Assembly (NCBI GenBank): GCA_026710545.1
Contig: JAPOQU010000069.1
Span: 3,791-67,790, forward strand
From: Gammaproteobacteria bacterium
Lineage (GTDB): Bacteria; Pseudomonadota; Gammaproteobacteria; Eutrophobiales; Eutrophobiaceae
Reading direction: 5' to 3'
Length of the DNA stretch: 64,000 nucleotides
Positions within the stretch are counted from its first letter, which is position 1; the number at the start of each line of letters is the position of its first letter. Below, piece after piece: positions 1 through 64,000 of the stretch. The position numbers were made by a program, and so were the translations under genes. The notes beneath the pieces were generated by a model. The model worked only from the letters and a program-made list of their open reading frames with translations, made no database searches and had not been told where the DNA came from.

Positions 1-816
1 CATGGGCTTGCCCATGGTGGAAATATCCGGCGTGACCCCGCCTGACTGGTAGCCCCACATTTTCTTGCCGGTACGGGCAAAACCTGCCTGCACTTCATCG
101 GCAATGTACAGACCACCCGCTGCGCGAACATAACCCACGGCCTGTTCCATGTATCCCGGTGGCACATCCGGCAACCCTTCACCGGAGAAGATGGGACATA
201 TCAGCATGCCGGCTACACCGATGCCCTCTTCCTCGAACTCATCAACGGCCTGTTTTACCTTTCCCGCATAAGCTCCTGCCAGGGCCTCGCCTGAAAGACC
301 GTCAATGGGCCGGTAGCTCTCAGGGAACGGCACTGCCTTCACATTCGGACTCGGCGAGGCCCCGCCATGAAAAGAAGTGCCCAGTTCGTCAACCGCAGTG
401 GTGTTGCCGTGGTAGGCACAGTTGGTGCAGATTATGCCCAGCTTGCCGGTAGCCTGGCGCGCCATGCGCAGGGCGATCTCGTTGGCTTCACTACCCGTGC
501 AGACGATGAAGGCCATGGATAAGGGGTCATCATGCAGGACAGTGAGGCGCTCCGCGTATTCCACGACCAGTTCGTGCAGGTAGCGGTTATGTACGTTCAG
601 CGTCCGGGACTGCCTGTACAGGGCCTCAACCACGTGGGGATGGCAGTGCCCCACGGTGGGCACGTTGTTGTATACGTCCAGGTATTTCCTGCCCGCAGCA
701 TCATAGAGCCAGACGCCTTCGCCTCTGACGATGTGTACCGGTTCCTCATAAAACAGCGGGGCGCCTTTGCCCAGCAGGCGGTAGCGCCGCTCAAGAAGTT
801 GTGAATCAACTGTCAT
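1..816 (-). CDS. class-III (omega-type) PLP aminotransferase; C-terminal end runs off the window
   Basis: Absent from the ORF track because there is no stop in the window. Reverse-strand translation from ATG 816..814 reads MTVDSQLLERRYRLLGKGAPLFYEEPVHIVRGEGVWLYDAAGRKYLDVYNNVPTVGHCHP, later DEVQAGFARTGKKMWG and STMGKPM (PLP-lysine region). I saw no internal stop. Confidence 0.8.
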   Translation of the reverse strand, partial: MTVDSQLLERRYRLLGKGAPLFYEEPVHIVRGEGVWLYDAAGRKYLDVYNNVPTVGHCHPHVVEALYRQSRTLNVHNRYLHELVVEYAERLTVLHDDPLSMAFIVCTGSEANEIALRMARQATGKLGIICTNCAYHGNTTAVDELGTSFHGGASPSPNVKAVPFPESYRPIDGLSGEALAGAYAGKVKQAVDEFEEEGIGVAGMLICPIFSGEGLPDVPPGYMEQAVGYVRAAGGLYIADEVQAGFARTGKKMWGYQSGGVTPDISTMGKPM

Positions 817-838
817 CGTGAATAAACCTCTTTCAGGA

Positions 839-856
839 GGCAGAATTAATTCTGCC
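839..856. repeat. perfect 18-bp palindrome GGCAGAATTAATTCTGCC (variant of the GGGGACAGA-loop-TCTGTCCCC hairpin family)
   Basis: Read directly. The decarboxylase stop codon (846..848) lies in the AATTAATT centre. It sits between two co-oriented minus-strand genes. Confidence 0.7.
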
Positions 857-2321
857 CCCCGTAATCTCTCGTCATTTTCAGTTTTTCCGCTTCCCGTTGC
901 AACACGTCCACAGCCAGGTCGATGGTATTGATGTGGGTGCGGTAAGACAGGATGCAAAGGCGCAGCATGTAAACATTATCGATCAGGGTTGAAGTCAGGA
1001 AAATAGTACCGTCGCGGCGTAAGGCCTCAACCAGTCTCCTGTTGAACTCATCCACATCACCGCCCACGCCGGTATAACGGAACACGAAGATGGACAACTC
1101 AGGCTCCGGACCGACCTCAAAACCGGGTGTTGACTGTAGCCGCTTCCAGGCATATCGGGTCAGCAGCAGCTTCTCGCTCAGCATGGCGCGGAACGGCGCG
1201 ACGCCGATGAGTTTAAGGGGCAGCCACAGGCGCAGGGCGCGGAAGTGGCGGGTCAGTTCCGGGCTCACGTCCGCAGGCGAGACTTCCTGGTCGTGGAACG
1301 CCCTGTCCTGCAGGTAGTCAGCCGTATAATAATGCGACCGGTACAGATGCTCGCCGTCCCTGATCAGGGCCGCACCCAGGCCGAACGGGGTGTGCAGTCC
1401 CTTATGGGGGTTCATGACCACCGAGTCTGACAGTTCTAACCCGCGAAACCTGTGCCTGACCAGGTCGCACAGGATAAAGAAGCCGCCGTAGGCCGCGTCC
1501 ACGTGGAACCATAACCCGTGCTCGCGGGTAACCGCGCCGATCCGGTCAAGCTCGTCCACGTTGCCCAGGTCCGTGGTGCCGGCCGAACTGACCACCAGCC
1601 AGGGTTCAAGTCCCGCTGCCCGGTCGGCGCGAACCATCCCGTCCAGGGTATCCGGGTCCATACGAAAGTCCGCATCGGTGGGCACTTCGCGCATGACACA
1701 GCCGCCCAGGCCGGCGATATGCAGGGACTTGGCCACACAGTGGTGGGTAAACCGGGTGTGATAGACCACGGCCCGGGGGTAATCCTGCGCGTTCAGGCCG
1801 TGGGCTTCACGGGCCGTCACGACACAGGTCAGCGTGGCGATACTGCCCCCCGAGGCCATTACGCCCTTCGCCGTTCCCGGATGGTAACCCACCAGTTCCG
1901 CCATCCAGTCCAGCAACTGGTACTCCATGCGCACCGCGCCGGGAGAGCTGGCAAACTCACCCGCATACTCATCCATCACTGCCGCCATGTAATCCCCCAG
2001 GGCCGAGTAATACATGCTGCACGGGGATATATAGCCGAAAAACTTGCCGGATACGGCACACAGCGCCTGGTCATCCACGTGTTCCTTGTAGATGCGCAGG
2101 ATATCCCCGATATCCATGCCTTCCTCGGTAATGGGAGAATCGTAGAGACCGGCGCCCATATCCTCGGTAAAGTTAAACGCCGGCCGCTCCGGGAGCGTTT
2201 CCAGGAACCGTTCGGTATAGTCGTTGACCGCGCCCAGCAACTCCCGGCGCCGGCCCGCATCCGGCTCAATGATGCCGGCCTGCTCTGCAAACTCGTTAAT
2301 TTGCCGGATCAGTTCTTCCAT
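846..2321 (-). CDS. PLP-dependent group-II amino-acid decarboxylase (aromatic-L-amino-acid/tyrosine decarboxylase-like)
   Basis: 491-aa ORF with HVDAAYGGFF and SVVMNPHKGLHTPFGLG (N-x-HK PLP-lysine motif of group-II decarboxylases). Confidence 0.85.
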   Translation of the reverse strand: MEELIRQINEFAEQAGIIEPDAGRRRELLGAVNDYTERFLETLPERPAFNFTEDMGAGLYDSPITEEGMDIGDILRIYKEHVDDQALCAVSGKFFGYISPCSMYYSALGDYMAAVMDEYAGEFASSPGAVRMEYQLLDWMAELVGYHPGTAKGVMASGGSIATLTCVVTAREAHGLNAQDYPRAVVYHTRFTHHCVAKSLHIAGLGGCVMREVPTDADFRMDPDTLDGMVRADRAAGLEPWLVVSSAGTTDLGNVDELDRIGAVTREHGLWFHVDAAYGGFFILCDLVRHRFRGLELSDSVVMNPHKGLHTPFGLGAALIRDGEHLYRSHYYTADYLQDRAFHDQEVSPADVSPELTRHFRALRLWLPLKLIGVAPFRAMLSEKLLLTRYAWKRLQSTPGFEVGPEPELSIFVFRYTGVGGDVDEFNRRLVEALRRDGTIFLTSTLIDNVYMLRLCILSYRTHINTIDLAVDVLQREAEKLKMTRDYGGQN

Positions 2322-2358
2322 CGTTACCTGGGAACAGAGTAAAAATTTTTATATTTTT

Positions 2359-2496
2359 GGGGTCAGAGCAACGGGTCAGAGCAACGGGTCAGGGCAAAGG
2401 ATCAGAGTACAAACACGTTTGAGTTAGCAGGTGATAGTACTTTTTCATTAAGTATTTTTACTCTGACCCGTTGCTCTGACCCGTTGCTCTGACCCC
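2359..2496. repeat. 138-bp element with ~34-bp terminal inverted repeats built from tandem GGGTCAGAGCAAC 13-mers (GGGGTCAGAG family)
   Basis: Left arm ggggtcagagcaacgggtcagagcaacgggtcag (2359..2392). Its reverse complement is at 2463..2496. The AT-rich centre carries no ORF. The element abuts the AOR stop codon. Confidence 0.85.
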
Positions 2497-2498
2497 AA

Positions 2499-4244
2499 TC
2501 AGGCTGCAGCGCCCTGCTCGAACAGGCTATCCCGCAGGGGTGGTTTGGTCTTGGCCTGGATGCAGACTTCAGGTGGAATATCAAACACAAACGCGTGATC
2601 GGGGCCGATGCCTTCCTCACGCAGGCAGGCAGCCATATCATCGTCAGCCTCGGTAAACCCGGCCCGATCATTGAATTCCCATTCGTCTTCCAGGCACTGC
2701 CAGCCCTGGTCGGCAATCTGCCGGCGCGTCACCTCTTCACCGTAAAACAGGCTGTAACAGCGACGGATTTCATCGAGGTTGGGTTGCATGAACTGGCACA
2801 GGCCGGAGGAATCGCACACCGCGTTGACGATCTGCGCATCCTGGGATGCGCGTACCGCGTCTTCCCCTGCCAGTTCCGGGTCGATGACCAGGCCGGCGGT
2901 ATGGTCCGCGCCCATTGCGCTGGTGGAATAGGTTACGCCTGCCGCTTTCAGCGGGCGCGGGTCCCAGGCAGGCAGCGCCTGCCCCTTGGCTACCGGGATG
3001 CGATCGTGGTTACGGTGCGTACCAATGGACAACGCGCCGTTACCGACCAGCGCACCGATCTCCGTGCCGTTGCCGACGTCGTTGCGCAACAGGCTTTTCG
3101 CCCCTTCCGCATCGCCCCATTCCATGCCGCCGGAATCCATGTACACGGCGATGGCCGCGCCGGTTTCGATGGTGTCCATCCCGAGCTCATCGCAGAGCCG
3201 ATCCAGGTCGGCCACGTCTTCCCAGTTATTGATGGCGCAGCAGGAACCAAGCAGTGTGAGCGTCTCGAACTCGAGCGCGGAAGTCACGTAGTTGCCGGCC
3301 CCGTCATGGATAATGTTGGAACAACGGACGATGCAGCCGGTCATGCAGTTATGCATCCCGCCGCCGCGTTCGGCGAACACTTCGTGGATGCGGGCGCCGT
3401 CCAGCTGGTCCACTTCCGGGTTCCTGCCCTCGGTCCGGTTCTTGTAGGGGAAAGTGTGCAACATGTTGGCCATGGGGACACCGGTGCTGGTGCCGCCCTT
3501 GAATATATTGTGCCGGCCATCGCTCAGGTAGGTCTTGCTGAAGGTCTTGTTATTGGCGGTAAACGCCTTGTTGTCTGCCGGTTTCCTGAGACGCGCCTTG
3601 CCCGGGTCTATCAATACCCATTTCAGACATTTGGCTCCCATTACCGCACCGACCCCGCCGCGTGCGGCATGGCGGGCGGGATGCCGTCCCTTGCTCTTGT
3701 CGGTAGTGGCGACGGAGGCAGTCTTCAGCATCATTTCGCCTGCCGGACCGATACTGATCGCACAGGCATTCTTCGCCCGCCCGGCGAGGAGTTTCTCGCA
3801 GCAGGCATAGTTCCACATCCCCTTGTAATCATCCGCAGCGACCAGTTCCACCCCTGCTTCGGACACCGCCAGCCCCCAGCGCCGTTCCCGGTCTGCCGGT
3901 TGGCCGGTCACGACAATAGCCCGGTAACCCAGCTTCATCAGATCCTGGCCGGGTTCCCCACCGGTGTTGGCTTCCTTGATGCCGCCTGTGAGAGGGCTTT
4001 TGCAACCGACGGACAAACGCCCCGAGGTGGGCGCCGAGGTCCCCGAAAGGATGCCGGGCGCCAGCACCAGGATGTTATCCGGACCCAGGGGGTCACAGGC
4101 CGGATCGCACTCATCCAGCAGGATGCGGGCAGACAGGGCTCGTCCCCCCAGGTATTTCCATTCCGCCGGGTAGTCCTCGATGGCGACGGCAAGATTCGTC
4201 ATGTCGACACGGATCAACCTGTCATTATCCCAAACCCCGTTCAT
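2499..4244 (-). CDS. aldehyde:ferredoxin oxidoreductase family (tungstopterin AOR-type)
   Basis: 581-aa ORF. N-terminus RLIRVDMTNL..YLGGRALSARILLDE..GPDNILVLAPGILSGTSAPTSGRLSVGCKSPLTGG is the typical AOR N-domain. It also has the Cys cluster HNCMTGCIVRC and MGADHTAG. Confidence 0.9.
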   Translation of the reverse strand: MNGVWDNDRLIRVDMTNLAVAIEDYPAEWKYLGGRALSARILLDECDPACDPLGPDNILVLAPGILSGTSAPTSGRLSVGCKSPLTGGIKEANTGGEPGQDLMKLGYRAIVVTGQPADRERRWGLAVSEAGVELVAADDYKGMWNYACCEKLLAGRAKNACAISIGPAGEMMLKTASVATTDKSKGRHPARHAARGGVGAVMGAKCLKWVLIDPGKARLRKPADNKAFTANNKTFSKTYLSDGRHNIFKGGTSTGVPMANMLHTFPYKNRTEGRNPEVDQLDGARIHEVFAERGGGMHNCMTGCIVRCSNIIHDGAGNYVTSALEFETLTLLGSCCAINNWEDVADLDRLCDELGMDTIETGAAIAVYMDSGGMEWGDAEGAKSLLRNDVGNGTEIGALVGNGALSIGTHRNHDRIPVAKGQALPAWDPRPLKAAGVTYSTSAMGADHTAGLVIDPELAGEDAVRASQDAQIVNAVCDSSGLCQFMQPNLDEIRRCYSLFYGEEVTRRQIADQGWQCLEDEWEFNDRAGFTEADDDMAACLREEGIGPDHAFVFDIPPEVCIQAKTKPPLRDSLFEQGAAA

Positions 4245-4340
4245 AGCATTCCCCTCGTCATATAATCGTTTCTCTATTATCTCCGGTCGAAAAGGGATAG
4301 TCCAACTACTTTTCCCATGGCCGGAATCCAGTCAATCGCA

Positions 4341-4463
4341 AATTTGGGACAACCACGAATTTGGAACAACCATGAATTTGGGACAACCATGAATTTGCAA
4401 CATTTGTGAATTCATGGGTGTCCTAAATTTGTATATTTCGTAAATTTATGGTTGTCCCAAATT
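4341..4463. repeat. array of a 17-mer AATTTGGGACAACCATG: 3 good and 1 degenerate direct copies followed by 2 inverted copies
   Basis: Direct units at 4341..4357, 4358..4374, 4375..4391 and 4392..4408 (degenerate). Inverted units at 4409..4429 and 4447..4463. The array lies in the divergent AOR/P450 intergenic region. Confidence 0.8.
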
Positions 4464-4488
4464 GGTTTTAACGCGGTAATATGACAAT

Positions 4489-5712
4489 ATGCCGGACAAA
4501 AAGCGAAACATATCGGTTGTGGATTTCAGCCTCACCAACCTGCCCGAAGATTACTACGAAGACCCGTATCCCTACTATCATGCCCTGAGGGAACAGTCCC
4601 CCGTACACCGCTTCGCCGACGGCAGTTACTTCTTCACCCGCCACGCCGACCTGTTCCGCATCTATCGCGACCCGAAACTGTTCAGCTCGGATAAAACGAG
4701 GATGTTCAAGCCCCTGTTCGGCGACACCTTGTTATATGAGCACCATACGACCAGCCTGGTATTCAACGACCCGCCGCTGCACACCCACGTGCGCAAGGCT
4801 ATCGGCGATGCCCTGTCGCAGAAGACCCTCATTGCCATGGAACCGGGCCTGCGCAGGTTCACCGCGGAATTGCTGGACAGGCTCGAAGACGAGGGAGACT
4901 TCGACGTGATGTCCGATTATGCCTCCCTCATTCCCACAGAGGTGATCGGCAACCTGCTGCGCCTGCCCCGGGCGGACCGCGGGATGTTGCAGCGCTGGGC
5001 CAACGCCATACTCGGCGCGCTGGAATTCGACCTGTCCAGGGAAAAACTGGATTACGGCAACCGTTGTGTGAAGGAGTTCCTGGATTATCTCGCCGATCTC
5101 GTCGATGACCGCCGAAAAAACCTGTCCGACGACCACGACGATATATTGAGCCGGTTGATAAAATGGGAATCCGACGGTTTCGTATTATCCGATAAACAAC
5201 TCTATCACCAGTGTATTTTCATACTGAATGCCGGCCATGAAACAACCACGAACCTCATAGGCCACAGTATCTATTGTTTACTCACCCATCCGGACCAGTT
5301 GCAACTGTTAAAAGACAACCCTGGATTGATCAATTCCGCGATCGAAGAGATACTGAGATATGAGGCGCCGGTACAACTCGGCAACAGGGCAACCACCGAG
5401 ACAGTGCAATTCGATGACGCCAGCATACCGGCCGGGACGACGTTGACCTTCTCCATCGGCGCCGCCAACCGGGATCCCGCAGTTTACCCTGAACCCGACC
5501 GGTTGGACGTAACCCGCTATCCCCGCAACCACCTGGCCTTCGCCGGCGGAATACATACCTGCGCCGGCCTCAACGTGGCGCGACTGGAAGCGCGCATTGC
5601 CGTCCCGGCGCTGCTCAACCGCTTTCCCGCCCTTACCTTGACAGGCAAACCGGTACGGGACAAACGCGCCCGTTTCCGGGGACTGTTGTCACTGCCGCTG
5701 TCCACCCATTAA
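4489..5712 (+). CDS. cytochrome P450
   Basis: 407-aa ORF with I-helix NAGHETTTN, EILRYEAP (ExxR) and the heme loop FAGGIHTCAGLNVARLE (FxxGxxxCxG). Confidence 0.9.
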   Translation: MPDKKRNISVVDFSLTNLPEDYYEDPYPYYHALREQSPVHRFADGSYFFTRHADLFRIYRDPKLFSSDKTRMFKPLFGDTLLYEHHTTSLVFNDPPLHTHVRKAIGDALSQKTLIAMEPGLRRFTAELLDRLEDEGDFDVMSDYASLIPTEVIGNLLRLPRADRGMLQRWANAILGALEFDLSREKLDYGNRCVKEFLDYLADLVDDRRKNLSDDHDDILSRLIKWESDGFVLSDKQLYHQCIFILNAGHETTTNLIGHSIYCLLTHPDQLQLLKDNPGLINSAIEEILRYEAPVQLGNRATTETVQFDDASIPAGTTLTFSIGAANRDPAVYPEPDRLDVTRYPRNHLAFAGGIHTCAGLNVARLEARIAVPALLNRFPALTLTGKPVRDKRARFRGLLSLPLSTH

Positions 5713-5724
5713 TCCGGCACAACC

Positions 5725-5748
5725 GGGGACAGACTTAAGTCTGTCCCC
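5725..5748. terminator. perfect hairpin GGGGACAGAC-TTAA-GTCTGTCCCC between convergent P450 and MarR genes
   Basis: Read directly. The MarR stop codon (5735..5737) lies in the loop. There is no long T-tract, so terminator function is inferred from position only. Confidence 0.55.
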
Positions 5749-6184
5749 TTTCCATGATTAACTTGTCCAGTAATCTCTCAAGCTGAGATTGCTCCTCGGC
5801 AGTCAACACCGTTTTCAATTCCGCTTCGTAACACAGCGCCAACGGGACAATCTGCGCGTAAATGCCGTAGCCTGCCTCTGACAGATTCAGAATCGAGCGG
5901 CGCCGGTCCGTTCCGGAAAATTCCCGGTTGAGCAGGCCCTTGTCCAGCAGTTTTGACACAGCCCTGCTGACCGGCACCTTGTCCATTTCAGTCTCGCCGC
6001 ATACCTCATCGGCAGACAGTCCCGGCTGCTGGCCGAGCACGGCCATCACCCGCCACTCGGGAATGCTCAGGTTGAACTTTTCCGAGTACAGCCGGGCAAA
6101 AGACGCGCTGATGCGGTTCGTAACAATTGACAGACGGTAAGGCAGGAACTCCTTCAGGTTCAGTTCCGGGTTCTGTTTGCTCAC
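5735..6184 (-). CDS. MarR-family transcriptional regulator (paralogue of 37131..37583)
   Basis: 149-aa ORF with FLPYRLS..IPEWRVMAVL..SADEVC..MDKVPVSRAVSKLLDKGLLNRE..DRRRSILNLSEAG (winged-helix MarR pattern). It is 80 nt downstream of hmgA on the same strand. Confidence 0.85.
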   Translation of the reverse strand: MSKQNPELNLKEFLPYRLSIVTNRISASFARLYSEKFNLSIPEWRVMAVLGQQPGLSADEVCGETEMDKVPVSRAVSKLLDKGLLNREFSGTDRRRSILNLSEAGYGIYAQIVPLALCYEAELKTVLTAEEQSQLERLLDKLIMERGQT

Positions 6185-6264
6185 GTTATTTTCCGGATCA
6201 AAATCAAAAAATCAAAGGGGTCAGACTCCATTGATTGTTCCGGCCCGGAAGCGGTATCCGGTAA

Positions 6265-7599
6265 TCAGGATTTGAAATGCTTTTTCAGCTTCTGCCAGCA
6301 TTCGACATAATTCTGCTGCCGCTGCGCCGACTCCAGGGCAAACCGGGTCGGCTGGATCACGTACCGGGACTCGAACATGAAGGCCATGGTGTTCTCCTGC
6401 TTGACAGGCGCCAGCCGGGGGCCGGAAGCGCCGGCAAAGGCCGCATCGTCGGGGCCATGGGCGGACATGCAGTTGTGCAGGCTGGCGCCGCCGGGCATAA
6501 ACCCTTCCGGTTTGGCGTCGTACACGCCGTAGATCAGCCCCATGAACTCACTCATGACGTTGCGGTGATACCAGGGCGGGCGAAATGTATCCTCCCCCAC
6601 CATCCAGCGCGGCGGGAAGATCACGAAGTCCACGCCGGCCGTTCCCGGGGTATCGGAAGGCGCGGTCATGACCGTATAGATGGAGGGGTCCGGGTGATCG
6701 TAACTGACCGTGCCGATCACGTTGAAACGCTCCAGCGGGTATTTGTAAGGCACGGAGTTGCCGGCCCAGGCCACCACGTCCAGGGGTGAATGGCCGATGT
6801 CGCAGGCATAGAGCCTGCCGGCGAACTTGCACACCAGCTCGAACCCGCCCTCCCTGTCCTCGTACGCGGCCACCGGCGCCTTGAAGTCGCGGTCGTTGGC
6901 GAACCCGTCGGAGCCCACCGGCCCGCGTTCCGGCAGGCGGAAATGGGCGCCGTAGTTTTCGCAGACGTAGCCGCGGCTGGGACCGTCGGGCAATGCTACG
7001 GAGAATTTCATCCCCCGGGGAATTAAAACCACCTCCCCGGGTTTTACGTCAAGCCGGCCGCATTCCGTGTGGATATCCAGCCGTCCCTGTTGCGGCACGA
7101 TGAGCAGTTCGCCGTCCGCGTCGTAGAAGTAACGAGCCTCCATGGAGCGGTTCGCCAGGTAATAATGGATGCCGCAGCCGGCCTGCATGGCCGCGTTGCC
7201 GTTGGCGGCAAACGTCACCAGGCCGTCAACGAAATCAGCCGGCGCATCCGGTATCGGGATGGGGTCCCAGCGCATCTGGTTGGGCGGCGTCGGTATATCA
7301 GTGATGGGTCCGTTAAAAATGCGCGACTGCTCCAGGGGACGAAAATCCCCGTGCGTCACCGAAGGCCGGATACGGTAAAACCAGGTGCGCCGGTTCGATT
7401 CCCGCGGCGCGGTGAACGCGGTGCTGCTGAGTTTCTCCGCGTACAACCCGTAAGCCACCTTCTGCGGAGAGAACCTGCCCTGCGGCAAGGCCCCCGCCAG
7501 GGCCTCGGATTCATGCTCGTTGCCGAACCCGCTCAGGTACTCGTATGACTCTGCGGCTGCCGGAACTTCTGTTACCCTTGGGCTGATGACTGTTGCCAT
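6265..7599 (-). CDS. hmgA: homogentisate 1,2-dioxygenase
   Basis: 444-aa ORF with [46 protein letters not shown] and a collinear conserved core. Confidence 0.95.
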
Positions 7600-7690
7600 G
7601 ATGAATCTCCTGTCTGGATTGACGGGGCCGGAGCAAGAAATTCGCAGACATTACTCTGACCCCATAATTCAATTAATTTTCCAGATAAAG

Positions 7691-7716
7691 TATAGTTACA
7701 AATGAAACTAATTGCA
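7691..7716 (+). promoter_or_regulatory. putative -10 box plus operator TATAGTTACAAATGAAACTAATTGCA, 13 nt upstream of the kynU ATG and shared with divergent hmgA
   Basis: 24/26 identical to 9915..9940, with identical 13-nt spacing to the start codon. Related tandem sites occur upstream of hppD (36481..36524). It contains the TAGTT-N8-AACTA half-palindrome. Confidence 0.5.
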
Positions 7717-7729
7717 AACTAACCCGACC

Positions 7730-9028
7730 ATGACCCAAGTCAACTTCACCAGCGAACACAACAGCCTGGCCGCGGCCCGGCAGTTCGACCAGGCCGATGA
7801 ACTGGCCGGGTTCCGCGCCGAATTCACCTTCCCCAAGAACTCCGAAGGCGAACCGCTGCTGTATTTTGCCGGCCACTCGCTCGGACTCATGCCCAACGGC
7901 GCCCGCGAGATGCTGAACGCCGAGTGCGATGCTTGGGGCAAATATGCCGTCAAGGGCCACTTCGAAGCCGATCATCCCTGGGCCCGGTCTCACACCTTTG
8001 TCGCGGACAGCCTGGCGCGCATCGCCGGGGCGAAGCCCGGTGAAGTCGTGGCGATGAACACGCTCACCGTCAACCTGCACCTGATGCTGGTCAGCTTCTA
8101 CCGCCCGACCCGGAACCGTTACAAGATCCTCATTGAGAAAAACGCTTTTCCCTCGGACCAGTACGCGGTCGACTCGCAAGCCCGCTTCCATGGGTTCGAC
8201 CCCGGTGACGCCATTGTCGAACTGCAACCGGAACCGGGGCGACTGGCCATGACCGACCAGGACGTGCTGGAGCAGATCGAGGCGGTGGGCGACGAACTGG
8301 CCCTGGTGATGCTGGGCAACTGCAACTACCTCTCCGGCCAGTGCTTCGATATGCGGGCCATCACCGAACTGGGGCACAGGATGGGCGCCATGGTCGGCTT
8401 CAACCTGGCCCACGGCGCCGGCAACATCCTGCTTGACCTGCACGATGATAACGCCGATTTTGCCGTCTGGTGCTGCTACAAGTTCCTCAACGCCGGTCCC
8501 GGCGGCATCGCCGCGGCGTTTGTCCACGAACGCCATCACGGCAGGGGCGACATCCCGCGCTTCGAAGGCTGGTGGGGCACAAAGGAGCAGGACCGCTTCA
8601 AAATGCGGCGCAGGATAGACCCCATCCCGACCGCGGAAGCCTGGGCCATGTCTAACCCGCCCATCTTCCAGATGAGCGCGCTGCGCCCCAGCCTGGAACT
8701 GTTCGACGCCGCGACCATGCCCAGGTTGCGGGAGAAGAGCGTCAAACTCACCTCATATCTGGAATGGTTATTGAAAGAAAACGCCGGCGACTTCGTAGAG
8801 GTAATGACACCCCCGCATTCACCGGAAAAGCAGACCCGCGGCTGCACCCTGTCCCTGCGCTTCAGGAAAGACCCCCGGGGCATGCTGCAGGTCCTGTCCG
8901 AGAAGGGCGCAGTCACAGACTTCAGGGAACCGGACATCATCCGCCTGGCGCCCATCCCGCTGTATAACAGCTTCGAGGATGTGTACCGGTTCAGTGAGAT
9001 CGTGGCGGGGTTTTGCGATAGTGTATAG
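7730..9028 (+). CDS. kynU: kynureninase
   Basis: ORF track starts at TTG 7712. The in-frame ATG 7730 gives MTQVNFTSEH... It has YFAGHSLGLMP and CCYKFLNAGPGGIAAAFVHERH (PLP-lysine region). Confidence 0.9.
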   Translation: MTQVNFTSEHNSLAAARQFDQADELAGFRAEFTFPKNSEGEPLLYFAGHSLGLMPNGAREMLNAECDAWGKYAVKGHFEADHPWARSHTFVADSLARIAGAKPGEVVAMNTLTVNLHLMLVSFYRPTRNRYKILIEKNAFPSDQYAVDSQARFHGFDPGDAIVELQPEPGRLAMTDQDVLEQIEAVGDELALVMLGNCNYLSGQCFDMRAITELGHRMGAMVGFNLAHGAGNILLDLHDDNADFAVWCCYKFLNAGPGGIAAAFVHERHHGRGDIPRFEGWWGTKEQDRFKMRRRIDPIPTAEAWAMSNPPIFQMSALRPSLELFDAATMPRLREKSVKLTSYLEWLLKENAGDFVEVMTPPHSPEKQTRGCTLSLRFRKDPRGMLQVLSEKGAVTDFREPDIIRLAPIPLYNSFEDVYRFSEIVAGFCDSV

Positions 9029-9175
9029 CAGCAAATGACCCAACATTATCACGTATATAAAAAACATCTATGACGAGAGGGAATTGATATCGGAAGCAAC
9101 TGTTAAGGATTTCTTAATAGTTCATCAGGAGGGCAACGAATCGTCAGACAAGCCAGTAAACTTTTATAATCTTAT

Positions 9176-9204
9176 TTGACACGGCTGTACCAGGCTGGTA
9201 GTTT
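9176..9204 (+). promoter_or_regulatory. putative sigma70 promoter (TTGACA-17 nt-TAGTTT) with embedded palindrome TACCAG-g-CTGGTA upstream of the toxin-antitoxin pair
   Basis: Hexamers and the 6-bp inverted repeat (9188..9200) were read directly. The operator role for the antitoxin is inference. Confidence 0.35.
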
Positions 9205-9222
9205 GCTGCTTATATAAATGTA

Positions 9223-9528
9223 ATGAGAAAAGCTGTGTTTTCAATGGATACCGTTCATCCAATCTCTGATTTCAGCAGCAGGCCTGAAGAATATATTAAA
9301 CGGCTGAAAGCCACTGGGAAACCGGAAATCCTGACCGTCAATGGCAAGGCCGAAGTTATCATTCAGGATGCCCGGGCTTATGAGGATATGATGAATCTTC
9401 TGGACTCACTGGAAAAGACAGCTCATGCAGCCAGGGAACATGAGGAAGGGAAAGGGATTGCCGCCGACGATGCCTTTTGCACCTTAAGCAAACGCATCTC
9501 CGGCAAATTTCCCGATGCCGATCTATAA
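9223..9528 (+). CDS. Phd/YefM-family type II antitoxin
   Basis: 101-aa ORF with HPISDFSSRPEEYIKRLKATGKPEILTVNGKAEVIIQDARAYEDMMNLLDSLE. It overlaps the downstream toxin gene by 14 nt. Confidence 0.75.
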   Translation: MRKAVFSMDTVHPISDFSSRPEEYIKRLKATGKPEILTVNGKAEVIIQDARAYEDMMNLLDSLEKTAHAAREHEEGKGIAADDAFCTLSKRISGKFPDADL

Positions 9529-9832
9529 GATCAGTATCCCTCCCTCAGTCATCACAGAACTCGAAGATTATTTCGATTTTATAGCCCGGGATTCCATAAC
9601 CAACGCGATACGCTGGTACCGAAACATCCAGGATAAAATACTCTCCCTGAAACAAAATCCCAGGCGCTGCCCGGTAGCCATTGAAAGCCGCTATCGTAGT
9701 TACGAAATTCGACATCTTATAGTCGGGCAATATCGAGTGCTGTTTCGTATCCAGGGTGATACCGTAGAAGTGCTGCATGTCCGTCATGGGAGTAGAAAGA
9801 GAGAACTGCCTGGGTCATCACCGGATCGATGA
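9515..9832 (+). CDS. RelE/ParE-family type II toxin
   Basis: 105-aa ORF with IRWYRNIQDKILSLKQNPRRCP...YEIRHLIVGQYRVLFRIQGDTVEVLHVRHGSR, a typical ParE-like C-terminus. Confidence 0.8.
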   Translation: MPIYKISIPPSVITELEDYFDFIARDSITNAIRWYRNIQDKILSLKQNPRRCPVAIESRYRSYEIRHLIVGQYRVLFRIQGDTVEVLHVRHGSRKRELPGSSPDR

Positions 9833-9890
9833 CATTATTTTGTTCAGTGTATTCAACAAAACTCTCTTATCTACGCCGGTTGAACACTAG

Positions 9891-9940
9891 TTGACTTGAC
9901 CTGCTTGAAAACGGTATAGTTTCAAATGTAACTAATTGCA
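9891..9940 (+). promoter_or_regulatory. putative promoter (TTGACT-18 nt-TATAGT) plus operator TATAGTTTCAAATGTAACTAATTGCA upstream of the FAH gene
   Basis: The motif at 9915..9940 is 24/26 identical to 7691..7716. It is followed by the SD GGAGGA and GTG 9954 after the same 13-nt spacing. Confidence 0.5.
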
Positions 9941-9953
9941 GGAGGAGAAAGCT

Positions 9954-10946
9954 GTGAAACTGGCCAGTCTTAAAGAGGGAGGGCGCGACGGCACCCTGGT
10001 AGTAGTCAATCGCGACATGAGCAAGGCCGTCAAGGTTCCTGACATCGCGCCGACCATGCAGGCGGCGCTGGAAGAGTGGGCGGATACGGAACCTGCCCTG
10101 GTAGAAGTCTTCGACCGGCTCCAGGCAGGAAACGTTGACGATGCCTTCGATTTCGACCCGAAACAGGTGGCCGCGCCCCTCCCCCGCTCCTACCACTGGG
10201 CGGACGGCAGCGCCTACGTTACCCACGTGGAACTGGTGCGCAAGGCGCGCGGGGCGGAACTGCCCGATTCCTTCTGGACCGATCCGCTCATGTACATGGG
10301 CGCTTCCGATGTGTTTCTCGGCCCCTGCGACGATATCCCGCTGGAGAGCGAGGAGTGGGGCATAGACTTTGAATCCGAGGTGGCGATCTTCACCGACGAC
10401 GTGCCCGCAGGCATCACCCCCGAACAGGCAAAGGCGCATATCAAGCTCGTCACCATCATCAACGACGTATCGCTCCGGAACCTGATCCCCAAGGAACTGG
10501 CCAAACAGTTCGGCTTTTACCAGTCCAAGCCGCATACCGCGTTCGCGCCCGTTGCCGTTACGCCGGACGAACTGGGCGATGCCTGGGACGGCGGCAAGAT
10601 CCACCTGCCCCTGCATTCCATCATGAACGGTGTAAAACTGGGGTCGCCCAACGCCGGTGTCGACAATACCTTCGACCTGCCCCGCTTGATCTCCCACGCG
10701 GCCAAATCACGCCCGCTCATGGCGGGAACGGTGGTCGGGTCGGGGACCGTTGCCAACGTAGGCAGCAAGGACGGCTCGTCCTGTATCTCCGAGATCCGCT
10801 GCCTGGAGACCATCGCCGACGGCAAACCCACGACGGAATTCATGAAGTTCGGCGATCGTATCGAGATCGAGATGTTCGATGAAAACGGCGCCTCCATCTT
10901 CGGCAGGATCGACCAGATCGTCACCCGGTACCACCCGCCGAGATGA
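9954..10946 (+). CDS. fumarylacetoacetate hydrolase (short FAH-family type)
   Basis: ORF track starts at TTG 9936. GTG 9954 follows the SD GGAGGA. It has an FAH-fold C-terminal half and lies between hmgA and maiA. Confidence 0.8.
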   Translation: MKLASLKEGGRDGTLVVVNRDMSKAVKVPDIAPTMQAALEEWADTEPALVEVFDRLQAGNVDDAFDFDPKQVAAPLPRSYHWADGSAYVTHVELVRKARGAELPDSFWTDPLMYMGASDVFLGPCDDIPLESEEWGIDFESEVAIFTDDVPAGITPEQAKAHIKLVTIINDVSLRNLIPKELAKQFGFYQSKPHTAFAPVAVTPDELGDAWDGGKIHLPLHSIMNGVKLGSPNAGVDNTFDLPRLISHAAKSRPLMAGTVVGSGTVANVGSKDGSSCISEIRCLETIADGKPTTEFMKFGDRIEIEMFDENGASIFGRIDQIVTRYHPPR

Positions 10947-10947
10947 T

Positions 10948-11595
10948 ATGAAACTGTATGGCTACTGGCGTTCATCGGCAGCCTACCGGGTACGCATCGC
11001 ACTCAACCTGAAAGGGCTGGATTACGAGGTGGCGCCGGTACACCTGCTGAAAGACGGCGGCGAGCAACTCCAGGCCGAATACCAGGCGATTAACCCCCAG
11101 GGCGTCGTCCCTGCCCTGGTGGACGGGGACGTCAGCATCGGCCAGTCGCTCGCCATCATGGATTACCTGGAAACCAGGTACCCGGAACCGCCCCTGTACC
11201 CGCAATCGGTTGAGGCGCGCGCATTTGCCCAGCAACTAGCCCTGGTGGTCGCCTGCGATATCCACCCGCTGAATAACCTGCGCGTGCTGAAATACCTGAA
11301 ACGCACCCTGGAACAGGGCGACGAAGCAAGGAATGACTGGTATCACCACTGGGTAAAAGGAGGATTTACGGCAATGGAGAAACTATTGGACGGCAGGGAC
11401 TGGCAAGGCCCCTACTGCCTGGACGGACAGGTGACCATTACCGATGCCTGCCTGATACCGCAGATCTACAACGCCCGCCGCTTCGAAATAGCGATGGATG
11501 AATTCCCCAGCCTGGTCAAAATCGAACAGGCGTGCATGGAACTGGAGGCGTTCCGGAGCGCGGCCCCGGAAAACCAGGTGGATGCAAATACATGA
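10948..11595 (+). CDS. maiA: maleylacetoacetate isomerase (GST zeta class)
   Basis: The true start is ATG 10948, 1 nt after the FAH stop: MKLYGYWRSSAAYRVRIALNLKGL..INPQGVVPAL. The longer ORF-track version (10879) overlaps the FAH gene. Confidence 0.9.
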   Translation: MKLYGYWRSSAAYRVRIALNLKGLDYEVAPVHLLKDGGEQLQAEYQAINPQGVVPALVDGDVSIGQSLAIMDYLETRYPEPPLYPQSVEARAFAQQLALVVACDIHPLNNLRVLKYLKRTLEQGDEARNDWYHHWVKGGFTAMEKLLDGRDWQGPYCLDGQVTITDACLIPQIYNARRFEIAMDEFPSLVKIEQACMELEAFRSAAPENQVDANT

Positions 11596-11607
11596 GAGGA
11601 GTAAACC

Positions 11608-12306
11608 ATGTCCGGATTTGACAAAACAGTAAACAGTTACGCCGAGGCGCTGGACGGACTGCAGGACGGCATGACCATCATCGCCGGCGGCTTCGGCCTG
11701 TGCGGCATCCCGGAAGGCTGCATCGCCCGTATCAGGGAAATGGGCGTGCGCGACCTGACCATCATCTCCAACAACTGCGGGGTGGACGACTTCGGCCTGG
11801 GCCTGTTGCTGGAACACAAGCAGATAAAGAAAATGGTGTCCTCCTACGTCGGCGAGAACGCCCTGTTCGAGGAACAACTGCTCAACGGCGAACTGGAAGT
11901 GGAACTCACGCCCCAGGGCACGCTGGCGGAGAAGATGCGGGCCGGCGGCGCCGGCATCCCGGCATTCTACACCGCCACCGGCTACGGCACACCCGTCGGG
12001 GAAGGCAAGGAGGTACGCGAGTTCAACGGCCGCCAATACATCCTGGAGGAAGCCGTCACCGGCGACTTCGCCATCGTCAAGGGCTGGAAGGCGGACCGTT
12101 ACGGCAACGTCATCTACCGGCACACGGCGCAGAATTTCAACCCCATGGCCGCCACCGCCGGCAAGATCACCGTGGTCGAAGTGGAGGAACTTGTGGAACC
12201 CGGTGAACTGGACCCCACCGGCATCCACACGCCGGGCATCTACGTGGACCGGCTCGTCCAGGGCACTTTTGAGAAACGCATCGAACAACGCACCATAACG
12301 GAGTAA
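11608..12306 (+). CDS. scoA: 3-oxoacid (succinyl-CoA:acetoacetate) CoA-transferase subunit A
   Basis: 232-aa ORF with [59 protein letters not shown]. Confidence 0.9.
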
Positions 12307-12310
12307 TCCC

Positions 12311-12967
12311 ATGGCACTCTCCCGTGAACAACTGGCAATGCGCGTCGCCCGTGAACTGCAGGACGGCTATTACGTCAACCTCGGCATCGGCATCCCCACC
12401 CTGGTCGCCAACTACATCCCTGACGGCATGGAAGTGATGCTGCAATCGGAAAACGGCCTGCTCGGCATGGGGCCGTTCCCCACCGAGGAGCAACTGGACG
12501 CGGACATGATCAACGCCGGCAAACAAACCGTTACGGCCATTACCGGCGCCTCCATCTTCAACTCCGCGGAATCCTTCGCCATGATCCGCGGCGGCCACGT
12601 GGACCTCACGGTACTGGGCGCATTCGAAGTGGACGTGGAGGGCAACATCGCCTCCTGGATGATCCCGGGCAAACTGATAAAAGGCATGGGCGGCGCCATG
12701 GACCTGGTTGCGGGCGCAGACAACATCATTGTTACCATGACCCATGCCAGCAAGAAAGGCGCATCGAAACTGCTGCCGAAATGTACACTGCCGCTGACCG
12801 GCGCCGGGTGTATTCACAAGGTGGTGACCGACCTGGCCTACGTCGAGATCGAGGACGGGAAGTTCTGGTTGAAGGAACGGGCGCCGGGGGTGAGTGTGGA
12901 TGAGATTGTGGCGAAGACTGCCGGGGAGATGGTGGTGCCGGAAACGGTCCCGGAGATGGGGTTTTGA
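12311..12967 (+). CDS. scoB: 3-oxoacid CoA-transferase subunit B (intact copy)
   Basis: 218-aa ORF with YVNLGIGIPTLVANYIP..LQSENGLLGMGP (catalytic Glu motif). It starts 4 nt after scoA. Confidence 0.9.
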   Translation: MALSREQLAMRVARELQDGYYVNLGIGIPTLVANYIPDGMEVMLQSENGLLGMGPFPTEEQLDADMINAGKQTVTAITGASIFNSAESFAMIRGGHVDLTVLGAFEVDVEGNIASWMIPGKLIKGMGGAMDLVAGADNIIVTMTHASKKGASKLLPKCTLPLTGAGCIHKVVTDLAYVEIEDGKFWLKERAPGVSVDEIVAKTAGEMVVPETVPEMGF

Positions 12968-12988
12968 GTAAGTCTTGACGCGTGGCTG

Positions 12989-13270
12989 CTATGATTTGAA
13001 AAATGTATATAGCTGGACAATAAAAAAAGCGATTGCAGGTAAACCTAAAAATAGAGTAAGAACCGATTTCAGTATCCAGTTTTTTAATTTCTCTATATCT
13101 TCCTTAGTAGCCATAGTGTCTGCCATATTTTCCATTCGCTCTTGAATTACAGCCAGCTGAATTTCAACATTGCGCAACCTGGCTTCCCAATCTCCAGATC
13201 CATTTCCATTATCATGCGCAACTGCGCGACTCCTTTCTGGGCGCCGACCAAACTCCGCAATATTAGACAC
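12989..13270 (-). CDS. hypothetical small protein: coiled-coil N-terminus plus C-terminal transmembrane helix (XhlA-like layout)
   Basis: 93 codons with a GTG start overlapping the upstream ORF stop by 8 nt. It reads ...ARLRNVEIQLAVIQERMENMADTMATKEDIEKLKNWILKSVLTLFLGLPAIAFFIV. The DNA is AT-rich. Confidence 0.45.
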   Translation of the reverse strand: MSNIAEFGRRPERSRAVAHDNGNGSGDWEARLRNVEIQLAVIQERMENMADTMATKEDIEKLKNWILKSVLTLFLGLPAIAFFIVQLYTFFKS

Positions 13271-13538
13271 TATTTTTCTTCTCCTGACGCGCTAACCATT
13301 CCCACAATGTATTGTTATGCCAGCCATCATACCACTCTACAGATATAACAATTCCAGTGACTTTTTCCTCGTCGTTCATCCCAACTATATCGGAAATTTC
13401 TGCTGTTATATCAACATCTTTACCTGAGAAAAAAGCCAAACGGTCGTCAACGATGTAGTACGAACTTGCAGGGAATTGTTTTAATTTTTCCCAATCGTCA
13501 GGAGTAGGTTCAGAGAGAATAATAGCAAAAGTAGCCAT
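13263..13538 (-). CDS. hypothetical small acidic cytoplasmic protein
   Basis: 91-aa ORF with no recognised motif. It is translationally coupled to 12989..13270. Confidence 0.45.
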   Translation of the reverse strand: MATFAIILSEPTPDDWEKLKQFPASSYYIVDDRLAFFSGKDVDITAEISDIVGMNDEEKVTGIVISVEWYDGWHNNTLWEWLARQEKKNSV

Positions 13539-13812
13539 ACAATATACGCTCAGCTATCCATCACGATAGCAGCTTATTTGTGAAAGAAAATATAGCTTTG
13601 ATTCAGTGAATAAAGTGTACCATCCTTACAAGGGTGAATCTATCTGTAGAATGTGGTATCCAACAAATTCTACAATAAAAACTTGTCAGAACTCATAAAT
13701 CACACAACTCACGCCGCCCTCGCAAACTCACCATCATTCTCATGATTGAGTTTCGACTTGGAATCACAGGTGTGCGAATAGCAACGCCATCCACGTACGT
13801 AATTTGTTATTG

Positions 13813-15759
13813 TTAACCGGTTAGGATTGCCTTTAACCTGTCATGCTGCTCCTTGATCCATTGCGCGACTTCCGGCCATTCACTTTCGTCGTCGCCGGTC
13901 CAGTGTCTTCGGACAGTCACTGACCTGCCTTTCATGCTCTCCCCCTCCAGGTTCTCTCCAAGTTCCTGGTCACTCATCTCTGTGCGGATAGCCCTTGAGT
14001 ATCCTTGTACTCGCCTCATCATTTCTTCCGCCGACTCGTCTCGGGTTTTCCAGACTTTGATATACAGCCAAAGCGATTCAGGATTTCCGACATATATGCC
14101 TATCCGGTCGCCGGTTGAGTTCAAAGCATCCGTCCATTGGTTTCCGCCTCGCCAGTCGTCCTTCTGTCCTGGTACACCACCCGTTTGTAATTTGAGAAAT
14201 CTCCAAAAGCGCTGAGAGTGGTTGTTGTCATCGAACTCAACATCGATCCTGACATCGCATCGTCTGCCCATTTCCTGACAACGCTCCGCGCTGGCCGGAT
14301 AGTCCCTTGCATAAGGATACAAGACGTACTCGCTATGACCCGGCACCGCGCGCAAGGTGCGTGTTCCGGCCATACTTCCGGCGGGATATCGACTAGCCGA
14401 TTGCAAGTCATAGGTAACTGCTTCCCCGGAGAGTCGTTCAGCGTTCGCCGGGTCCCGGTCCAGGAGCGTGGCAGCGACGTTCAGCACCATGTCGCTCGCA
14501 GCGCTCTCGGTACGCCATGGACTTTCTTCGATGCGCCACCTGAGACCCGAGTCACGTGCCTGCGTATCGCGCTTGCCGGCTCCCTGATCCTGCCACGGCC
14601 AGCAATCCAACGCCCTGAGTGTTAACTCTTCAGCGCTTCGTTCCAGCGCCTCTTCGTCCCATGTATTTTCTTGCGCGAGACGACGCGTAATACCTATTGC
14701 GCTCCTCTTATACATTTCCCGTTTTGCATTGAACGTGATAGTACCCATGCTCGAGTTCGTGGCATCTCCGCTCAAGGTCAGATTTGCGAGGCGGTCGCGA
14801 TAGCGTCCGTGTATTTCTTCAGCGCTGTCCCCCAAGTAGCTTCTCCACCCATTTGTCAACTTCTGCGGCATCACATGCTCAATCGTCAGGCGCTCCCGGG
14901 CCGGAGACTCTTCCTTATGTTCTGCTTCCATAAGCGCACATAACACCGCGAACGATGAACGGGTGGCACTGGCCCCGTAAGCCTTCCGGGTGCGGATGCC
15001 CTCACGAACTTCCTCATCACTTGGGACACCAACACGTGAGTTTCGGAGTCTTCGAATCCGGCCAAGCCAGTATTGCGGATAATCTTCATCAGTGTTTGGT
15101 CCAGGCCCATGGGCAAGCTCCGCCACAGATCTGTTCATCCCGGCTGTTGGCCGGTCTGCCAGCCATAGCCGGGTGATCCATGTTCCAATGCTTGAAATTA
15201 CTTCAGCCAATTCTTCACTTGTCGTTCCCGTAGCATCATTCCGTGAAGCGTCATCAAGTAGCCGCAACGCCAAGGGACGGTGAACATCAATCCCCATTGC
15301 CCGTAAGTGCAAGAGCTTTTGTTCGACTTTCTTGTCAGGATGTTTCCCTGCCGTGCCGGTAATTATGCCGTAGAGTGACGCAAGTCGTGCAAGTTCTCTA
15401 CAAAGAGCGGGGCGATCCTTGGCAAATCCCTGCTGTACTGCCCAGCGCCGCAGTCCTTCATAGGCTTGATCGATTCCGATAACCTCACCGGTATGCCAGC
15501 GTAAGAAGTCTCGAAGAAACGTGTCTATGGGTTCACTCGCGTGTTCTGCTCCCAGTGCCCGTTCTATATCTCGCCAGTGCTTGTCATGTAGATATTGCTG
15601 CTCCGCATCAGGGAGACCCATCAGCAGCCAGTTTTTGACCTTCTCGCTCTCGGTGAGAGGGCGACCGGTAGCGTTCAGACTCTCGAAGATCTGTTGAGGG
15701 TCTTCCTTATTGCCCAGGCCAATGGTGACTACCCGAAATCGTTCGAGCCCCTTGAGCAA
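13813..15759 (-). pseudogene. N-terminally truncated GmrSD-like type IV restriction protein (rear of DUF262, DUF1524 His-Me nuclease, DUF4268-like tail)
   Basis: It begins inside the DUF262 domain at IFESLNATGRPLTESEKVKNWLL, so the QR/DGQQR half is missing. It keeps the nuclease motifs LTIEHVMPQKL and DRLANLTLSGDATN. The upstream sequence switches abruptly to scoB homology at 15758. Confidence 0.75.
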
Positions 15760-16274
15760 ACGGCCTGCTCGGCATGGGCCCGTTCCCCACCGAGGAGCAA
15801 CTGGACGCGGACATGATCAACGCCGGCAAACAGACGGTGACGGCCATTACCGGCGCATCCATTTTCAGTTCCGCAGAATCCTTCGCCATGATCCGCGGCG
15901 GCCACGTGGACCTCACCGTGCTGGGCGCATTCGAAGTGGACGTGGATGGCAACATCGCCTCCTGGATGATCCCGGGCAAACTGATAAAAGGCATGGGCGG
16001 CGCCATGGACCTGGTGGCCGGCGCGGACAACATCATTGTTACCATGACCCACGCCAGCAAGAAAGGCGCCTCAAAGCTGTTGCCGAAATGTACACTGCCG
16101 CTGACCGGCGCCGGGTGTATTCACAAGGTGGTGACCGACCTGGCCTACGTGGAGATCAATGACGGGAAGTTCTGGTTGAAGGAACGGGCGCCGGGGGTCA
16201 GTGTTGATGAGATTGTGGCGAAAACTGCGGGGGAGATGGTGGTGCCGGAGACAGTGGTGGAGATGGGTTTTTAG
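15758..16274 (+). pseudogene. scoB: displaced 3' fragment of scoB (codons ~48-218), diverged duplicate of 12451..12967
   Basis: The 166-aa ORF 15774..16274 differs from the intact ScoB C-terminus at only 4 residues. The 5' part of the gene is absent. Homology continues ~8 nt past the stop. Confidence 0.9.
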
Positions 16275-16363
16275 TAAGTACAGCTTTTTCTCATATTAGG
16301 AGCAGTTTCCTATCGACCTCAAGCCACAGTGAGACGGCTTCTTCCATCCTCTCCATTAACTGG

Positions 16364-17428
16364 TCAACCAACCTGGTCTGGGTCATTTGTTACAGAAGCG
16401 GACAAATCTATTTGTTGACAACACCGCTCATGAAACGAAATGTAAAATTCGCGAAGTAATTGTTTTATGTCTGAGTCAATTTTGTAGTTAGCCTTCAGAT
16501 ATCGCGCTAGCATGAACATGCTGAGTACAACATAATCAGGAGTGAGTTCCTGAACAACTCCGCCATCTTTGGCCATGGGGTCATCCTTAAAAAGAGCATA
16601 TAGTAAGTTCAGAGTGGCCAAGGTTTCCTTGGCCGACCTGTCATTTTCGAAGTCTTGGTTTCCAATCCCATCTTTCACAACGGTCGCATCGATCCACTCG
16701 ACAATGGCATCGTCCTTGAGGTCAGTTACCCCTTTCGATTCCAACAGCACCATCCTCGCCAGCAAAGAGAGATGCTGCATCCGGCTATTAGGCCGGTTGA
16801 GAATGTTGAAGAAGCGATGTTTATCAGAATTCTTGTCTACAGGCTTATACGATTCGAAATCAAAAGTGATATCGTCAGCGTATTTCACAATGAAATTCCG
16901 GCCAAGGGAACTAAGGCGCGCATGAGCAATCTCCATTTGGTTAAGGCTTTCCCCTTGCTGCAATCGCCAAAAAATTTCCGTTGCAAGCTTCTGATGTTCA
17001 GGGTTGCGCGGATCTTCAATGTCGGTGATTTCATCAACATCGAACTCTTGCCGATCAATGTATCGCCGCACCTCTACTGGCAGTTTTGAATAGGTCTTAC
17101 CCGGAATGTCTGGATGGATAGATTTAAGCGATTTGGGGAGTATGATCTCATCAGCATAAAAACGCTGGACCGTAGTAATACGTTGCTGTCCATCAACGAC
17201 CTCCTGGATAGTAGTATCGCTATCAAGTCTTATCTTCCTGAGAACAATTTTCGGTACGTAATACCCACGAACAATACTATCAAGCAGACTCTGCTGCTTC
17301 TTTTTTGACCATACGGTTTTGCGCTGATATGGGGGGCGGGTAATATAATCATCTGGATATTCGTGGAAGTCCTTGATCTTTGTCTTGCTAGGGATGATCT
17401 TATAGTCGCGCGAGGGATCGAAAGCCAT
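16364..17428 (-). CDS. DUF262 (ParB/Srx-like) protein lacking any DUF1524/HNH nuclease domain
   Basis: 354-aa ORF with ITRPPYQRKTVWSKKKQQSLLDSIVRGYYVP, VVDGQQRITTV and FWRLQQGESLNQMEIAHARL. The C-terminal half is helical with no nuclease motif. Confidence 0.8.
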   Translation of the reverse strand: MAFDPSRDYKIIPSKTKIKDFHEYPDDYITRPPYQRKTVWSKKKQQSLLDSIVRGYYVPKIVLRKIRLDSDTTIQEVVDGQQRITTVQRFYADEIILPKSLKSIHPDIPGKTYSKLPVEVRRYIDRQEFDVDEITDIEDPRNPEHQKLATEIFWRLQQGESLNQMEIAHARLSSLGRNFIVKYADDITFDFESYKPVDKNSDKHRFFNILNRPNSRMQHLSLLARMVLLESKGVTDLKDDAIVEWIDATVVKDGIGNQDFENDRSAKETLATLNLLYALFKDDPMAKDGGVVQELTPDYVVLSMFMLARYLKANYKIDSDIKQLLREFYISFHERCCQQIDLSASVTNDPDQVG

Positions 17429-17722
17429 TTTATTTCTCCTTTATCGATAAGTTCATTTTACACATCGCTAATTGTTTAATGTTGGGGCGTAATATAATGA
17501 GATTCGGGGACATCCAAGATACTGGACGAATAACTTTACAAATTGTTCTATACACTTTGAAGTATTCGCAGTGTTTAGCACAGACGTGCTAGATGCTCCC
17601 CTGGAACATGAGGTTTAGTCGTGCCTTGTTTGAAGTGGTAGTCTACATACCGCAGCATACGTAGAACTCCCGTGCTACCAACAATGTGAATAACGAGAGT
17701 GAGCTTCTCTAAAGTCATACTT

Positions 17723-18808
17723 TTAGATTAAGCCTACAATCCGATTGGTTGCTATTGTACCGAGTCTAAAAAGTAACTCACTTTGAGCGGAGGCTTGTCT
17801 CCAAGAACGTGCGAGATCTGATTCCCACGGTGTAACAATAAGCTCGAAAGAACCGTCTGGAAGGCGGCGAAACATGACAGCAGAATCGGCATAGTTGAAT
17901 CCGCCTTGGGCGATTGTTGGGAGATTTAATCGCTCCATTCGGTTGTTGCCATGCCAAGTTAGGGGCCTATCGTTCCAAACTCGTGCAGCACTGCGCAGAG
18001 GTGGATGACCGATTGTTAGATTGTGCGGGTAGTCGTACTGGTTGAAATGAAAGCCAAAGAATGTATGCCCACCGCGTGGCAGTTCCAACTGATTTTGGGA
18101 CCCACCCTGTAATCCTTCCCCTTGAATCCACATTGCATTGTGATCGCCTGGATTGACAGCACCTGTTTCAATTACTGTTCGAAACAAAGGCAAATCGCCG
18201 TCGATGATGGGTGCCGGAGGCTCGACCGGCTCAGCTTCTGGTCCAACTGCGCCAGGTTGCGGCCGCTGCTGACGCGTGGCTTCGTATGTTGCCAGCAGTT
18301 CGTTCGAAAGGGCCATCGTTTCATGACCAGTTCGGGTAAACGCTGAGACGACTTCTCCAGATGCAACAGATTGCTGAGTCCAAGCTACCTCTGAATTCAC
18401 ACTGAGACCGCGACCGGTAAGGTTCGCCGACCCAATAAGCAAGTTGAAGGTATCGTCATTTTTTCCAAATGCGTACATTTTCGGATGGAATGCCCTTGAA
18501 GGGATCAAGGAACCATGTTCAAGCCTTTGCGTACCAGCGACCAGGACGCTTGCGTTATCAAGATCCAACCAATCGCGAAGAGCTTGTGGTTCGGTAAAGC
18601 CGAAGTCGAACGACGTGATAAGCAACTTTGGGATTGCAGCAAATGCCTCTCCGCCCAAAGAGTTGGCTACCGCGTCCAAGAGAATATTGGAGCCGCTACG
18701 TGTCACATATGCAGATGCCACCCGTAATTCGGTGGTATTTTGCCCGACAAGATCAACAATCGCATGCCGAATATTACCGGGTGCTGTCGAGTTTTGGATA
18801 ATTAACAT
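17723..18808 (-). CDS. PLD-superfamily (HKD) nuclease, restriction-endonuclease-like (BfiI/NgoFVII-type layout)
   Basis: 361-aa ORF with a single HKD motif, AFHPKMYAFGKNDDTFNLLIGSANLTGRGL, in the N-terminal half. The ~170-aa C-terminal domain is unassigned. The gene is divergent from the methyltransferase genes. Confidence 0.7.
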   Translation of the reverse strand: MLIIQNSTAPGNIRHAIVDLVGQNTTELRVASAYVTRSGSNILLDAVANSLGGEAFAAIPKLLITSFDFGFTEPQALRDWLDLDNASVLVAGTQRLEHGSLIPSRAFHPKMYAFGKNDDTFNLLIGSANLTGRGLSVNSEVAWTQQSVASGEVVSAFTRTGHETMALSNELLATYEATRQQRPQPGAVGPEAEPVEPPAPIIDGDLPLFRTVIETGAVNPGDHNAMWIQGEGLQGGSQNQLELPRGGHTFFGFHFNQYDYPHNLTIGHPPLRSAARVWNDRPLTWHGNNRMERLNLPTIAQGGFNYADSAVMFRRLPDGSFELIVTPWESDLARSWRQASAQSELLFRLGTIATNRIVGLI

Positions 18809-18940
18809 TTTGGTGGTCCATGACTATATGTCGTTGTTTTGGCTGGACATAGATCGTTACATTGACCCAGTAATATCATTCGATAGTGCGGAGTCAAAAC
18901 TCTTTTCCGAACAATACTCGGAATCGACAAGTAACTCAAC

Positions 18941-19010
18941 ACAGTGCACTATGGTCGATCCCGAAAAACATGCGAATCTTATCGATTTACATCATAGTGC
19001 ATCACTATGT
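18941..19010. promoter_or_regulatory. two related palindromes, CACAGTG-CACTATG (18941..18954) and CATAGTG-cat-CACTATG (18994..19010); candidate controller/RHH operators
   Basis: Read directly in the divergent nuclease/methyltransferase intergenic region, 54-120 nt upstream of the RHH ORF. Confidence 0.35.
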
Positions 19011-19063
19011 TGCGTTTGGGCAGAGAATCGGATAGAGTGAGCGAAAGATGAACATAGTGGTCG

Positions 19064-19273
19064 ATGGTCATGAAGGGAAGATACAGGAAATTAGGATTCC
19101 GGTTCACGGTGAACCTGATTGAAGACTATCACGATGTGCTTAAGGCATTTGACAACAAGCACGAAGTCTCAGTTTCTTGGGTGTTGCAGATAGCGATTGA
19201 AAATTATCTGCGTAGTTTCCCATCAGGTGTTATAGGAACGATACAGGCGCCCGCGGTTACAAGGTGTAATTAA
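19064..19273 (+). CDS. small ribbon-helix-helix-like protein (possible controller of the R-M module)
   Basis: 69-aa ORF with a basic N-terminus and strand-like LGFRFTVNL, followed by helices DYHDVLKAFDNKHEVSVSWVLQIAIENYL. The fold call is by pattern only. Confidence 0.4.
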   Translation: MVMKGRYRKLGFRFTVNLIEDYHDVLKAFDNKHEVSVSWVLQIAIENYLRSFPSGVIGTIQAPAVTRCN

Positions 19274-19315
19274 CCAGTGGGAATCCTGACATTGGAAAAT
19301 CGGTGGGAGGAGGGC

Positions 19316-21169
19316 ATGAAACATGCACAGCCTCGGAGTTCCGGTGCCAAAGAACTGTCTGTCGTTCTTGATACTCTCTATTCCAGAGAGCTTTCAGCTA
19401 AGCGTACGGGGCACCTCTACGGCGCATTTCCTTACCCAACCAAGATTTCTCCCGAAGCTATCGCCCTGTTTATCGCGGCCCATACTAAACCGGGTGACAC
19501 GGTTTTCGACGGTTTCGCCGGTAGTGGTACGACGGGCCTAGCCACTCTGCTATGTGAAGACCCGCCAGATGAACTACGTTCTGAGGCCGAGCGTCTCAAG
19601 CTCAATGTCACATGGGGTGCCCGCAACGCCGTTCTTTATGAACTCGGGGCCCTTGGTGCCTTTGTCGGGGAAACCCTGACGAACCCACCAGAACCGCTTT
19701 TGTTTCGTAGGGCAGCAGAAGAACTTTTACGAGACGCAGAAGTTAAGGACGGCTGGATATATGGTGCCGTAGATCCTGACGGATGTGAGGGTACCATTCG
19801 TTATGTCATCTGGTCTGATCTATTACGCTGTCCGGCGTGCTTTCAGAGAGTCAGCCTCTGGGATGCATGTGTGTACTTTAATCCCGCGCGGATCTCATCT
19901 CTTTTCTCGTGCCCGGTGTGCGATCATGAAGGACCACTCGATAATGTAGAACGTATCACCGAGAACAAATGGGATGACATCATCGGTGGGGAGCAAGTAC
20001 AGCGCGTACGCCGTCCTGCCCGTATTTATGGCGCTACTGGTAAAAGGCGCTGGTCGCGCCCAGCTACTCAGCACGATCTATTCTTACTGGAGCGTGTCGG
20101 GACCGAGCCGATCCCCGATTCAGTACCAGATATCGCGATACCATGGGGCGATCTTTACCGACGTGGTTATCATAAGGGAATCACACATCTCCACCAATTC
20201 TACACACGGCGTAACCTCTTCGTGTTTGCTCGACTGTGGGAACGCGCTTGCCGTTACGGAGGCACCCTTGGCAATGCAATGCGATTCTGGCTATTAAGCT
20301 ATAACGCCTCGCACGCCACGATCATGACCCGTGTCGTCGCGAAGTCCAAGCAGAAAGATCTAGTTGTGACAAGCGCCCAGCCTGGCGTGCTCTATATTAG
20401 CGGCCTTCCGGTCGAAAAGAATCTATTTGCCGGACTACGCCGCAAACTCTCCACTATTACTAGCGCGTTCGCGATCATTCATGGGCGTAAAAGCCGAGTA
20501 AATGTTCACCAGCGGTCAAGCTGCATTGTCAATCTTCCCGACCAGAGTATAGATTATGTGTTCACCGACCCTCCATTTGGAGGCAACATTCCCTACGCTG
20601 AAATTAATTTTCTGAATGAGGCTTGGCTTGACCGCTATACCGAACGCAATGAGGAAATTATCATCAGCAGAGCCCAGGAAAAAACAGTCGCCGAGTATCA
20701 GAATCTACTCAAGATGGCTCTTAGCGAAGTTCATCGTATTCTCAAGCCCACCGGCAAAGCTACGCTTGTATTTCACTCAGCATCCGCAGAAGTCTGGAAC
20801 GCCCTTCAATCCGCATACACCGATGCGGGATTCGGCGTTGAATGCACGAGTGTTCTCGAAAAAACCCAAGGCAGCTTTAAGCAGGTTACGACCAGCGGGT
20901 CGGTCCGGGGAGATCCTGTACTTCTACTCGGAAAGAATTCTGCCAAGCAGATCAGTTCGATGCCCGATGTGTGGACGGTAGCAGAGCAACTTTGGCAAGA
21001 AGCCATTTTATCCTTTGACCCTGGTGAACAGAATGTGCAGCGACTCTATTCACGACTGGTCAGGCATTTTCTGACTCATCATCAGCAGATACCTCTTGAT
21101 GCCGAAACATTTTACCAATGGTACCGAGAGCGACATTCAGTAGAGATTAACCACGGTGCAAAGTATTGA
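19316..21169 (+). CDS. N4/N6 DNA methyltransferase, motif I before motif IV (alpha-like order), with internal Cys4 zinc ribbon
   Basis: It has PTKISPEAIALFIAAHTKPGDTVFDGFAGSGTTGLA (AdoMet motif), CPACFQ..CPVCDHEG and DYVFTDPPFGGNIPYAE (catalytic DPPF). ATG 19316 follows the SD GGGAGGAGGG. The ORF track starts at GTG 19277. Confidence 0.8.
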   Translation: MKHAQPRSSGAKELSVVLDTLYSRELSAKRTGHLYGAFPYPTKISPEAIALFIAAHTKPGDTVFDGFAGSGTTGLATLLCEDPPDELRSEAERLKLNVTWGARNAVLYELGALGAFVGETLTNPPEPLLFRRAAEELLRDAEVKDGWIYGAVDPDGCEGTIRYVIWSDLLRCPACFQRVSLWDACVYFNPARISSLFSCPVCDHEGPLDNVERITENKWDDIIGGEQVQRVRRPARIYGATGKRRWSRPATQHDLFLLERVGTEPIPDSVPDIAIPWGDLYRRGYHKGITHLHQFYTRRNLFVFARLWERACRYGGTLGNAMRFWLLSYNASHATIMTRVVAKSKQKDLVVTSAQPGVLYISGLPVEKNLFAGLRRKLSTITSAFAIIHGRKSRVNVHQRSSCIVNLPDQSIDYVFTDPPFGGNIPYAEINFLNEAWLDRYTERNEEIIISRAQEKTVAEYQNLLKMALSEVHRILKPTGKATLVFHSASAEVWNALQSAYTDAGFGVECTSVLEKTQGSFKQVTTSGSVRGDPVLLLGKNSAKQISSMPDVWTVAEQLWQEAILSFDPGEQNVQRLYSRLVRHFLTHHQQIPLDAETFYQWYRERHSVEINHGAKY

Positions 21170-23288
21170 GGTGGTCAAGACTATAAGAAATACGGCTCGC
21201 GCTTACGAGCAAACGCTCGACCCGGGGCGCCGCAAGCAACTTGGTCAGTTTTTCAGCGGAGTACCCCTCGGCAAGCTGCTTGCACATCTTAGCTTTAACC
21301 CCGTTACTCGCACTGTCCTTGATCCCATGGCTGGTCATGGTGATCTGCTTGATGCTACTTGGGAGGTAGCCGTCGAACGCGGGATCACGCTGGAGAGGAT
21401 CGACGGCATTGAGATTGACGATTCTACCGCCGTGATTTGCCGCAACCGCCTCGCTTTAACCCCCACCAACGATAAGCGGCCTGAATCTGTGATCGTAACT
21501 GGGAATGCCTTTGAACCAGCTACATTAAAGTCCTTACCGATGAGTTCCTATGACTTGGTCATCACCAATCCTCCTTATGTGCGATATCAGGGACGCAAAG
21601 GGAGTGGTGACAGTTTGGATAATGCCCGCTCCGGGCTCAAAAAGGTCGTACAGAGTATTTCCGATGAAAGTAGCCGGATTGTCTGGAGTACTCTTGTACA
21701 AGGTTATTCTGGACTAGCCGACCTATCCATTCCAGCTTGGATTCTGGCCGGATTCATGGTTCGTCCTGGTGGACGGCTCGCACTGATCGTGCCTGCAACA
21801 TGGCGTTCGCGCGATTACGCAGACGTAATCCGCTATCTTCTCTTGCGCTATTTCGTGGTGGAGACTATCGTCGCTGATACTCAGCCAGGCTGGTTCTCTG
21901 ATGCACTGGTCCGCACAAACCTGATAGTAGCCCAACGCCTAATGGGTGAAGAAACCAGGCGGCCGCTCAGCGAAAAGAGTCACTGGACTGCAGCACGGTG
22001 GCTTCATATTTCTCCTAGTGCCGCGAATGACCATTCATTGGTTGGAAATGCTTTTGCGAGCGATCATCCAGAAGCAGCACTGTCAGAATGGTTGAAGAAA
22101 CCATCGAGAACTTCAATTGAAAGCATTGAAGTTCGTAACTTCGACCTCTGCCACGAATGGGCTACACTACAGTCACGTATTACCCGATACCGATGGTATC
22201 CAATGGTTGAAAGTTGCAGCAAAGACCTGTCATTATTTCCCGCATGGTCGAAGTCCGTTGCTCCAGTCCTGCCTGATGCGTTGCGTCAAGTTTTGCCCAC
22301 TGATGCTAAACCCGCCAACCTCGTTACACTAGAGGAGTCTGGAATCAAGGTCGGCCAAGGTCTGCGTACAGGCTGTAATGGATTCTTTTACGTCACCGTA
22401 TGCGGCGAAGGCGAAGGCGACATGATGCCGATTAGATCTTCGTCTGCTGTAGGAAATTGGACATTCGCAGTCTCGTCAGCCGCCCTTAGGCCTGTTCTAC
22501 GCCGTCAGTCGGAAATTGTACTGATAGAAAAGGGCAGCTTTCCGCCTGGCCGTGTGCTCAATTTGCGCGCATGGGTTCTTCCAGAAGATGTACAGCAGGT
22601 CGCAGATGCAAAGGCTGCATATGCATTGCGCCACGAAACCCCTCCACAGGTTATGCCCGCAGATTTGGCCGCATTTGTCCGTCATGCCGCTTCAGTTTCT
22701 ATAGTTGGCAGAGGCAGTAGCATACCAATTCCAGAACTCTCCGCTGTTCGAACAAATGTACGGCGCGCTCGCACCAATACCCTCACGCCGCGCTTCTGGT
22801 ATATGCTGCCGGATTTCAGACAGCGTCACTTACCTGCCGCGTTCGTTCCTAGGGTTAATCAGGGCACACCCTGGATTGAGTGTAACACCCGCCCACCTTT
22901 ACTCATCGACGCAAATTTCTCGACCTTCTGGGCAATTGATGATGTCTGGTCTCCCTTCGCAATTAAGGCTATGCTCAACAGCGTATGGTGTCGAGCCTAC
23001 ATGGAAGCCGCTGGCACTCCACTCGGCGGCGGCGCACTCAAGCTTGAAGCGACTCACCTCCGTCAGATGCCCATTCCTCTGCTCACAAACTGTGATCGCG
23101 TTGCACTGCATACCGCGGGAAAATACATGCGCCGGAACACTCAAGAGATTCAGGCTCAAATTGACCGCATTGTCTTGCAGGCACTCTATTCTGACAATCC
23201 TAGCGGGACTACGCTCTCAAATTTTGCCACCTATCTCACAGTTCAGATGAGCAAGCTCTGCGCCGCACGCCAAAGGACTGCGTCATAA
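21156..23288 (+). CDS. gamma-class N6-adenine DNA methyltransferase (Eco57I-MTase-like with TaqI-type target-recognition domain)
   Basis: It has LGQFFSGVPLGKLL..VLDPMAGHGDLL, DLVITNPPYVRYQG (NPPY) and GIKVGQGLRTGCNGFFYV. It overlaps the upstream MTase by 14 nt. Confidence 0.85.
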   Translation: MQSIEVVKTIRNTARAYEQTLDPGRRKQLGQFFSGVPLGKLLAHLSFNPVTRTVLDPMAGHGDLLDATWEVAVERGITLERIDGIEIDDSTAVICRNRLALTPTNDKRPESVIVTGNAFEPATLKSLPMSSYDLVITNPPYVRYQGRKGSGDSLDNARSGLKKVVQSISDESSRIVWSTLVQGYSGLADLSIPAWILAGFMVRPGGRLALIVPATWRSRDYADVIRYLLLRYFVVETIVADTQPGWFSDALVRTNLIVAQRLMGEETRRPLSEKSHWTAARWLHISPSAANDHSLVGNAFASDHPEAALSEWLKKPSRTSIESIEVRNFDLCHEWATLQSRITRYRWYPMVESCSKDLSLFPAWSKSVAPVLPDALRQVLPTDAKPANLVTLEESGIKVGQGLRTGCNGFFYVTVCGEGEGDMMPIRSSSAVGNWTFAVSSAALRPVLRRQSEIVLIEKGSFPPGRVLNLRAWVLPEDVQQVADAKAAYALRHETPPQVMPADLAAFVRHAASVSIVGRGSSIPIPELSAVRTNVRRARTNTLTPRFWYMLPDFRQRHLPAAFVPRVNQGTPWIECNTRPPLLIDANFSTFWAIDDVWSPFAIKAMLNSVWCRAYMEAAGTPLGGGALKLEATHLRQMPIPLLTNCDRVALHTAGKYMRRNTQEIQAQIDRIVLQALYSDNPSGTTLSNFATYLTVQMSKLCAARQRTAS

Positions 23289-23500
23289 ATTAAAATTTTG
23301 CTCAGGCCAGAAAGGCGACCAGGTACTACCGCGAACTATGTCAAGTCAGAATCATTATAGCGCTCTCTCAACTCAGCCAGCAAACGCGCTACTTGGTCGG
23401 TTGCATGGCCGCTTTCTTGGTCGGTTGCGGGAAACTCCCGGACAGCTTCAAGAATGGTTTCCAGCGTAAAAACAATAATCAGAACTGGACAATTTTATGC

Positions 23501-23725
23501 CTATCCGGGCGGAGGGAATGGGTCACTTTCATAAGAGTTACGTTCTCGAATTCGACCATCGCTCCCGAAAATGTATAATTCAGTATGCTCACGCTTAGCG
23601 ATATCGCGTGCAGCCTCAATGGCCTCACTCTGTGTTTTGAAATACCGCGAAACACGAGTAGAGCCAGACTTGCGCACAGCCCATTTACCGTTTCGAGGCA
23701 CAACAAGTTGAGTTTTACCGGGCAT
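23501..23725 (-). CDS. DUF2188-family small protein
   Basis: 74-aa ORF with VVPRNGKWAVRKSGSTRVSRYFKTQSEAIEAARDIAKREHTELYIFGSDGRIRERNSYESDPFPPPG, which matches the DUF2188 pattern. Confidence 0.7.
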   Translation of the reverse strand: MPGKTQLVVPRNGKWAVRKSGSTRVSRYFKTQSEAIEAARDIAKREHTELYIFGSDGRIRERNSYESDPFPPPG

Positions 23726-23965
23726 TGTTCACTTTCAAATGATTCTGACTCAGGGATAAATCATATCATATTCATAGGGGAGAAATTACTACTACTGCCA
23801 TTCAAGGTAGGGCAATCTGCAATCCTTTAACGGCTGTTAAATTTCAACCATACACTATATTACATCCATAAAACGTGCAAACAATCACGTTTTACCCACG
23901 TGAAACGTGATCATATACCACATTTTTGCTATGATTCCATCTCGTAATCACTATAAAGATGTCTT

Positions 23966-25285
23966 ATGCGGCGCGATATCGAACAACAACTCCTCCAATG
24001 GAAAGACTCGGACAGGCGCAAGCCCCTGGTCTTGCGCGGCGCGCGCCAAACCGGGAAAACCTATTCCCTGAGAGAGTTCGGCCAACAGCACTACAAGCGC
24101 CTTGCCTACCTGAACTTTGAAGAGACGGCGTCCGCCTCTCAGCTTTTCCAGGCGGACCTGGATCCGCATCGTATCATCCCGGAAATCAGCCTGATGCTGG
24201 ACCTGCCCATCGTTCCGGCTGAGACGTTGATCGTTTTTGATGAGGTCCAGGCTTGTCCCAATGCGCTTACCAGCCTGAAATACTTTGCCGAGAAAGCCGG
24301 CGAGTACCATGTTGCGGCGGCAGGTTCGTTGCTGGGCGTTAAACTGGGCAAACCGGCGAGCTTTCCGGTGGGGAAAGTGAATTTCCTGGATTTGTATCCG
24401 CTCAGCTTCTGTGAGTTCCTGGATGCCCTGGATAAAAGCCGGTTGCGTGAGCATATCGATACCATCGACAGGTTAAGCCCACTCCCCGCGCCCATTCACG
24501 AGCAGTTGATTCACCTGTTGAAGGTCTACACCTTTACCGGGGGGATGCCGGAAGCGGTCATGCACTACCGGGAAAACCAGGACTTGCATAGCGTCAGAAC
24601 AATACAGAGGGAAGTGCTGGACGCCTACCTGCTGGACTTTTCCAAGCACGCCAATCCCCGCGAGGTCATGAAAATTACCACTGTCTGGAACCAGGTCCAA
24701 AGCCAACTGGCAAAGGAAAACAAGAAATTTATCTTTTCGGCGGTTCGTAAAAGCGCCCGGGGGCGTGACTATGAGAGCGCCATTCAATGGTTGCTGGATG
24801 CGGGGCTGATCTACAAATCAGTGAAAATTTCCGCCCCCAGGTTGCCGATTGAGGCGTATGCCCAATCCAATATATTCAAGATCTACCTGCTGGACCCCGG
24901 CCTGCTGGCAGCGATGGCCGACATTCCTGCCCGCATTCTGATTGAGGGTGATCGGCTGTTTACCGAATACAAGGGAGCTTTCATTGAAAACCTGGCCGCG
25001 GCCACCCTGGTCGGCGCTCATGGGAAACAGCTATATTACTGGGCCAGCGAAAACCTGGCTGAAGTCGATTTCGTCGTTTCCTACGAGCATGAGCTTTATC
25101 CGTTGGAGGTGAAAGCAGGAATTTCAAGGAAGAAAAAGAGCCTGCTCGCCTATGATGACAGGTATCATCCCTCCAAGCTGGTCAGGACGACACTGATGAA
25201 CCTGCGGCAGGATGGCAGAATAGTCAATATTCCGTTGTACCTGTTACACAGGTTTCCGGAGATTGTTCTTGGGGATTCACCTTGA
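23966..25285 (+). CDS. AAA+ ATPase with DUF4143-type C-terminal domain
   Basis: 439-aa ORF with KPLVLRGARQTGKTY (Walker A), LIVFDEVQ (Walker B) and C-terminal AEVDFVV...YPLEVKAG, typical of this family. Confidence 0.8.
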   Translation: MRRDIEQQLLQWKDSDRRKPLVLRGARQTGKTYSLREFGQQHYKRLAYLNFEETASASQLFQADLDPHRIIPEISLMLDLPIVPAETLIVFDEVQACPNALTSLKYFAEKAGEYHVAAAGSLLGVKLGKPASFPVGKVNFLDLYPLSFCEFLDALDKSRLREHIDTIDRLSPLPAPIHEQLIHLLKVYTFTGGMPEAVMHYRENQDLHSVRTIQREVLDAYLLDFSKHANPREVMKITTVWNQVQSQLAKENKKFIFSAVRKSARGRDYESAIQWLLDAGLIYKSVKISAPRLPIEAYAQSNIFKIYLLDPGLLAAMADIPARILIEGDRLFTEYKGAFIENLAAATLVGAHGKQLYYWASENLAEVDFVVSYEHELYPLEVKAGISRKKKSLLAYDDRYHPSKLVRTTLMNLRQDGRIVNIPLYLLHRFPEIVLGDSP

Positions 25286-25307
25286 GCAGCATTAAGTATC
25301 CTGGGCA

Positions 25308-25520
25308 TCAGGAGTTTTTGACACCCGCCAACTGTCTGGCTTTCTGTTTGACTGATTTAATATCAAGCTCCCCAGTTTGGCCGCTCTCAATGCCTTGTGT
25401 GATCGCCACCTGAAGGGCGGCAAACTTCTCCGGCCAGCCGTCCTTTGATAGGTCGGGAGCAGTATCCGGGTCAAAATCTCGCTGTGTTGAGTCTTCGTTC
25501 ACGTTGGTTTTCGAATTCAA
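25308..25520 (-). CDS. hypothetical; possible C-terminal remnant of a ParD-type antitoxin
   Basis: 70 codons with a TTG start. The tail ALQVAITQGIESGQTGELDIKSVKQKARQLAG resembles ParD C-termini, but no N-terminal RHH is present. Confidence 0.3.
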   Translation of the reverse strand: MNSKTNVNEDSTQRDFDPDTAPDLSKDGWPEKFAALQVAITQGIESGQTGELDIKSVKQKARQLAGVKNS

Positions 25521-25626
25521 TCCGTATGAACTAATGCTATTACACTAATCGGCTTGATTCAAGAACAAACCTCTTCCCTTGACATCCAGTACGTTAAAGC
25601 GTAGGTAATCAGGGCAGCGGTTAACG

Positions 25627-25869
25627 ATGATTACAATTAATGTAAACGAAGCGCGTACCAGGTTGGATAACCTGATTGATGAAGCATCAAAAACCCACAA
25701 ACCGATTCTCATTGTCGGTATCAGAAACAACGTGGTTTTACTCGCTGAAGAGGATTGGAAGACCATCAACGAGACCCTCTACCTGGTTTCAACTCCCGGT
25801 ATGCGAGAGTCCATCATCGAGGGGATGGAGACCAGCCTGGAAGAATGTGACAAGGCACTTGACTGGTAG
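25627..25869 (+). CDS. Phd/YefM-family antitoxin (orphan; no cognate toxin gene follows)
   Basis: 80-aa ORF with MITINVNEARTRLDNLIDEASKTHKPILIVGIRNNVVLLAEEDWKTINETLYL. Confidence 0.8.
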   Translation: MITINVNEARTRLDNLIDEASKTHKPILIVGIRNNVVLLAEEDWKTINETLYLVSTPGMRESIIEGMETSLEECDKALDW

Positions 25870-25908
25870 TGCGAGAAAGTGTACAGAAATGTTCCGGCGA
25901 ACCATGGC

Positions 25909-26487
25909 TCATTTCCTCAGTTCAGGAAAGATCCGGCCGAAACCCATACTGAGTAGAAAATCTCTCAAGCTGTCTTCTACCGTACAGGCCCGCATAAGAC
26001 CGTCTTCACCCAGTTGTTTATAGATAGACCTGGCATCAAGCCCCTTGAAATACTCAGGCCAGATTTTAGCCAGTTCGGGTAATGACGCATCGGCAGGAGG
26101 TCTTTTATTCCCACATCCGGGAAAGTGTCTCAACAGGAATGCTTCAAAATTTGGCTCGCTATAGACCAACTTCACATTATCTTCTGCGATTAACGGTCTT
26201 ATCCTGTTATCTCTATCATTAGAACGGCCCAGCTTATCTGAGTCCAGCATAATAGCCTTTACCAGGTAGTCTCCGTGGTTCCTTGAATTCCGTTTCATCA
26301 GCCTGATCGACTCCTCGACTACTTTCAGTGGATCGCCCCCGCCGGTCACATTGTTGCAATCGATATGTATTGGTAAATTATGGTAATCCGCTATTTGTTG
26401 CAGGTATCGCCCGTAACTTCTTTCGCTGAACCCCTCGGTCCCCAGGAAAATCCTCTTTCTCCGCTTTCTTCCCTGCATTGGCAACAA
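25909..26487 (-). CDS. RloB-like (Toprim-type) protein, AbiLii-like
   Basis: 192-aa ORF with RIFLGTEGFSERSY (Toprim Glu region), AIMLDSDKL (DxD) and YSEPNFEAFLLRHF (compare the RloB SNPCFE.WLLLHF pattern). It starts 3 nt after the ATPase gene. Confidence 0.7.
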   Translation of the reverse strand: MLPMQGRKRRKRIFLGTEGFSERSYGRYLQQIADYHNLPIHIDCNNVTGGGDPLKVVEESIRLMKRNSRNHGDYLVKAIMLDSDKLGRSNDRDNRIRPLIAEDNVKLVYSEPNFEAFLLRHFPGCGNKRPPADASLPELAKIWPEYFKGLDARSIYKQLGEDGLMRACTVEDSLRDFLLSMGFGRIFPELRK

Positions 26488-26490
26488 ACC

Positions 26491-27705
26491 TCAACCGATA
26501 TTCGGCACGGCGCCGAATACGCCACCCAGGTACTTTTTGTAGTAGTTGTCTACTCTTCTGACTCCGGCGATGTCTTTTAACCCATATACCTGGGTTCTGC
26601 CATCAGGAGTCTTCTCGGTGAAATAGATTTCCTCTTTTTCCAGATGTTCCAGTAACGACGCATTGTGGCATGCTATGAATAACTGCGCGTTATTTGGGTT
26701 GGTTCGTTCATCGTGGAACCTGCCGATGATTTCAGGTATCAGGGCAGGATGAATATCATTGTCAACTTCATCCAGTACAAGTAATCCACCTGTTTCCAAT
26801 GTATAACGTATCAAGGGGAAGAGTTTAAAAAACTTTTGTGTACCCTGTGATTCAAACTCGTATGCCAGTTCGCTGTTTAACCCGGTATGTTGGAAAAGAG
26901 GCATTGGTACATGATTATGATTTGTACCGATGACAACTTTGTCGATACCCAAATCCAGCATCCGTATCTCACTGTTCAGTTCTTTAAGGACTTCATTGTC
27001 AGACATATAGATGTCGATAGTATCATTCAAGTCAGGATCATATTTTTGCAGAATAGAGACGTTCGTGAAAACAGTATTCACCACGGATGTAAAGGATTTG
27101 GAGATTATATGATTATATTGAACCAGGGTAGGTATGACACTGGCATTATCCCGAAATGTCTGCGGCGGATAATCCTTCACTTTTACTCTGAATTCAGATG
27201 AATCCTTTATCTGGTCCCCTTCGCGATGGAACAGCCTGCGGAATTTACCCTCCGGTGCAAAATACAAACTTTCTGACTTTACGATGAGATTTAGTTGTAA
27301 CTTAAGAGGATTTTTATGACTAGGCGCGTTTCTTAATACCAAACTATATCGATAAATGCATTGCTTCCCACCCTCTATTAAGTTGCCATCGAATTCGACT
27401 TCAAATCGTGAAATTCCCATCTGGCTGTCAAAATCTGCAAACGGAAATATGGGCAAATTATTTGTTGGAGGTTGATTAAATGACTCGGTTAAAAACCACT
27501 TTAAAAATCCCAATGCACGTAATACGGTCGTCTTACCTGATGCGTTAGCGCCAAATATGGAGACGACTTTGGGAATCCTGGTAGCAGATATTTCCTTATT
27601 TATGGCAAAGACAGGCAAATCCGGCGCATTGCTGGGCACCGCAAGATCAAGAACCTGTATATCCTTAATCGAATAGAAGTTCTCGATTGATATTTTTCTT
27701 AACAT
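26491..27705 (-). CDS. AAA_21/ABC-type ATPase (RloA/AbiLi-like)
   Basis: 404-aa ORF with IFGANASGKTTVLRALGF (Walker A) and GLLVLDEVDNDIHPALIPEII (Walker B/D-loop). Confidence 0.8.
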   Translation of the reverse strand: MLRKISIENFYSIKDIQVLDLAVPSNAPDLPVFAINKEISATRIPKVVSIFGANASGKTTVLRALGFLKWFLTESFNQPPTNNLPIFPFADFDSQMGISRFEVEFDGNLIEGGKQCIYRYSLVLRNAPSHKNPLKLQLNLIVKSESLYFAPEGKFRRLFHREGDQIKDSSEFRVKVKDYPPQTFRDNASVIPTLVQYNHIISKSFTSVVNTVFTNVSILQKYDPDLNDTIDIYMSDNEVLKELNSEIRMLDLGIDKVVIGTNHNHVPMPLFQHTGLNSELAYEFESQGTQKFFKLFPLIRYTLETGGLLVLDEVDNDIHPALIPEIIGRFHDERTNPNNAQLFIACHNASLLEHLEKEEIYFTEKTPDGRTQVYGLKDIAGVRRVDNYYKKYLGGVFGAVPNIG

Positions 27706-27813
27706 GACATTACGACAAAAAAGATACTTATTTGCGAATTTAACGTGCTATGAACACTCGTTAAATGAAATATAAGACAATTTTTTGCCGATGTCAATAT
27801 TTAACAGATCCTT

Positions 27814-28707
27814 TTACTCCCCCTCCAGCACCCCCTGACAAGCAGCCGGCAAATCGGCCATCATGATTTCGGGCGGTTGATCCTCCGGCGCCCGCGGCGG
27901 CGGGTACAGCGCCTCATCGGTAAACCACCAGTCCAGTTCCTCATCACAGCCGTCACCTTCGGGCGGTGCTTCCTGGTCAAGGCACGCGCCTTCATTTGGA
28001 CAATGCAAGCGGACATGAAAATGTGAGTCATGGCCCCACCATGGCCGCACCTTGCGCAGCCAGTCAACATCATCTTCTCCTCCGTCCTCGCAAAGCCGGC
28101 GCTTGATCGCCGCGTTCACGAAGATGCGGGCAACGGATTCATCCCGCGCCGCGGCTTCGATAACCTGCGAGTGCGCACCGGTCCAATAACCGTTCACATG
28201 CAACCGGTTTAACGCAACCACTGAAGGAGAACTGATCTTCTCCCGTTCCGCCACGCTCAGTTCCAGGCTGTCCGGCGCACGCAGCCAGATATCGGCGTCA
28301 AGGCCGATCTGGTGCGAACGGTGGCTGGAGACCATGGGCCCGCCGCGCGCATGGCTGATGTCGCCCACGTACAGGCCGGGCCAGCCGGCAGAATGGGCTG
28401 CGCGGGACAACCGCTCTATGAATGCAATCATTTCGGGATGGCCCCAGTTGCGGTTGCGGGACAGCCGCATCGCCTGCCAGCCCGGCCCTGATTCGGCAAG
28501 CTGTGCCGCCCCGGCCAGGCAGCCTGCGGCGTAACCGCCGAACGGAGCGGGCGCAGTGTTCGTCGGCGCATCCACCGCGCTGAAGGCGAACTTGGCCGGT
28601 TCCTCGTGCTGTGCGCCGGCGCTGAATGTGAGAATGAGGCTGACGCCGAACACCGCTACCAGCCCGTTGCGACAGACCGCCGGACAGTTTCTAAGCATGC
28701 TTTTCAA
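27814..28707 (-). CDS. mepA: penicillin-insensitive murein endopeptidase (M74)
   Basis: 297-aa ORF with a signal peptide, SSHRSHQIGLDADIW and WGHDSHFHVRLHCP. Confidence 0.85.
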   Translation of the reverse strand: MKSMLRNCPAVCRNGLVAVFGVSLILTFSAGAQHEEPAKFAFSAVDAPTNTAPAPFGGYAAGCLAGAAQLAESGPGWQAMRLSRNRNWGHPEMIAFIERLSRAAHSAGWPGLYVGDISHARGGPMVSSHRSHQIGLDADIWLRAPDSLELSVAEREKISSPSVVALNRLHVNGYWTGAHSQVIEAAARDESVARIFVNAAIKRRLCEDGGEDDVDWLRKVRPWWGHDSHFHVRLHCPNEGACLDQEAPPEGDGCDEELDWWFTDEALYPPPRAPEDQPPEIMMADLPAACQGVLEGE

Positions 28708-28783
28708 CGGACACTGATTTCCATCGATTTCCGTTTCTTACTGTTCTCGACCCACTGCGCCAGTAAAAACACCGGTCTGCTCC

Positions 28784-29212
28784 CTATTCCTCCGGCGTAA
28801 ACTGGCTCATACTGGGCGGATAGGCATCATACTTCGGCAGGTCGTCGTTGACCTCGCACCAGCTTGCCTTTGACTGCCAGAACATGTGTGCGGCATGCCC
28901 GATGTCAACCTCCCCGTCCAGGGTGGCGGCGGTTGCGGCCAGCACCTCGCCGCCGTTGATCTCCGCGACCAGGGCGGAACCGCACACGCTGCAGAACAGC
29001 CTGGCGGAGTGGGAACTGGACTGGTAGCGGGCCACCAGATTTTCGCCTTCCAACCAGGTGAAATTCTCCGGCGTCACCGGTTCGATATAAGTGCCGAACG
29101 CGGCGCCGTGGTATTTCTGGCAGAAGGTGCAGTGGCAATGGTCGATATCATCGGATGTGGTGGTTACTTCGTAGCGGATTTTACCGCACAGGCAACTGCC
29201 ATGGGTTTTCAT
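28784..29212 (-). CDS. GFA (CENP-V/glutathione-dependent formaldehyde-activating) family protein
   Basis: 142-aa ORF with GSCLCGKIRYEV, HCHCTFCQKYHGAAF and FCSVCGS zinc-Cys motifs. Confidence 0.85.
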   Translation of the reverse strand: MKTHGSCLCGKIRYEVTTTSDDIDHCHCTFCQKYHGAAFGTYIEPVTPENFTWLEGENLVARYQSSSHSARLFCSVCGSALVAEINGGEVLAATAATLDGEVDIGHAAHMFWQSKASWCEVNDDLPKYDAYPPSMSQFTPEE

Positions 29213-29289
29213 GGTTGTCTCTGATCAGGTTGATTTTTTTTGATGGTAGAGAGCCGATATTATGCCTTTTCAGGGGAGCATAAGTAAGA

Positions 29290-29319
29290 CTGGATTCCCG
29301 CTTGCGCGGGAATGACGGT
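29290..29319. repeat. 30-nt hairpin repeat CTGGATTCCCGC-TTGC-GCGGGAATGACGGT (copy 1 of 2)
   Basis: The second copy is at 55945..55974 and carries a compensatory stem change (CCCGC/GCGGG versus CCGGC/GCCGG). It is intergenic inside a minus-strand gene run. Confidence 0.75.
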
Positions 29320-29373
29320 TAGGTTCACACTTCCGCAAAGCCTGCCCCCCTGTGCAAGCAGGGGAACGACGGT

Positions 29374-30993
29374 TTATTTCTTCCGCATCTCCTTGAAGCC
29401 TGATACGAACCGGCTCAGGGTGTTGGACATCAGGCCGCGGGCAAGGTTGATGTCGATCAGTTGGAAGCAGGATTCATCCTCGAAAGCCTGTTCCAGGGCG
29501 GCGTGCAGTTCCTTTTTCGTGCCCGCCGAGCGGCCGCGGCCTCCCAGGGTGTCTGCCAGGGCGGCATAATCCAGCTTGTCCAGGTCGTTGAACGCGGATT
29601 CCGGCTGGAACGCGCGCAGCATCTCCCAACTGCTGTTATTGAACACCAGCACGATGGGGTTCCAGCCGTAACGGCTGCAGTTGAGCAGTTCCATCCCGGT
29701 CATCTGGAATGCCCCATCCCCGACCAGGATGAGGGGACGGCGGCCTGTTGCGGCCTGTACACCAAGACCGGACGGGACGCCGTAACCCATGGTGGCGTAA
29801 TAACCCGGCGCCACCAGTTCCGTGTGTTCCATGTCCATGGCCGTAAACAGGCAGTCGCCCATGTCCGCGGCGATGGGCAATGCGCCGTAGTGGTGGAACA
29901 TGTCATTGACCGCGGTGGCGATATCGGTCGGGGTGATGGGCGTATCCGTTAACTCCAGACCTTTTGGAAGGTCAAACAAAGTGGCCTCCCCTTGCGGCCT
30001 GTCCGGCAGCTTGTTATTCAGGGCCAGCACCAGTTCCTGCAATGGGATGTTGTGGTAAGTATGAAACCCCAGGGACACCGAACCGTCGCAGGCCAGGACG
30101 GTCCTGCGCAGGTCTATCTTTTTCTCCGAGATGCCGAAATTGGTATCGGACAACAGCACACCCAGCAGGAACAGGCCGTCGGAGGACTCGACCAGACCGG
30201 TCAATGCCTGTTCGCCGGCTATCCCCATATAGGTGCCCCGGAAGTCTATTGGCTGTCCCGCCAGCAACCCCTTGCCCATGAACGTGGTGGCTACCGGAAT
30301 ACCCAGTTTCCTGCTCAGCAGGGCAACGTCCTGCTCCAGTCCGTAACGGCGTATCTCCACACCCACCATCAGCACCGGGGAGCGGGCCTGCCCCAGCGCT
30401 TCGATGATCTCGTCCGTGCAGGCATCCAGGGCATCGGCATCGCAGTCACTGGTCAGCGGCAGTACGGGCACCGGGCCGCAGGTATCAAAGACCCTGTCAC
30501 GAGGCACTTCAATATAAACGGGGCGGGATTCGATAATGCAGTTTTTGAGAACGCGGGCAATCAGTTCGGGCGCCTGCGCCGGGTCATCCAGGACCACCTG
30601 GTCGCAGGTTACTTCCTTGTACACCTGTACCTGGGAATGGAGTTGCTTGGCCTGGTGGTGCACCAGCAGGCCGGTGGACCTGTCCGCCAGCCCCGGGCCG
30701 CCGGATATGACGATGACCGGTGATTTTTCCGCGTAGGCCGCGGCGATGGGGTTGACCATGTTGAGCGCCCCGGCGCCGTACGTAACTGCCGCCACCGAAG
30801 GCCTGGTATGAAAGCGCGCCGCGGCATCGGCGGCGAACCCCACTGCGGGCTCATGGCTCAGGGTGTACAGCGGCAGGATTTTGCTTTCTTCGATGACCTT
30901 GAACAACGGCAGGGCAAAATCACCGGGGATGCCGAAGATCTCTTTCACCCCGTATCCTTTCAAGGCCCTGAGCAACTGTTCGGCAAGGTACAT
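29374..30993 (-). CDS. TPP-dependent alpha-keto-acid decarboxylase (indolepyruvate/phenylpyruvate decarboxylase family)
   Basis: 539-aa ORF with MYLAEQLLRALKGYGVKEIFGIPGDFALPLF and the TPP motif LVGDGAFQMTGMEL...NN. Confidence 0.85.
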   Translation of the reverse strand: MYLAEQLLRALKGYGVKEIFGIPGDFALPLFKVIEESKILPLYTLSHEPAVGFAADAAARFHTRPSVAAVTYGAGALNMVNPIAAAYAEKSPVIVISGGPGLADRSTGLLVHHQAKQLHSQVQVYKEVTCDQVVLDDPAQAPELIARVLKNCIIESRPVYIEVPRDRVFDTCGPVPVLPLTSDCDADALDACTDEIIEALGQARSPVLMVGVEIRRYGLEQDVALLSRKLGIPVATTFMGKGLLAGQPIDFRGTYMGIAGEQALTGLVESSDGLFLLGVLLSDTNFGISEKKIDLRRTVLACDGSVSLGFHTYHNIPLQELVLALNNKLPDRPQGEATLFDLPKGLELTDTPITPTDIATAVNDMFHHYGALPIAADMGDCLFTAMDMEHTELVAPGYYATMGYGVPSGLGVQAATGRRPLILVGDGAFQMTGMELLNCSRYGWNPIVLVFNNSSWEMLRAFQPESAFNDLDKLDYAALADTLGGRGRSAGTKKELHAALEQAFEDESCFQLIDINLARGLMSNTLSRFVSGFKEMRKK

Positions 30994-31042
30994 TGGTTAT
31001 TGTGACTGCAAGCGGCTGGATTAATTCCCTCCGTTCGGTGTT

Positions 31043-31846
31043 TTAATGACATCCACTGCAAAAGTCAAGCACCTGCCTGTTGAAGTCCTCCGCAAATTCG
31101 TGGAATGAAAGGTGGGCCGGCATGTAATAGATCCCTGCATTCGGCTGGTTCTCGCTGATCCACTTCCCGGCTGCCTGTCGCCAGTCCTCGCGTACGACCT
31201 GCATGACGGGTATCTCCCTGTCGATCCTGCGGGCAACCTCCCGGTAGTCCAGGTCAAAACTGCTCCTGATAAGTTCAAAGGCAACAGGCTCCGGGGTCTT
31301 GGCGGCATCACTCAGCATCTCCTGTACAAACATGCTCCCCGGAGTACCGACGTAACAATGGTGCAGGTAGTGCTCAAAAAATTTCAAATGCCCGTATTCC
31401 TTCATCTTCCCGAGCCCGGCCTGCAATTCTGCTTCCTCCCCCTCGCCCCAGTCCGAACCGTTCTCCTTCATGATCTTCGGCGGTTCATCGATACTGATAA
31501 ACCCGCGCACGTTACCGGTGCCGTGCTTTTCGAAATACGAATAAGCAGCAGATACGCCCATGGACCAACCGGCGATGATGCAATTCTCTATTCCCAGCCG
31601 GGTGATGAATTCATACAGGTCGGCGCCGTGCCGGTCGTAGTTGTTGCCGTCTGCCGTAACGCTTGAATCGCCGTGACTGCGCGGGTCATAAGCCAGGACC
31701 CGGTAGTGTTCGGCAATTACCGGGAGGTTCCGGGCAAACACCCTGGTCGTATAAGTCCAGCCCGGTATGAAAATGACCGGCCTGCCGGTACCGTATTCTA
31801 GGTAAGAGAGCGCTAATTCATCGGACAGGACGATTCGCTTTTTCAT
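31043..31846 (-). CDS. alpha/beta-fold hydrolase
   Basis: 267-aa ORF with VIFIPGW and the nucleophile elbow IAGWSMGVSA. Its start overlaps the TonB-receptor stop (TGATG). Confidence 0.8.
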   Translation of the reverse strand: MKKRIVLSDELALSYLEYGTGRPVIFIPGWTYTTRVFARNLPVIAEHYRVLAYDPRSHGDSSVTADGNNYDRHGADLYEFITRLGIENCIIAGWSMGVSAAYSYFEKHGTGNVRGFISIDEPPKIMKENGSDWGEGEEAELQAGLGKMKEYGHLKFFEHYLHHCYVGTPGSMFVQEMLSDAAKTPEPVAFELIRSSFDLDYREVARRIDREIPVMQVVREDWRQAAGKWISENQPNAGIYYMPAHLSFHEFAEDFNRQVLDFCSGCH

Positions 31847-34155
31847 CAGAAGTCCTTGCGGACCTCGAGACCGAAGCTGCGCGGGCGGTTGGTCATGATA
31901 CGGGGCCGCCCTGGTTTCTCCGCCGCAATGGAGCGGTTATCCGACAGGTTGGCGTGTTCGTTAGTCGCGTTCTTTACAAACAGGGCCACGTCCCAACTGC
32001 CCGCCTGGTATGCGCCGATACGGAAATTAAGCAACTCGAAGGAATCCCTCACCCGGGGCGGCAATATTCCGCTGTTGTTTCCACTGAGACTGTCGTCGTA
32101 CCAGGAATAATCACCACGGATATAACCTTCCCAGTCAGAAAAAAGCGGGAAGCTGTATTCGGCAGCGGCATTAAAGGTGACTTCAGGCACCTGGGTAACA
32201 CGGTCCCCTTCTTCCGTACCTGCCAGGGAATTGCCTGTTGTTATCTCAGCGTCGGTGTAGCCAAATCCCATGGATAAATTCAGACCTGCTACAGGAACCG
32301 CCTCCAGTTCGACTTCAACGCCTTTATTCTTTGCCGCACCGGAATTCGCCACGTACTGGAATCCGCAGGCCAGCCGGTTCGTCTGCAGAATATCGTCCCA
32401 GTTGATATTGAACGCCGAGACGTTCAGATTCACCCGATTATCAAACCAGGAAGATTTCATGCCCATCTCAAAATTCCACAGCGAGTCTGAATCGAACGTG
32501 GCCACGTCCTCGCTGGTAATGCCCAGGCCGGCAAGCTCACCCGCACAAAGAAGCACCGGTACGGACAGGTTTACGCCGCCCACGCGAAAACCCTTGGACG
32601 CGGAAGCGTAAACCAGCAGGTCGTCAGTGACATCCAGTTCCAGCAGGACCTTGGGCACAACCCTGGAACTGCTGCGTGAGGTAGGCGGCAGGATTGTCGG
32701 ACCACTGTTGACAAACCCTCCCCGGTCGGAGGTGAAATCGATGGTCGTATCGGACCAGCGCGCGCCGGCGGTCAGTCTCAGGTCGTCACTCAGTCTTAAC
32801 GTCAGCTCACCGAACACCGCAATTTCTTCCGTATCCTGGTCATCGTACGTGTAAAACACCAGGTCGGAGCCCAGCAGGCCGGGGGGAACCGGCACCGGAA
32901 ATCCGGGGACAATACCCGTCAATATTGCATTCAGCGCACCGGTAAACTGCGCATTGATACCGGGTGCGAAGGACGGCGGATAGGTCAGGATATGTTCCCT
33001 GTCCTCGTAGAAGACACCCAGCGTCAAAGCCACGTCGTTAAACGGCAGGTCGCCAAAATCGGTAATGAAACGGGTTTCGTGCACCAGCGAAGAGTCCTCC
33101 TCTTCTTCATAGACAAAAGCGGGTATGTGAGGCTCTGGCAATCCACTGGCCGCAAACAGCAACCCGTCCAGCGTGCCGGTCTGGTCCTCATATTCCTCGA
33201 TCTTGCGGTCGAACCCTGCCGTGGTGGATACGATCTCGCCAATTCCGGTATCGATATTGACGGTCACACTGGCAAGCCACCATTCCTCCTCGCCGGGTTC
33301 TGCTATGTTGTTATGCCGGGGTACTTCAAAATTACCCGGGGAGAGGTCGGCAAGCGGCAGGTTATCCGAATCGGTGCGTTGGTACATGAACCGGGGTCTG
33401 ATACTGATGTTGTCCGCAGCATTCCACACGAACGAGATGGCGCCGCCGTAAAACTCATCGTCATCGACATTATTCACCGTATTGAATGCGGGCCTGTTGG
33501 AACCGGCTATATGTACCCGGTCAAACACGCCGGAATTCTGTGCGTAGTAAAACAGCGCACGGGCGCCCAGCACACCTTCCACAATCGGCGCGTTCACGCT
33601 GCCGTCCACCCGCCAGTTGATATCTCCCTCCTTGACGTCCGATATTGATGCCCCGAGATAGCCGTCGAACTCGTCGGCATCTGCCTGTTTCGTGATGACG
33701 CGCACCGTCCCGCCCATGGAGCGCGCACCGTAAAGGGTGCCCTGGGGGCCGCGTAACACTTCTACCCGGGAAATATCCGAGACCCGCGGGTTCATGTATT
33801 CCGGCACCGGGATATCGTCGATGTAAAAGCCGGTCGCACCGACCACACCGCCACCGGCCACGCCGCGGATTGCGGGAGAGCCCGAATTGAACCGGCCGTC
33901 AGCCTCGTTACTGAAGCCCAGGTTCGGGATCTTGACGCCGTAGTCGAATATCCCCTCGGCGCCGATACGCTGCAGTTCGAACTCGCCCAGGGCCGTGATG
34001 GACATGGGCGTATCCTGCAGGCTGGTCTCGCGCTTGGTCGCGGTAACGATGATCTCTTCAATAACCTGCGCCTGCACCGGTGCCGCGGCAACCGGGCACA
34101 GCAGGAATAAAATTACCCAGCGCCGGGTAAACATCATGATCTTTTTTCCAATCAT
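31846..34155 (-). CDS. TonB-dependent receptor
   Basis: It has a signal peptide, then EEIIVTATKRETSLQDTPMSITAL (plug), and ends ...SFGLEVRKDF (terminal aromatic). The start is uncertain (34155, 34137 or 34134). The ORF-track start 34242 is probably too long. Confidence 0.85.
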   Translation of the reverse strand: MIGKKIMMFTRRWVILFLLCPVAAAPVQAQVIEEIIVTATKRETSLQDTPMSITALGEFELQRIGAEGIFDYGVKIPNLGFSNEADGRFNSGSPAIRGVAGGGVVGATGFYIDDIPVPEYMNPRVSDISRVEVLRGPQGTLYGARSMGGTVRVITKQADADEFDGYLGASISDVKEGDINWRVDGSVNAPIVEGVLGARALFYYAQNSGVFDRVHIAGSNRPAFNTVNNVDDDEFYGGAISFVWNAADNISIRPRFMYQRTDSDNLPLADLSPGNFEVPRHNNIAEPGEEEWWLASVTVNIDTGIGEIVSTTAGFDRKIEEYEDQTGTLDGLLFAASGLPEPHIPAFVYEEEEDSSLVHETRFITDFGDLPFNDVALTLGVFYEDREHILTYPPSFAPGINAQFTGALNAILTGIVPGFPVPVPPGLLGSDLVFYTYDDQDTEEIAVFGELTLRLSDDLRLTAGARWSDTTIDFTSDRGGFVNSGPTILPPTSRSSSRVVPKVLLELDVTDDLLVYASASKGFRVGGVNLSVPVLLCAGELAGLGITSEDVATFDSDSLWNFEMGMKSSWFDNRVNLNVSAFNINWDDILQTNRLACGFQYVANSGAAKNKGVEVELEAVPVAGLNLSMGFGYTDAEITTGNSLAGTEEGDRVTQVPEVTFNAAAEYSFPLFSDWEGYIRGDYSWYDDSLSGNNSGILPPRVRDSFELLNFRIGAYQAGSWDVALFVKNATNEHANLSDNRSIAAEKPGRPRIMTNRPRSFGLEVRKDF

Positions 34156-34282
34156 TACTACCCCCATACAGGTGTATTTACATGATTTGACAAGGGACAG
34201 TATTACTGCTTGAATTAAGGGAGTGTTATCCTCAATGCGCAATATAAACGTATTTTTCAGGTTGAATTGGTGAGTACGTGCG

Positions 34283-35272
34283 ATGGATTATCCGATTTGC
34301 GCAAAAAAACCTTCGATCAGGAAACTTCATCACCGGGACATTGATGAACAGGCGGCCAGGCTTACCGGTTACGATCAATCCTACCAGCAGATCAGCAGGG
34401 GTTCTTTCAGCGGCACCTTCACCACCTGTGACATAAACCGGGAACTGAGTCTGTTTTTTGAAAAGACCAACCAGGTGGTATATCAAAATGCCACGGTCCC
34501 GCGTGGTTATTATGCGATCGGCTTGTTGATGAATACCGACAGGACGCTGACTCTGAACTGTGAACCTTTCCCGAAGGGAGCGGCGTTCATCCTGCCTCCA
34601 GGGGCCGAGATGGAGGGTATTTCATCGCCCGATATGAAAATCTGTATCATCCACGTATCCTGCGATTTACTGAAACGCGAGCTTCAACACCAGTACCGGG
34701 AGTTGAACCTGTTCAACCCGGACCGTATCCCCTATATGCTCGTTAACAACGTTACGGAAACGTGGCCCCTGTATTCATTGCTGGAAGATTTTCTGACAGG
34801 GGCGGATAAAGTGCATCTTTCCCTGGAAGGCGCGAACCAGTTGGCGGCACTCAAAAATACCTTGCTGGAAACGATATGTTCGGTGTTTATCACCAGGAAC
34901 GAGTCTGACAGGAATAAAACCGGCATGACGACAAGAACCAGACACCACCGGCTGTTCCATGATGCACTGGACATAATCAAGGATAATATTTGTGAAGAAT
35001 TGACGGTCGGGAAGCTGTGTGAAGAACTGACGGCATCACGGCGCACACTGGAATACGTATTCAATGAGAACATCAAAATGAGTCCGGCCAAGTACATAAG
35101 GGCCTTGCGCCTGAATAACATCAGGCGGGAAATCCTGTCGGTGGAGCACAGCACCCTGGGCGACATCGCAGCAAAATGGGGCATCTGGCACCTGGGCCGC
35201 TTCGCCAGGGATTACTACCAGCTTTTTGGAGAACTGCCTTCAGCGACCAAAGGGAATGCCGTCAGACGTTGA
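34283..35272 (+). CDS. AraC-family transcriptional regulator
   Basis: 329-aa ORF with the C-terminal HTH pair LTVGKLCEELTASRRTLEYVF...IAAKWGIWHLGRFARDYYQLFGELPS. It is divergent from the TonB-receptor operon. Confidence 0.85.
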   Translation: MDYPICAKKPSIRKLHHRDIDEQAARLTGYDQSYQQISRGSFSGTFTTCDINRELSLFFEKTNQVVYQNATVPRGYYAIGLLMNTDRTLTLNCEPFPKGAAFILPPGAEMEGISSPDMKICIIHVSCDLLKRELQHQYRELNLFNPDRIPYMLVNNVTETWPLYSLLEDFLTGADKVHLSLEGANQLAALKNTLLETICSVFITRNESDRNKTGMTTRTRHHRLFHDALDIIKDNICEELTVGKLCEELTASRRTLEYVFNENIKMSPAKYIRALRLNNIRREILSVEHSTLGDIAAKWGIWHLGRFARDYYQLFGELPSATKGNAVRR

Positions 35273-35296
35273 CGCAGGGACCGAGACAGGATACCT

Positions 35297-35363
35297 GGGG
35301 TCAGAGTAAAATCTTAAGGAGCGTTGCCGATGGCAAAATCGGCGGTGATTTTACTCTGACCCC
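35297..35363. repeat. GGGGTCAGAG-family element: perfect 16-bp inverted repeats GGGGTCAGAGTAAAAT / ATTTTACTCTGACCCC separated by 35 nt
   Basis: Read directly, between AraC (stop 35272) and hppD (stop 35402). Confidence 0.85.
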
Positions 35364-35401
35364 ACAAATTCGAAATCTGTCCCCCTGCCGGCCGTACCCC
35401 G

Positions 35402-36466
35402 CTACAAGGCGTCCTGACCCAGGACCCCGCGCCGGACCTGGTCCTGCTCAATGGACTCGAACAGTGCCTGAAAATTGCCTTCGCCAAATCCGTCATTGCC
35501 CTTGCGCTGGATAATCTCGAAGAAAATCGGCCCGATCACATTCCCGGTGAAGATCTGAAGCAGGATCCCCTGGCCTTCAGTGGGCGCGCCGTCAATCAAT
35601 ATGCGGCGCTGTCTCAGGGCGTCCATGTCTTCGCCATGGCCGGGCAGGCGCCGGTCTACCCCGTCGTAGTAGCTGTCAGGCGTATCCTGGAATACGACGT
35701 CGTGGCCGCGTAAGGCATCCACGGCCGCATAGATGTCATCCGTTGCCAGGGCGATGTGCTGGATGCCCTCACCGCGATATTCACTGAGATACTCCTCGAT
35801 TTGTGATTTGTCGTCGGCAGATTCGTTGATCGGTATTCGAATCTTCCCGCACGGACTGGTCATGGCGCGGCTTTTCAGCCCGGTCAGTTTCCCTTCAATA
35901 TCGAAATACTTCAGTTCGCGGAAGCTGAATAATGTCTCGTAGAACCCGGCCCACTTGTCCATATTGCCGCGCCGGACGTTGTGGGTAAGGTGGTCCACAC
36001 AGGTCAACCCGGTGCGCATGACCGGGTAAACTGTCTCAACCGGGACAAAATCCACGTCGTAGACGTTCCTGTCTCCATAACGGTCGACCAGGTACACGCG
36101 GCTGCCGCCTATTCCCTCAATGGCAGGGATATTCAATTCCATTGGTCCGGGCCTGGTTTCCACACCTTGCGCGCCCAGGTCAAGGGCCCGGGCATAGGCC
36201 CCGGCCGCGTCCCTCACCCGGAATGCGACGGCGCAGATGGACGGTCCGTGCTGCTCGGCAAAGCGCTGTGCAAAACTGTCCGGTTCGGCGTTGATGATAA
36301 AGTTGATATCACCCTGTGAATGTAATGTGACATTCTTACTGCGGTGTTTCGCCGTTGCCGGGAAACCCATTTTTTCAAACAGGTTGCGTAACAAATCCGG
36401 GTCGGGCGCGGTGTATTCGATAAATTCGAAGCCGTCGGTGCCCATGGGGTTGTGAGTGTCAGTCAT
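35402..36466 (-). CDS. hppD: 4-hydroxyphenylpyruvate dioxygenase
   Basis: The true start is ATG 36466 after the SD GAGGTG: MTDTHNPMGTDGFEFIEYTAPDP. The C-terminus GFGEGNFQALFESIEQDQVRRGVL is diagnostic. Confidence 0.95.
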   Translation of the reverse strand: MTDTHNPMGTDGFEFIEYTAPDPDLLRNLFEKMGFPATAKHRSKNVTLHSQGDINFIINAEPDSFAQRFAEQHGPSICAVAFRVRDAAGAYARALDLGAQGVETRPGPMELNIPAIEGIGGSRVYLVDRYGDRNVYDVDFVPVETVYPVMRTGLTCVDHLTHNVRRGNMDKWAGFYETLFSFRELKYFDIEGKLTGLKSRAMTSPCGKIRIPINESADDKSQIEEYLSEYRGEGIQHIALATDDIYAAVDALRGHDVVFQDTPDSYYDGVDRRLPGHGEDMDALRQRRILIDGAPTEGQGILLQIFTGNVIGPIFFEIIQRKGNDGFGEGNFQALFESIEQDQVRRGVLGQDAL

Positions 36467-36480
36467 ATTCACCTCTGTCA

Positions 36481-36524
36481 AATAGTTGCTTACACAACTA
36501 ATATTAGTTGCATAAACAACTATA
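36481..36524 (-). promoter_or_regulatory. two tandem 22-bp sites upstream of hppD (TATAGTTGTTTATGCAACTAAT and TATTAGTTGTGTAAGCAACTAT, read on the minus strand)
   Basis: They share the TAGTT-N8-AACTA core with 7691..7716 and 9915..9940. The distal site also conserves TATAGTT..ATG.AACTAAT. Confidence 0.5.
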
Positions 36525-36660
36525 GTCAACATTTATGTGAGGGCTAAGTAGCTTGACACGGTGTTGGTCATAACTCAGAATTGTTTCAAGGAGACAACAT
36601 ACCAGGGGCAATACGGACAGGACAGGTTGCCAGGATTTTGAAGGATACAGGAAAGGAATA

Positions 36661-36927
36661 ATGTCTGAAATCGATAAAATCAAAGAGGAGATTGGCTGGC
36701 TGAAAGTTGTCTTCGGACTGTTGATTGTCACCGATATTTCCCTGTTGGGATGGATAGCCCGGAACATATTTAACATTCATGTCTTGCATATATTAGCGAC
36801 TGTTATCATAATCGTATTGCTCACGGAGTGGATCATTGTGATTAACCGACGTGTATATAGAAAGCTCGATGATTTGCTGTGTAAATTCGGGGACAGAATT
36901 AATTCTGTCCCCAGCAAGCTGAGTTAA
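36661..36927 (+). CDS. hypothetical small membrane protein (two predicted TM helices)
   Basis: 88-aa ORF in AT-rich DNA with hydrophobic stretches VVFGLLIVTDISLLGWI and VLHILATVIIIVLLTEWIIVI. The 3' end is formed by a repeat hairpin, so the true stop is uncertain. Confidence 0.35.
   Translation: MSEIDKIKEEIGWLKVVFGLLIVTDISLLGWIARNIFNIHVLHILATVIIIVLLTEWIIVINRRVYRKLDDLLCKFGDRINSVPSKLS
36889..36912. repeat. hairpin GGGGACAGAA-TTAA-TTCTGTCCCC
   Basis: Perfect palindrome, read directly. Confidence 0.8.
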
Positions 36928-37130
36928 ATGCTGTCGGGGTGTGCAGAGATCTGATCATGAGAGTTTGGGAGACTTGTAATGGTAATAGGTGAATGGCTGG
37001 TTCTTCTGGCAGCTCTTATATTCACGGTCGGCATGGGCATATTAGTCAGGGATATCCTTAATCATGACAAAAAGCGTCGCTGACAGCTGACTTTTGCCTG
37101 CAAACCGGCGCATCGCAAATACAAACTGCT

Positions 37131-37583
37131 TTGCGACACCGTAAACCCCTGCAACTGGAATCATTCCTGCCCTACCGGTTGTCCCTGCTGTCGAATGCCG
37201 TCAGCGGCGCCATCGCTGCTGTCTATGGGGACAAGTTCGCCATTTCCATGCCGGAGTGGCGCATCATGATGATCCTGGCGGAATACCCGGACGTGTCGGC
37301 CGATGAGGTGTGCCGGCGCACAAAAATTGAAAAGTCCGTGGTCTCCCGCGCCGTGGCGCGGTTACTCAAGCGTCATTTCATCAACCGGGAAATCGATGAA
37401 GATGACAGGCGCCGTTCAATCCTGAGACTTTCCGAAACCGGCTTATCCGTCTATGATGAAGTGATGCCCATAGCCAGGGATTACGAAGCAAAACTGTTGT
37501 CCGGTTTGACCGCTGAAGAGATGGAAACCTTCAACGCCATGATTGACAAACTGCTGGAAAAGGCATCCTGTATTGAATACTGA
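37131..37583 (+). CDS. MarR-family transcriptional regulator (paralogue of 5735..6184)
   Basis: 150-aa ORF (TTG start) with FLPYRLSLLSN..MPEWRIMMILAEYPDVSADEVC..IEKSVVSRAVARLLKRHFINRE..DRRRSILRLSETG, collinear with the other MarR. Confidence 0.85.
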   Translation: MRHRKPLQLESFLPYRLSLLSNAVSGAIAAVYGDKFAISMPEWRIMMILAEYPDVSADEVCRRTKIEKSVVSRAVARLLKRHFINREIDEDDRRRSILRLSETGLSVYDEVMPIARDYEAKLLSGLTAEEMETFNAMIDKLLEKASCIEY

Positions 37584-37599
37584 CAGAGCAATTCCAAAA

Positions 37600-37623
37600 G
37601 GGGACGGAATTAATTCCGTCCCC
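37600..37623. terminator. hairpin GGGGACGGAA-TTAA-TTCCGTCCCC, 17 nt after the MarR stop
   Basis: Perfect palindrome. There is no T-tract, so the terminator role is inferred from position. Confidence 0.5.
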
Positions 37624-37665
37624 CGCCTGCACTGGAGAACAATGCCAGTGGCAACGCCAGTGGAG

Positions 37666-37681
37666 ATTTTACTCTGACCCC
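37666..37681. repeat. solo right arm ATTTTACTCTGACCCC of the GGGGTCAGAG family
   Basis: Identical to 35348..35363. The preceding ~25 nt also resembles the interior of the 35297..35363 element. Confidence 0.7.
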
Positions 37682-37707
37682 ATAAATTTATTAACAGGAG
37701 AACATTG

Positions 37708-38796
37708 ATGGAATTGGCCGTACTCGGCGGCGGACATGGCAGTTATGCCGCCGCCGCGACCCTCACCGAACAAGGTCACCAGGTGCGTTTCTGGCGCCGC
37801 AACAGGGAGGCCTTCGAACCGGTACTGAAATCCAAATCCATTACCGTCCTCGACAGCAAAGGCAGACGGGACGTGGAGATCCACCGGGTTACGACCAACC
37901 TGGCGGAAGCGGTAGACGGCGTTGAATTGATCGTCATTCCCCTGCCGGCGTCGGTCCATGAAGCCCTGGCGCGGGAACTGGCGCCCCACCTGGAAGACGG
38001 CCAGGTCGTCTACCTGCCGCCGGGCACTTTCGGCAGCTACCTGTTTGCCAGGGCCATGCGTGAGGCAGGCAACCAGGCTGACGCCAGCTTTGCGGAAACC
38101 GGCACGCTGCCTTACCTGGCCCGCAAACGCGCGGCTGACCTGGTCGCCATCAGCGGCTATGCCACGCGTCTGCCCAGCGGCGTCTTCCCGGCAAAAAACT
38201 CGCAGCACGCCTTTCCGATACTTGAGCAGGCATACCCGGTCATAGAACGTATCGAAGACGCCCTGAGCGGGGCCCTGATGAATGCCGGACCGATAATTCA
38301 TCCACCATTAATCATGATGAACGCCGGTCCCATGGAGCATTTTGACGAGTGGGACATCCACAACGAAGGCACGCAACCCGCTATCCGGCGCGTCACGGAT
38401 GTACTTGACTCAGAGCGGATTGCCATCCGCGAGGCATTCGGCTATGCCCCGCCCCATTTCCCCCTGGCCGACCATTACAGCCTGGACGGCGATGAGTGGA
38501 TGTACGGCAACGCCGCCCATGAAAGACTGACGGACAGTGCGGACTGGCGCGAATACATCGACCTGATAAACCACCGTTATATGACCGAAGACATGGAACT
38601 GGGACTGGCCCTGCTGGTCTCCTGCGCCGATTACCATGGGCTGGACACACCGGTATCCCGCGGCCTGCTGGCGCTCGGATCGGCGATAACGGGACGGGAT
38701 TTCCGTGAGACGGGTCGCACCCTGGGAAACCTGGGCCTGGCGCACCTGGAGCGTTCAGAGCTGACGGAATTGCTGTATGAAGGTATCCGCAGATGA
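37708..38796 (+). CDS. NAD(P)-dependent octopine/nopaline (opine) dehydrogenase-family protein
   Basis: ATG 37708 follows the SD AGGAG: MELAVLGGGHGSYAAAATLTEQGHQVRFW (Rossmann fold). The rest matches the opine dehydrogenase family layout. Confidence 0.75.
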   Translation: MELAVLGGGHGSYAAAATLTEQGHQVRFWRRNREAFEPVLKSKSITVLDSKGRRDVEIHRVTTNLAEAVDGVELIVIPLPASVHEALARELAPHLEDGQVVYLPPGTFGSYLFARAMREAGNQADASFAETGTLPYLARKRAADLVAISGYATRLPSGVFPAKNSQHAFPILEQAYPVIERIEDALSGALMNAGPIIHPPLIMMNAGPMEHFDEWDIHNEGTQPAIRRVTDVLDSERIAIREAFGYAPPHFPLADHYSLDGDEWMYGNAAHERLTDSADWREYIDLINHRYMTEDMELGLALLVSCADYHGLDTPVSRGLLALGSAITGRDFRETGRTLGNLGLAHLERSELTELLYEGIRR

Positions 38797-38896
38797 CGCA
38801 GATTAGCGCAGATTTCTTATGCCGGAAGGGGGACAGTGATCATGGATGTAAATCTACGATGGCGTTCTTTTTGAGGCTTGGTTCCCGGGGTATTCG

Positions 38897-39877
38897 ATGA
38901 CGGACAGGCACATACTGGCCGTGGGCGCCGGACGCATGGGCAGAGGTATCGCCCACATGTTCTCCTACGCGGGTTACCCGGTTACGCTTCTTGACGTAAA
39001 GGACCGCGACGGAGACGGGTTCGGGCAACTGGTCGAAGCCGCACTGGCTGAAATCGAATCAAATCTCATGTTCCTGTCCGGGCTTGGTCACATTACACAG
39101 GCCCAGGTAAATAAAGTCATCGAACTCATTCAGATCAGACCGCTTGCGAGCGCCGCTGATGAGCTTGCCGCGGCTGATGTCATTATCGAAGCGGTTCCGG
39201 AGACCCGGGAGGCGAAACAGAAGGCGCTCGAACTGACCGGTGAGCATGCCCGGGATGATGCCATCGTGACCTCGACAACCTCTTCAATGGTGGTGACCGA
39301 ACTCGCACAGTGGGTAGCGCGGCCGGATCGTTTCCTGAACACGCATTTTCTCAACCCTGCATACCTTATTCCTCTGGTGGAGGTCAGTCCCTCCCCGGAT
39401 ACCGAGGAAAGCGCGGTAACAGACATCATCGCCCTGTTTGAAGCAATCGGCAAAGTACCGGTAAGGTGTTCGGCCGCGCCGGGCTATATCATCCCGCGCC
39501 TGCAATCCCTGCTGATGGCGGAAGCCTGCCGCATGGTGGAAGAAGGCGTGGCCACGCCGGAAGAACTCGACAAGGCCATCACCCACGGCTTCGGTCCGCG
39601 TTATGCGACCCTGGGGGTTATGGAGTTCATCGACTGGGGCGGCGTCGATATCCTTTACTACGCCGGCCATTACCTGTCCAAGGCGCTGGATTCACCGGGC
39701 CACGCCCCGCCGGAGGAAGTGACAAGAATGATGGAAGACGGACGCAAGGGCATGCGCGAAGGCCGGGGCTATTACGATTTCCGCGATATGGACGTAGAGG
39801 CCTGGCAACAGGAAAAGCTGACGCGCTTCGTCACCTTGCTGGACGGGCTGGGACAGATCCCGCAGCCGGGAGTTTAA
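38897..39877 (+). CDS. 3-hydroxyacyl-CoA dehydrogenase-family protein
   Basis: 326-aa ORF with ILAVGAGRMGRGIAHMFSYAGYPVTLLDV, IIEAVPE and HFLNPAYLIPLVEV. Confidence 0.85.
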   Translation: MTDRHILAVGAGRMGRGIAHMFSYAGYPVTLLDVKDRDGDGFGQLVEAALAEIESNLMFLSGLGHITQAQVNKVIELIQIRPLASAADELAAADVIIEAVPETREAKQKALELTGEHARDDAIVTSTTSSMVVTELAQWVARPDRFLNTHFLNPAYLIPLVEVSPSPDTEESAVTDIIALFEAIGKVPVRCSAAPGYIIPRLQSLLMAEACRMVEEGVATPEELDKAITHGFGPRYATLGVMEFIDWGGVDILYYAGHYLSKALDSPGHAPPEEVTRMMEDGRKGMREGRGYYDFRDMDVEAWQQEKLTRFVTLLDGLGQIPQPGV

Positions 39878-39899
39878 TCGAGGTCGATCAATCATTTTT

Positions 39900-39988
39900 G
39901 GTGCTAGAGTAAAAACACAATCCCTGGCATGCCGGGGACGGATTTTAAATCCGTCCCCATTGTCTCCGTTTGTTTTTACTCCGACCCC
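39900..39988. repeat. composite repeat: imperfect GGGGTCAGAG-family arms (GGTGCTAGAGTAAAAACA / TGTTTTTACTCCGACCCC) enclosing hairpin GGGGACGGATTTTAAATCCGTCCCC (39934..39958)
   Basis: Read directly, between the convergent dehydrogenase and cysC genes. Confidence 0.7.
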
Positions 39989-39993
39989 AAATA

Positions 39994-40614
39994 TTAATCA
40001 ATCCGGATAATTCCCTTATCCTTCATATAGTTGACGATGATATCGACTTCCTCCTCAAGCGTCATCCGGTCGGTATGGAGATGTATCTCCGGGCTTTCCG
40101 GTTCCTCGTAAGGGTCGTCGATCCCGGTAAAGTTCCTGATCTCCCCTGCCCGGGCTTTCCTGTACAAGCCCTTGGGGTCGCGCTGCTCCGCCACATGCAG
40201 GGAACAATCCACGTGGACTTCGATAAAATCGAAGCCCGCATCCTGGTGCAGTTCCCGCACGCGGTCGCGGTCCTCGCGGTAAGGGCTGATAAAGGCGGAC
40301 AGGACCAGCAGACCCGCATCCACAAACAGTTTCGAGATCTCGCCGATACGGCGGATATTCTCCGTCCGGTCCTCCGCGGAGAACCCCAGGTTCCTGTTGA
40401 TACCCATACGGATATTGTCCCCGTCCAGCCGGTAACTCAGTTTGCCGCGTTCGTAAAGGGCTGCCTCAAGCGCGACGGCTATGGTGCTCTTGCCGCTGCC
40501 CGACAAGCCGGTAAACCAGAGCGTCGCGCCTTTCTGCCCCAGAAACCGGTTCCGGTCCTCACGGGTGATGTCTCCTTCATGCCAGTGGACGTTGGTCGCT
40601 TTTTGTTTTGTCAT
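39994..40614 (-). CDS. cysC: adenylylsulfate (APS) kinase
   Basis: The true start is ATG 40614: [50 protein letters not shown]. It also has FISPYREDR. Confidence 0.9.
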
Positions 40615-40708
40615 ATGTTGGTTCCGTGTTTCACCGTTCCGGTCTGCCGGATAGTTTGAAGTCAGTTTAACATGTAACATAATCCCCAATTGCAGGCAGA
40701 ATAACAGA

Positions 40709-41890
40709 GTGAATAACGACAGAAAACCGGTGGTCATCAGTTACGCGGCCAGCAAGGTGGGCAAACTCGACCAGACACGGTTCGAGCATGAAATCCTGGC
40801 GGACGTGGTCATCGATGCCGTGGGCACTGCCGGACTGGACAAGACTGATATCGGCTCCGCCGTATTTACGGCGCCGACACCTGCCACACGCCAACGGGCT
40901 TTCGCCACGTTCATGGCGAGCCGGTTGGGGTTGCACTGTCAGGGACAGATAGCGGAAGTCAGCAACCTGGGCATTACCGGCGGCTTGGCATTCGAGCAGG
41001 CCTGCGCCGACGTAGCCGGCGGGCGGGCCCGTGTTGCGCTGGCGCTCGGTATTGAGTACAGCAGCGCCGTCGATGCCGCGACCATGATGGAACAGGGAAT
41101 TCGGGCCGCCGGCGACGTGAATTTCCAGACACCCTTCGGCCTGACGCCTATCGCCTGGTACGCTCTGGACGCCGACCGTTACCTGTACGAGACCGGGACC
41201 ACCCGCAGGGACCTGGCCGCGATCGCGGTCAAGAACCGCCAACATGCCATGCTCAATCCCCTGGCCCAGTTCCAGACCCCGCTGACCGTCGCAGACGTCC
41301 TGGAACAACCCACGATCGTTGAGCCGCTGGGGCGTTACGACGTGCCGGCGCGCAGCGACGGCGCTATCTGCCTGGTCGTCACGTCAGAAGTGGTTGCCCG
41401 CGGGCTAGGCAAACCCTTCCTGCGCGTACTGGGACGAGGATTTTCCCATGACGGGCGACACCAGGTGGGATCGTCGCCTCATGACATCACCGATTTTCCC
41501 GCTGCCCGGCAGGCGACGGCGACAGCCCTGGAAGACGCCGCCGTCAGCCTGGAACAGGTTGATGTCGCCGAACTGTATGCCCCCTGCACGATCACGGAAG
41601 CGCTTGTCGTCGAAGCAATCGGGCTGGCGGAAAAAGGCAGGGGAGCGCTTGCCGCGGGCGCCGGCGAGACTGCCATCGGCGGACGTATCCCGGTATGCAC
41701 GTCCGGCGGCTGCCTGTCACGGGGGCATCCGCCCGGACTGACCGCACTGTACGGCATCGCCGAGTTATTCGACCAACTCCTGCACAGGGCAGGCAAACGC
41801 CAGGTTGCCGGCGCCGGACTGGGACTGCACCTGTGCGAACTGGGCAATTACAACGCCGCCCTCGCCCACGTAATGGACGCAGGTAACTGA
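40709..41890 (+). CDS. thiolase-like protein (SCP-x/lipid-transfer-type, DUF35-partnered)
   Basis: 393-aa ORF (GTG start) with a thiolase-fold pattern and C-terminal [24 protein letters not shown]. Confidence 0.75.
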
Positions 41891-41892
41891 CC

Positions 41893-42306
41893 ATGGAAAT
41901 CATCAAAGTCCCGAAACGCCTCTCTATCGTACCGGAATACTCCGCGTTCTCGGACACGTTTCGCCAGGGACTTGCGGCAGGAAAGTTCATGACAACCACC
42001 TGCTCCTCATGCGGTAACATGACGTTTCCCCCGAAACAACACTGCTCGGACTGCTGGTCGGCGGAAATGGAGTGGACCGAACTGTCCGGCAACGGCATCC
42101 TGTACGCCAGAACGACCATCCATGCCGCGGCCACACAGTTCCACGGCGAAGTGCCGTTCAGTGTCGGTATTGTCGACCTGGAGGAAGGGGTAAGGTTGGT
42201 TACAGGTTTGCTCGATGACCCGGTCAGGATCAACAACGATGCTGCAATCAGGCTGGTAATATTGTCATACGAAGACGGGCTGTTGTTCGCGGCAAGACCG
42301 GCGTAA
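41893..42306 (+). CDS. DUF35 Zn-ribbon/OB-fold protein
   Basis: 137-aa ORF with CSSCGNMTFPPKQHCSDCWS, then the OB-fold VPFSVGIVDLEEGVRLV. It starts 2 nt after the thiolase-like gene. Confidence 0.85.
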   Translation: MEIIKVPKRLSIVPEYSAFSDTFRQGLAAGKFMTTTCSSCGNMTFPPKQHCSDCWSAEMEWTELSGNGILYARTTIHAAATQFHGEVPFSVGIVDLEEGVRLVTGLLDDPVRINNDAAIRLVILSYEDGLLFAARPA

Positions 42307-42438
42307 CCGGGCACCTACGGCCAGGATGGCGGGTTGCCCCGGATAGGGAATATATTACATCGCATAATTATTTGCCGGGGAAAAGAGCTAGAATTACGGT
42401 TTGTATATTTTGCCAACGTGGGGGTACTTGTGGATAAA

Positions 42439-44796
42439 ATGCATTTTAAAGCGATAGTAACCAGCCTCTTATTGGCGGCGATTCCTGCCATTTCCGGCGC
42501 CCAGGCGGTGCTTGAAGAGGTCGTGGTGTCCGCCCAGAAACGCGAACAGTCCATCCAGGACGTGCCGATTTCCATCACGGCCATCAGCGGGGAGAATCTA
42601 TCAGCAAATATTGTACAAGACATTTTTGATCTCCGCGCGACTGTCCCCGCGCTTGAGATCAGGGGCATCGATCCACCCAGCCAGGGTGCGGCCTTTGCCA
42701 TCCGCGGCCTGGGGTCTTCGGTTTTTAACATGGGGTTTGAACCTACTGTCGGCACCTTTATTGATGGCGTTTATGTGAGTCGTTCCGGCCTGGTGGCGAG
42801 CAATGACCTGCTTGACCTGGACAGGGTTGAGGTATTAAAAGGCCCGCAAGGCACCCTGTTCGGCAAGAACACTACCGGTGGCGTCGTCCATTTCGTCACG
42901 AATAAACCCTCGTTCGATGAAATGGAGGGCTTTGCTGAAGTTACCTACCAGGAATATGACCAGGTCAGGGTGAGAGGCGTACTTAACGTGCCTGTCCAGG
43001 ACAACTTCGCGGCCCGTGTAGCCGCATCCTGGCATAATGGAGATGGATATCTTGATAACGCAAACGGCAAGGAGATCAATGACCGGGACCGGTTCACGGT
43101 ACGCGGCCAATTGCTGTGGGAACCGAGTGACGATTTGAACATCCGGGTTATTGTCGATTATAGCGAAGTGGACGAAAACTGTTGCTGGGCAGTCAGACAT
43201 ACCAATAATCCGCTAAACCCTTTTGTTAATGCGCCTCTGGCTGCAGCGATCGGTTCCAATCTTATAGACCCTCCTGATGTGGATAACCTCAGAGTAGCCT
43301 CTAACGGCGATCTGGTTTTTGATGCCGAAGACTTCGGCATATCAGGTGAAATAAACTGGAGACTGGGCGATATAACGGTGACATCCATCACCGCTTACAG
43401 GGATTACCAGGATGTGACTATCAAGGACAATGACTTCACCGGTGTGGATATGCTGATTAATACGGATACGCTGCCGGAGGTGAGTATCGTCTCGGAAGAA
43501 TTCCGTATTGCCGGGGTGAGCGAGGACATTGGATTTGCCCGGTCGCTTGACTGGGTTGTCGGATTCTATTATGCCAACGAGCAAATTCAGCGTACCCGGG
43601 AATTTGTCTGGGGGTCACAAATCACCGCATTTCCGTTTTTCGCTCCTGGTTTGTTCGGCAATGTCCCGGGACGTGCGTTCTTCGATGAATTCAGCCAGGA
43701 CGTAGACACCATAGCCGGTTTCGGCCATATCACCATCGACATTAACGATAAACTGTCACTGACAGGCGGCATCCGTTACACCGATGACGATAAGAGCGCC
43801 AGCCACAGGGGCCAGACGGGTATTCCGGCTGCGCCTTTCAATAACTTACCGCTTGCCGTAGTACATGACTTCGATGCGACAAGGGCAGACAGTGAGGCAA
43901 CAGGCACTGCCAGCATTCAATATCATGTGACAGACAATGTGATGGGCTTTTTCACCTATAGCCGCGGTTATAAATCCGGCGGCATCAGCCTGAACAGGGA
44001 TGCTGCAGGTAACGCACTGAGCTTGGGCGACCCAGTCTTGGGGTGCCCTCCTGGAGGCACTCCCGTACCTGCATCTCCATTCTGCGCTTTCCCGCCGGCT
44101 GATCCTACATTCGAACCGGAATTTGCCGACCATTACGAAATCGGTTTCAAAAGTACATTGTTTGACGGCAGGATGCGGTTAAATGCTTCTATGTGGAAAA
44201 CAGATTTTGAAGGCCTGCAACTCCAGACATTAAGAAGGGATGGTTCTTTTCAAGTCATAAATGTCGCAGGAGCAACTTCTCAAGGTGTTGAAGCAGACCT
44301 GAATTTTGCTGCAACTGATTACCTGGATGTCTTTTTCGCCGTACAGTTTCTCGATGCGGATTTTGCTGATGAAGTTCCGGGACTGACACCTGGATTGCCG
44401 GCGCTGGGCGGGCAGGATATTCCTTTCGCTTCCGATATTACCGGAAACCTTGGAGCTAATCTCAGCTTACCAGTCGGTGATAGTGGCTGGGACTTTTTCC
44501 TGAACGGCAACCTGTTTTTCCGGACCGAGTATTTTTCCTTCACGGAACCGGATCCCGCACGCACCCAGAAAGCATATGAATTACTGAGTCTTCGGGGTGG
44601 CGTGAATTCACCTGACGGAAAATGGGAACTCGCTGTGTGGTGCCGTAACTGCACAGATGAAAGGTATAAATACAGTGATTTTGCCATTCCTTTTGACGGT
44701 GCGATACTGGCGTTTCCGGGGACTCCTCTTGGAACTCTCTGGTCACATTACGGTTCACCGAGATTTGTCGGGGTAACCGGCACTTTCCGTTTCTAG
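42439..44796 (+). CDS. TonB-dependent receptor (paralogue of 46259..48667)
   Basis: ATG 42439 gives MHFKAIVTSLLLAAIPAISGAQA, then LEEVVVSAQKREQSIQDVPISITAI. It ends ...VTGTFRF. Confidence 0.85.
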   Translation: MHFKAIVTSLLLAAIPAISGAQAVLEEVVVSAQKREQSIQDVPISITAISGENLSANIVQDIFDLRATVPALEIRGIDPPSQGAAFAIRGLGSSVFNMGFEPTVGTFIDGVYVSRSGLVASNDLLDLDRVEVLKGPQGTLFGKNTTGGVVHFVTNKPSFDEMEGFAEVTYQEYDQVRVRGVLNVPVQDNFAARVAASWHNGDGYLDNANGKEINDRDRFTVRGQLLWEPSDDLNIRVIVDYSEVDENCCWAVRHTNNPLNPFVNAPLAAAIGSNLIDPPDVDNLRVASNGDLVFDAEDFGISGEINWRLGDITVTSITAYRDYQDVTIKDNDFTGVDMLINTDTLPEVSIVSEEFRIAGVSEDIGFARSLDWVVGFYYANEQIQRTREFVWGSQITAFPFFAPGLFGNVPGRAFFDEFSQDVDTIAGFGHITIDINDKLSLTGGIRYTDDDKSASHRGQTGIPAAPFNNLPLAVVHDFDATRADSEATGTASIQYHVTDNVMGFFTYSRGYKSGGISLNRDAAGNALSLGDPVLGCPPGGTPVPASPFCAFPPADPTFEPEFADHYEIGFKSTLFDGRMRLNASMWKTDFEGLQLQTLRRDGSFQVINVAGATSQGVEADLNFAATDYLDVFFAVQFLDADFADEVPGLTPGLPALGGQDIPFASDITGNLGANLSLPVGDSGWDFFLNGNLFFRTEYFSFTEPDPARTQKAYELLSLRGGVNSPDGKWELAVWCRNCTDERYKYSDFAIPFDGAILAFPGTPLGTLWSHYGSPRFVGVTGTFRF

Positions 44797-44818
44797 TCTT
44801 GAAATGGAGTAATTATAT

Positions 44819-45343
44819 ATGACCGTCAGCAATACATGTCCGTGGAATCTGTTTAATTACGTATTGATATCCCTGGTACTTTTATTCCATTCACAAGCAA
44901 GCCCAGGTGATGATGCTCATGCAGCGCTTTCACAAGAGGAAAAACAAAACAAGCTGGTTATCGCAACGGCAATTATTGATGTCCTGAACAAGGGTCAATT
45001 CGAAAAAGTCGACGAGTTATTTGCAGATGAACTGGTCGAACATGATCCGTATCAGACTAAAACGAAGTCCCCCAAAGAGAATTTCATAACCGCGGTAACT
45101 GCTTTTCGCTCTGCATTTCCTGACGGCGTTATGACTATCGAGAAACAAATTGCCGAAGGAGACTTCGTTTCAACGAGATGGAGCAAAACCGGCACACACT
45201 CCGGTGAGTTTATGGGGATCGCCCCGACAAACCGCAAAATAACATTTAGCGGAATATTTTTCGACAGACTTGAAAACGGCAAGATTGTTGAGACCTGGGC
45301 AAACTACGACCTTTTCGGATTGTTACAACAGATTAGAGACTAG
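44819..45343 (+). CDS. secreted SnoaL-like (ester-cyclase/NTF2-fold) protein
   Basis: 174-aa ORF with a signal peptide and STRWSKTGTHSGEFMGIAPTNRKITFSGIFFDRLENGKIVETWANYD. The SD GGAG lies 9 nt upstream. Confidence 0.75.
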   Translation: MTVSNTCPWNLFNYVLISLVLLFHSQASPGDDAHAALSQEEKQNKLVIATAIIDVLNKGQFEKVDELFADELVEHDPYQTKTKSPKENFITAVTAFRSAFPDGVMTIEKQIAEGDFVSTRWSKTGTHSGEFMGIAPTNRKITFSGIFFDRLENGKIVETWANYDLFGLLQQIRD

Positions 45344-45462
45344 CGGATATTGACCTGTTCCCGTATCAAGTACGGGACAGGCTCTGGATATGGCAGAGTT
45401 TCCCTGGAAATAATATTATAATTATTGTCTGGATAGCTTCTATAATTTGCTATAATAGCATC

Positions 45463-45666
45463 ATGAAAACGACTATTGATATTCCTGATAATGAACTGGA
45501 AGATGCTATGCGGTTTACCAATGCCAAAACCAAGCGTGAGGCAGTAGTGACGGCCATTACTGATTTCAACCAGCGTAAACGCATGGCCGGTCTCATCAAA
45601 CATGCGGGTACCTGCAGCGCATTGATTACACCGGAAATATTGCAAGAACAGCGCCGGCAGCGCTGA
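45463..45666 (+). CDS. vapB: VapB-type antitoxin (DUF2191/Arc-MetJ-like)
   Basis: 67-aa ORF with MKTTIDIPDNELEDAMRFTNAKTKREAVVTAI. It is immediately upstream of the PIN gene. Confidence 0.7.
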   Translation: MKTTIDIPDNELEDAMRFTNAKTKREAVVTAITDFNQRKRMAGLIKHAGTCSALITPEILQEQRRQR

Positions 45667-45671
45667 ATCCC

Positions 45672-46052
45672 TTGATCCTGATCGATAGTTCATCCTGGAT
45701 TCATTTACTTCGCCCCAAAGGCGATCCTGCAGTTCGAACCAGGGTCGAAAATGCCTTGCAGTCGGGAGAGGCTTGCTGGTGCCCACTTATTCAACTGGAA
45801 CTGTGGAATGGCGCAGGCGGCCATCAGGAGAAAAAGGTTCTACGGGAATTTGCCCTGGCGCTTCCCGAGCTTCCGATTACTGATGGAGTCTGGCGCACGG
45901 CATATGATCTGGCACGCCGGGCACGCGAGTGCGGCACCACGATTCCAGCCAGTGATTTGGTCATCGCGGCTTGCGCAAAATTTCACGGGACCGGGCTGGA
46001 AACTTCGGACAGTGACTTCGCAAGATTGGAAAATGTTATCGTAGAGCTGTAA
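45672..46052 (+). CDS. vapC: PIN-domain toxin VapC
   Basis: 126-aa ORF (TTG start) with ILIDSSSWI (first acidic residue), IQLEL, ASDLVIAA and LETSDSDF. Confidence 0.85.
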   Translation: MILIDSSSWIHLLRPKGDPAVRTRVENALQSGEACWCPLIQLELWNGAGGHQEKKVLREFALALPELPITDGVWRTAYDLARRARECGTTIPASDLVIAACAKFHGTGLETSDSDFARLENVIVEL

Positions 46053-46258
46053 TTCACCGGTTTCCGGGCTCAGGTTGTTCCTGACCTGCCAACGCTGTAT
46101 AACTCCGTGCCGGCGCCTGTTTATGGAATGGCAGAAGTCAAACTGACCCCATTGATTTTCCAGGAAACGTTCTGGTTGCCCTGCATAGTGAAAATGCTGC
46201 ATTGCATAAATTTCTGTTAAAATAAGATACTAGAATAAAGACTGGTAGATCTTTTTTC

Positions 46259-48667
46259 ATGGGGGTGGTTGTGCACAAAAAGTATCTCGCTGCGGTTATT
46301 TCCGGTCTCTTATTAATCATGGTCTCCACCCTGTCCGGCGCTCAGGCAATGCTTGAAGAAGTTGTGGTGACCGCCCAGAAACGCGAACAGTCCATCCAGG
46401 ATGTGCCGATTTCCGTCAGTGCGCTCAGCAGCGAGGACCTGGCTGCTAACCTGGTAACCGATGTATTTGATTTACGCCAGGCAGTACCGGCGCTGGAAGT
46501 CCGCTCTGTCGACCCGCCATCCCAGGGCGCGTCATTTTCATTACGCGGTCTCGGTACATCGGTATTCAATATGGGTTTTGAGCCGACTGTAGCTACCTTT
46601 ATCGACGGCGTCTACCGCAGTCGTAGCGGCCTGACTACAGTGTTTGACCTGTTCGACCTGGAGCGGGTAGAGGTATTGAAAGGCCCCCAGGGTACCTTGT
46701 TCGGCAAGAACTCCACGGCCGGCGTCGTGCATTTCATTACCAATAAACCGGAACTGGGTGAAATGGACGTGATGGCCCAGGCTACCTACGAGGAGTACGA
46801 TCGTTTCCGTTTCAACGGCATGGTGAACGTACCCGTGAGTGAGACCCTGGCCGCACGCATATCGGCCTCGGTCGGTACCGGTGACGGCTGGATCGACAAT
46901 CTCTCAACCGGCAAGGATGAACGCGACCTGGACCGCTGGACCATCAAGGGTCAGTTGTTGTGGGAACCCGATGAGAACCTGAGCGTACGCCTGTCAGCGG
47001 ATTACAGCGAACTGGAAGAGTCCTGTTGCCAGCCGCTCGATATCATCAGCGACCCGTTTGTGCCGATCGTGAACCTCCCCTTGGCACAGGCCAATGGCTC
47101 CACCGAGAAACATCCTGCTGATATCGATGACCTTGAATCCTCGTCCAACTTCTCGTCAATCTGGGATGCTGAAGACCGGGGATTTTCCGCGGAGATCAAC
47201 TGGGATATCGGAAACGTGACGGTGACGTCCATTACGGCATACCGGGATTATGAAGATATCAACATCAAGGATAACGATTTCGGCGGTGTGGATATACTGC
47301 GTACCCAGCAGAACATGCCGGAGATCAGCCTGCTGTCGGAAGAATTCCGGCTCCACGGATTGCTTGAAGGCATCCCCTTCGGACAATCTCTGGATTGGAC
47401 CCTGGGTCTCTACTACGCGAGCGAAGATATTAAACGCTCAAATGAGTTTGTCTGGGCATCACAGATCACGTCGCTTCCCCAGTTCCCGCCTTTTCTCCCA
47501 CCCGGTTTCTTTGGGGGACAACCCGGCCGGGCATTTCTGGCCAGCTTTGAACACGAAGACGAGACATTTGCGATTTTTGCCCACGGTACGCTGGAGGTGA
47601 CCGACAAGCTTGCCGTCACGGGTGGATTCCGCTGGACCCGGGATGAGAAGAAAGCAAACCTGGTGAACGACCACCCTGCCAATAATGTCGGCTTTCTCGG
47701 TCTCGGGTTTCCTCCGTTTAATTACAACGTATTCCCTCTGCAGGTGGTCCATGACTACACCGCGAAGACGGAAAACGAGGAGCCTACCGGAACCGCAAGT
47801 ATCCAGTATAACTGGACCGACAATATCATGACTTTCTTCACCTACAGCCACGGCTTCAAGGCGGGTGGTGTAAGTCTGACACGCGACGCGGCAGGACCAA
47901 TGATCGCACTGGGTTCGCCTGCCGGATGCCCACCGGGCGGTACGCCGATTGGTCCGGTATGCGGCTTTGCCGTTGCCGGTGATCCCACTTTCCGGCCGGA
48001 ATTCGCCGATCACTATGAGATCGGTGTCAAATCCACCCTGCTCAATGATCGACTGCGACTGAACGTTGCGGCCTGGCGTACCGATTTCGAGGACCTGCAG
48101 GTGCAGACCCTGCAGCCTACCGGTAATTTCGCGGTGGATAATATCGCCGGCGCCCGCTCCCAGGGCGTCGAAATTGACGGCAACCTGCTGGTTACCGTAG
48201 GGTTGCGCCTCAACGCTTCGGTGCAATGGCTGGATGCGACTTTCGATAAAGGGATAGGACCGCTGACCCCTACTCCGGGGTTTATCCCGTTGGGAGATGA
48301 GAACCTGCCGTTCTCCTCGGAGTGGACCGGCACCGTAGGCGCCATCTTTGAACAGCCCCTTGCAGATACCGGTTGGGAACTGTTTCTCGGCGGTAACGTA
48401 TTCTTCCGCAGCGAGCAATACAATTTCACCGAACCCCGCTACGACCGCAAACTCGGTGGTTTTGAACTCCTTAACCTGCAGGGCGGACTGCGTTCCGCGG
48501 ATGGCAGGTGGGAGGTAAAAGGCTGGTGCCGCAACTGTGCCGACAAACGTTATACCTGGAGCCAGTTCCAGATACCGTTTGACGGGACTATCCTGGGGCA
48601 CTCGAGCGTCTGGGGTCACCCGGCGCCGCCACGCTTCATAGGCGGCACCGTGACCTTACGCTACTGA
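46259..48667 (+). CDS. TonB-dependent receptor (paralogue of 42439..44796)
   Basis: 802-aa ORF with the signal ...LSGAQA, then LEEVVVTAQKREQSIQDVPISVSAL. It ends ...GGTVTLRY. Confidence 0.85.
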   Translation: MGVVVHKKYLAAVISGLLLIMVSTLSGAQAMLEEVVVTAQKREQSIQDVPISVSALSSEDLAANLVTDVFDLRQAVPALEVRSVDPPSQGASFSLRGLGTSVFNMGFEPTVATFIDGVYRSRSGLTTVFDLFDLERVEVLKGPQGTLFGKNSTAGVVHFITNKPELGEMDVMAQATYEEYDRFRFNGMVNVPVSETLAARISASVGTGDGWIDNLSTGKDERDLDRWTIKGQLLWEPDENLSVRLSADYSELEESCCQPLDIISDPFVPIVNLPLAQANGSTEKHPADIDDLESSSNFSSIWDAEDRGFSAEINWDIGNVTVTSITAYRDYEDINIKDNDFGGVDILRTQQNMPEISLLSEEFRLHGLLEGIPFGQSLDWTLGLYYASEDIKRSNEFVWASQITSLPQFPPFLPPGFFGGQPGRAFLASFEHEDETFAIFAHGTLEVTDKLAVTGGFRWTRDEKKANLVNDHPANNVGFLGLGFPPFNYNVFPLQVVHDYTAKTENEEPTGTASIQYNWTDNIMTFFTYSHGFKAGGVSLTRDAAGPMIALGSPAGCPPGGTPIGPVCGFAVAGDPTFRPEFADHYEIGVKSTLLNDRLRLNVAAWRTDFEDLQVQTLQPTGNFAVDNIAGARSQGVEIDGNLLVTVGLRLNASVQWLDATFDKGIGPLTPTPGFIPLGDENLPFSSEWTGTVGAIFEQPLADTGWELFLGGNVFFRSEQYNFTEPRYDRKLGGFELLNLQGGLRSADGRWEVKGWCRNCADKRYTWSQFQIPFDGTILGHSSVWGHPAPPRFIGGTVTLRY

Positions 48668-48705
48668 AGCCAGCCTGCTCCAACGGAGCCTTGCTTATGA
48701 GACAA

Positions 48706-48737
48706 GCCCCACAGACAGCCCGTCTGTGGGGCTTTTT
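48706..48737 (+). terminator. canonical intrinsic terminator GCCCCACAGAC-agccc-GTCTGTGGGGC-TTTTT
   Basis: It has an 11-bp GC-rich stem, a 5-nt loop and a T5 run, 39 nt after the TonB-receptor stop. It lies inside the N-terminal extension of ORF 48691..51432. Confidence 0.8.
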
Positions 48738-48747
48738 CGCGTATGTC

Positions 48748-51432
48748 ATGGCCATGAGTCTCATACCGGGATCGCTGATTGTGAGATTGGCGCAGGCAGA
48801 GGATATGACTGCCTGGGAAAATACCACTACCCACACCCGGGAACGCTTGCACGCCATGGATGCGGTAATCAACCAGCAAGGCGACCCTGGTGAAGCCTAT
48901 GAAAATTATATGGCTACTTTCTCACCCTCCGTACGCGCACACGGTTTGTTGCCCGGTGTCGTTGCCGATCACGCCGCGGTCAGGGAATTCTATCACGGCT
49001 TGTTCGGCACGTTCGAGGACAGCGTACTGGTCAGTGACGAGTTGATCGTTGCCGGCCCTATGGCGGCACAGCGCTATCATTCTCTCGGATATATGACGGG
49101 CACGTTCGACGGTGTGGCAATGGACCGCAAACTGGTTGCCATTCGTGGTCAGACGTTCTTCCGACTCGATGCAGACGGCCTGATTGCCGAGCGCTGGTCA
49201 AACCATGACCACGCCTACCGGCTTGCACAGATTAAGGGCGAATCTGCTACCGAAGAAGGCAGGCAACTGGCCGGGTTGCTCAACGGACCAGGTTTGAGCG
49301 AACAGTCAGTTTACGACCGTCTGGCCTCCATGGCGGCAGCCTTCAACCTGATCCATGACCCGGATGAGCGTGAAACCCGCTTCCTCGCGTTCTTTGACAA
49401 GGATGTGGTCGTACATGGCATTAGCGCCGGACAGGCGGGACTGGGTGAGTTTGCGGATTATTGCCGGGCGCGCTGGCAGGCGTTACCGGACCTGGTCATC
49501 AGTCTCGAGGCGAAACTCTCCGCCTGGTCCATGGGCGCCGTGCGCTGGCGGGCAACGGGCTCATTTCGAGAACGCTATGACGATATTGAACTCACCCAGG
49601 CGCCGGTAACCCTGACCGGCGAAACGATACTGCGTTTCAACCAGGCGGGGAAGGTCGTGGAAATCTGGATCAACGATTCCGGCTTGTACGAACATACTGC
49701 AAATCATGAAAAAAGAAATGCCTATTTCGGTGACCTCCATGTCCATACCCGCCTGTCAGTCGATGCCTTTGCCTTCGGAGCTTTGGGATACCCTGACGAT
49801 GCCTATCGTTATGCGCGCGGGGCACCTGTCAAACACGCGAGCGGCCGGCATATCCGGATTAAAACACCTCTGGATTTTATGGCAGTCACGGACCATGCCG
49901 AATACCTGGGGGTGTTGAATGCAATGGGAGACCCTGCCAGTCCCCTGTCCAAACTGCAACTGGCCAGGGAACTATACAGCAAAGATAAATCGATGCTGGC
50001 CAGTGCTGTGGAAACATTCAAGGCCAGTATTTTCGGGAATCGCGCGCTGCCGGAACTGGTTGGGGAAGACACGCTGCAAACACTGTGGTCGGACACCATA
50101 GCGGCCGCGGAACGCCATTACAAACCCGGAACCTTCACAACCTTTATCGCCTTTGAGTGGTCGGCCACGCCCGACGGCGCCAACCTGCACCGCAACGTCA
50201 TTTTCCGGGGCGGCGCCGGCACGGTCCCCATCCGTCCGCTATCGGCTTTTGACAGCATAAATCCGGAGGACCTGTGGGAATATATGGATCAGGCACGACG
50301 CGCTGGCGCCGATGTCATTGCAATCCCGCATAATTCCAACCTGAGCGACGGCCGCATGTTCCCGCTCTATCAATCCGCAGGGCAGCTTGTCGACCGTGAC
50401 TACGCCGAGACCCGCATACGCAACGAGCCACTGGTTGAACTCTTGCAGATCAAAGGCTCATCAGAGACGCATCCCCTGATATCTGCCACGGATGAATGGG
50501 CATCCTTCGAATTGCTTGAGGAATTGATGGGAGGCAGTGGAAGAAACGGCGCTGTCAAGGGCAGTTACGTTCGGGATGCCTACAGGACCGGGCTGCAAAT
50601 TAACAATGAGATCGGTATTAATCCGTATCAATTCGGGCTTATCGGCAGCAGTGATTCCCACAATGCGAGCGTCCCGGTTGAGGAGGACAACTATAGCGGG
50701 AAGATCGGAACCGGCGACGCTACGCCGGAATCCAGGCGCTATGGGGGTTCCATAACCAGTCAGAACATCAAGTACAGCGCGGCGGGTCTTGCCGGCGTAT
50801 GGGCCGAGGAAAACACCCGGGAGTCTATCTTTGCCGCGTTGAAGCGCAAGGAGGCATTTGCGACAAGCGGCCCGCGCATCCGTATAAGGATGTTCGCCGG
50901 GTGGTCTTTTGAAGATTCCATTCTCTGGCGACCGGACATGATCCGGACGGCATACGCAAACGGCGTCGCGATGGGTGGCAATCTCCACGCGGCCGGGAGC
51001 AGAACGAAGATCCCCCGGTTGCTTATCAGTGCCATGCGGGACCCTGACAGTGCCCCGCTGCAGCGCTTGCAGGTTATCAAGGGCTGGCTGGCAGACGGGG
51101 AAACCCATGAGAGGGTGTTCGACGTGGTGTGTTCGGACGGGCTGGAACCGGTGAATTACCGCTGCCCGGATAACGGGGCAACGGTTGACCTGGACGATTG
51201 CGGTCATTCCGCGGACAGGGGAGATGTTGAACTGGCCGGCGTCTGGACCGATCCGGACTTCGATGCTGCGTCGTCTGCCTTTTATTATGCGCGTGTGCTG
51301 GAGAATCCCACCTGCCGCTGGAGCACCTGGGATGCGCTGCGTATGGGCTGGGATTTGCCGTCCGAAGTACCTGCCGTTATCCAGGAACGCGCTTGGACTT
51401 CACCGGTATGGTATGAACCCGGCAAAAAGTAA
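48748..51432 (+). CDS. fusion protein: two SnoaL-like (NTF2-fold) domains plus a DUF3604 (PHP-like metal-dependent hydrolase) domain
   Basis: The start is moved to ATG 48748, after the terminator (48805 is an alternative). The N-terminal ~330 aa contain two ester-cyclase-like repeats (...FFRLDADGLIAERWSNHDH..., ...ILRFNQAGKVVEIWINDSG). The DUF3604 core follows: YFGDLHVHTRLSVDAF, MAVTDHAEY, IPHNSN. Confidence 0.7.
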   Translation: MAMSLIPGSLIVRLAQAEDMTAWENTTTHTRERLHAMDAVINQQGDPGEAYENYMATFSPSVRAHGLLPGVVADHAAVREFYHGLFGTFEDSVLVSDELIVAGPMAAQRYHSLGYMTGTFDGVAMDRKLVAIRGQTFFRLDADGLIAERWSNHDHAYRLAQIKGESATEEGRQLAGLLNGPGLSEQSVYDRLASMAAAFNLIHDPDERETRFLAFFDKDVVVHGISAGQAGLGEFADYCRARWQALPDLVISLEAKLSAWSMGAVRWRATGSFRERYDDIELTQAPVTLTGETILRFNQAGKVVEIWINDSGLYEHTANHEKRNAYFGDLHVHTRLSVDAFAFGALGYPDDAYRYARGAPVKHASGRHIRIKTPLDFMAVTDHAEYLGVLNAMGDPASPLSKLQLARELYSKDKSMLASAVETFKASIFGNRALPELVGEDTLQTLWSDTIAAAERHYKPGTFTTFIAFEWSATPDGANLHRNVIFRGGAGTVPIRPLSAFDSINPEDLWEYMDQARRAGADVIAIPHNSNLSDGRMFPLYQSAGQLVDRDYAETRIRNEPLVELLQIKGSSETHPLISATDEWASFELLEELMGGSGRNGAVKGSYVRDAYRTGLQINNEIGINPYQFGLIGSSDSHNASVPVEEDNYSGKIGTGDATPESRRYGGSITSQNIKYSAAGLAGVWAEENTRESIFAALKRKEAFATSGPRIRIRMFAGWSFEDSILWRPDMIRTAYANGVAMGGNLHAAGSRTKIPRLLISAMRDPDSAPLQRLQVIKGWLADGETHERVFDVVCSDGLEPVNYRCPDNGATVDLDDCGHSADRGDVELAGVWTDPDFDAASSAFYYARVLENPTCRWSTWDALRMGWDLPSEVPAVIQERAWTSPVWYEPGKK

Positions 51433-51453
51433 TCAATTGGTTCTGCCAGGGCA

Positions 51454-52797
51454 TCAGGTATTTATTTCCGGAGTCAGGTTCTTCCTCGCCAGCCAGCGCC
51501 GTATGACACCGTGCCGGTGCTTGTTGATTGGATGATTATACAGTAACGCCGCCCCGGCAATACCTATGATGGCAGGAAGGAAAAGCCCGACGAAAATAAG
51601 TCCCCGTATTGCCGATTCGCTATTCTCACCCGTCGCCAGGAAACCGAACACGCTCAGCAACGGCAGGGCGATCCCCACTCCGCCGGCAAAGGCGACCTTT
51701 ACCATGAAGTTATAAACCGCCATATATATCGCTGCATCGTCGCTCCCCCCTTTCATCATGCCATACTCGATGGTGTCCGCGATAAGTGCCGGCGGCATGA
51801 CCCAGATGACCGAGATGATCGGTCCGTGCACAAGAGCGACCAACAATAACTGCGAAAAGTCTCCAGGACTGACCAACAGGTACAGGGGTTGCACCACCAG
51901 ATAGCCAAATCCGCCCCAGACAAGGGCCCGATGTCGGCCATAACGATTGCCGAATTTGACCCACAGCGGCAAACAGGCAATACCGATGACATATTGTATC
52001 AGCACAAATTTCAAAAATGCCGAACGTGGAAACTCCAATATATGTTCGAAAGTGAATACGAGCGAAGCATTCATCACGCTACCGCCAAGCCAGAGAAAAA
52101 AGATGGCGATGATCAGACGCAGAAACGGTCTGTTTCCCGACAACAGTTTCAAGGTAGATATCAACCCGTGTTTGCCGGATTCAACAAACGGGGCTTTCGG
52201 TGTAACTGCCGTTGCCACGAAAACGGCAAACGGTATCAAAACCAGTAAAAATGCGACATAGACCCACAATATGTCCCGCAGGGCAGGATTTTCTTCTCTC
52301 AGAAACAGGACAGGGAGCAGTGTCGCCAGGATGACCCCTATCATTGTGCCCGTCTCCCGGAATCCGTTGATACGGGTTCGTACCGTATAATCCCGCGACA
52401 ACTCGGCGCCCCAGGATAAATAGGGAATCTGTACTGTAGTCCAGGCGACGTAAAATACCAGAGCCACAACGAACAGGTAAGTTTTGTCGACGGCTAAGGG
52501 CGGGCTCAGAAACAGGTACAGGCTGATCATCAACAGTGGAACGCCGGCCACGATCCAGGGTTTGCGGCGTCCCCAGGCGCCCCGGGTCTGATCAGAGAAA
52601 TGTCCGATAAGGGGATCCGTGATCGCATCCCAGGCGCGCGCCATGAAGAAAATACCACCTACTGCGGCCAGTTCCAGCCCCAGTTCCGCGGCGTAAAACG
52701 GCGGCACATAAATTATCAGCGGCATTCCCAGCATCGCAAGTGGGATCGCCGGCAACATATAGGCCAGCAGGGAAGTTCTGTCAGTGGCAGATCTCAT
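51454..52797 (-). CDS. MFS transporter, GPH (glycoside-pentoside-hexuronide:cation symporter) family
   Basis: It has DAITDPLIGHFSDQTRGAWGRRKPWIVAG (GPH signature) and is polytopic. ATG 52797 lies 1 nt after the upstream stop. The ORF-track start 52881 would overlap the upstream gene. Confidence 0.8.
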   Translation of the reverse strand: MRSATDRTSLLAYMLPAIPLAMLGMPLIIYVPPFYAAELGLELAAVGGIFFMARAWDAITDPLIGHFSDQTRGAWGRRKPWIVAGVPLLMISLYLFLSPPLAVDKTYLFVVALVFYVAWTTVQIPYLSWGAELSRDYTVRTRINGFRETGTMIGVILATLLPVLFLREENPALRDILWVYVAFLLVLIPFAVFVATAVTPKAPFVESGKHGLISTLKLLSGNRPFLRLIIAIFFLWLGGSVMNASLVFTFEHILEFPRSAFLKFVLIQYVIGIACLPLWVKFGNRYGRHRALVWGGFGYLVVQPLYLLVSPGDFSQLLLVALVHGPIISVIWVMPPALIADTIEYGMMKGGSDDAAIYMAVYNFMVKVAFAGGVGIALPLLSVFGFLATGENSESAIRGLIFVGLFLPAIIGIAGAALLYNHPINKHRHGVIRRWLARKNLTPEINT

Positions 52798-52798
52798 A

Positions 52799-54277
52799 TC
52801 ATGACTCCTTATACTGGGGAAGTTCATGCCTTGGCCAATAGGGCCGGGTGAATCTCCTGTACGGAATACTCGCAAAATCAAAGTTCAGGGTCCCCGGACT
52901 GGCCACATATAATATCTCCGCCGCCAGGGGAGCAAAACCTGTATAAAAGTGCTGGCTGGATTTAACGATAATCAGTTTCATCTCCTCCAGGTTGATCCCC
53001 AACGCGGTAAATATTTCCGGATGAAGCGTCTGACACCGAGCTTCGCTGATGACAATATTCACGTTCGCAGGGCTTGCGTCCACCGGGGTTACCCAGACCA
53101 GACTACCCACGGGTTGCCGTCCTCCACCCGTATCAGGCTGCGAATAATGTTCCAGTATCGAACGCACCCTGACCGTCAGTTGCACAGGATTACCGGACAC
53201 TTCACCATTCTTGCCGCCCAGTTGCAAGTCAGTGATTACGCCGCTACCTGCATTTTTACACCTGGCAACGGACTCGGAGTCCCAGTAGACGCCGCTCGCT
53301 ACCTGGCTGATGTTGCGCGACAAAACCTGCTCAAGGATAAAAGTGGCATCTGTGGGCGCACCGCCGCCGGCATTATCCGCAGTATCCGCAATAACAACAG
53401 GGTGGCGCTCAGCTGCGCAGGCGCGCGTCAGCGCCTCATTAATCCCCGGGTATTGTGGATGAGTTTCATGGCGCATCGACCAGATTTCCTTACCCAACTC
53501 TGCTGCTGCCTGAGTGGCGTACGCCTCGTTCCCATTCGTATACACCAATACTTTCGCGCCGTTGTGCTCGCTGTCACCCCAGGGGAATCCGTGACAGAAG
53601 GAAATGGAAATTATTTCTTCCGTCTCTTCCAGTCCACGCAATTTTTCTACAAAACTGCCCATCGGCTGTTCGGTGGTTTTCCATGTGCTGATCATGCGGC
53701 AATCGAATACACTGCCAAGCGGTTGTAACCGGCCTTCCGCGATGGCTGTGCTCAGGTGAAACAATCGCTCGCCGCAGTCCATAACATCAGTGTGTGGATA
53801 CTCCTTGTAAGTTATGAGCAGGTCCGCACAGTCAACCATCTCCGGCGACAGCAGGCAATGCAAGTCCAACTCTGCGCCAATCACCGTGTCAGGACCAACC
53901 AGTTGCCTGACTGCCTTTAGTAAGTCTCCTTCACAATCATCACATCCGGTGGCCAACATCGCACCGTGTAACTGCAATAACACCACGTCAACCGGCAGCG
54001 CCTGTTCAAGGTCCGAGAGAATTTCCTGTTTGAATGCTTCATACACCGCCATGTCGACAGGACCGCCCGGTTGGGCAACTGCACCCAGACTCTCGACAAC
54101 TTCATGCCCGGCTGCTGCCGCCATCCGGCGCCAACCGGCTAAAACCGGGCCAAACAGCTTATCCCGGCTGCTGGCATTGCCATGCCATAAACCGAACTGT
54201 CTGAATTCATCCATCCCTGTAGGAATGGGTGAGAACGAATTTGTCTCGGTCAGCAGCAATGCAATAAAGTATTTCAC
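52799..54277 (-). CDS. M81-family (MlrC-like) metallopeptidase
   Basis: 492-aa ORF with LLTETNSFSPIP, LLQLHGAM, AELDLHCLL and YKEYPHTDV, matching the MlrC N- and C-domain patterns. Confidence 0.8.
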   Translation of the reverse strand: MKYFIALLLTETNSFSPIPTGMDEFRQFGLWHGNASSRDKLFGPVLAGWRRMAAAAGHEVVESLGAVAQPGGPVDMAVYEAFKQEILSDLEQALPVDVVLLQLHGAMLATGCDDCEGDLLKAVRQLVGPDTVIGAELDLHCLLSPEMVDCADLLITYKEYPHTDVMDCGERLFHLSTAIAEGRLQPLGSVFDCRMISTWKTTEQPMGSFVEKLRGLEETEEIISISFCHGFPWGDSEHNGAKVLVYTNGNEAYATQAAAELGKEIWSMRHETHPQYPGINEALTRACAAERHPVVIADTADNAGGGAPTDATFILEQVLSRNISQVASGVYWDSESVARCKNAGSGVITDLQLGGKNGEVSGNPVQLTVRVRSILEHYSQPDTGGGRQPVGSLVWVTPVDASPANVNIVISEARCQTLHPEIFTALGINLEEMKLIIVKSSQHFYTGFAPLAAEILYVASPGTLNFDFASIPYRRFTRPYWPRHELPQYKES

Positions 54278-54286
54278 GGGACCGGC

Positions 54287-55879
54287 TTATTCCGATATTG
54301 CAGAACGCACGAGATCTGATCCCCTCTCTCCGATCATGAGCACCGTGGCATTGGTGTTGCCGGTCACCAGGGTCGGCATGATGGACGCATCGATAACCCA
54401 TAACCCGTCTACACCCCTGACTTTTAAATCCGGATCCACCACGGCTCCCGCGTCATGTCCCATCCTGCAGGTCCCGACCGGGTGGTACATTGGGAAAGCG
54501 GTGTCTTTAACGAACTCCCTGAGCTGATTAGTTGCAAACACCTCTTCATCGGGATGCCGCCAACGCGCCAGGTAACCGGCAAATGCAGGCTGTTCCGTAA
54601 TCTTTCTGGCCAGCCGGCAGGCGTCGATGAGTTGTTCAATATCCTCCCCGGAATCCAGCATCGGGTAATGAATCCTGGGCGGGTCCAGCGGGTCGGGGGA
54701 ACGTAGCGTGATCTCTCCCCTGCTCTGCGTCCGCATCAAGCCGACAGCACCGCCTGCGATCTTTTCCTTGCTGAGGGCGGCGTTGTTTGCGCCGATCTCT
54801 ATATGAAATGGCGCCATGGTGACCTGTATGTTGGGCGTTTTGAATTCCTCACGGGTACGGACAAACGCGTGAGCGTGGGCAATCGGCGTTGTCAGTAACC
54901 CCTTCCCCTTAACCAGGAACCGGAATAACTGCACCAGGTTATGTACGGGACCTGCCCGGCTTCCCAGTGTCTCACCGTTAACGTCAAACGAATAACGGAT
55001 CCCCGTGTGTTCCTGCAGGTTCCTGCCGACTCCCGGCGCATGCACGATAGTGGGGATGCCTGCCCCGCTGAGCACCGGCCCGTCCCCGATGCCGGAAAGC
55101 TGCAACAGCTTTGGCGTAGCAATAGCGCCGGCACTCAGTATCACGGCGGCGCGTGCGAATGCCGTATCGGATGGGGAATTGCCAACCGCATCGGCGCGGG
55201 TGAATTCGATGCCGCGTGCCCTGTTGCCGTTAAACAGTACCCGGGTAACGCGGTTCTTGAGGCGAATATGCAGGTTGTTCCGTTTGCGCACCGGCCAGAG
55301 ATATGCCTGGGCGGCAGACTCGCGCCACCCCTTGCGCTGAGCCACCTGGACGAAGTCCACACCCTCGTGGTTTGCTCCGTTCAGGTCGTGACTCCCGGGT
55401 ATGCCGGCTTCCCGGGCGGCCCTGATCCATGCATGGGTAAGCGCACTGTCAACATTTAAATCCTCCACCGAGTGAGGACCTTCCCCGCCCCGCCATTCGT
55501 CCTCGCCGGGCCGGTTACATTCCAGGCGCCTGAAATACGGTAACACCGACGTGTAATCCCAACCGCCACAGCCCAGTTCCGCCCAGTGGTCATAATCATC
55601 GCGATGCCCGCGCACGAACATCATGCCGTTGATGGCGCTGCCTCCGCCCAGGCAACGCCCGCTCCACCAGCTATCCACCTTACCTGCCCGGCTCGGGTCC
55701 GGTTCGGCCGCATACATCCAGTTGAACTTCGGACTGTAGACGGCCGCGCCGCTGGCCGCCGGGATACGGCTGAAGGGATGTCTGTCACTCCCGCCTGCCT
55801 CTATCAGCAGAACGGAAAGCGCGGGGTCTTCGGACAGGCGCCCTGCTATTACACAACCGGCCGTGCCGCCACCAACCAC
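54287..55879 (-). CDS. GMC-family FAD oxidoreductase (choline/alcohol dehydrogenase-like); 5' end unresolved
   Basis: It has VVGGGTAGCVIAGRLSEDPALSVLLIEAGG and C-terminal MYHPVGTCRMG...IMPTLVTGNTNA. See the finding on the missing canonical start. Confidence 0.85.
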   Translation of the reverse strand: MVGGGTAGCVIAGRLSEDPALSVLLIEAGGSDRHPFSRIPAASGAAVYSPKFNWMYAAEPDPSRAGKVDSWWSGRCLGGGSAINGMMFVRGHRDDYDHWAELGCGGWDYTSVLPYFRRLECNRPGEDEWRGGEGPHSVEDLNVDSALTHAWIRAAREAGIPGSHDLNGANHEGVDFVQVAQRKGWRESAAQAYLWPVRKRNNLHIRLKNRVTRVLFNGNRARGIEFTRADAVGNSPSDTAFARAAVILSAGAIATPKLLQLSGIGDGPVLSGAGIPTIVHAPGVGRNLQEHTGIRYSFDVNGETLGSRAGPVHNLVQLFRFLVKGKGLLTTPIAHAHAFVRTREEFKTPNIQVTMAPFHIEIGANNAALSKEKIAGGAVGLMRTQSRGEITLRSPDPLDPPRIHYPMLDSGEDIEQLIDACRLARKITEQPAFAGYLARWRHPDEEVFATNQLREFVKDTAFPMYHPVGTCRMGHDAGAVVDPDLKVRGVDGLWVIDASIMPTLVTGNTNATVLMIGERGSDLVRSAISE

Positions 55880-55944
55880 GATTACGTCATACTCAGTGAT
55901 CGCGCCACCTCATTTTATGTGAAATAAATCAACTTGTTATATAA

Positions 55945-55974
55945 CTGGATTCCGGCTTGTGCCGGAATGACGGT
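55945..55974. repeat. 30-nt hairpin repeat CTGGATTCCGGC-TTGT-GCCGGAATGACGGT (copy 2 of 2)
   Basis: Matches 29290..29319 with a compensatory stem substitution. Confidence 0.75.
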
Positions 55975-55988
55975 ATCATAATCTGCAT

Positions 55989-56477
55989 TTATGGGGAGTT
56001 GTTATTACCCATGTCCAGGATAACCTTCCACGCACCGTCGTCCTGGCGTTCCCATAACAAAATGTATTTCCCCTGCCGGGGTTGCGACTGTTCCTCTGGA
56101 TTGCCTTCCTTAAGAACAAAATGAGCGGTAAAGTTGCCGCGGGTCAGCACCCAGTCTCCTTCCCTGATGACAGAGGCAACGGTCACGTCCAATTGCTCGA
56201 TGTCGAAACTACTGTGGACCACCTCTGCAAACTGGCGAATCGCCTGCTTTCCTTCCAGCGCCGGCAATGTGTTATGCATCCCCACCGCATCATCGGCAAA
56301 TATCTCCATCCAGCGTTCAGTGTCGCCCGTTTTATACGGTTCAATATAACCGTTGATCACCAAATGCTCGAAATCCTGCAAGGTCATATCATCCACTGCC
56401 TGCTGCTTATGGTTGGAACAGCCGATGACGGGAACCAGAAGTATCGTTATCAGGAGTATTTTGAAACTGTTATTCAT
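55989..56477 (-). CDS. lipoprotein with SnoaL-like/DUF4440 (NTF2-fold) domain
   Basis: 162-aa ORF with the lipobox LVPVIGC. The NTF2-like pattern includes ...WMEIFADDAVGMHN...GKYILLWERQDDGAWKVILDM. Confidence 0.65.
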   Translation of the reverse strand: MNNSFKILLITILLVPVIGCSNHKQQAVDDMTLQDFEHLVINGYIEPYKTGDTERWMEIFADDAVGMHNTLPALEGKQAIRQFAEVVHSSFDIEQLDVTVASVIREGDWVLTRGNFTAHFVLKEGNPEEQSQPRQGKYILLWERQDDGAWKVILDMGNNNSP

Positions 56478-56492
56478 AAGCGTGTTCCAGGG

Positions 56493-58022
56493 TCAGTAGT
56501 CATATTTTTCCAGGTATTCTTTTTTTATGCGTTGCTTCTTTATCTTGCCGGAATCCTCACGCGGCAGCCGGTCAACGAATTCATAGGCCGTCGGGAGCTT
56601 GAAGTTCGCCAGCCTGGTCTTCAGGTAAGTAGAGACATCAGCACCGCTTAACGGTCCTTTTTTCTCAATGACTGCAACGGGCTTTTCACCGTACTCCGGG
56701 TCCGGGATACCGAATACGACACAATCGATGACGCCGTCCATGGCGAGCAGCTCCGCCTCGATTTCTGCCGGATAAATATTGACGCCCCCGGATATCACCA
56801 TATCCGATTGACGGGAGGAAACAAACAGATAACCTGCCTCATCCAGGTAGCCGATATCCCCGGTGACCAGGAAACCGTTTTGATGCAGGTCCTCAACCTG
56901 CTCCTCTGCGTTAAGATAGGAAATACAGTGAGTGCCCTCATGTCTGACGCAGATTAATCCTTCCTCAAAGGGGCCGCGCCGGTTTCCGTTCTCAGCGCGA
57001 ATTTCAATCTCGACCCCGGGCGCCGGACGCCCGACAGTTCCTGCACATTCCAGCCATTCAGCAGAGCTGCAGCAAGTAATTATGCCTGTCTCCGTCATGG
57101 CGTAATATTCATATATCACGTTGCCCCACCAATCGATCATGTTTCTTTTCACATCCACGGGGCATCGCGCTGCGCCGTGGGTGACGTGGATCAGGGAATC
57201 CAGCCGGTACCTGCTGCGGATATCATCCGGCAAATCCAGTAATCGGACAAACATGGTGGGCACCAGGTGCAAATGGGTTATTTCATAACGCTCTATCAAG
57301 GCCAGCAGGCCTTCCGCGCTGAAGCGCGCCGTCAGGACAAGCAGCCCACCGGACTGCAGGACCATATTACCGTAGCCGTTCGGCGCAGAGTGGTACAGGG
57401 GGCCTGTCATCACCGAACGGATGGGGGTTCGATCGAACCCCCAGGCAAACCTTGTTCTTGCGCTGACTTGTGCGCCGATCTCAGGGGTTACGTTTTTGCG
57501 CAGTACGGCTTTGGGCCTGCCACTGCTGCCCGATGTATAAAACATGGGCGGCCTGAATTTTTTTTCCGGGTTCTCAAGCTCGGGACTCTTTTCTATCCAG
57601 TCAGCCCAATCCAGGAAACCCGGCTCCCCATGATCCCCATCTCCCGTGATACCGTAACTGTCCAGGATCCCAGCCGGCGTGGTTACCACAATCACCGGAA
57701 CACGTCGTATTACTCCTGCCAATTCTTGGGTCAGCAGGTCGGAATGAATGATGACGACCTTTGCCTTGCAGTCGGTCAGGATGAAATCAATCTCGGCCGG
57801 CTTTAAATGCCAGTTCACGGGAACTGCATCAAACCCAAGATAGTGCGCTGCCTCATGGACAATAAAATAAGGGATGTCATTGCGCAGGATAATAGCCACG
57901 CTGTCGTCCCCCCGAATTCCCAGGTGTCGCAGGCCGCCGGCAGCGCGCCTTGCCGCTGCATCAATGCCGCTGAATGAGCAAGACTGCCCGTCAAATGCAA
58001 GGGTACCCTGTTCTGCTTCCAC
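56493..58022 (-). CDS. AMP-dependent acyl-CoA synthetase/ligase
   Basis: It has MFYTSGSSGRPKAV (AMP-binding motif), YAMTETG, GDIGYLDEAGYLF and PREDSGKIKKQ. Start GTG 58022 was chosen because TTG 58133 would overlap the upstream gene by 94 nt. The start remains uncertain. Confidence 0.85.
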   Translation of the reverse strand: MEAEQGTLAFDGQSCSFSGIDAAARRAAGGLRHLGIRGDDSVAIILRNDIPYFIVHEAAHYLGFDAVPVNWHLKPAEIDFILTDCKAKVVIIHSDLLTQELAGVIRRVPVIVVTTPAGILDSYGITGDGDHGEPGFLDWADWIEKSPELENPEKKFRPPMFYTSGSSGRPKAVLRKNVTPEIGAQVSARTRFAWGFDRTPIRSVMTGPLYHSAPNGYGNMVLQSGGLLVLTARFSAEGLLALIERYEITHLHLVPTMFVRLLDLPDDIRSRYRLDSLIHVTHGAARCPVDVKRNMIDWWGNVIYEYYAMTETGIITCCSSAEWLECAGTVGRPAPGVEIEIRAENGNRRGPFEEGLICVRHEGTHCISYLNAEEQVEDLHQNGFLVTGDIGYLDEAGYLFVSSRQSDMVISGGVNIYPAEIEAELLAMDGVIDCVVFGIPDPEYGEKPVAVIEKKGPLSGADVSTYLKTRLANFKLPTAYEFVDRLPREDSGKIKKQRIKKEYLEKYDY

Positions 58023-58039
58023 TTCAGCGGGAATGCGTG

Positions 58040-59074
58040 TCAGGGGCGCGTCGGAAGAAGGCCCCGGGCCAGCCCGTCGCTGCCGCGTTTGACCAGTCCG
58101 GCAAAACCATCGATGTCGATATTCGAACCACAAACGATCGCGGCGACCCGCTTACCCCTGAGCCGCTCTGCGAGCGGCCCGAAGGCGGCAGCCGTGGTCG
58201 CTGCACCGGCAGGTTCAACCGCCAGTTTTCCATGTTCAAACAATATAGCTGCTGCGGCTGCAAGTTCATCGTCCGATACCAGCACAAGGTCGTCCAGTGA
58301 GCGCTCACACATTGAAAAGCAGTAATCGGTGGTAAACGGGGGAGCCAGGCTGTTGGCTATCGTAGACAACTCGGTCAGGCTCTGCGCCGAACCTGCCGCC
58401 AGGCTTTTCTGCATCACCGCGGCGCCTTCGGGTTCCACCCCGTACACCTTGCATTTTGAACTCAACAGCTTGGTAACCACTCCGATACCGGAACATAATC
58501 CGCCACCGCCTATGGGCACGACCACCGCGTCCAGTCCCTCCACCGCGTTGTGCAGTTCCAGCCCACAGGTGCCGGTCCCTTCCGTCACCCTGAAGCCTTC
58601 AAACGGGTGAATAAAGGTCCGGCCCTCCTGTTCCACTATTTCCTCAACCATCCTGAAGCCGATGGGCCCGTTCTCCGCGATCAGGATTTCAGCCCCGAGA
58701 TTGCGGGCAATTTCAATCCGGGCCGGGTTGGCGCTGGCCTGCATCACCACTTTCGCGCTGGTGTTGACGCAGCGGGCCGCATAGGCAGCGGCAATGGCGT
58801 GGTTGCCGGAACTCATTGCGGTGATACCCCGGGCCAACTGGTCAGCAGACAGGTCCAGCGCATTATTGACCGCACCGCGCACCTTGAATGTTCCGGTTCG
58901 CTGGAACAACTCCAGTTTTAAAAACAATTCCGCGTCTGCTCCCAGCCTGGAGGCGACCGTATCTCCGGACCAGTGAAAGGCCGGCGTCATCCGTATATAG
59001 GGCGCCAGTCTTGCCGCAGTTAACCGGACCTCCTCCAGGCTAGGCGCCTTGTGTTTGTTCGATTCGGCGTTCAT
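58040..59074 (-). CDS. PLP-dependent threonine/serine dehydratase-family enzyme
   Basis: 344-aa ORF with LELFQRTGTFKVRGAVNNAL (PLP lysine) and VPIGGGGLCSGI. Confidence 0.85.
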   Translation of the reverse strand: MNAESNKHKAPSLEEVRLTAARLAPYIRMTPAFHWSGDTVASRLGADAELFLKLELFQRTGTFKVRGAVNNALDLSADQLARGITAMSSGNHAIAAAYAARCVNTSAKVVMQASANPARIEIARNLGAEILIAENGPIGFRMVEEIVEQEGRTFIHPFEGFRVTEGTGTCGLELHNAVEGLDAVVVPIGGGGLCSGIGVVTKLLSSKCKVYGVEPEGAAVMQKSLAAGSAQSLTELSTIANSLAPPFTTDYCFSMCERSLDDLVLVSDDELAAAAAILFEHGKLAVEPAGAATTAAAFGPLAERLRGKRVAAIVCGSNIDIDGFAGLVKRGSDGLARGLLPTRP

Positions 59075-60180
59075 TGCATTAACCCGTTGATTGACTGTCT
59101 TATCACCCGTTCACAACCTGCCCAGACCGATTCACGCCAGTGCGGGTCATCCGGATAGTGCGCCTTCAATATATCAGACTTTATGTCACCCGCTGTTTCA
59201 GGCCGTCCGTCACCGTTAAATTCCAACCAGTGATCATCCAGCAAAGCCTTTAAATTATTTTCTGAAGAATAGGTGCCGAATTCCAGGACTATTGAGGTAA
59301 CCTGCGCTTGTTTTAATATCCGTTGATATGCCTGGGAGGGGTGACCCATTGTCGGATGGAAATGCCGTCTCGCCGAGCCCGCGTCAAGCTGTGGTGCCAT
59401 CAACTCGTGTCCGAACCAGTTCCGGGCGCGGTCCAGATTTTCCCCTTGCTGCATGCAGACAACCGTCCCATGACCGTAGGGACCCAATCCGCTGTGGATG
59501 TCGATTAAACATACCTGCTCGGCATTTCCGGCGTAATGATGCAGGATTTCTTCCAGCGTTTGCCGTGACCAGGTCGCGCCGGTTCCGCCATAAGACATCC
59601 CGTCAGGGTGCTGGTACTGTCCGGATATCACCGCGTTAATAAATGCCGGCAATCCGTGCCGTTGCCGATAGTCCAGCAGTATATTTTCAGCTTCTTCTTT
59701 CCGGGGTCCTTCGGCATCCGGACAGCATAACGCTTCATGTATCGCTTCGTACCCCGGGTTGACGGGACATGCCTCAGTAACATCAAGAAAATTCCGGCAT
59801 AAGTCCACGTTGTCTTCATTATTGCGCCTCAGGAATGCAGCGCCCCAGGGATTGACAGCATGAACCAGTAATACGGCGATGTCTTCGCGTAGAGTGAGCA
59901 AATGATCATTCTCTATCAATCCGGTTTGACAACCGGACCCGCACATCAACTCAACACCATGAAACCCCGAGGTAATCACCAGTATCTTTTGTGCAGACCG
60001 GTCGCCGATAAATGTTGTATCGACTGCAAGTGCCGCTCTTGCTTCTTCTGAGGCAGGATTTATGTAGCTGGTGACATCCAGGTTTTTTCTACGGCAAGCT
60101 TCCCGGAGCCTTTCCAGCGCCATGAAATAATCGGGGCTGAAACAGCCATCTATGCTGTCTGATGAACCTGAACCGGTCAT
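59071..60180 (-). CDS. DUF2817/M14-like metallopeptidase-family protein
   Basis: 369-aa ORF with ILVITSGFHGVELMCGSGCQ and LLVHAVNPWGAAFLRRNNEDNVDLCRNFLD, matching the DUF2817 pattern. Its stop overlaps the next gene's start by 4 nt. Confidence 0.65.
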   Translation of the reverse strand: MTGSGSSDSIDGCFSPDYFMALERLREACRRKNLDVTSYINPASEEARAALAVDTTFIGDRSAQKILVITSGFHGVELMCGSGCQTGLIENDHLLTLREDIAVLLVHAVNPWGAAFLRRNNEDNVDLCRNFLDVTEACPVNPGYEAIHEALCCPDAEGPRKEEAENILLDYRQRHGLPAFINAVISGQYQHPDGMSYGGTGATWSRQTLEEILHHYAGNAEQVCLIDIHSGLGPYGHGTVVCMQQGENLDRARNWFGHELMAPQLDAGSARRHFHPTMGHPSQAYQRILKQAQVTSIVLEFGTYSSENNLKALLDDHWLEFNGDGRPETAGDIKSDILKAHYPDDPHWRESVWAGCERVIRQSINGLMQ

Positions 60181-60302
60181 GAAAATGGATTCTTTTTTCA
60201 GTCAGTTATCTGAATGCTCATTGACTTCATGGAATATACGGCAAAACCTGCAACTGAATTTATTCAGGACAACGATTATGCTATTGCAAACAGGCAGGTT
60301 TG

Positions 60303-61349
60303 CTACATAATGGCCGGGATACGTTCCGCCCTTACCTGCCTGGGTGTCACACCAAAGTGCTTTCTGAATGCCGTGGTAAAATTGCTCGAATACTCGTACC
60401 CCACGTTCATGGCGATTTGAGTGATCGTCAGTTCCGTATTGGCCAGTAACTCACAGGCTTTTTCCATGCGGGCGCGGTGCTGGTAATTATGTACGGTCGT
60501 GCCTACGGCCTGCCTGAACACCCGCATCAACTGGGTCTCGTTCCATGACAGGGATTTGGCCAGGTCGTTGATGGTATGCGTTGTGGACAGGTCATTTTCG
60601 AGAATCTCACATATCTCCGCGACACGCCTGATGTCTTTTTGCCTGAGCGGGATTTTGTCCGACCCAGGGCTCGACCACATCTTTGATAACTGGTCCAGCG
60701 TGTAACAAAGCAATTCCAGGGTCTTCGCTTCAATCTGCAACTGTTGCAGGCGGCCCGTGTAATTCGTTTCAAACAGGGACCTGACAGCAGAAATCATCTC
60801 GGGACGCATACGTACCGCACAGTAATACATGTCCTTCTGCTCACCGTACAGGAACTGTCCCAGGGGCGTGGTCTTCAACAGCGACGTGCCGGAAATGATT
60901 TCTTCCAGGAAATGAGGGTCGCACAGCAGTGTCACCGACTGCTCATGCTCGTGTGCAGGAAAACACTCGATCTTTTTCATGCCCGAAGGCTGGATCAGAA
61001 CGCCGAAAGTCATGGGATCCACCGGCTCCAGTTCTCCCCCCTCGGCGCCTATCTCGCTGCTGCCGCTGTAACGGAAATGAAACTTGACCACGTCATCGCT
61101 TTCGCTCAAATCACTGTGGGCATAATCGTGTTCAACATCGCCTATCAGCACAGCCAGTCCTTTCCTGACCATGCAGATGTCTTTTATGCCGTGAGTCTCC
61201 GGTACCGGCGTCGCCAGCCGCAAGCCGAAATGACGGTCATAGGGCTGTTTCTCAAGCGGCGCATACTTGGGCGGTATATCCGGGAGCAAGTCCGGAGCAT
61301 CGCTTCCAGGATTAACGGGAACTACCGTTTCCGCTTTGTTTTCAGACAT
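60303..61349 (-). CDS. AraC-family transcriptional regulator
   Basis: ATG 61349 follows the SD GAGG: MSENKAETVV... The C-terminal HTH pair is INDLAKSLSWNETQLMRVFRQ...ITQIAMNVGYEYSSNFTTAFRKHFGVTPRQVR. Confidence 0.85.
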   Translation of the reverse strand: MSENKAETVVPVNPGSDAPDLLPDIPPKYAPLEKQPYDRHFGLRLATPVPETHGIKDICMVRKGLAVLIGDVEHDYAHSDLSESDDVVKFHFRYSGSSEIGAEGGELEPVDPMTFGVLIQPSGMKKIECFPAHEHEQSVTLLCDPHFLEEIISGTSLLKTTPLGQFLYGEQKDMYYCAVRMRPEMISAVRSLFETNYTGRLQQLQIEAKTLELLCYTLDQLSKMWSSPGSDKIPLRQKDIRRVAEICEILENDLSTTHTINDLAKSLSWNETQLMRVFRQAVGTTVHNYQHRARMEKACELLANTELTITQIAMNVGYEYSSNFTTAFRKHFGVTPRQVRAERIPAIM

Positions 61350-61443
61350 GGTTGAACCTCGGCAATTCTGTTGTGTACAGTCACGGGAGGCAATCCCGGC
61401 CAACGTATAATTTTTTCACACTGAAACCGGACTTTATTACATA

Positions 61444-62964
61444 ATGGCGCTTATTGACACACCTGATCGCAAAAGCCCGGCCATGATTACTGATCTGCGA
61501 AGAAGAGATGTACTACGCCAACTCGGCGCCCTGGGGGTGACGGGCACTATCGGCCAGTTGTATTTGGGTTCCCTGTTTGCCCGACCGGGGCAGGCTGCAC
61601 CAGGGCTGGACCGGCTGGTAACCGGTGAAGTCGTCAACCGTGACGATGACCAGTATGAAGCCTGGCGCAACAGCATGGTCTGGCACCTGAGAAAGCCCGC
61701 GCGTTACCCGGATGCGATCATGCGGGCGCAGTCCGAACAGGACGTCATCAGCGCGGTGAAGTACGCTACGGACAACGGACTTAAGGTGTCAACCAGGAGC
61801 AGCGGGCATAATTCCACCGGCGCCGCCTTACGCGATAGCGGCCTGTTGATCGACCTGGCCTTGCTGCGGGACGTCGAAATCGATGCCGGCCGTAAAACTG
61901 CGCGAGTGCAACCGGCGTTGTGGTCAGAGCAGCTTGTCCGGGAAGCCGGGAAACACGGCCTCGCCTTCCCTGCCGCACACTGCCCCACGGTAGCGCTTGG
62001 GGGCTACCTGCTGGGCGGCGGTGCAGGCTGGAACCATGCCCATTGGGGAAGCGTCGCCTGCCATTCGATAAAGAGCGCCGATGTCATCCTGGCCGGCGGC
62101 AGGAAGGTCACCGCCAGCGCCGCTTCCCATCCTGACCTGTACTGGGCCGTGCGCGGCGTCGGCCCCGGTTTTTTCGGTATCGTCACCGGGTTCGAATTGC
62201 AGCTTTATCCCCTGCCGGGCGCCATATACACCAGCATGTATATCGCCCCCCTGGATGAACTGCAGACCGTGGTGGATTCCCTGGATGAGCTTAACCGTGT
62301 CAAGGATGAGCGTGTGGAGATACTGGTCCTGTTAATGCACAATCCACAGGCGCCCGGCGACACACCGCATGGCGAGGCCAAGGTATGCATGGTAGGCGTG
62401 CAGGCCTTCGCCGACACGGAAACGGAAGCAAAAACGATGCTGGCCCCGTTTGCAAACAGCGAACTTGCCTCGGCCAGCGTGTTCAAGGTGGAGCAGCAGC
62501 CGTCTTCATTTACAAAACTGTATAACCCGGAAAACGTCGATTCCGGCATCGGCCGCTACGCGGTCGATAACGTCTGGACCGACGATCCGGGACAAGCCTT
62601 GTTGTCTGTGGCGGAACATTTCAAGAACACGCCGTCGGCCCGTACCCACGTATTGTGCTCGTACGGGATCAAGGCGGAACTGCGGGATGATGCCTGCTTT
62701 TCGCGTATCGCTAACCACTATATTGCCAGTTACCTGCTCTGGAACGATGCGGACAACGACGAGGCCAATCACGCCTGGCTGAAACAGACCAATGACCTGC
62801 TGCAACCGTACAGCAAGGGGACTTACATCAACGAGATAGAAGCGACCCTGTTCCCGGAGCGAGTCAGGTCCTGTTTTTCCGATGAAAGCTGGGCGCGGCT
62901 CGCCGAACTGCGTAAAAAATATGATCCCGACAATGTCTTTCATACCTGGCTCGGGTATGCATGA
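61444..62964 (+). CDS. FAD-linked oxidase (VAO/BBE family) with twin-arginine signal
   Basis: 506-aa ORF with LRRRDVLRQLGALGVTG (Tat motif), TRSSGHNSTGAAL (FAD_binding_4) and a BBE-like tail YINEIE...KKYDPDNVFH. Confidence 0.85.
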   Translation: MALIDTPDRKSPAMITDLRRRDVLRQLGALGVTGTIGQLYLGSLFARPGQAAPGLDRLVTGEVVNRDDDQYEAWRNSMVWHLRKPARYPDAIMRAQSEQDVISAVKYATDNGLKVSTRSSGHNSTGAALRDSGLLIDLALLRDVEIDAGRKTARVQPALWSEQLVREAGKHGLAFPAAHCPTVALGGYLLGGGAGWNHAHWGSVACHSIKSADVILAGGRKVTASAASHPDLYWAVRGVGPGFFGIVTGFELQLYPLPGAIYTSMYIAPLDELQTVVDSLDELNRVKDERVEILVLLMHNPQAPGDTPHGEAKVCMVGVQAFADTETEAKTMLAPFANSELASASVFKVEQQPSSFTKLYNPENVDSGIGRYAVDNVWTDDPGQALLSVAEHFKNTPSARTHVLCSYGIKAELRDDACFSRIANHYIASYLLWNDADNDEANHAWLKQTNDLLQPYSKGTYINEIEATLFPERVRSCFSDESWARLAELRKKYDPDNVFHTWLGYA

Positions 62965-62992
62965 CCAAAATGAAGCCTCACCAATATTTGAA

Positions 62993-63044
62993 CATTTGGG
63001 GTCAGAGCAATAGCTCTGACCCCAAATGTTCCTGACCCCAAATA
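62993..63044. repeat. GGGGTCAGAG-family hairpin CATTTGGGGTCAGAGC-aata-GCTCTGACCCCAAATG plus an extra half copy CTGACCCCAAATAT
   Basis: Perfect 16-bp stem (62993..63027), read directly, 29 nt after the oxidase stop. Confidence 0.85.
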
Positions 63045-63072
63045 TAAAGTAACAAGGCAGGAGGTTACAAAC

Positions 63073-63549
63073 ATGCATACAGACAAAAATTATACCGATC
63101 AACTGGCTATCGAAATCATCGATCTGCACCGTTTCTTCGAGGACTGGTTCGGCGGCTACTGCGATGACAGCGAGGAGGTCTTTGCAGAGCGTCTGCTGAG
63201 CCGGATGCACGAGGATTTCAACATTGTCCTGCCGGGCGGGATGATGATTTACGGCGCCCATTTCTGGCCGGAGTTCAGGAAACTGTACGGCAGCAACCCG
63301 GATTTCCACATCAGCATCCGCGCCGTCCGGCAGACGCCGTTGCCCGCTGATTCAGCGTACCTCGTAACCTACGAGGAATGGCAGCGGAACGCCCTGCAAT
63401 CCAAACCACAGGACAACGGGCGGCTGTCCTCAGCCGTTTTTATCGACGATGAGGGTGCGCCCAACGGCATAAAGTGGTTCCATGTACATGAGACATGGCT
63501 ACCCGATGCCGTCATTACGGCTGAGGCGTACGACTGGGAACACAGTTAA
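63073..63549 (+). CDS. hypothetical protein, possibly NTF2-like/DUF4440
   Basis: 158-aa ORF with the pattern LHRFFEDWFGG...FNIVLPGG...YEEWQ...RLSSAVFID...IKWFHVHETW. The assignment is weak. Confidence 0.4.
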   Translation: MHTDKNYTDQLAIEIIDLHRFFEDWFGGYCDDSEEVFAERLLSRMHEDFNIVLPGGMMIYGAHFWPEFRKLYGSNPDFHISIRAVRQTPLPADSAYLVTYEEWQRNALQSKPQDNGRLSSAVFIDDEGAPNGIKWFHVHETWLPDAVITAEAYDWEHS

Positions 63550-63563
63550 AGAATAGGGGAAAA

Positions 63564-63588
63564 GGGGACAGATTTAAAACCTGTCCCC
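63564..63588. terminator. hairpin GGGGACAG-atttaaaac-CTGTCCCC between convergent genes
   Basis: Read directly. Same family as 5725..5748. Confidence 0.5.
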
Positions 63589-63604
63589 TATTCTCCTTTT
63601 CTTC

Positions 63605-64000
63605 TCAGCCAAGCAACGTATCGGTCAACCTGTCTTCAAACGCCTGGATGTCTCGCCACTTCGTGGCGCAGTGGACGTTGCGGCCGTTCCGGCTGTCCAC
63701 CACGGTGTAGCCGTCATCCGTGACGCGCAGGGGCAGGTCTTCCATCACCAGGAATTCCTGTGACCCGGCAGCATGAACGGCTACGGTATCGAACAGGGTC
63801 GTGCTGATCCGGCCCGGGTCCGTTCCCGGTTTGATGAAAGGCGCCAGGGGCAACCAGAGCCGGTAGTTCTCGACCAGGGCCTTGAGCCAGGGGTCTTCGC
63901 TGCGATAGATCCTCTGGTAATTGTCACCGGACACCGTAACGATGCCGCAGGTATCCAGCGGCGTGATGGTGCAATCCCAGGGGGCGGCAAATACCTGTTG
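63605..64000 (-). CDS. nucleoside hydrolase-like protein, C-terminal part (5' end beyond the window)
   Basis: The frame stays open to position 64000: ...WDCTITPLDTCGIVTVSGDNY...TLFDTVAVHAAG...LPLRVTDDGYTVVDSRNGRNVHCATKWRDIQAFEDRL. This follows the IUNH-family C-terminal pattern. Confidence 0.55.
   Translation of the reverse strand, partial: QQVFAAPWDCTITPLDTCGIVTVSGDNYQRIYRSEDPWLKALVENYRLWLPLAPFIKPGTDPGRISTTLFDTVAVHAAGSQEFLVMEDLPLRVTDDGYTVVDSRNGRNVHCATKWRDIQAFEDRLTDTLLG

Follow-up and report, generated by a model that had tools for sequence, protein, structure and literature searches.

A foreign scoB remnant joined to a truncated GmrSD gene: a scar of inter-strain DNA exchange in an uncultured gammaproteobacterial defence-gene hotspot

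In an uncultured gammaproteobacterial lineage, the interval between scoB and mepA serves as a hotspot for defence genes. In the window (the whole 64,000-nt stretch of DNA that was analysed) this interval holds a second, partial scoB (scoB'). It is a genuine if rather ordinary trace of inter-strain DNA exchange, an event of a known kind. The remnant consists of the 3' 517 nt of a foreign allele (codons 48-218 and the stop codon), and its left end is fused to a GmrSD-family gene that lacks its start. In the history that we favour, with a probability of about one half, GmrSD and the rest of segment A (the DNA between the two scoB copies) would have been resident, and a block made of scoB' and segment B would have been swapped in.

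Results

The repeated scoB end

The upstream scoB gene (allele A; 12311..12967, plus strand) was intact, as the earlier note had described, and its product of 218 aa was neither longer nor shorter than in relatives. Its 3' part (copy A, 12451..12967, plus strand) recurred in the same orientation 3.3 kb downstream at 15758-16274 (copy B). The two copies aligned without gaps at an offset of 3307 with 35 mismatches in 517 nt (93.2% identity), in line with the by-eye estimate of some 30-35 substitutions and no indels. Homology began abruptly at 12451/15758 and ended with the stop codon (TGA in copy A and TAG in copy B). The 3' flank of copy B agreed with relatives for about 7 nt more, to 16281, and scoB' with this native flank spans 15758..16281 on the plus strand. 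Differences were found in 30 of the 171 shared codons, and exactly the four amino-acid changes listed previously were recovered (N84S, E110D, E181N, and P214V).

Comparison of the copies by the NG86 method gave a dN of 0.0156 and a dS of 0.258. The resulting dN/dS of 0.06, far from 1, lies within the range of comparisons between intact scoB genes. Most of the differences (29/35) were polymorphisms also present in scoB alleles of other strains, and the six substitutions unique to copy B were all synonymous. Copy B contained no indel, frameshift, or stop, and all four of its B-type residues occurred in intact scoB genes of relatives (L094 or other alleles). Since these residues exist in intact genes and the B-unique changes are all silent, copy B is a foreign allele and not a decaying local duplicate. 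The substitution pattern supports the earlier proposal that the copies are alleles which diverged in different genomes under purifying selection.

The terminal ~125 nt of allele A, from 12839/12844, formed a distinct A-type end (...ETVPEMGF) that was linked to segment A. One further contig, L089, carried a scoB that was B-like at 12526-12773 and A-like from 12844, also linked to segment A, and was considered as a donor haplotype or gene-conversion product. It was rejected as such and is best explained as an assembly chimera. At its start the contig has an Illumina adapter and a scoB 5' end of foreign origin; the remainder is the same as the window apart from 19 B-type SNPs. These SNPs coincide exactly with the internal 'bubbles' that lie between the outer forks of copies A and B, which points to a product of assembler bubble-popping.

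The joint and the truncated GmrSD gene

Copy B starts at an 11-nt motif, AAACGGCCTGC (15758..15768, plus strand), that is common to GmrSD (15138-15148 in the relative L081) and to scoB (12451-12461). The window followed the GmrSD of L081 up to 15768 and scoB from 15758, which leaves an overlap of 11 nt. This motif was the single longest k-mer common to GmrSD and scoAB (one 11-mer, compared with 59 8-mers and 944 6-mers). These observations support the illegitimate joint that had been suggested, and they place it on an 11-nt microhomology where it truncated GmrSD.

The truncated gene, of a type IV restriction-like family (13813..15759, minus strand), lacks the first 170 of 818 codons. Its reading frame begins exactly at the joint, aligns to residues 171-818 of the L081 protein with 3 aa mismatches, and retains Pfam GmrSD_C together with only positions 159-199 of GmrSD_N. 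The earlier note was right that homology sets in abruptly where GmrSD is cut, but residues 1-170 are 21% of the protein and not its N-terminal half. The product is probably inactive because most of the DUF262/GmrSD_N domain is gone. The intact 818-aa form, a match to PADLOC Orf5/HEC-06, was present in four relatives (L081, L103, L107, and L108) and lay beside scoB in each. The split of the L107 gene into 617 and 180 aa was set aside as an independent inactivation; it is probably an indel error, as many genes are split on that long-read contig.

Gene content of the interval

The left core flank is scoA (CoA-transferase subunit A; 11608..12306, plus strand; Pfam CoA_trans, 1e-74). The left part of segment A contains two overlapping small ORFs of 93 and 91 aa (12989..13538, minus strand; 38-40% GC) for which no Pfam, NCBIfam, or PADLOC match was obtained. 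The 91-aa ORF was called and the region aligned in L081, both ORFs were called in short contigs of the same strain, and the region was absent from L107 and L108.

To the right of scoB' lies an 87-nt fragment of a HicB antitoxin (VDQLMERMEEA..LWLEV; 16297..16382, minus strand), an older scar that would have arrived with allele B; in L103 an intact HicB is positioned right of GmrSD. The novel cargo of segment B (16364..23288) encodes a DUF262-only protein (NsnA-like), a PLD/NgoFVII-like nuclease, a PglX-like methyltransferase, and a second N6-type methyltransferase, and sequence searches, plasmids included, returned no close relatives of it elsewhere. An AAA_14/DUF4143 gene follows (PADLOC PDC-S01; 23966..25285, plus strand). 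The mepA-proximal part (25627..28707) consists of a Phd antitoxin, RloB/AbiLii, AAA_21/AbiLi, and then the core gene mepA, in a gene order that is kept in L103 and L108.

Different gene sets occupied the scoB-mepA interval in the window, L094, L103, and L108. The cargo beside scoB also differed in L081 and L107, where mepA was not seen within the loci. PADLOC matches in the interval were GmrSD-type, PDC-S01, AbiL, and PglX-like methyltransferase. None of the ORFs in 12968-27813 had a recombinase domain, nor did the L081 and L103 intervals, and the window interval had no tRNA, tmRNA, Rfam element, or att core. The only mobility-type genes were IS transposases in the intervals of L081, L094, and L108.

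Comparison with relatives

L081, the closest relative, shares the clonal frame of the window on both sides; the divergence is ~0.2-0.4%, and upstream the frame is interrupted by patches of recombination. Segment A differed between the two by 6 SNPs in 2129 nt and by none in 807 nt (0.2-0.3%). Further downstream there were 91 SNPs in 23860-25290, so that the AAA_14/DUF4143 allele is 6.4% diverged from that of this clone-mate, and then 2 SNPs in ~960 nt. Dense SNPs stop at 25267 and the next one lies at 25618. This switch from 6.4% to ~0.2% fits an anchor on the right and would put a homologous crossover between the two sites, given one relative and the inferred polarity. From 25627 the window matched L081 at clonal-frame level as far as the L081 locus extends (26263); look-ups with the mepA, GFA, and AraC proteins did not recover the L081 contig, and its flank was read only as far as RloB. 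Given the near-identical segment A and the drop in SNP density downstream, the difference between the window and L081 amounts to one block, from the joint to ~25270-25600. The earlier note had treated 16283..~27800 as one segment B. This segment is composite: only ~16283-25290 differs from L081, and the part from 25300 onward (Phd and the AbiL pair, towards mepA) is clonal or ancestral.

In L081 the intact GmrSD is followed by a longer and different scar, scoA'/scoB'. Its joints, at scoA 11890 and scoA 11962/scoB 12415, differ from the window joint in both partners, and the internal 73 nt of scoA (11890-11962) recur in it at 15875-15947 with 98.6% identity. The scoB' remnants of the window and L081 were 94.3-94.4% identical, being 5.7% different from site 12481 on, and the cargo to their right differed too. 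The 11-mer of the window joint occurs in L081 at 15138 and at 15976, in cis and 838 nt apart. A simulated deletion of these 838 nt gave a sequence that agreed with the window joint at 102 of 103 nt.

On the other side, 20 sites differed between the window and L081 in 12307-12838, directly left of the A-type block, from which it follows that the segment-A module has met different scoB backgrounds. The GmrSD of L103 has diverged in step with its flanks (85% vs 87-88%). L107 and L108 share scoB-GmrSD at 97.6% identity against 84-90% in their flanks, and the window GmrSD was 98% identical to theirs against 80-88% in the flanks. Judged by these identities, scoB and the GmrSD module demonstrably travel together between lineages.

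Searches for a donor, a vehicle, and conserved synteny

A scan of GTDB genomes with scoB returned only relatives of at most 87% aa identity (Pseudomonas, Stutzerimonas, and MAGs), and fahA-maiA-scoAB...mepA synteny was found in none of the top 30 GTDB loci checked. There was no match in an exact look-up of the 166-aa scoB' ORF, nor for an exact 51-nt B-allele pattern in JGI metagenomes. The scan with the DUF262 protein gave only relatives of at most 60% and no B-type donor, and no strain in which an intact scoB(B) precedes HicB'-DUF262 was found in sequence searches. Plasmid searches with segments A and B returned only distant scoB or methyltransferase matches and no vehicle.

Discussion

Favoured history

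Strains of this lineage would exchange cassettes by homologous recombination in conserved genes, scoAB on the left and AAA_14/DUF4143, the AbiL pair, or mepA on the right. In the window lineage, GmrSD and segment A would already have stood beside scoB when a block from another strain replaced the sequence right of GmrSD. This block would have carried the 3' part of scoB allele B, the HicB remnant, the DUF262/PLD/methyltransferase cargo, and the 6%-divergent AAA_14/DUF4143 allele. Its right end would be a homologous crossover near 25270-25600 and its left end an illegitimate joint at the 11-nt motif between codon ~170 of the resident GmrSD and codon 47 of the foreign scoB, which would have destroyed GmrSD and left the 517-nt scar. 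GmrSD is probably resident or ancestral at this position, since it is intact beside scoB in four relatives and has diverged in step with its flanks in L103.

Two routes to this arrangement can be proposed. The first, which we place slightly ahead, is a single event of homology-facilitated illegitimate recombination (HFIR) anchored on the right, although an L081-like resident would have supplied a homologous scoB' arm. The second is a homologous cassette exchange that used an older scar of the L081 type as its left arm, and was then followed by the 838-nt deletion between the 11-nt direct repeats. This second route is feasible because L081 has both 11-mers and the simulated deletion reproduces the window joint. 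As the scoB' alleles are 5.7% different from 12481, its left crossover would need to lie within 30-66 nt of the start of the present scar, or else in an ancestral scar that was longer. The scoB duplication and the truncation of GmrSD, attributed earlier to one event, thus need not coincide: in L081 an intact GmrSD already precedes such a scar, and the deletion recreates the joint.

Alternative explanations

We infer which DNA was resident, whether there were one or two steps, and the vehicle of transfer; for the polarity we depend on a single close relative, L081, which is a metagenomic contig. The earlier note had proposed the reverse polarity. In this reading scoB(B)-HicB'-segment B-mepA would be resident, scoB(A) and segment A would have come in by a homologous crossover upstream, and GmrSD would have been joined illegitimately to resident scoB at codon 47. 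In a variant, a 3.3-kb donor circle cut out between two 11-nt repeats would have integrated by a single crossover in scoB; the variant is possible in that every genome with this GmrSD beside scoB has both direct repeats in cis. The joint would look identical in either direction, the co-movement of scoB and GmrSD would fit, and so would the different scoB 5' backgrounds that adjoin segment A and the A-type scoB end in the window and in L081. However, the donor of segment A would need to differ by only 0.2-0.3% from the L081 copy, the scoB-to-AAA_14 block must have been exchanged as a whole, and separately, in L081 or in the ancestor of the window, and the sole haplotype that looks like a donor is the chimeric L089. 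We regard this polarity as less likely than the favoured one. A resident segment A, with the block swapped in and the crossover downstream, fits better because L081 shares the clonal frame and segment A and differs by one block, and it is on L081 that the comparison of the scoB-mepA interval across relatives favours segment A as resident. An equally short scenario starts from a B-block clone ancestor, with L081 importing the whole scoB-to-AAA_14 block and the window gaining segment A; donors with an almost identical segment A would then be required, and a local population could plausibly supply them.

The other explanations fared worse. A chimeric read or contig that joined a segment-A strain to a segment-B strain is improbable. 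The source is a 79.7-kb MAG-type contig, independent short contigs match 11829-15642 and 16262-17505 at 100% with none spanning 15642-16262, and one sample of the series did yield the demonstrably chimeric short-read contig L089. Against this, an 11-nt overlap makes no edge in graphs of k>=21 and is too short for a misjoin of the de Bruijn or overlap kind, the L081 clonal frame is matched on either side of the island and the two halves so belong to one lineage, the independently assembled L081 has a comparable scar, and the exact 648-aa truncated ORF is recorded on 2 contigs. A direct repeat of a gene 3' end around an insert is also the classic geometry of a site-specific island that brings a replacement gene end, with the repeat as attL/attR. 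The earlier note had named such integration as a finding that would overturn its reading, and it is effectively refuted here, since there is no recombinase, the repeat is 7%-diverged coding sequence of 517 nt and not a short identical core, no tRNA or tmRNA is present, and the right joints of the window and L081 lie at different positions. Least of all can we credit a local duplication of the scoB 3' end decaying in place. Orientation and spacing would suit it, but the substitution pattern refutes it, with no relaxation of constraint, and copy B has its own native 3' flank and HicB remnant.

Implications

More speculatively, and rather doubtfully on present evidence, the scoB' and scoA'/scoB' remnants may themselves act as internal homology arms, or 'docking sites', for incoming scoB-linked cassettes. 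A cassette would then recombine with the remnant and not with the real scoB, so that the scoB-proximal module stays in place while the distal cassette is exchanged or added, and the island grows by stacking instead of replacement. This reading predicts a window/L081 difference confined to the block between the scoB' remnant and AAA_14/DUF4143, and the difference is exactly that. If core-gene remnants do act in this way, it would help explain the modularity of defence islands. A still weaker suggestion is that selection favoured the loss of the GmrSD N-terminus, since two DNA methyltransferases arrived with the incoming cassette.

At this locus one can follow, base by base, how clusters of anti-phage genes without any mobility genes may naturally be rebuilt. 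Most exchange would proceed by homologous recombination within conserved genes, either flanking or internal, with an occasional microhomology joint that stacks modules and that here may have inactivated a resident restriction gene. Scars of this sort are among the few direct traces of a process that, for defence hotspots without an integrase, can usually only be deduced, and they can be used to order acquisition events. As a single instance, this one leaves current understanding unchanged.

Comparison with known systems

There are integrase-mediated islands that duplicate the 3' end of their target gene, be it a tRNA, tmRNA, or protein gene. The present island resembles them in that a direct repeat of a gene 3' end brackets the insert and the upstream copy is intact; unlike them it has no integrase, its repeat is long and diverged, and its junctions differ between relatives. 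Short direct repeats also undergo RecA-independent deletion (replication slippage or short-homology deletion). In keeping with this, one repeat copy is kept at the joint and L081 holds both repeats in cis, whereas the scoB' allele and the cargo to the right of the joint differ between the window and L081. Plain deletion from an L081-identical ancestor is insufficient for this reason, and exchange of the allele or cassette is also needed.

HFIR is documented in three species that undergo natural transformation, Acinetobacter baylyi, Streptococcus pneumoniae, and Pseudomonas stutzeri, with microhomologies of 3-10 bp (summarised in PMC6382021). The likeness lies in a putative homologous anchor to one side of the joint (~25270-25600, or upstream under the reverse polarity), a joint at short GC-rich microhomology on the other, foreign DNA captured beside the anchor, and DNA from different genomes on either side of the joint (alleles A and B are 6.8% apart). 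The 11 nt found here are at or above the range quoted there and are the longest microhomology available, and the foreign end is a core-gene fragment, which makes a partial gene duplication. This likeness is read from the sequence of an uncultured organism, and the two-step route would do without HFIR.

The core defence hotspots cDHS1 and cDHS2 of Pseudomonas aeruginosa likewise lie between conserved genes, and transfer of the whole region by homologous recombination in the conserved flanks has been proposed for them, with the argument that such transfer would leave no MGE-derived scars (PMC10250203). The scoB-mepA interval resembles them in its fixed site between core genes, its strain-variable defence cargo, a GC content below that of the core, and the lack of an integrase. 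It differs in its organism and in its flanks, scoB and mepA, and in bearing a visible scar that marks an exchange which bypassed the outer flank.

Two scoB alleles in the window

The intact scoB gene (12311-12967, 218 aa) lies 3' of scoA, and its 3' part recurs farther right as a fragment, scoB'. Copy A (12451-12967, within intact scoB) and copy B (15758-16274, within scoB') are offset by 3307 nt; their alignment needed no gaps and showed 35 mismatches over 517 nt (93.2% identity). The homology began abruptly at 12451/15758 and ended at the stop codon (TGA vs TAG), and the native 3' flank of copy B was retained for about 7 nt past the stop. Copy B spans codons 48-218 and the stop; 30 of the 171 shared codons differed, only four of them non-synonymously (N84S, E110D, E181N, and P214V). 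By the Nei-Gojobori method dN was 0.0156 and dS 0.258, giving a dN/dS of 0.06, which is not near 1. The repeat is thus as an earlier note had described it, gapless and with four residue changes.

We tabulated scoB alleles from relatives retrieved by exact-protein look-ups. The B-type nucleotides were mostly polymorphisms common to scoB of other strains, all four B-type amino acids were present in other alleles, intact genes included (e.g., N181 and V214 in the relative L094), and the six nucleotides unique to B were all third-position and synonymous. The dN/dS of 0.06 lay within the range of intact-versus-intact scoB comparisons (0.02-0.11). Because of the B-type states in other strains, the synonymous B-unique changes, and the low dN/dS, we conclude that copy B evolved within a working gene of another genome and has been a fragment too briefly for neutral decay to show. 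The same dN/dS and synonymous changes led us to reject a duplicate decaying in place, in agreement with the earlier proposal of two alleles that diverged under purifying selection in different genomes.

The last ~125 nt of intact scoB (12839-12967) formed a distinct haplotype. The intact gene ends in ...ETVPEMGF, copy B in ...ETVVEMGF, and all other alleles examined in ...EVVVEMGF. The ...ETVPEMGF end was linked to two small ORFs and a GmrSD gene both in the window and in its clone-mate and closest relative, L081, and the SNPs separating these two in scoB ceased exactly at 12838.

Gene content of the interval

Left of the repeat lie homogentisate-pathway genes, a Phd/ParE pair, fahA, maiA, and scoAB. 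Segment A, between scoB and scoB', holds two small ORFs (93 and 91 aa) that could not be assigned and, on the minus strand, a GmrSD-family gene (13813-15759) whose N-terminal DUF262 domain is reduced to its last ~40 profile positions. Right of scoB' come genes for an NsnA-like protein with DUF262 only, a nuclease of the PLD type, and two methyltransferases, one of them PglX-like, followed farther right by AAA_14/DUF4143 (PDC-S01), a Phd antitoxin, RloB/AbiLii with AAA_21/AbiLi, and the core gene mepA. GC content, ~60% in the core, dropped to 38-55% within the interval. A search of the interval for a recombinase domain, tRNA, tmRNA, or Rfam element found none, and integrase-mediated integration failed its tests.

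The small ORFs (12989-13538, minus strand, 38-40% GC) overlap by 8 nt, in a layout that resembles a toxin-antitoxin pair; they matched no family in Pfam, NCBIfam, or PADLOC. The window clone has this stretch, as does L081 in one contiguous alignment, with the 91-aa ORF as the sole gene call there; two further relatives, L107 and L108, had a ~140-nt spacer in place of the stretch. Directly after scoB' lies a HicB antitoxin gene fragment of 87 nt (16297-16382, minus strand), overlapping the DUF262 gene at its 3' end. Since the intact HicB of another relative, L103, sits right of GmrSD, the fragment suggests that GmrSD and part of HicB had already been lost from the source strain of allele B.

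The Phd/ParE toxin-antitoxin pair (9223-9832) occupies a low-GC patch (44-48%) just upstream of fahA. At this position L094 carried a type I R-M subunit, Fic, a SIR2-domain gene, and DUF87/HerA-like genes, L107 a Gp49/HI1420 pair, and L108 Phd/ParE, and the site appears to be another variable hotspot, ~3 kb from the one between scoB and mepA.

The GmrSD-scoB' joint

The window tracked the L081 GmrSD gene up to 15768 and scoB from 15758, a parental overlap of 11 nt, AAACGGCCTGC. GmrSD is intact in L081 (818 aa). The window ORF begins at residue 171 of that protein, with three amino-acid differences across the remainder, and the loss is therefore 170 residues, most of the DUF262 domain and a fifth of the protein, rather than the N-terminal half named in the earlier note. 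The 11-mer was the sole one common to the GmrSD region and scoAB, which also had 59 8-mers and 944 6-mers in common. As the longest k-mer common to shuffled sequences was typically 10-11 nt, its presence is put down to chance; the signal is its use by the joint. The joint bears the signature of microhomology-mediated illegitimate joining, and on this point the earlier note was upheld.

A misjoined or chimeric assembly at this joint was considered; the source is a 79.7-kb MAG-type contig, and none of the independent short contigs crosses the joint. However, short contigs of related samples matched 11829-15642 and 16262-17505 at 100% identity, the latter taking in the B-specific stop region beside the HicB remnant and DUF262. 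The halves on either side of the joint both match one clone-mate, an 11-nt overlap could not create an assembly edge, and the exact 648-aa truncated GmrSD ORF is on record on two contigs. We therefore regard an artefact as very improbable.

A second scar in the clone-mate

L081 is a 57.9-kb ENA contig whose scoA, scoB, and 91-aa proteins are identical to those of the window. Right of its intact GmrSD lie 225 nt, the first 111 common to other GmrSD loci, then 73 nt from inside scoA (= window 11890-11962), the 8-nt microhomology CATCCCGG, and a scoB 3' fragment that begins at the equivalent of 12415, 36 nt before the start of the window fragment, followed by a Fic cassette and AAA_14/DUF4143. 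This scoB' was a third allele (95.2% identity to copy A, 94.4% to copy B). Because L081 has both an intact GmrSD and a remnant, the scoB remnant right of segment A is independent of the GmrSD truncation. The 11-mer occurs twice in L081, in GmrSD (15138) and in scoB' (15976), and a simulated deletion of the 838 nt between them matched the window joint at 102 of 103 positions.

L081 also carries, at 11336-13019, a 1684-nt IS with a DDE_Tnp_1 transposase (448 aa), terminal inverted repeats, and a 6-bp target duplication (CTATCT). It lies between the 91-aa ORF and GmrSD (insertion point = window 13640-13645) and has no counterpart in the window.

Which DNA was resident

Upstream, the window and L081 were near-identical with discrete patches of clustered SNPs, as clone-mates would be that had each received their own recombination imports. 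Segment A was just as little diverged, with 0 differences in 12839-13645 and 6 in 13640-15768. The AAA_14/DUF4143 region (23860-25290) showed 91 differing sites (6.4%), with the last dense SNP at 25267 and only two differences beyond it up to the end of the L081 locus at 26263. With divergence low on both sides and high between, the two therefore differ by one discrete block. The window version extends from 15758, at the joint, to about 25270-25600; the L081 version contains the N-terminal part of GmrSD, the scar, the Fic cassette, and a separate AAA_14 allele.

On these comparisons the simplest reading is that GmrSD and segment A were resident and that scoB'(B), the HicB remnant, cargo, and AAA_14(B) were swapped in. 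This reverses the polarity of the earlier note, in which segment A was incoming and scoB' and segment B resident. The right end would be a homologous crossover at about 25270-25600 and the left end the 11-nt joint with resident GmrSD. The block could have entered by a single right-anchored event of homology-facilitated illegitimate recombination (HFIR), or in two steps: homologous exchange through an older scoA'/scoB' scar as the left arm, and then deletion of the 838 nt. One account puts HFIR at 10^-2 to 10^-3 of homologous transformation, with microhomologies of 3-10 bp (PMC6382021). Use of the longest available repeat favours deletion, while the 5.7% difference between the window and L081 scoB' alleles, starting 30 nt from the joint, favours the one-step route; both fit.

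In a history that keeps the earlier polarity, a clone ancestor would have had the B block, L081 would have imported the whole scoB-to-AAA_14 block by ordinary recombination, and the window would have gained segment A by left-anchored HFIR or from a 3.3-kb circle excised between two 11-nt repeats. This history is equal in length to its opposite, and the GmrSD module is clearly mobile. Left of the A-type scoB end, at 12307-12838, the window and L081 also differed at 20 sites, whereas from 12839 on there were no differences; the A-type end and segment A thus stand beside different scoB 5' backgrounds. However, this history needs near-identical donors for both copies of segment A, and we consider it unlikely while giving it some weight.

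The locus in relatives

L103, with flanks ~87% identical to the window, had the unstacked order scoB-GmrSD-HicB-AAA_14/DUF4143-RHH-RloB-AAA_21-mepA. Its GmrSD was 85% identical to that of the window, a divergence about equal to that of the flanks, which makes GmrSD an old resident of the scoB-adjacent position. In L107 and L108 the GmrSD module (window 13728-15768) was 98% identical to that of the window and the flanks only 80-88%; between these two, scoB, GmrSD, and ~300 nt were at 97.6% and the flanks at 84-90%. Module identity far above flank identity marks the module and scoB as mobile between lineages, and the pattern indicates that a restriction module linked to scoB has recently spread from lineage to lineage through homologous recombination in its flanks. 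L094 had flanks 95% identical and quite different cargo between scoB and mepA. Among the relatives' loci compared, only the window and L081 had a second scoB segment. Further members of the GmrSD cluster (P0122-P0131 and P0133) lie on contigs of 11-496 kb.

In L107 (10001-12449, on a 4.6-Mb long-read contig) GmrSD was in two pieces of 617 and 180 aa. We rejected this as a second inactivation, as AAA_14/DUF4143, GST, and AFOR nearby were split too, probably by indel errors. A further contig, L089 (ENA ERZ27241796 k141_31254), had a 5' Illumina TruSeq adapter, a foreign scoB 5' end, and mixed copy-A/copy-B SNPs; short-read metagenome contigs over the scoB repeat can be chimeras of this kind.

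Comparison with known systems

The scar is of use as a natural record of the rebuilding of defence islands that lack an integrase. Core-gene remnants of this kind might serve as docking arms inside the island, favouring stacking and the exchange of modules, an idea we offer as speculative and rather doubtful. The scar is a fresh instance of processes already known and no surprise for the specialist. The scoB-mepA interval is an integrase-free defence hotspot, the same kind of setting as the defence hotspots of P. aeruginosa (PMC10250203), whose authors proposed that the whole region could move by homologous recombination via conserved flanks. The scar itself is like the products of HFIR and/or short-repeat deletion, and its setting is like that of known core defence hotspots.
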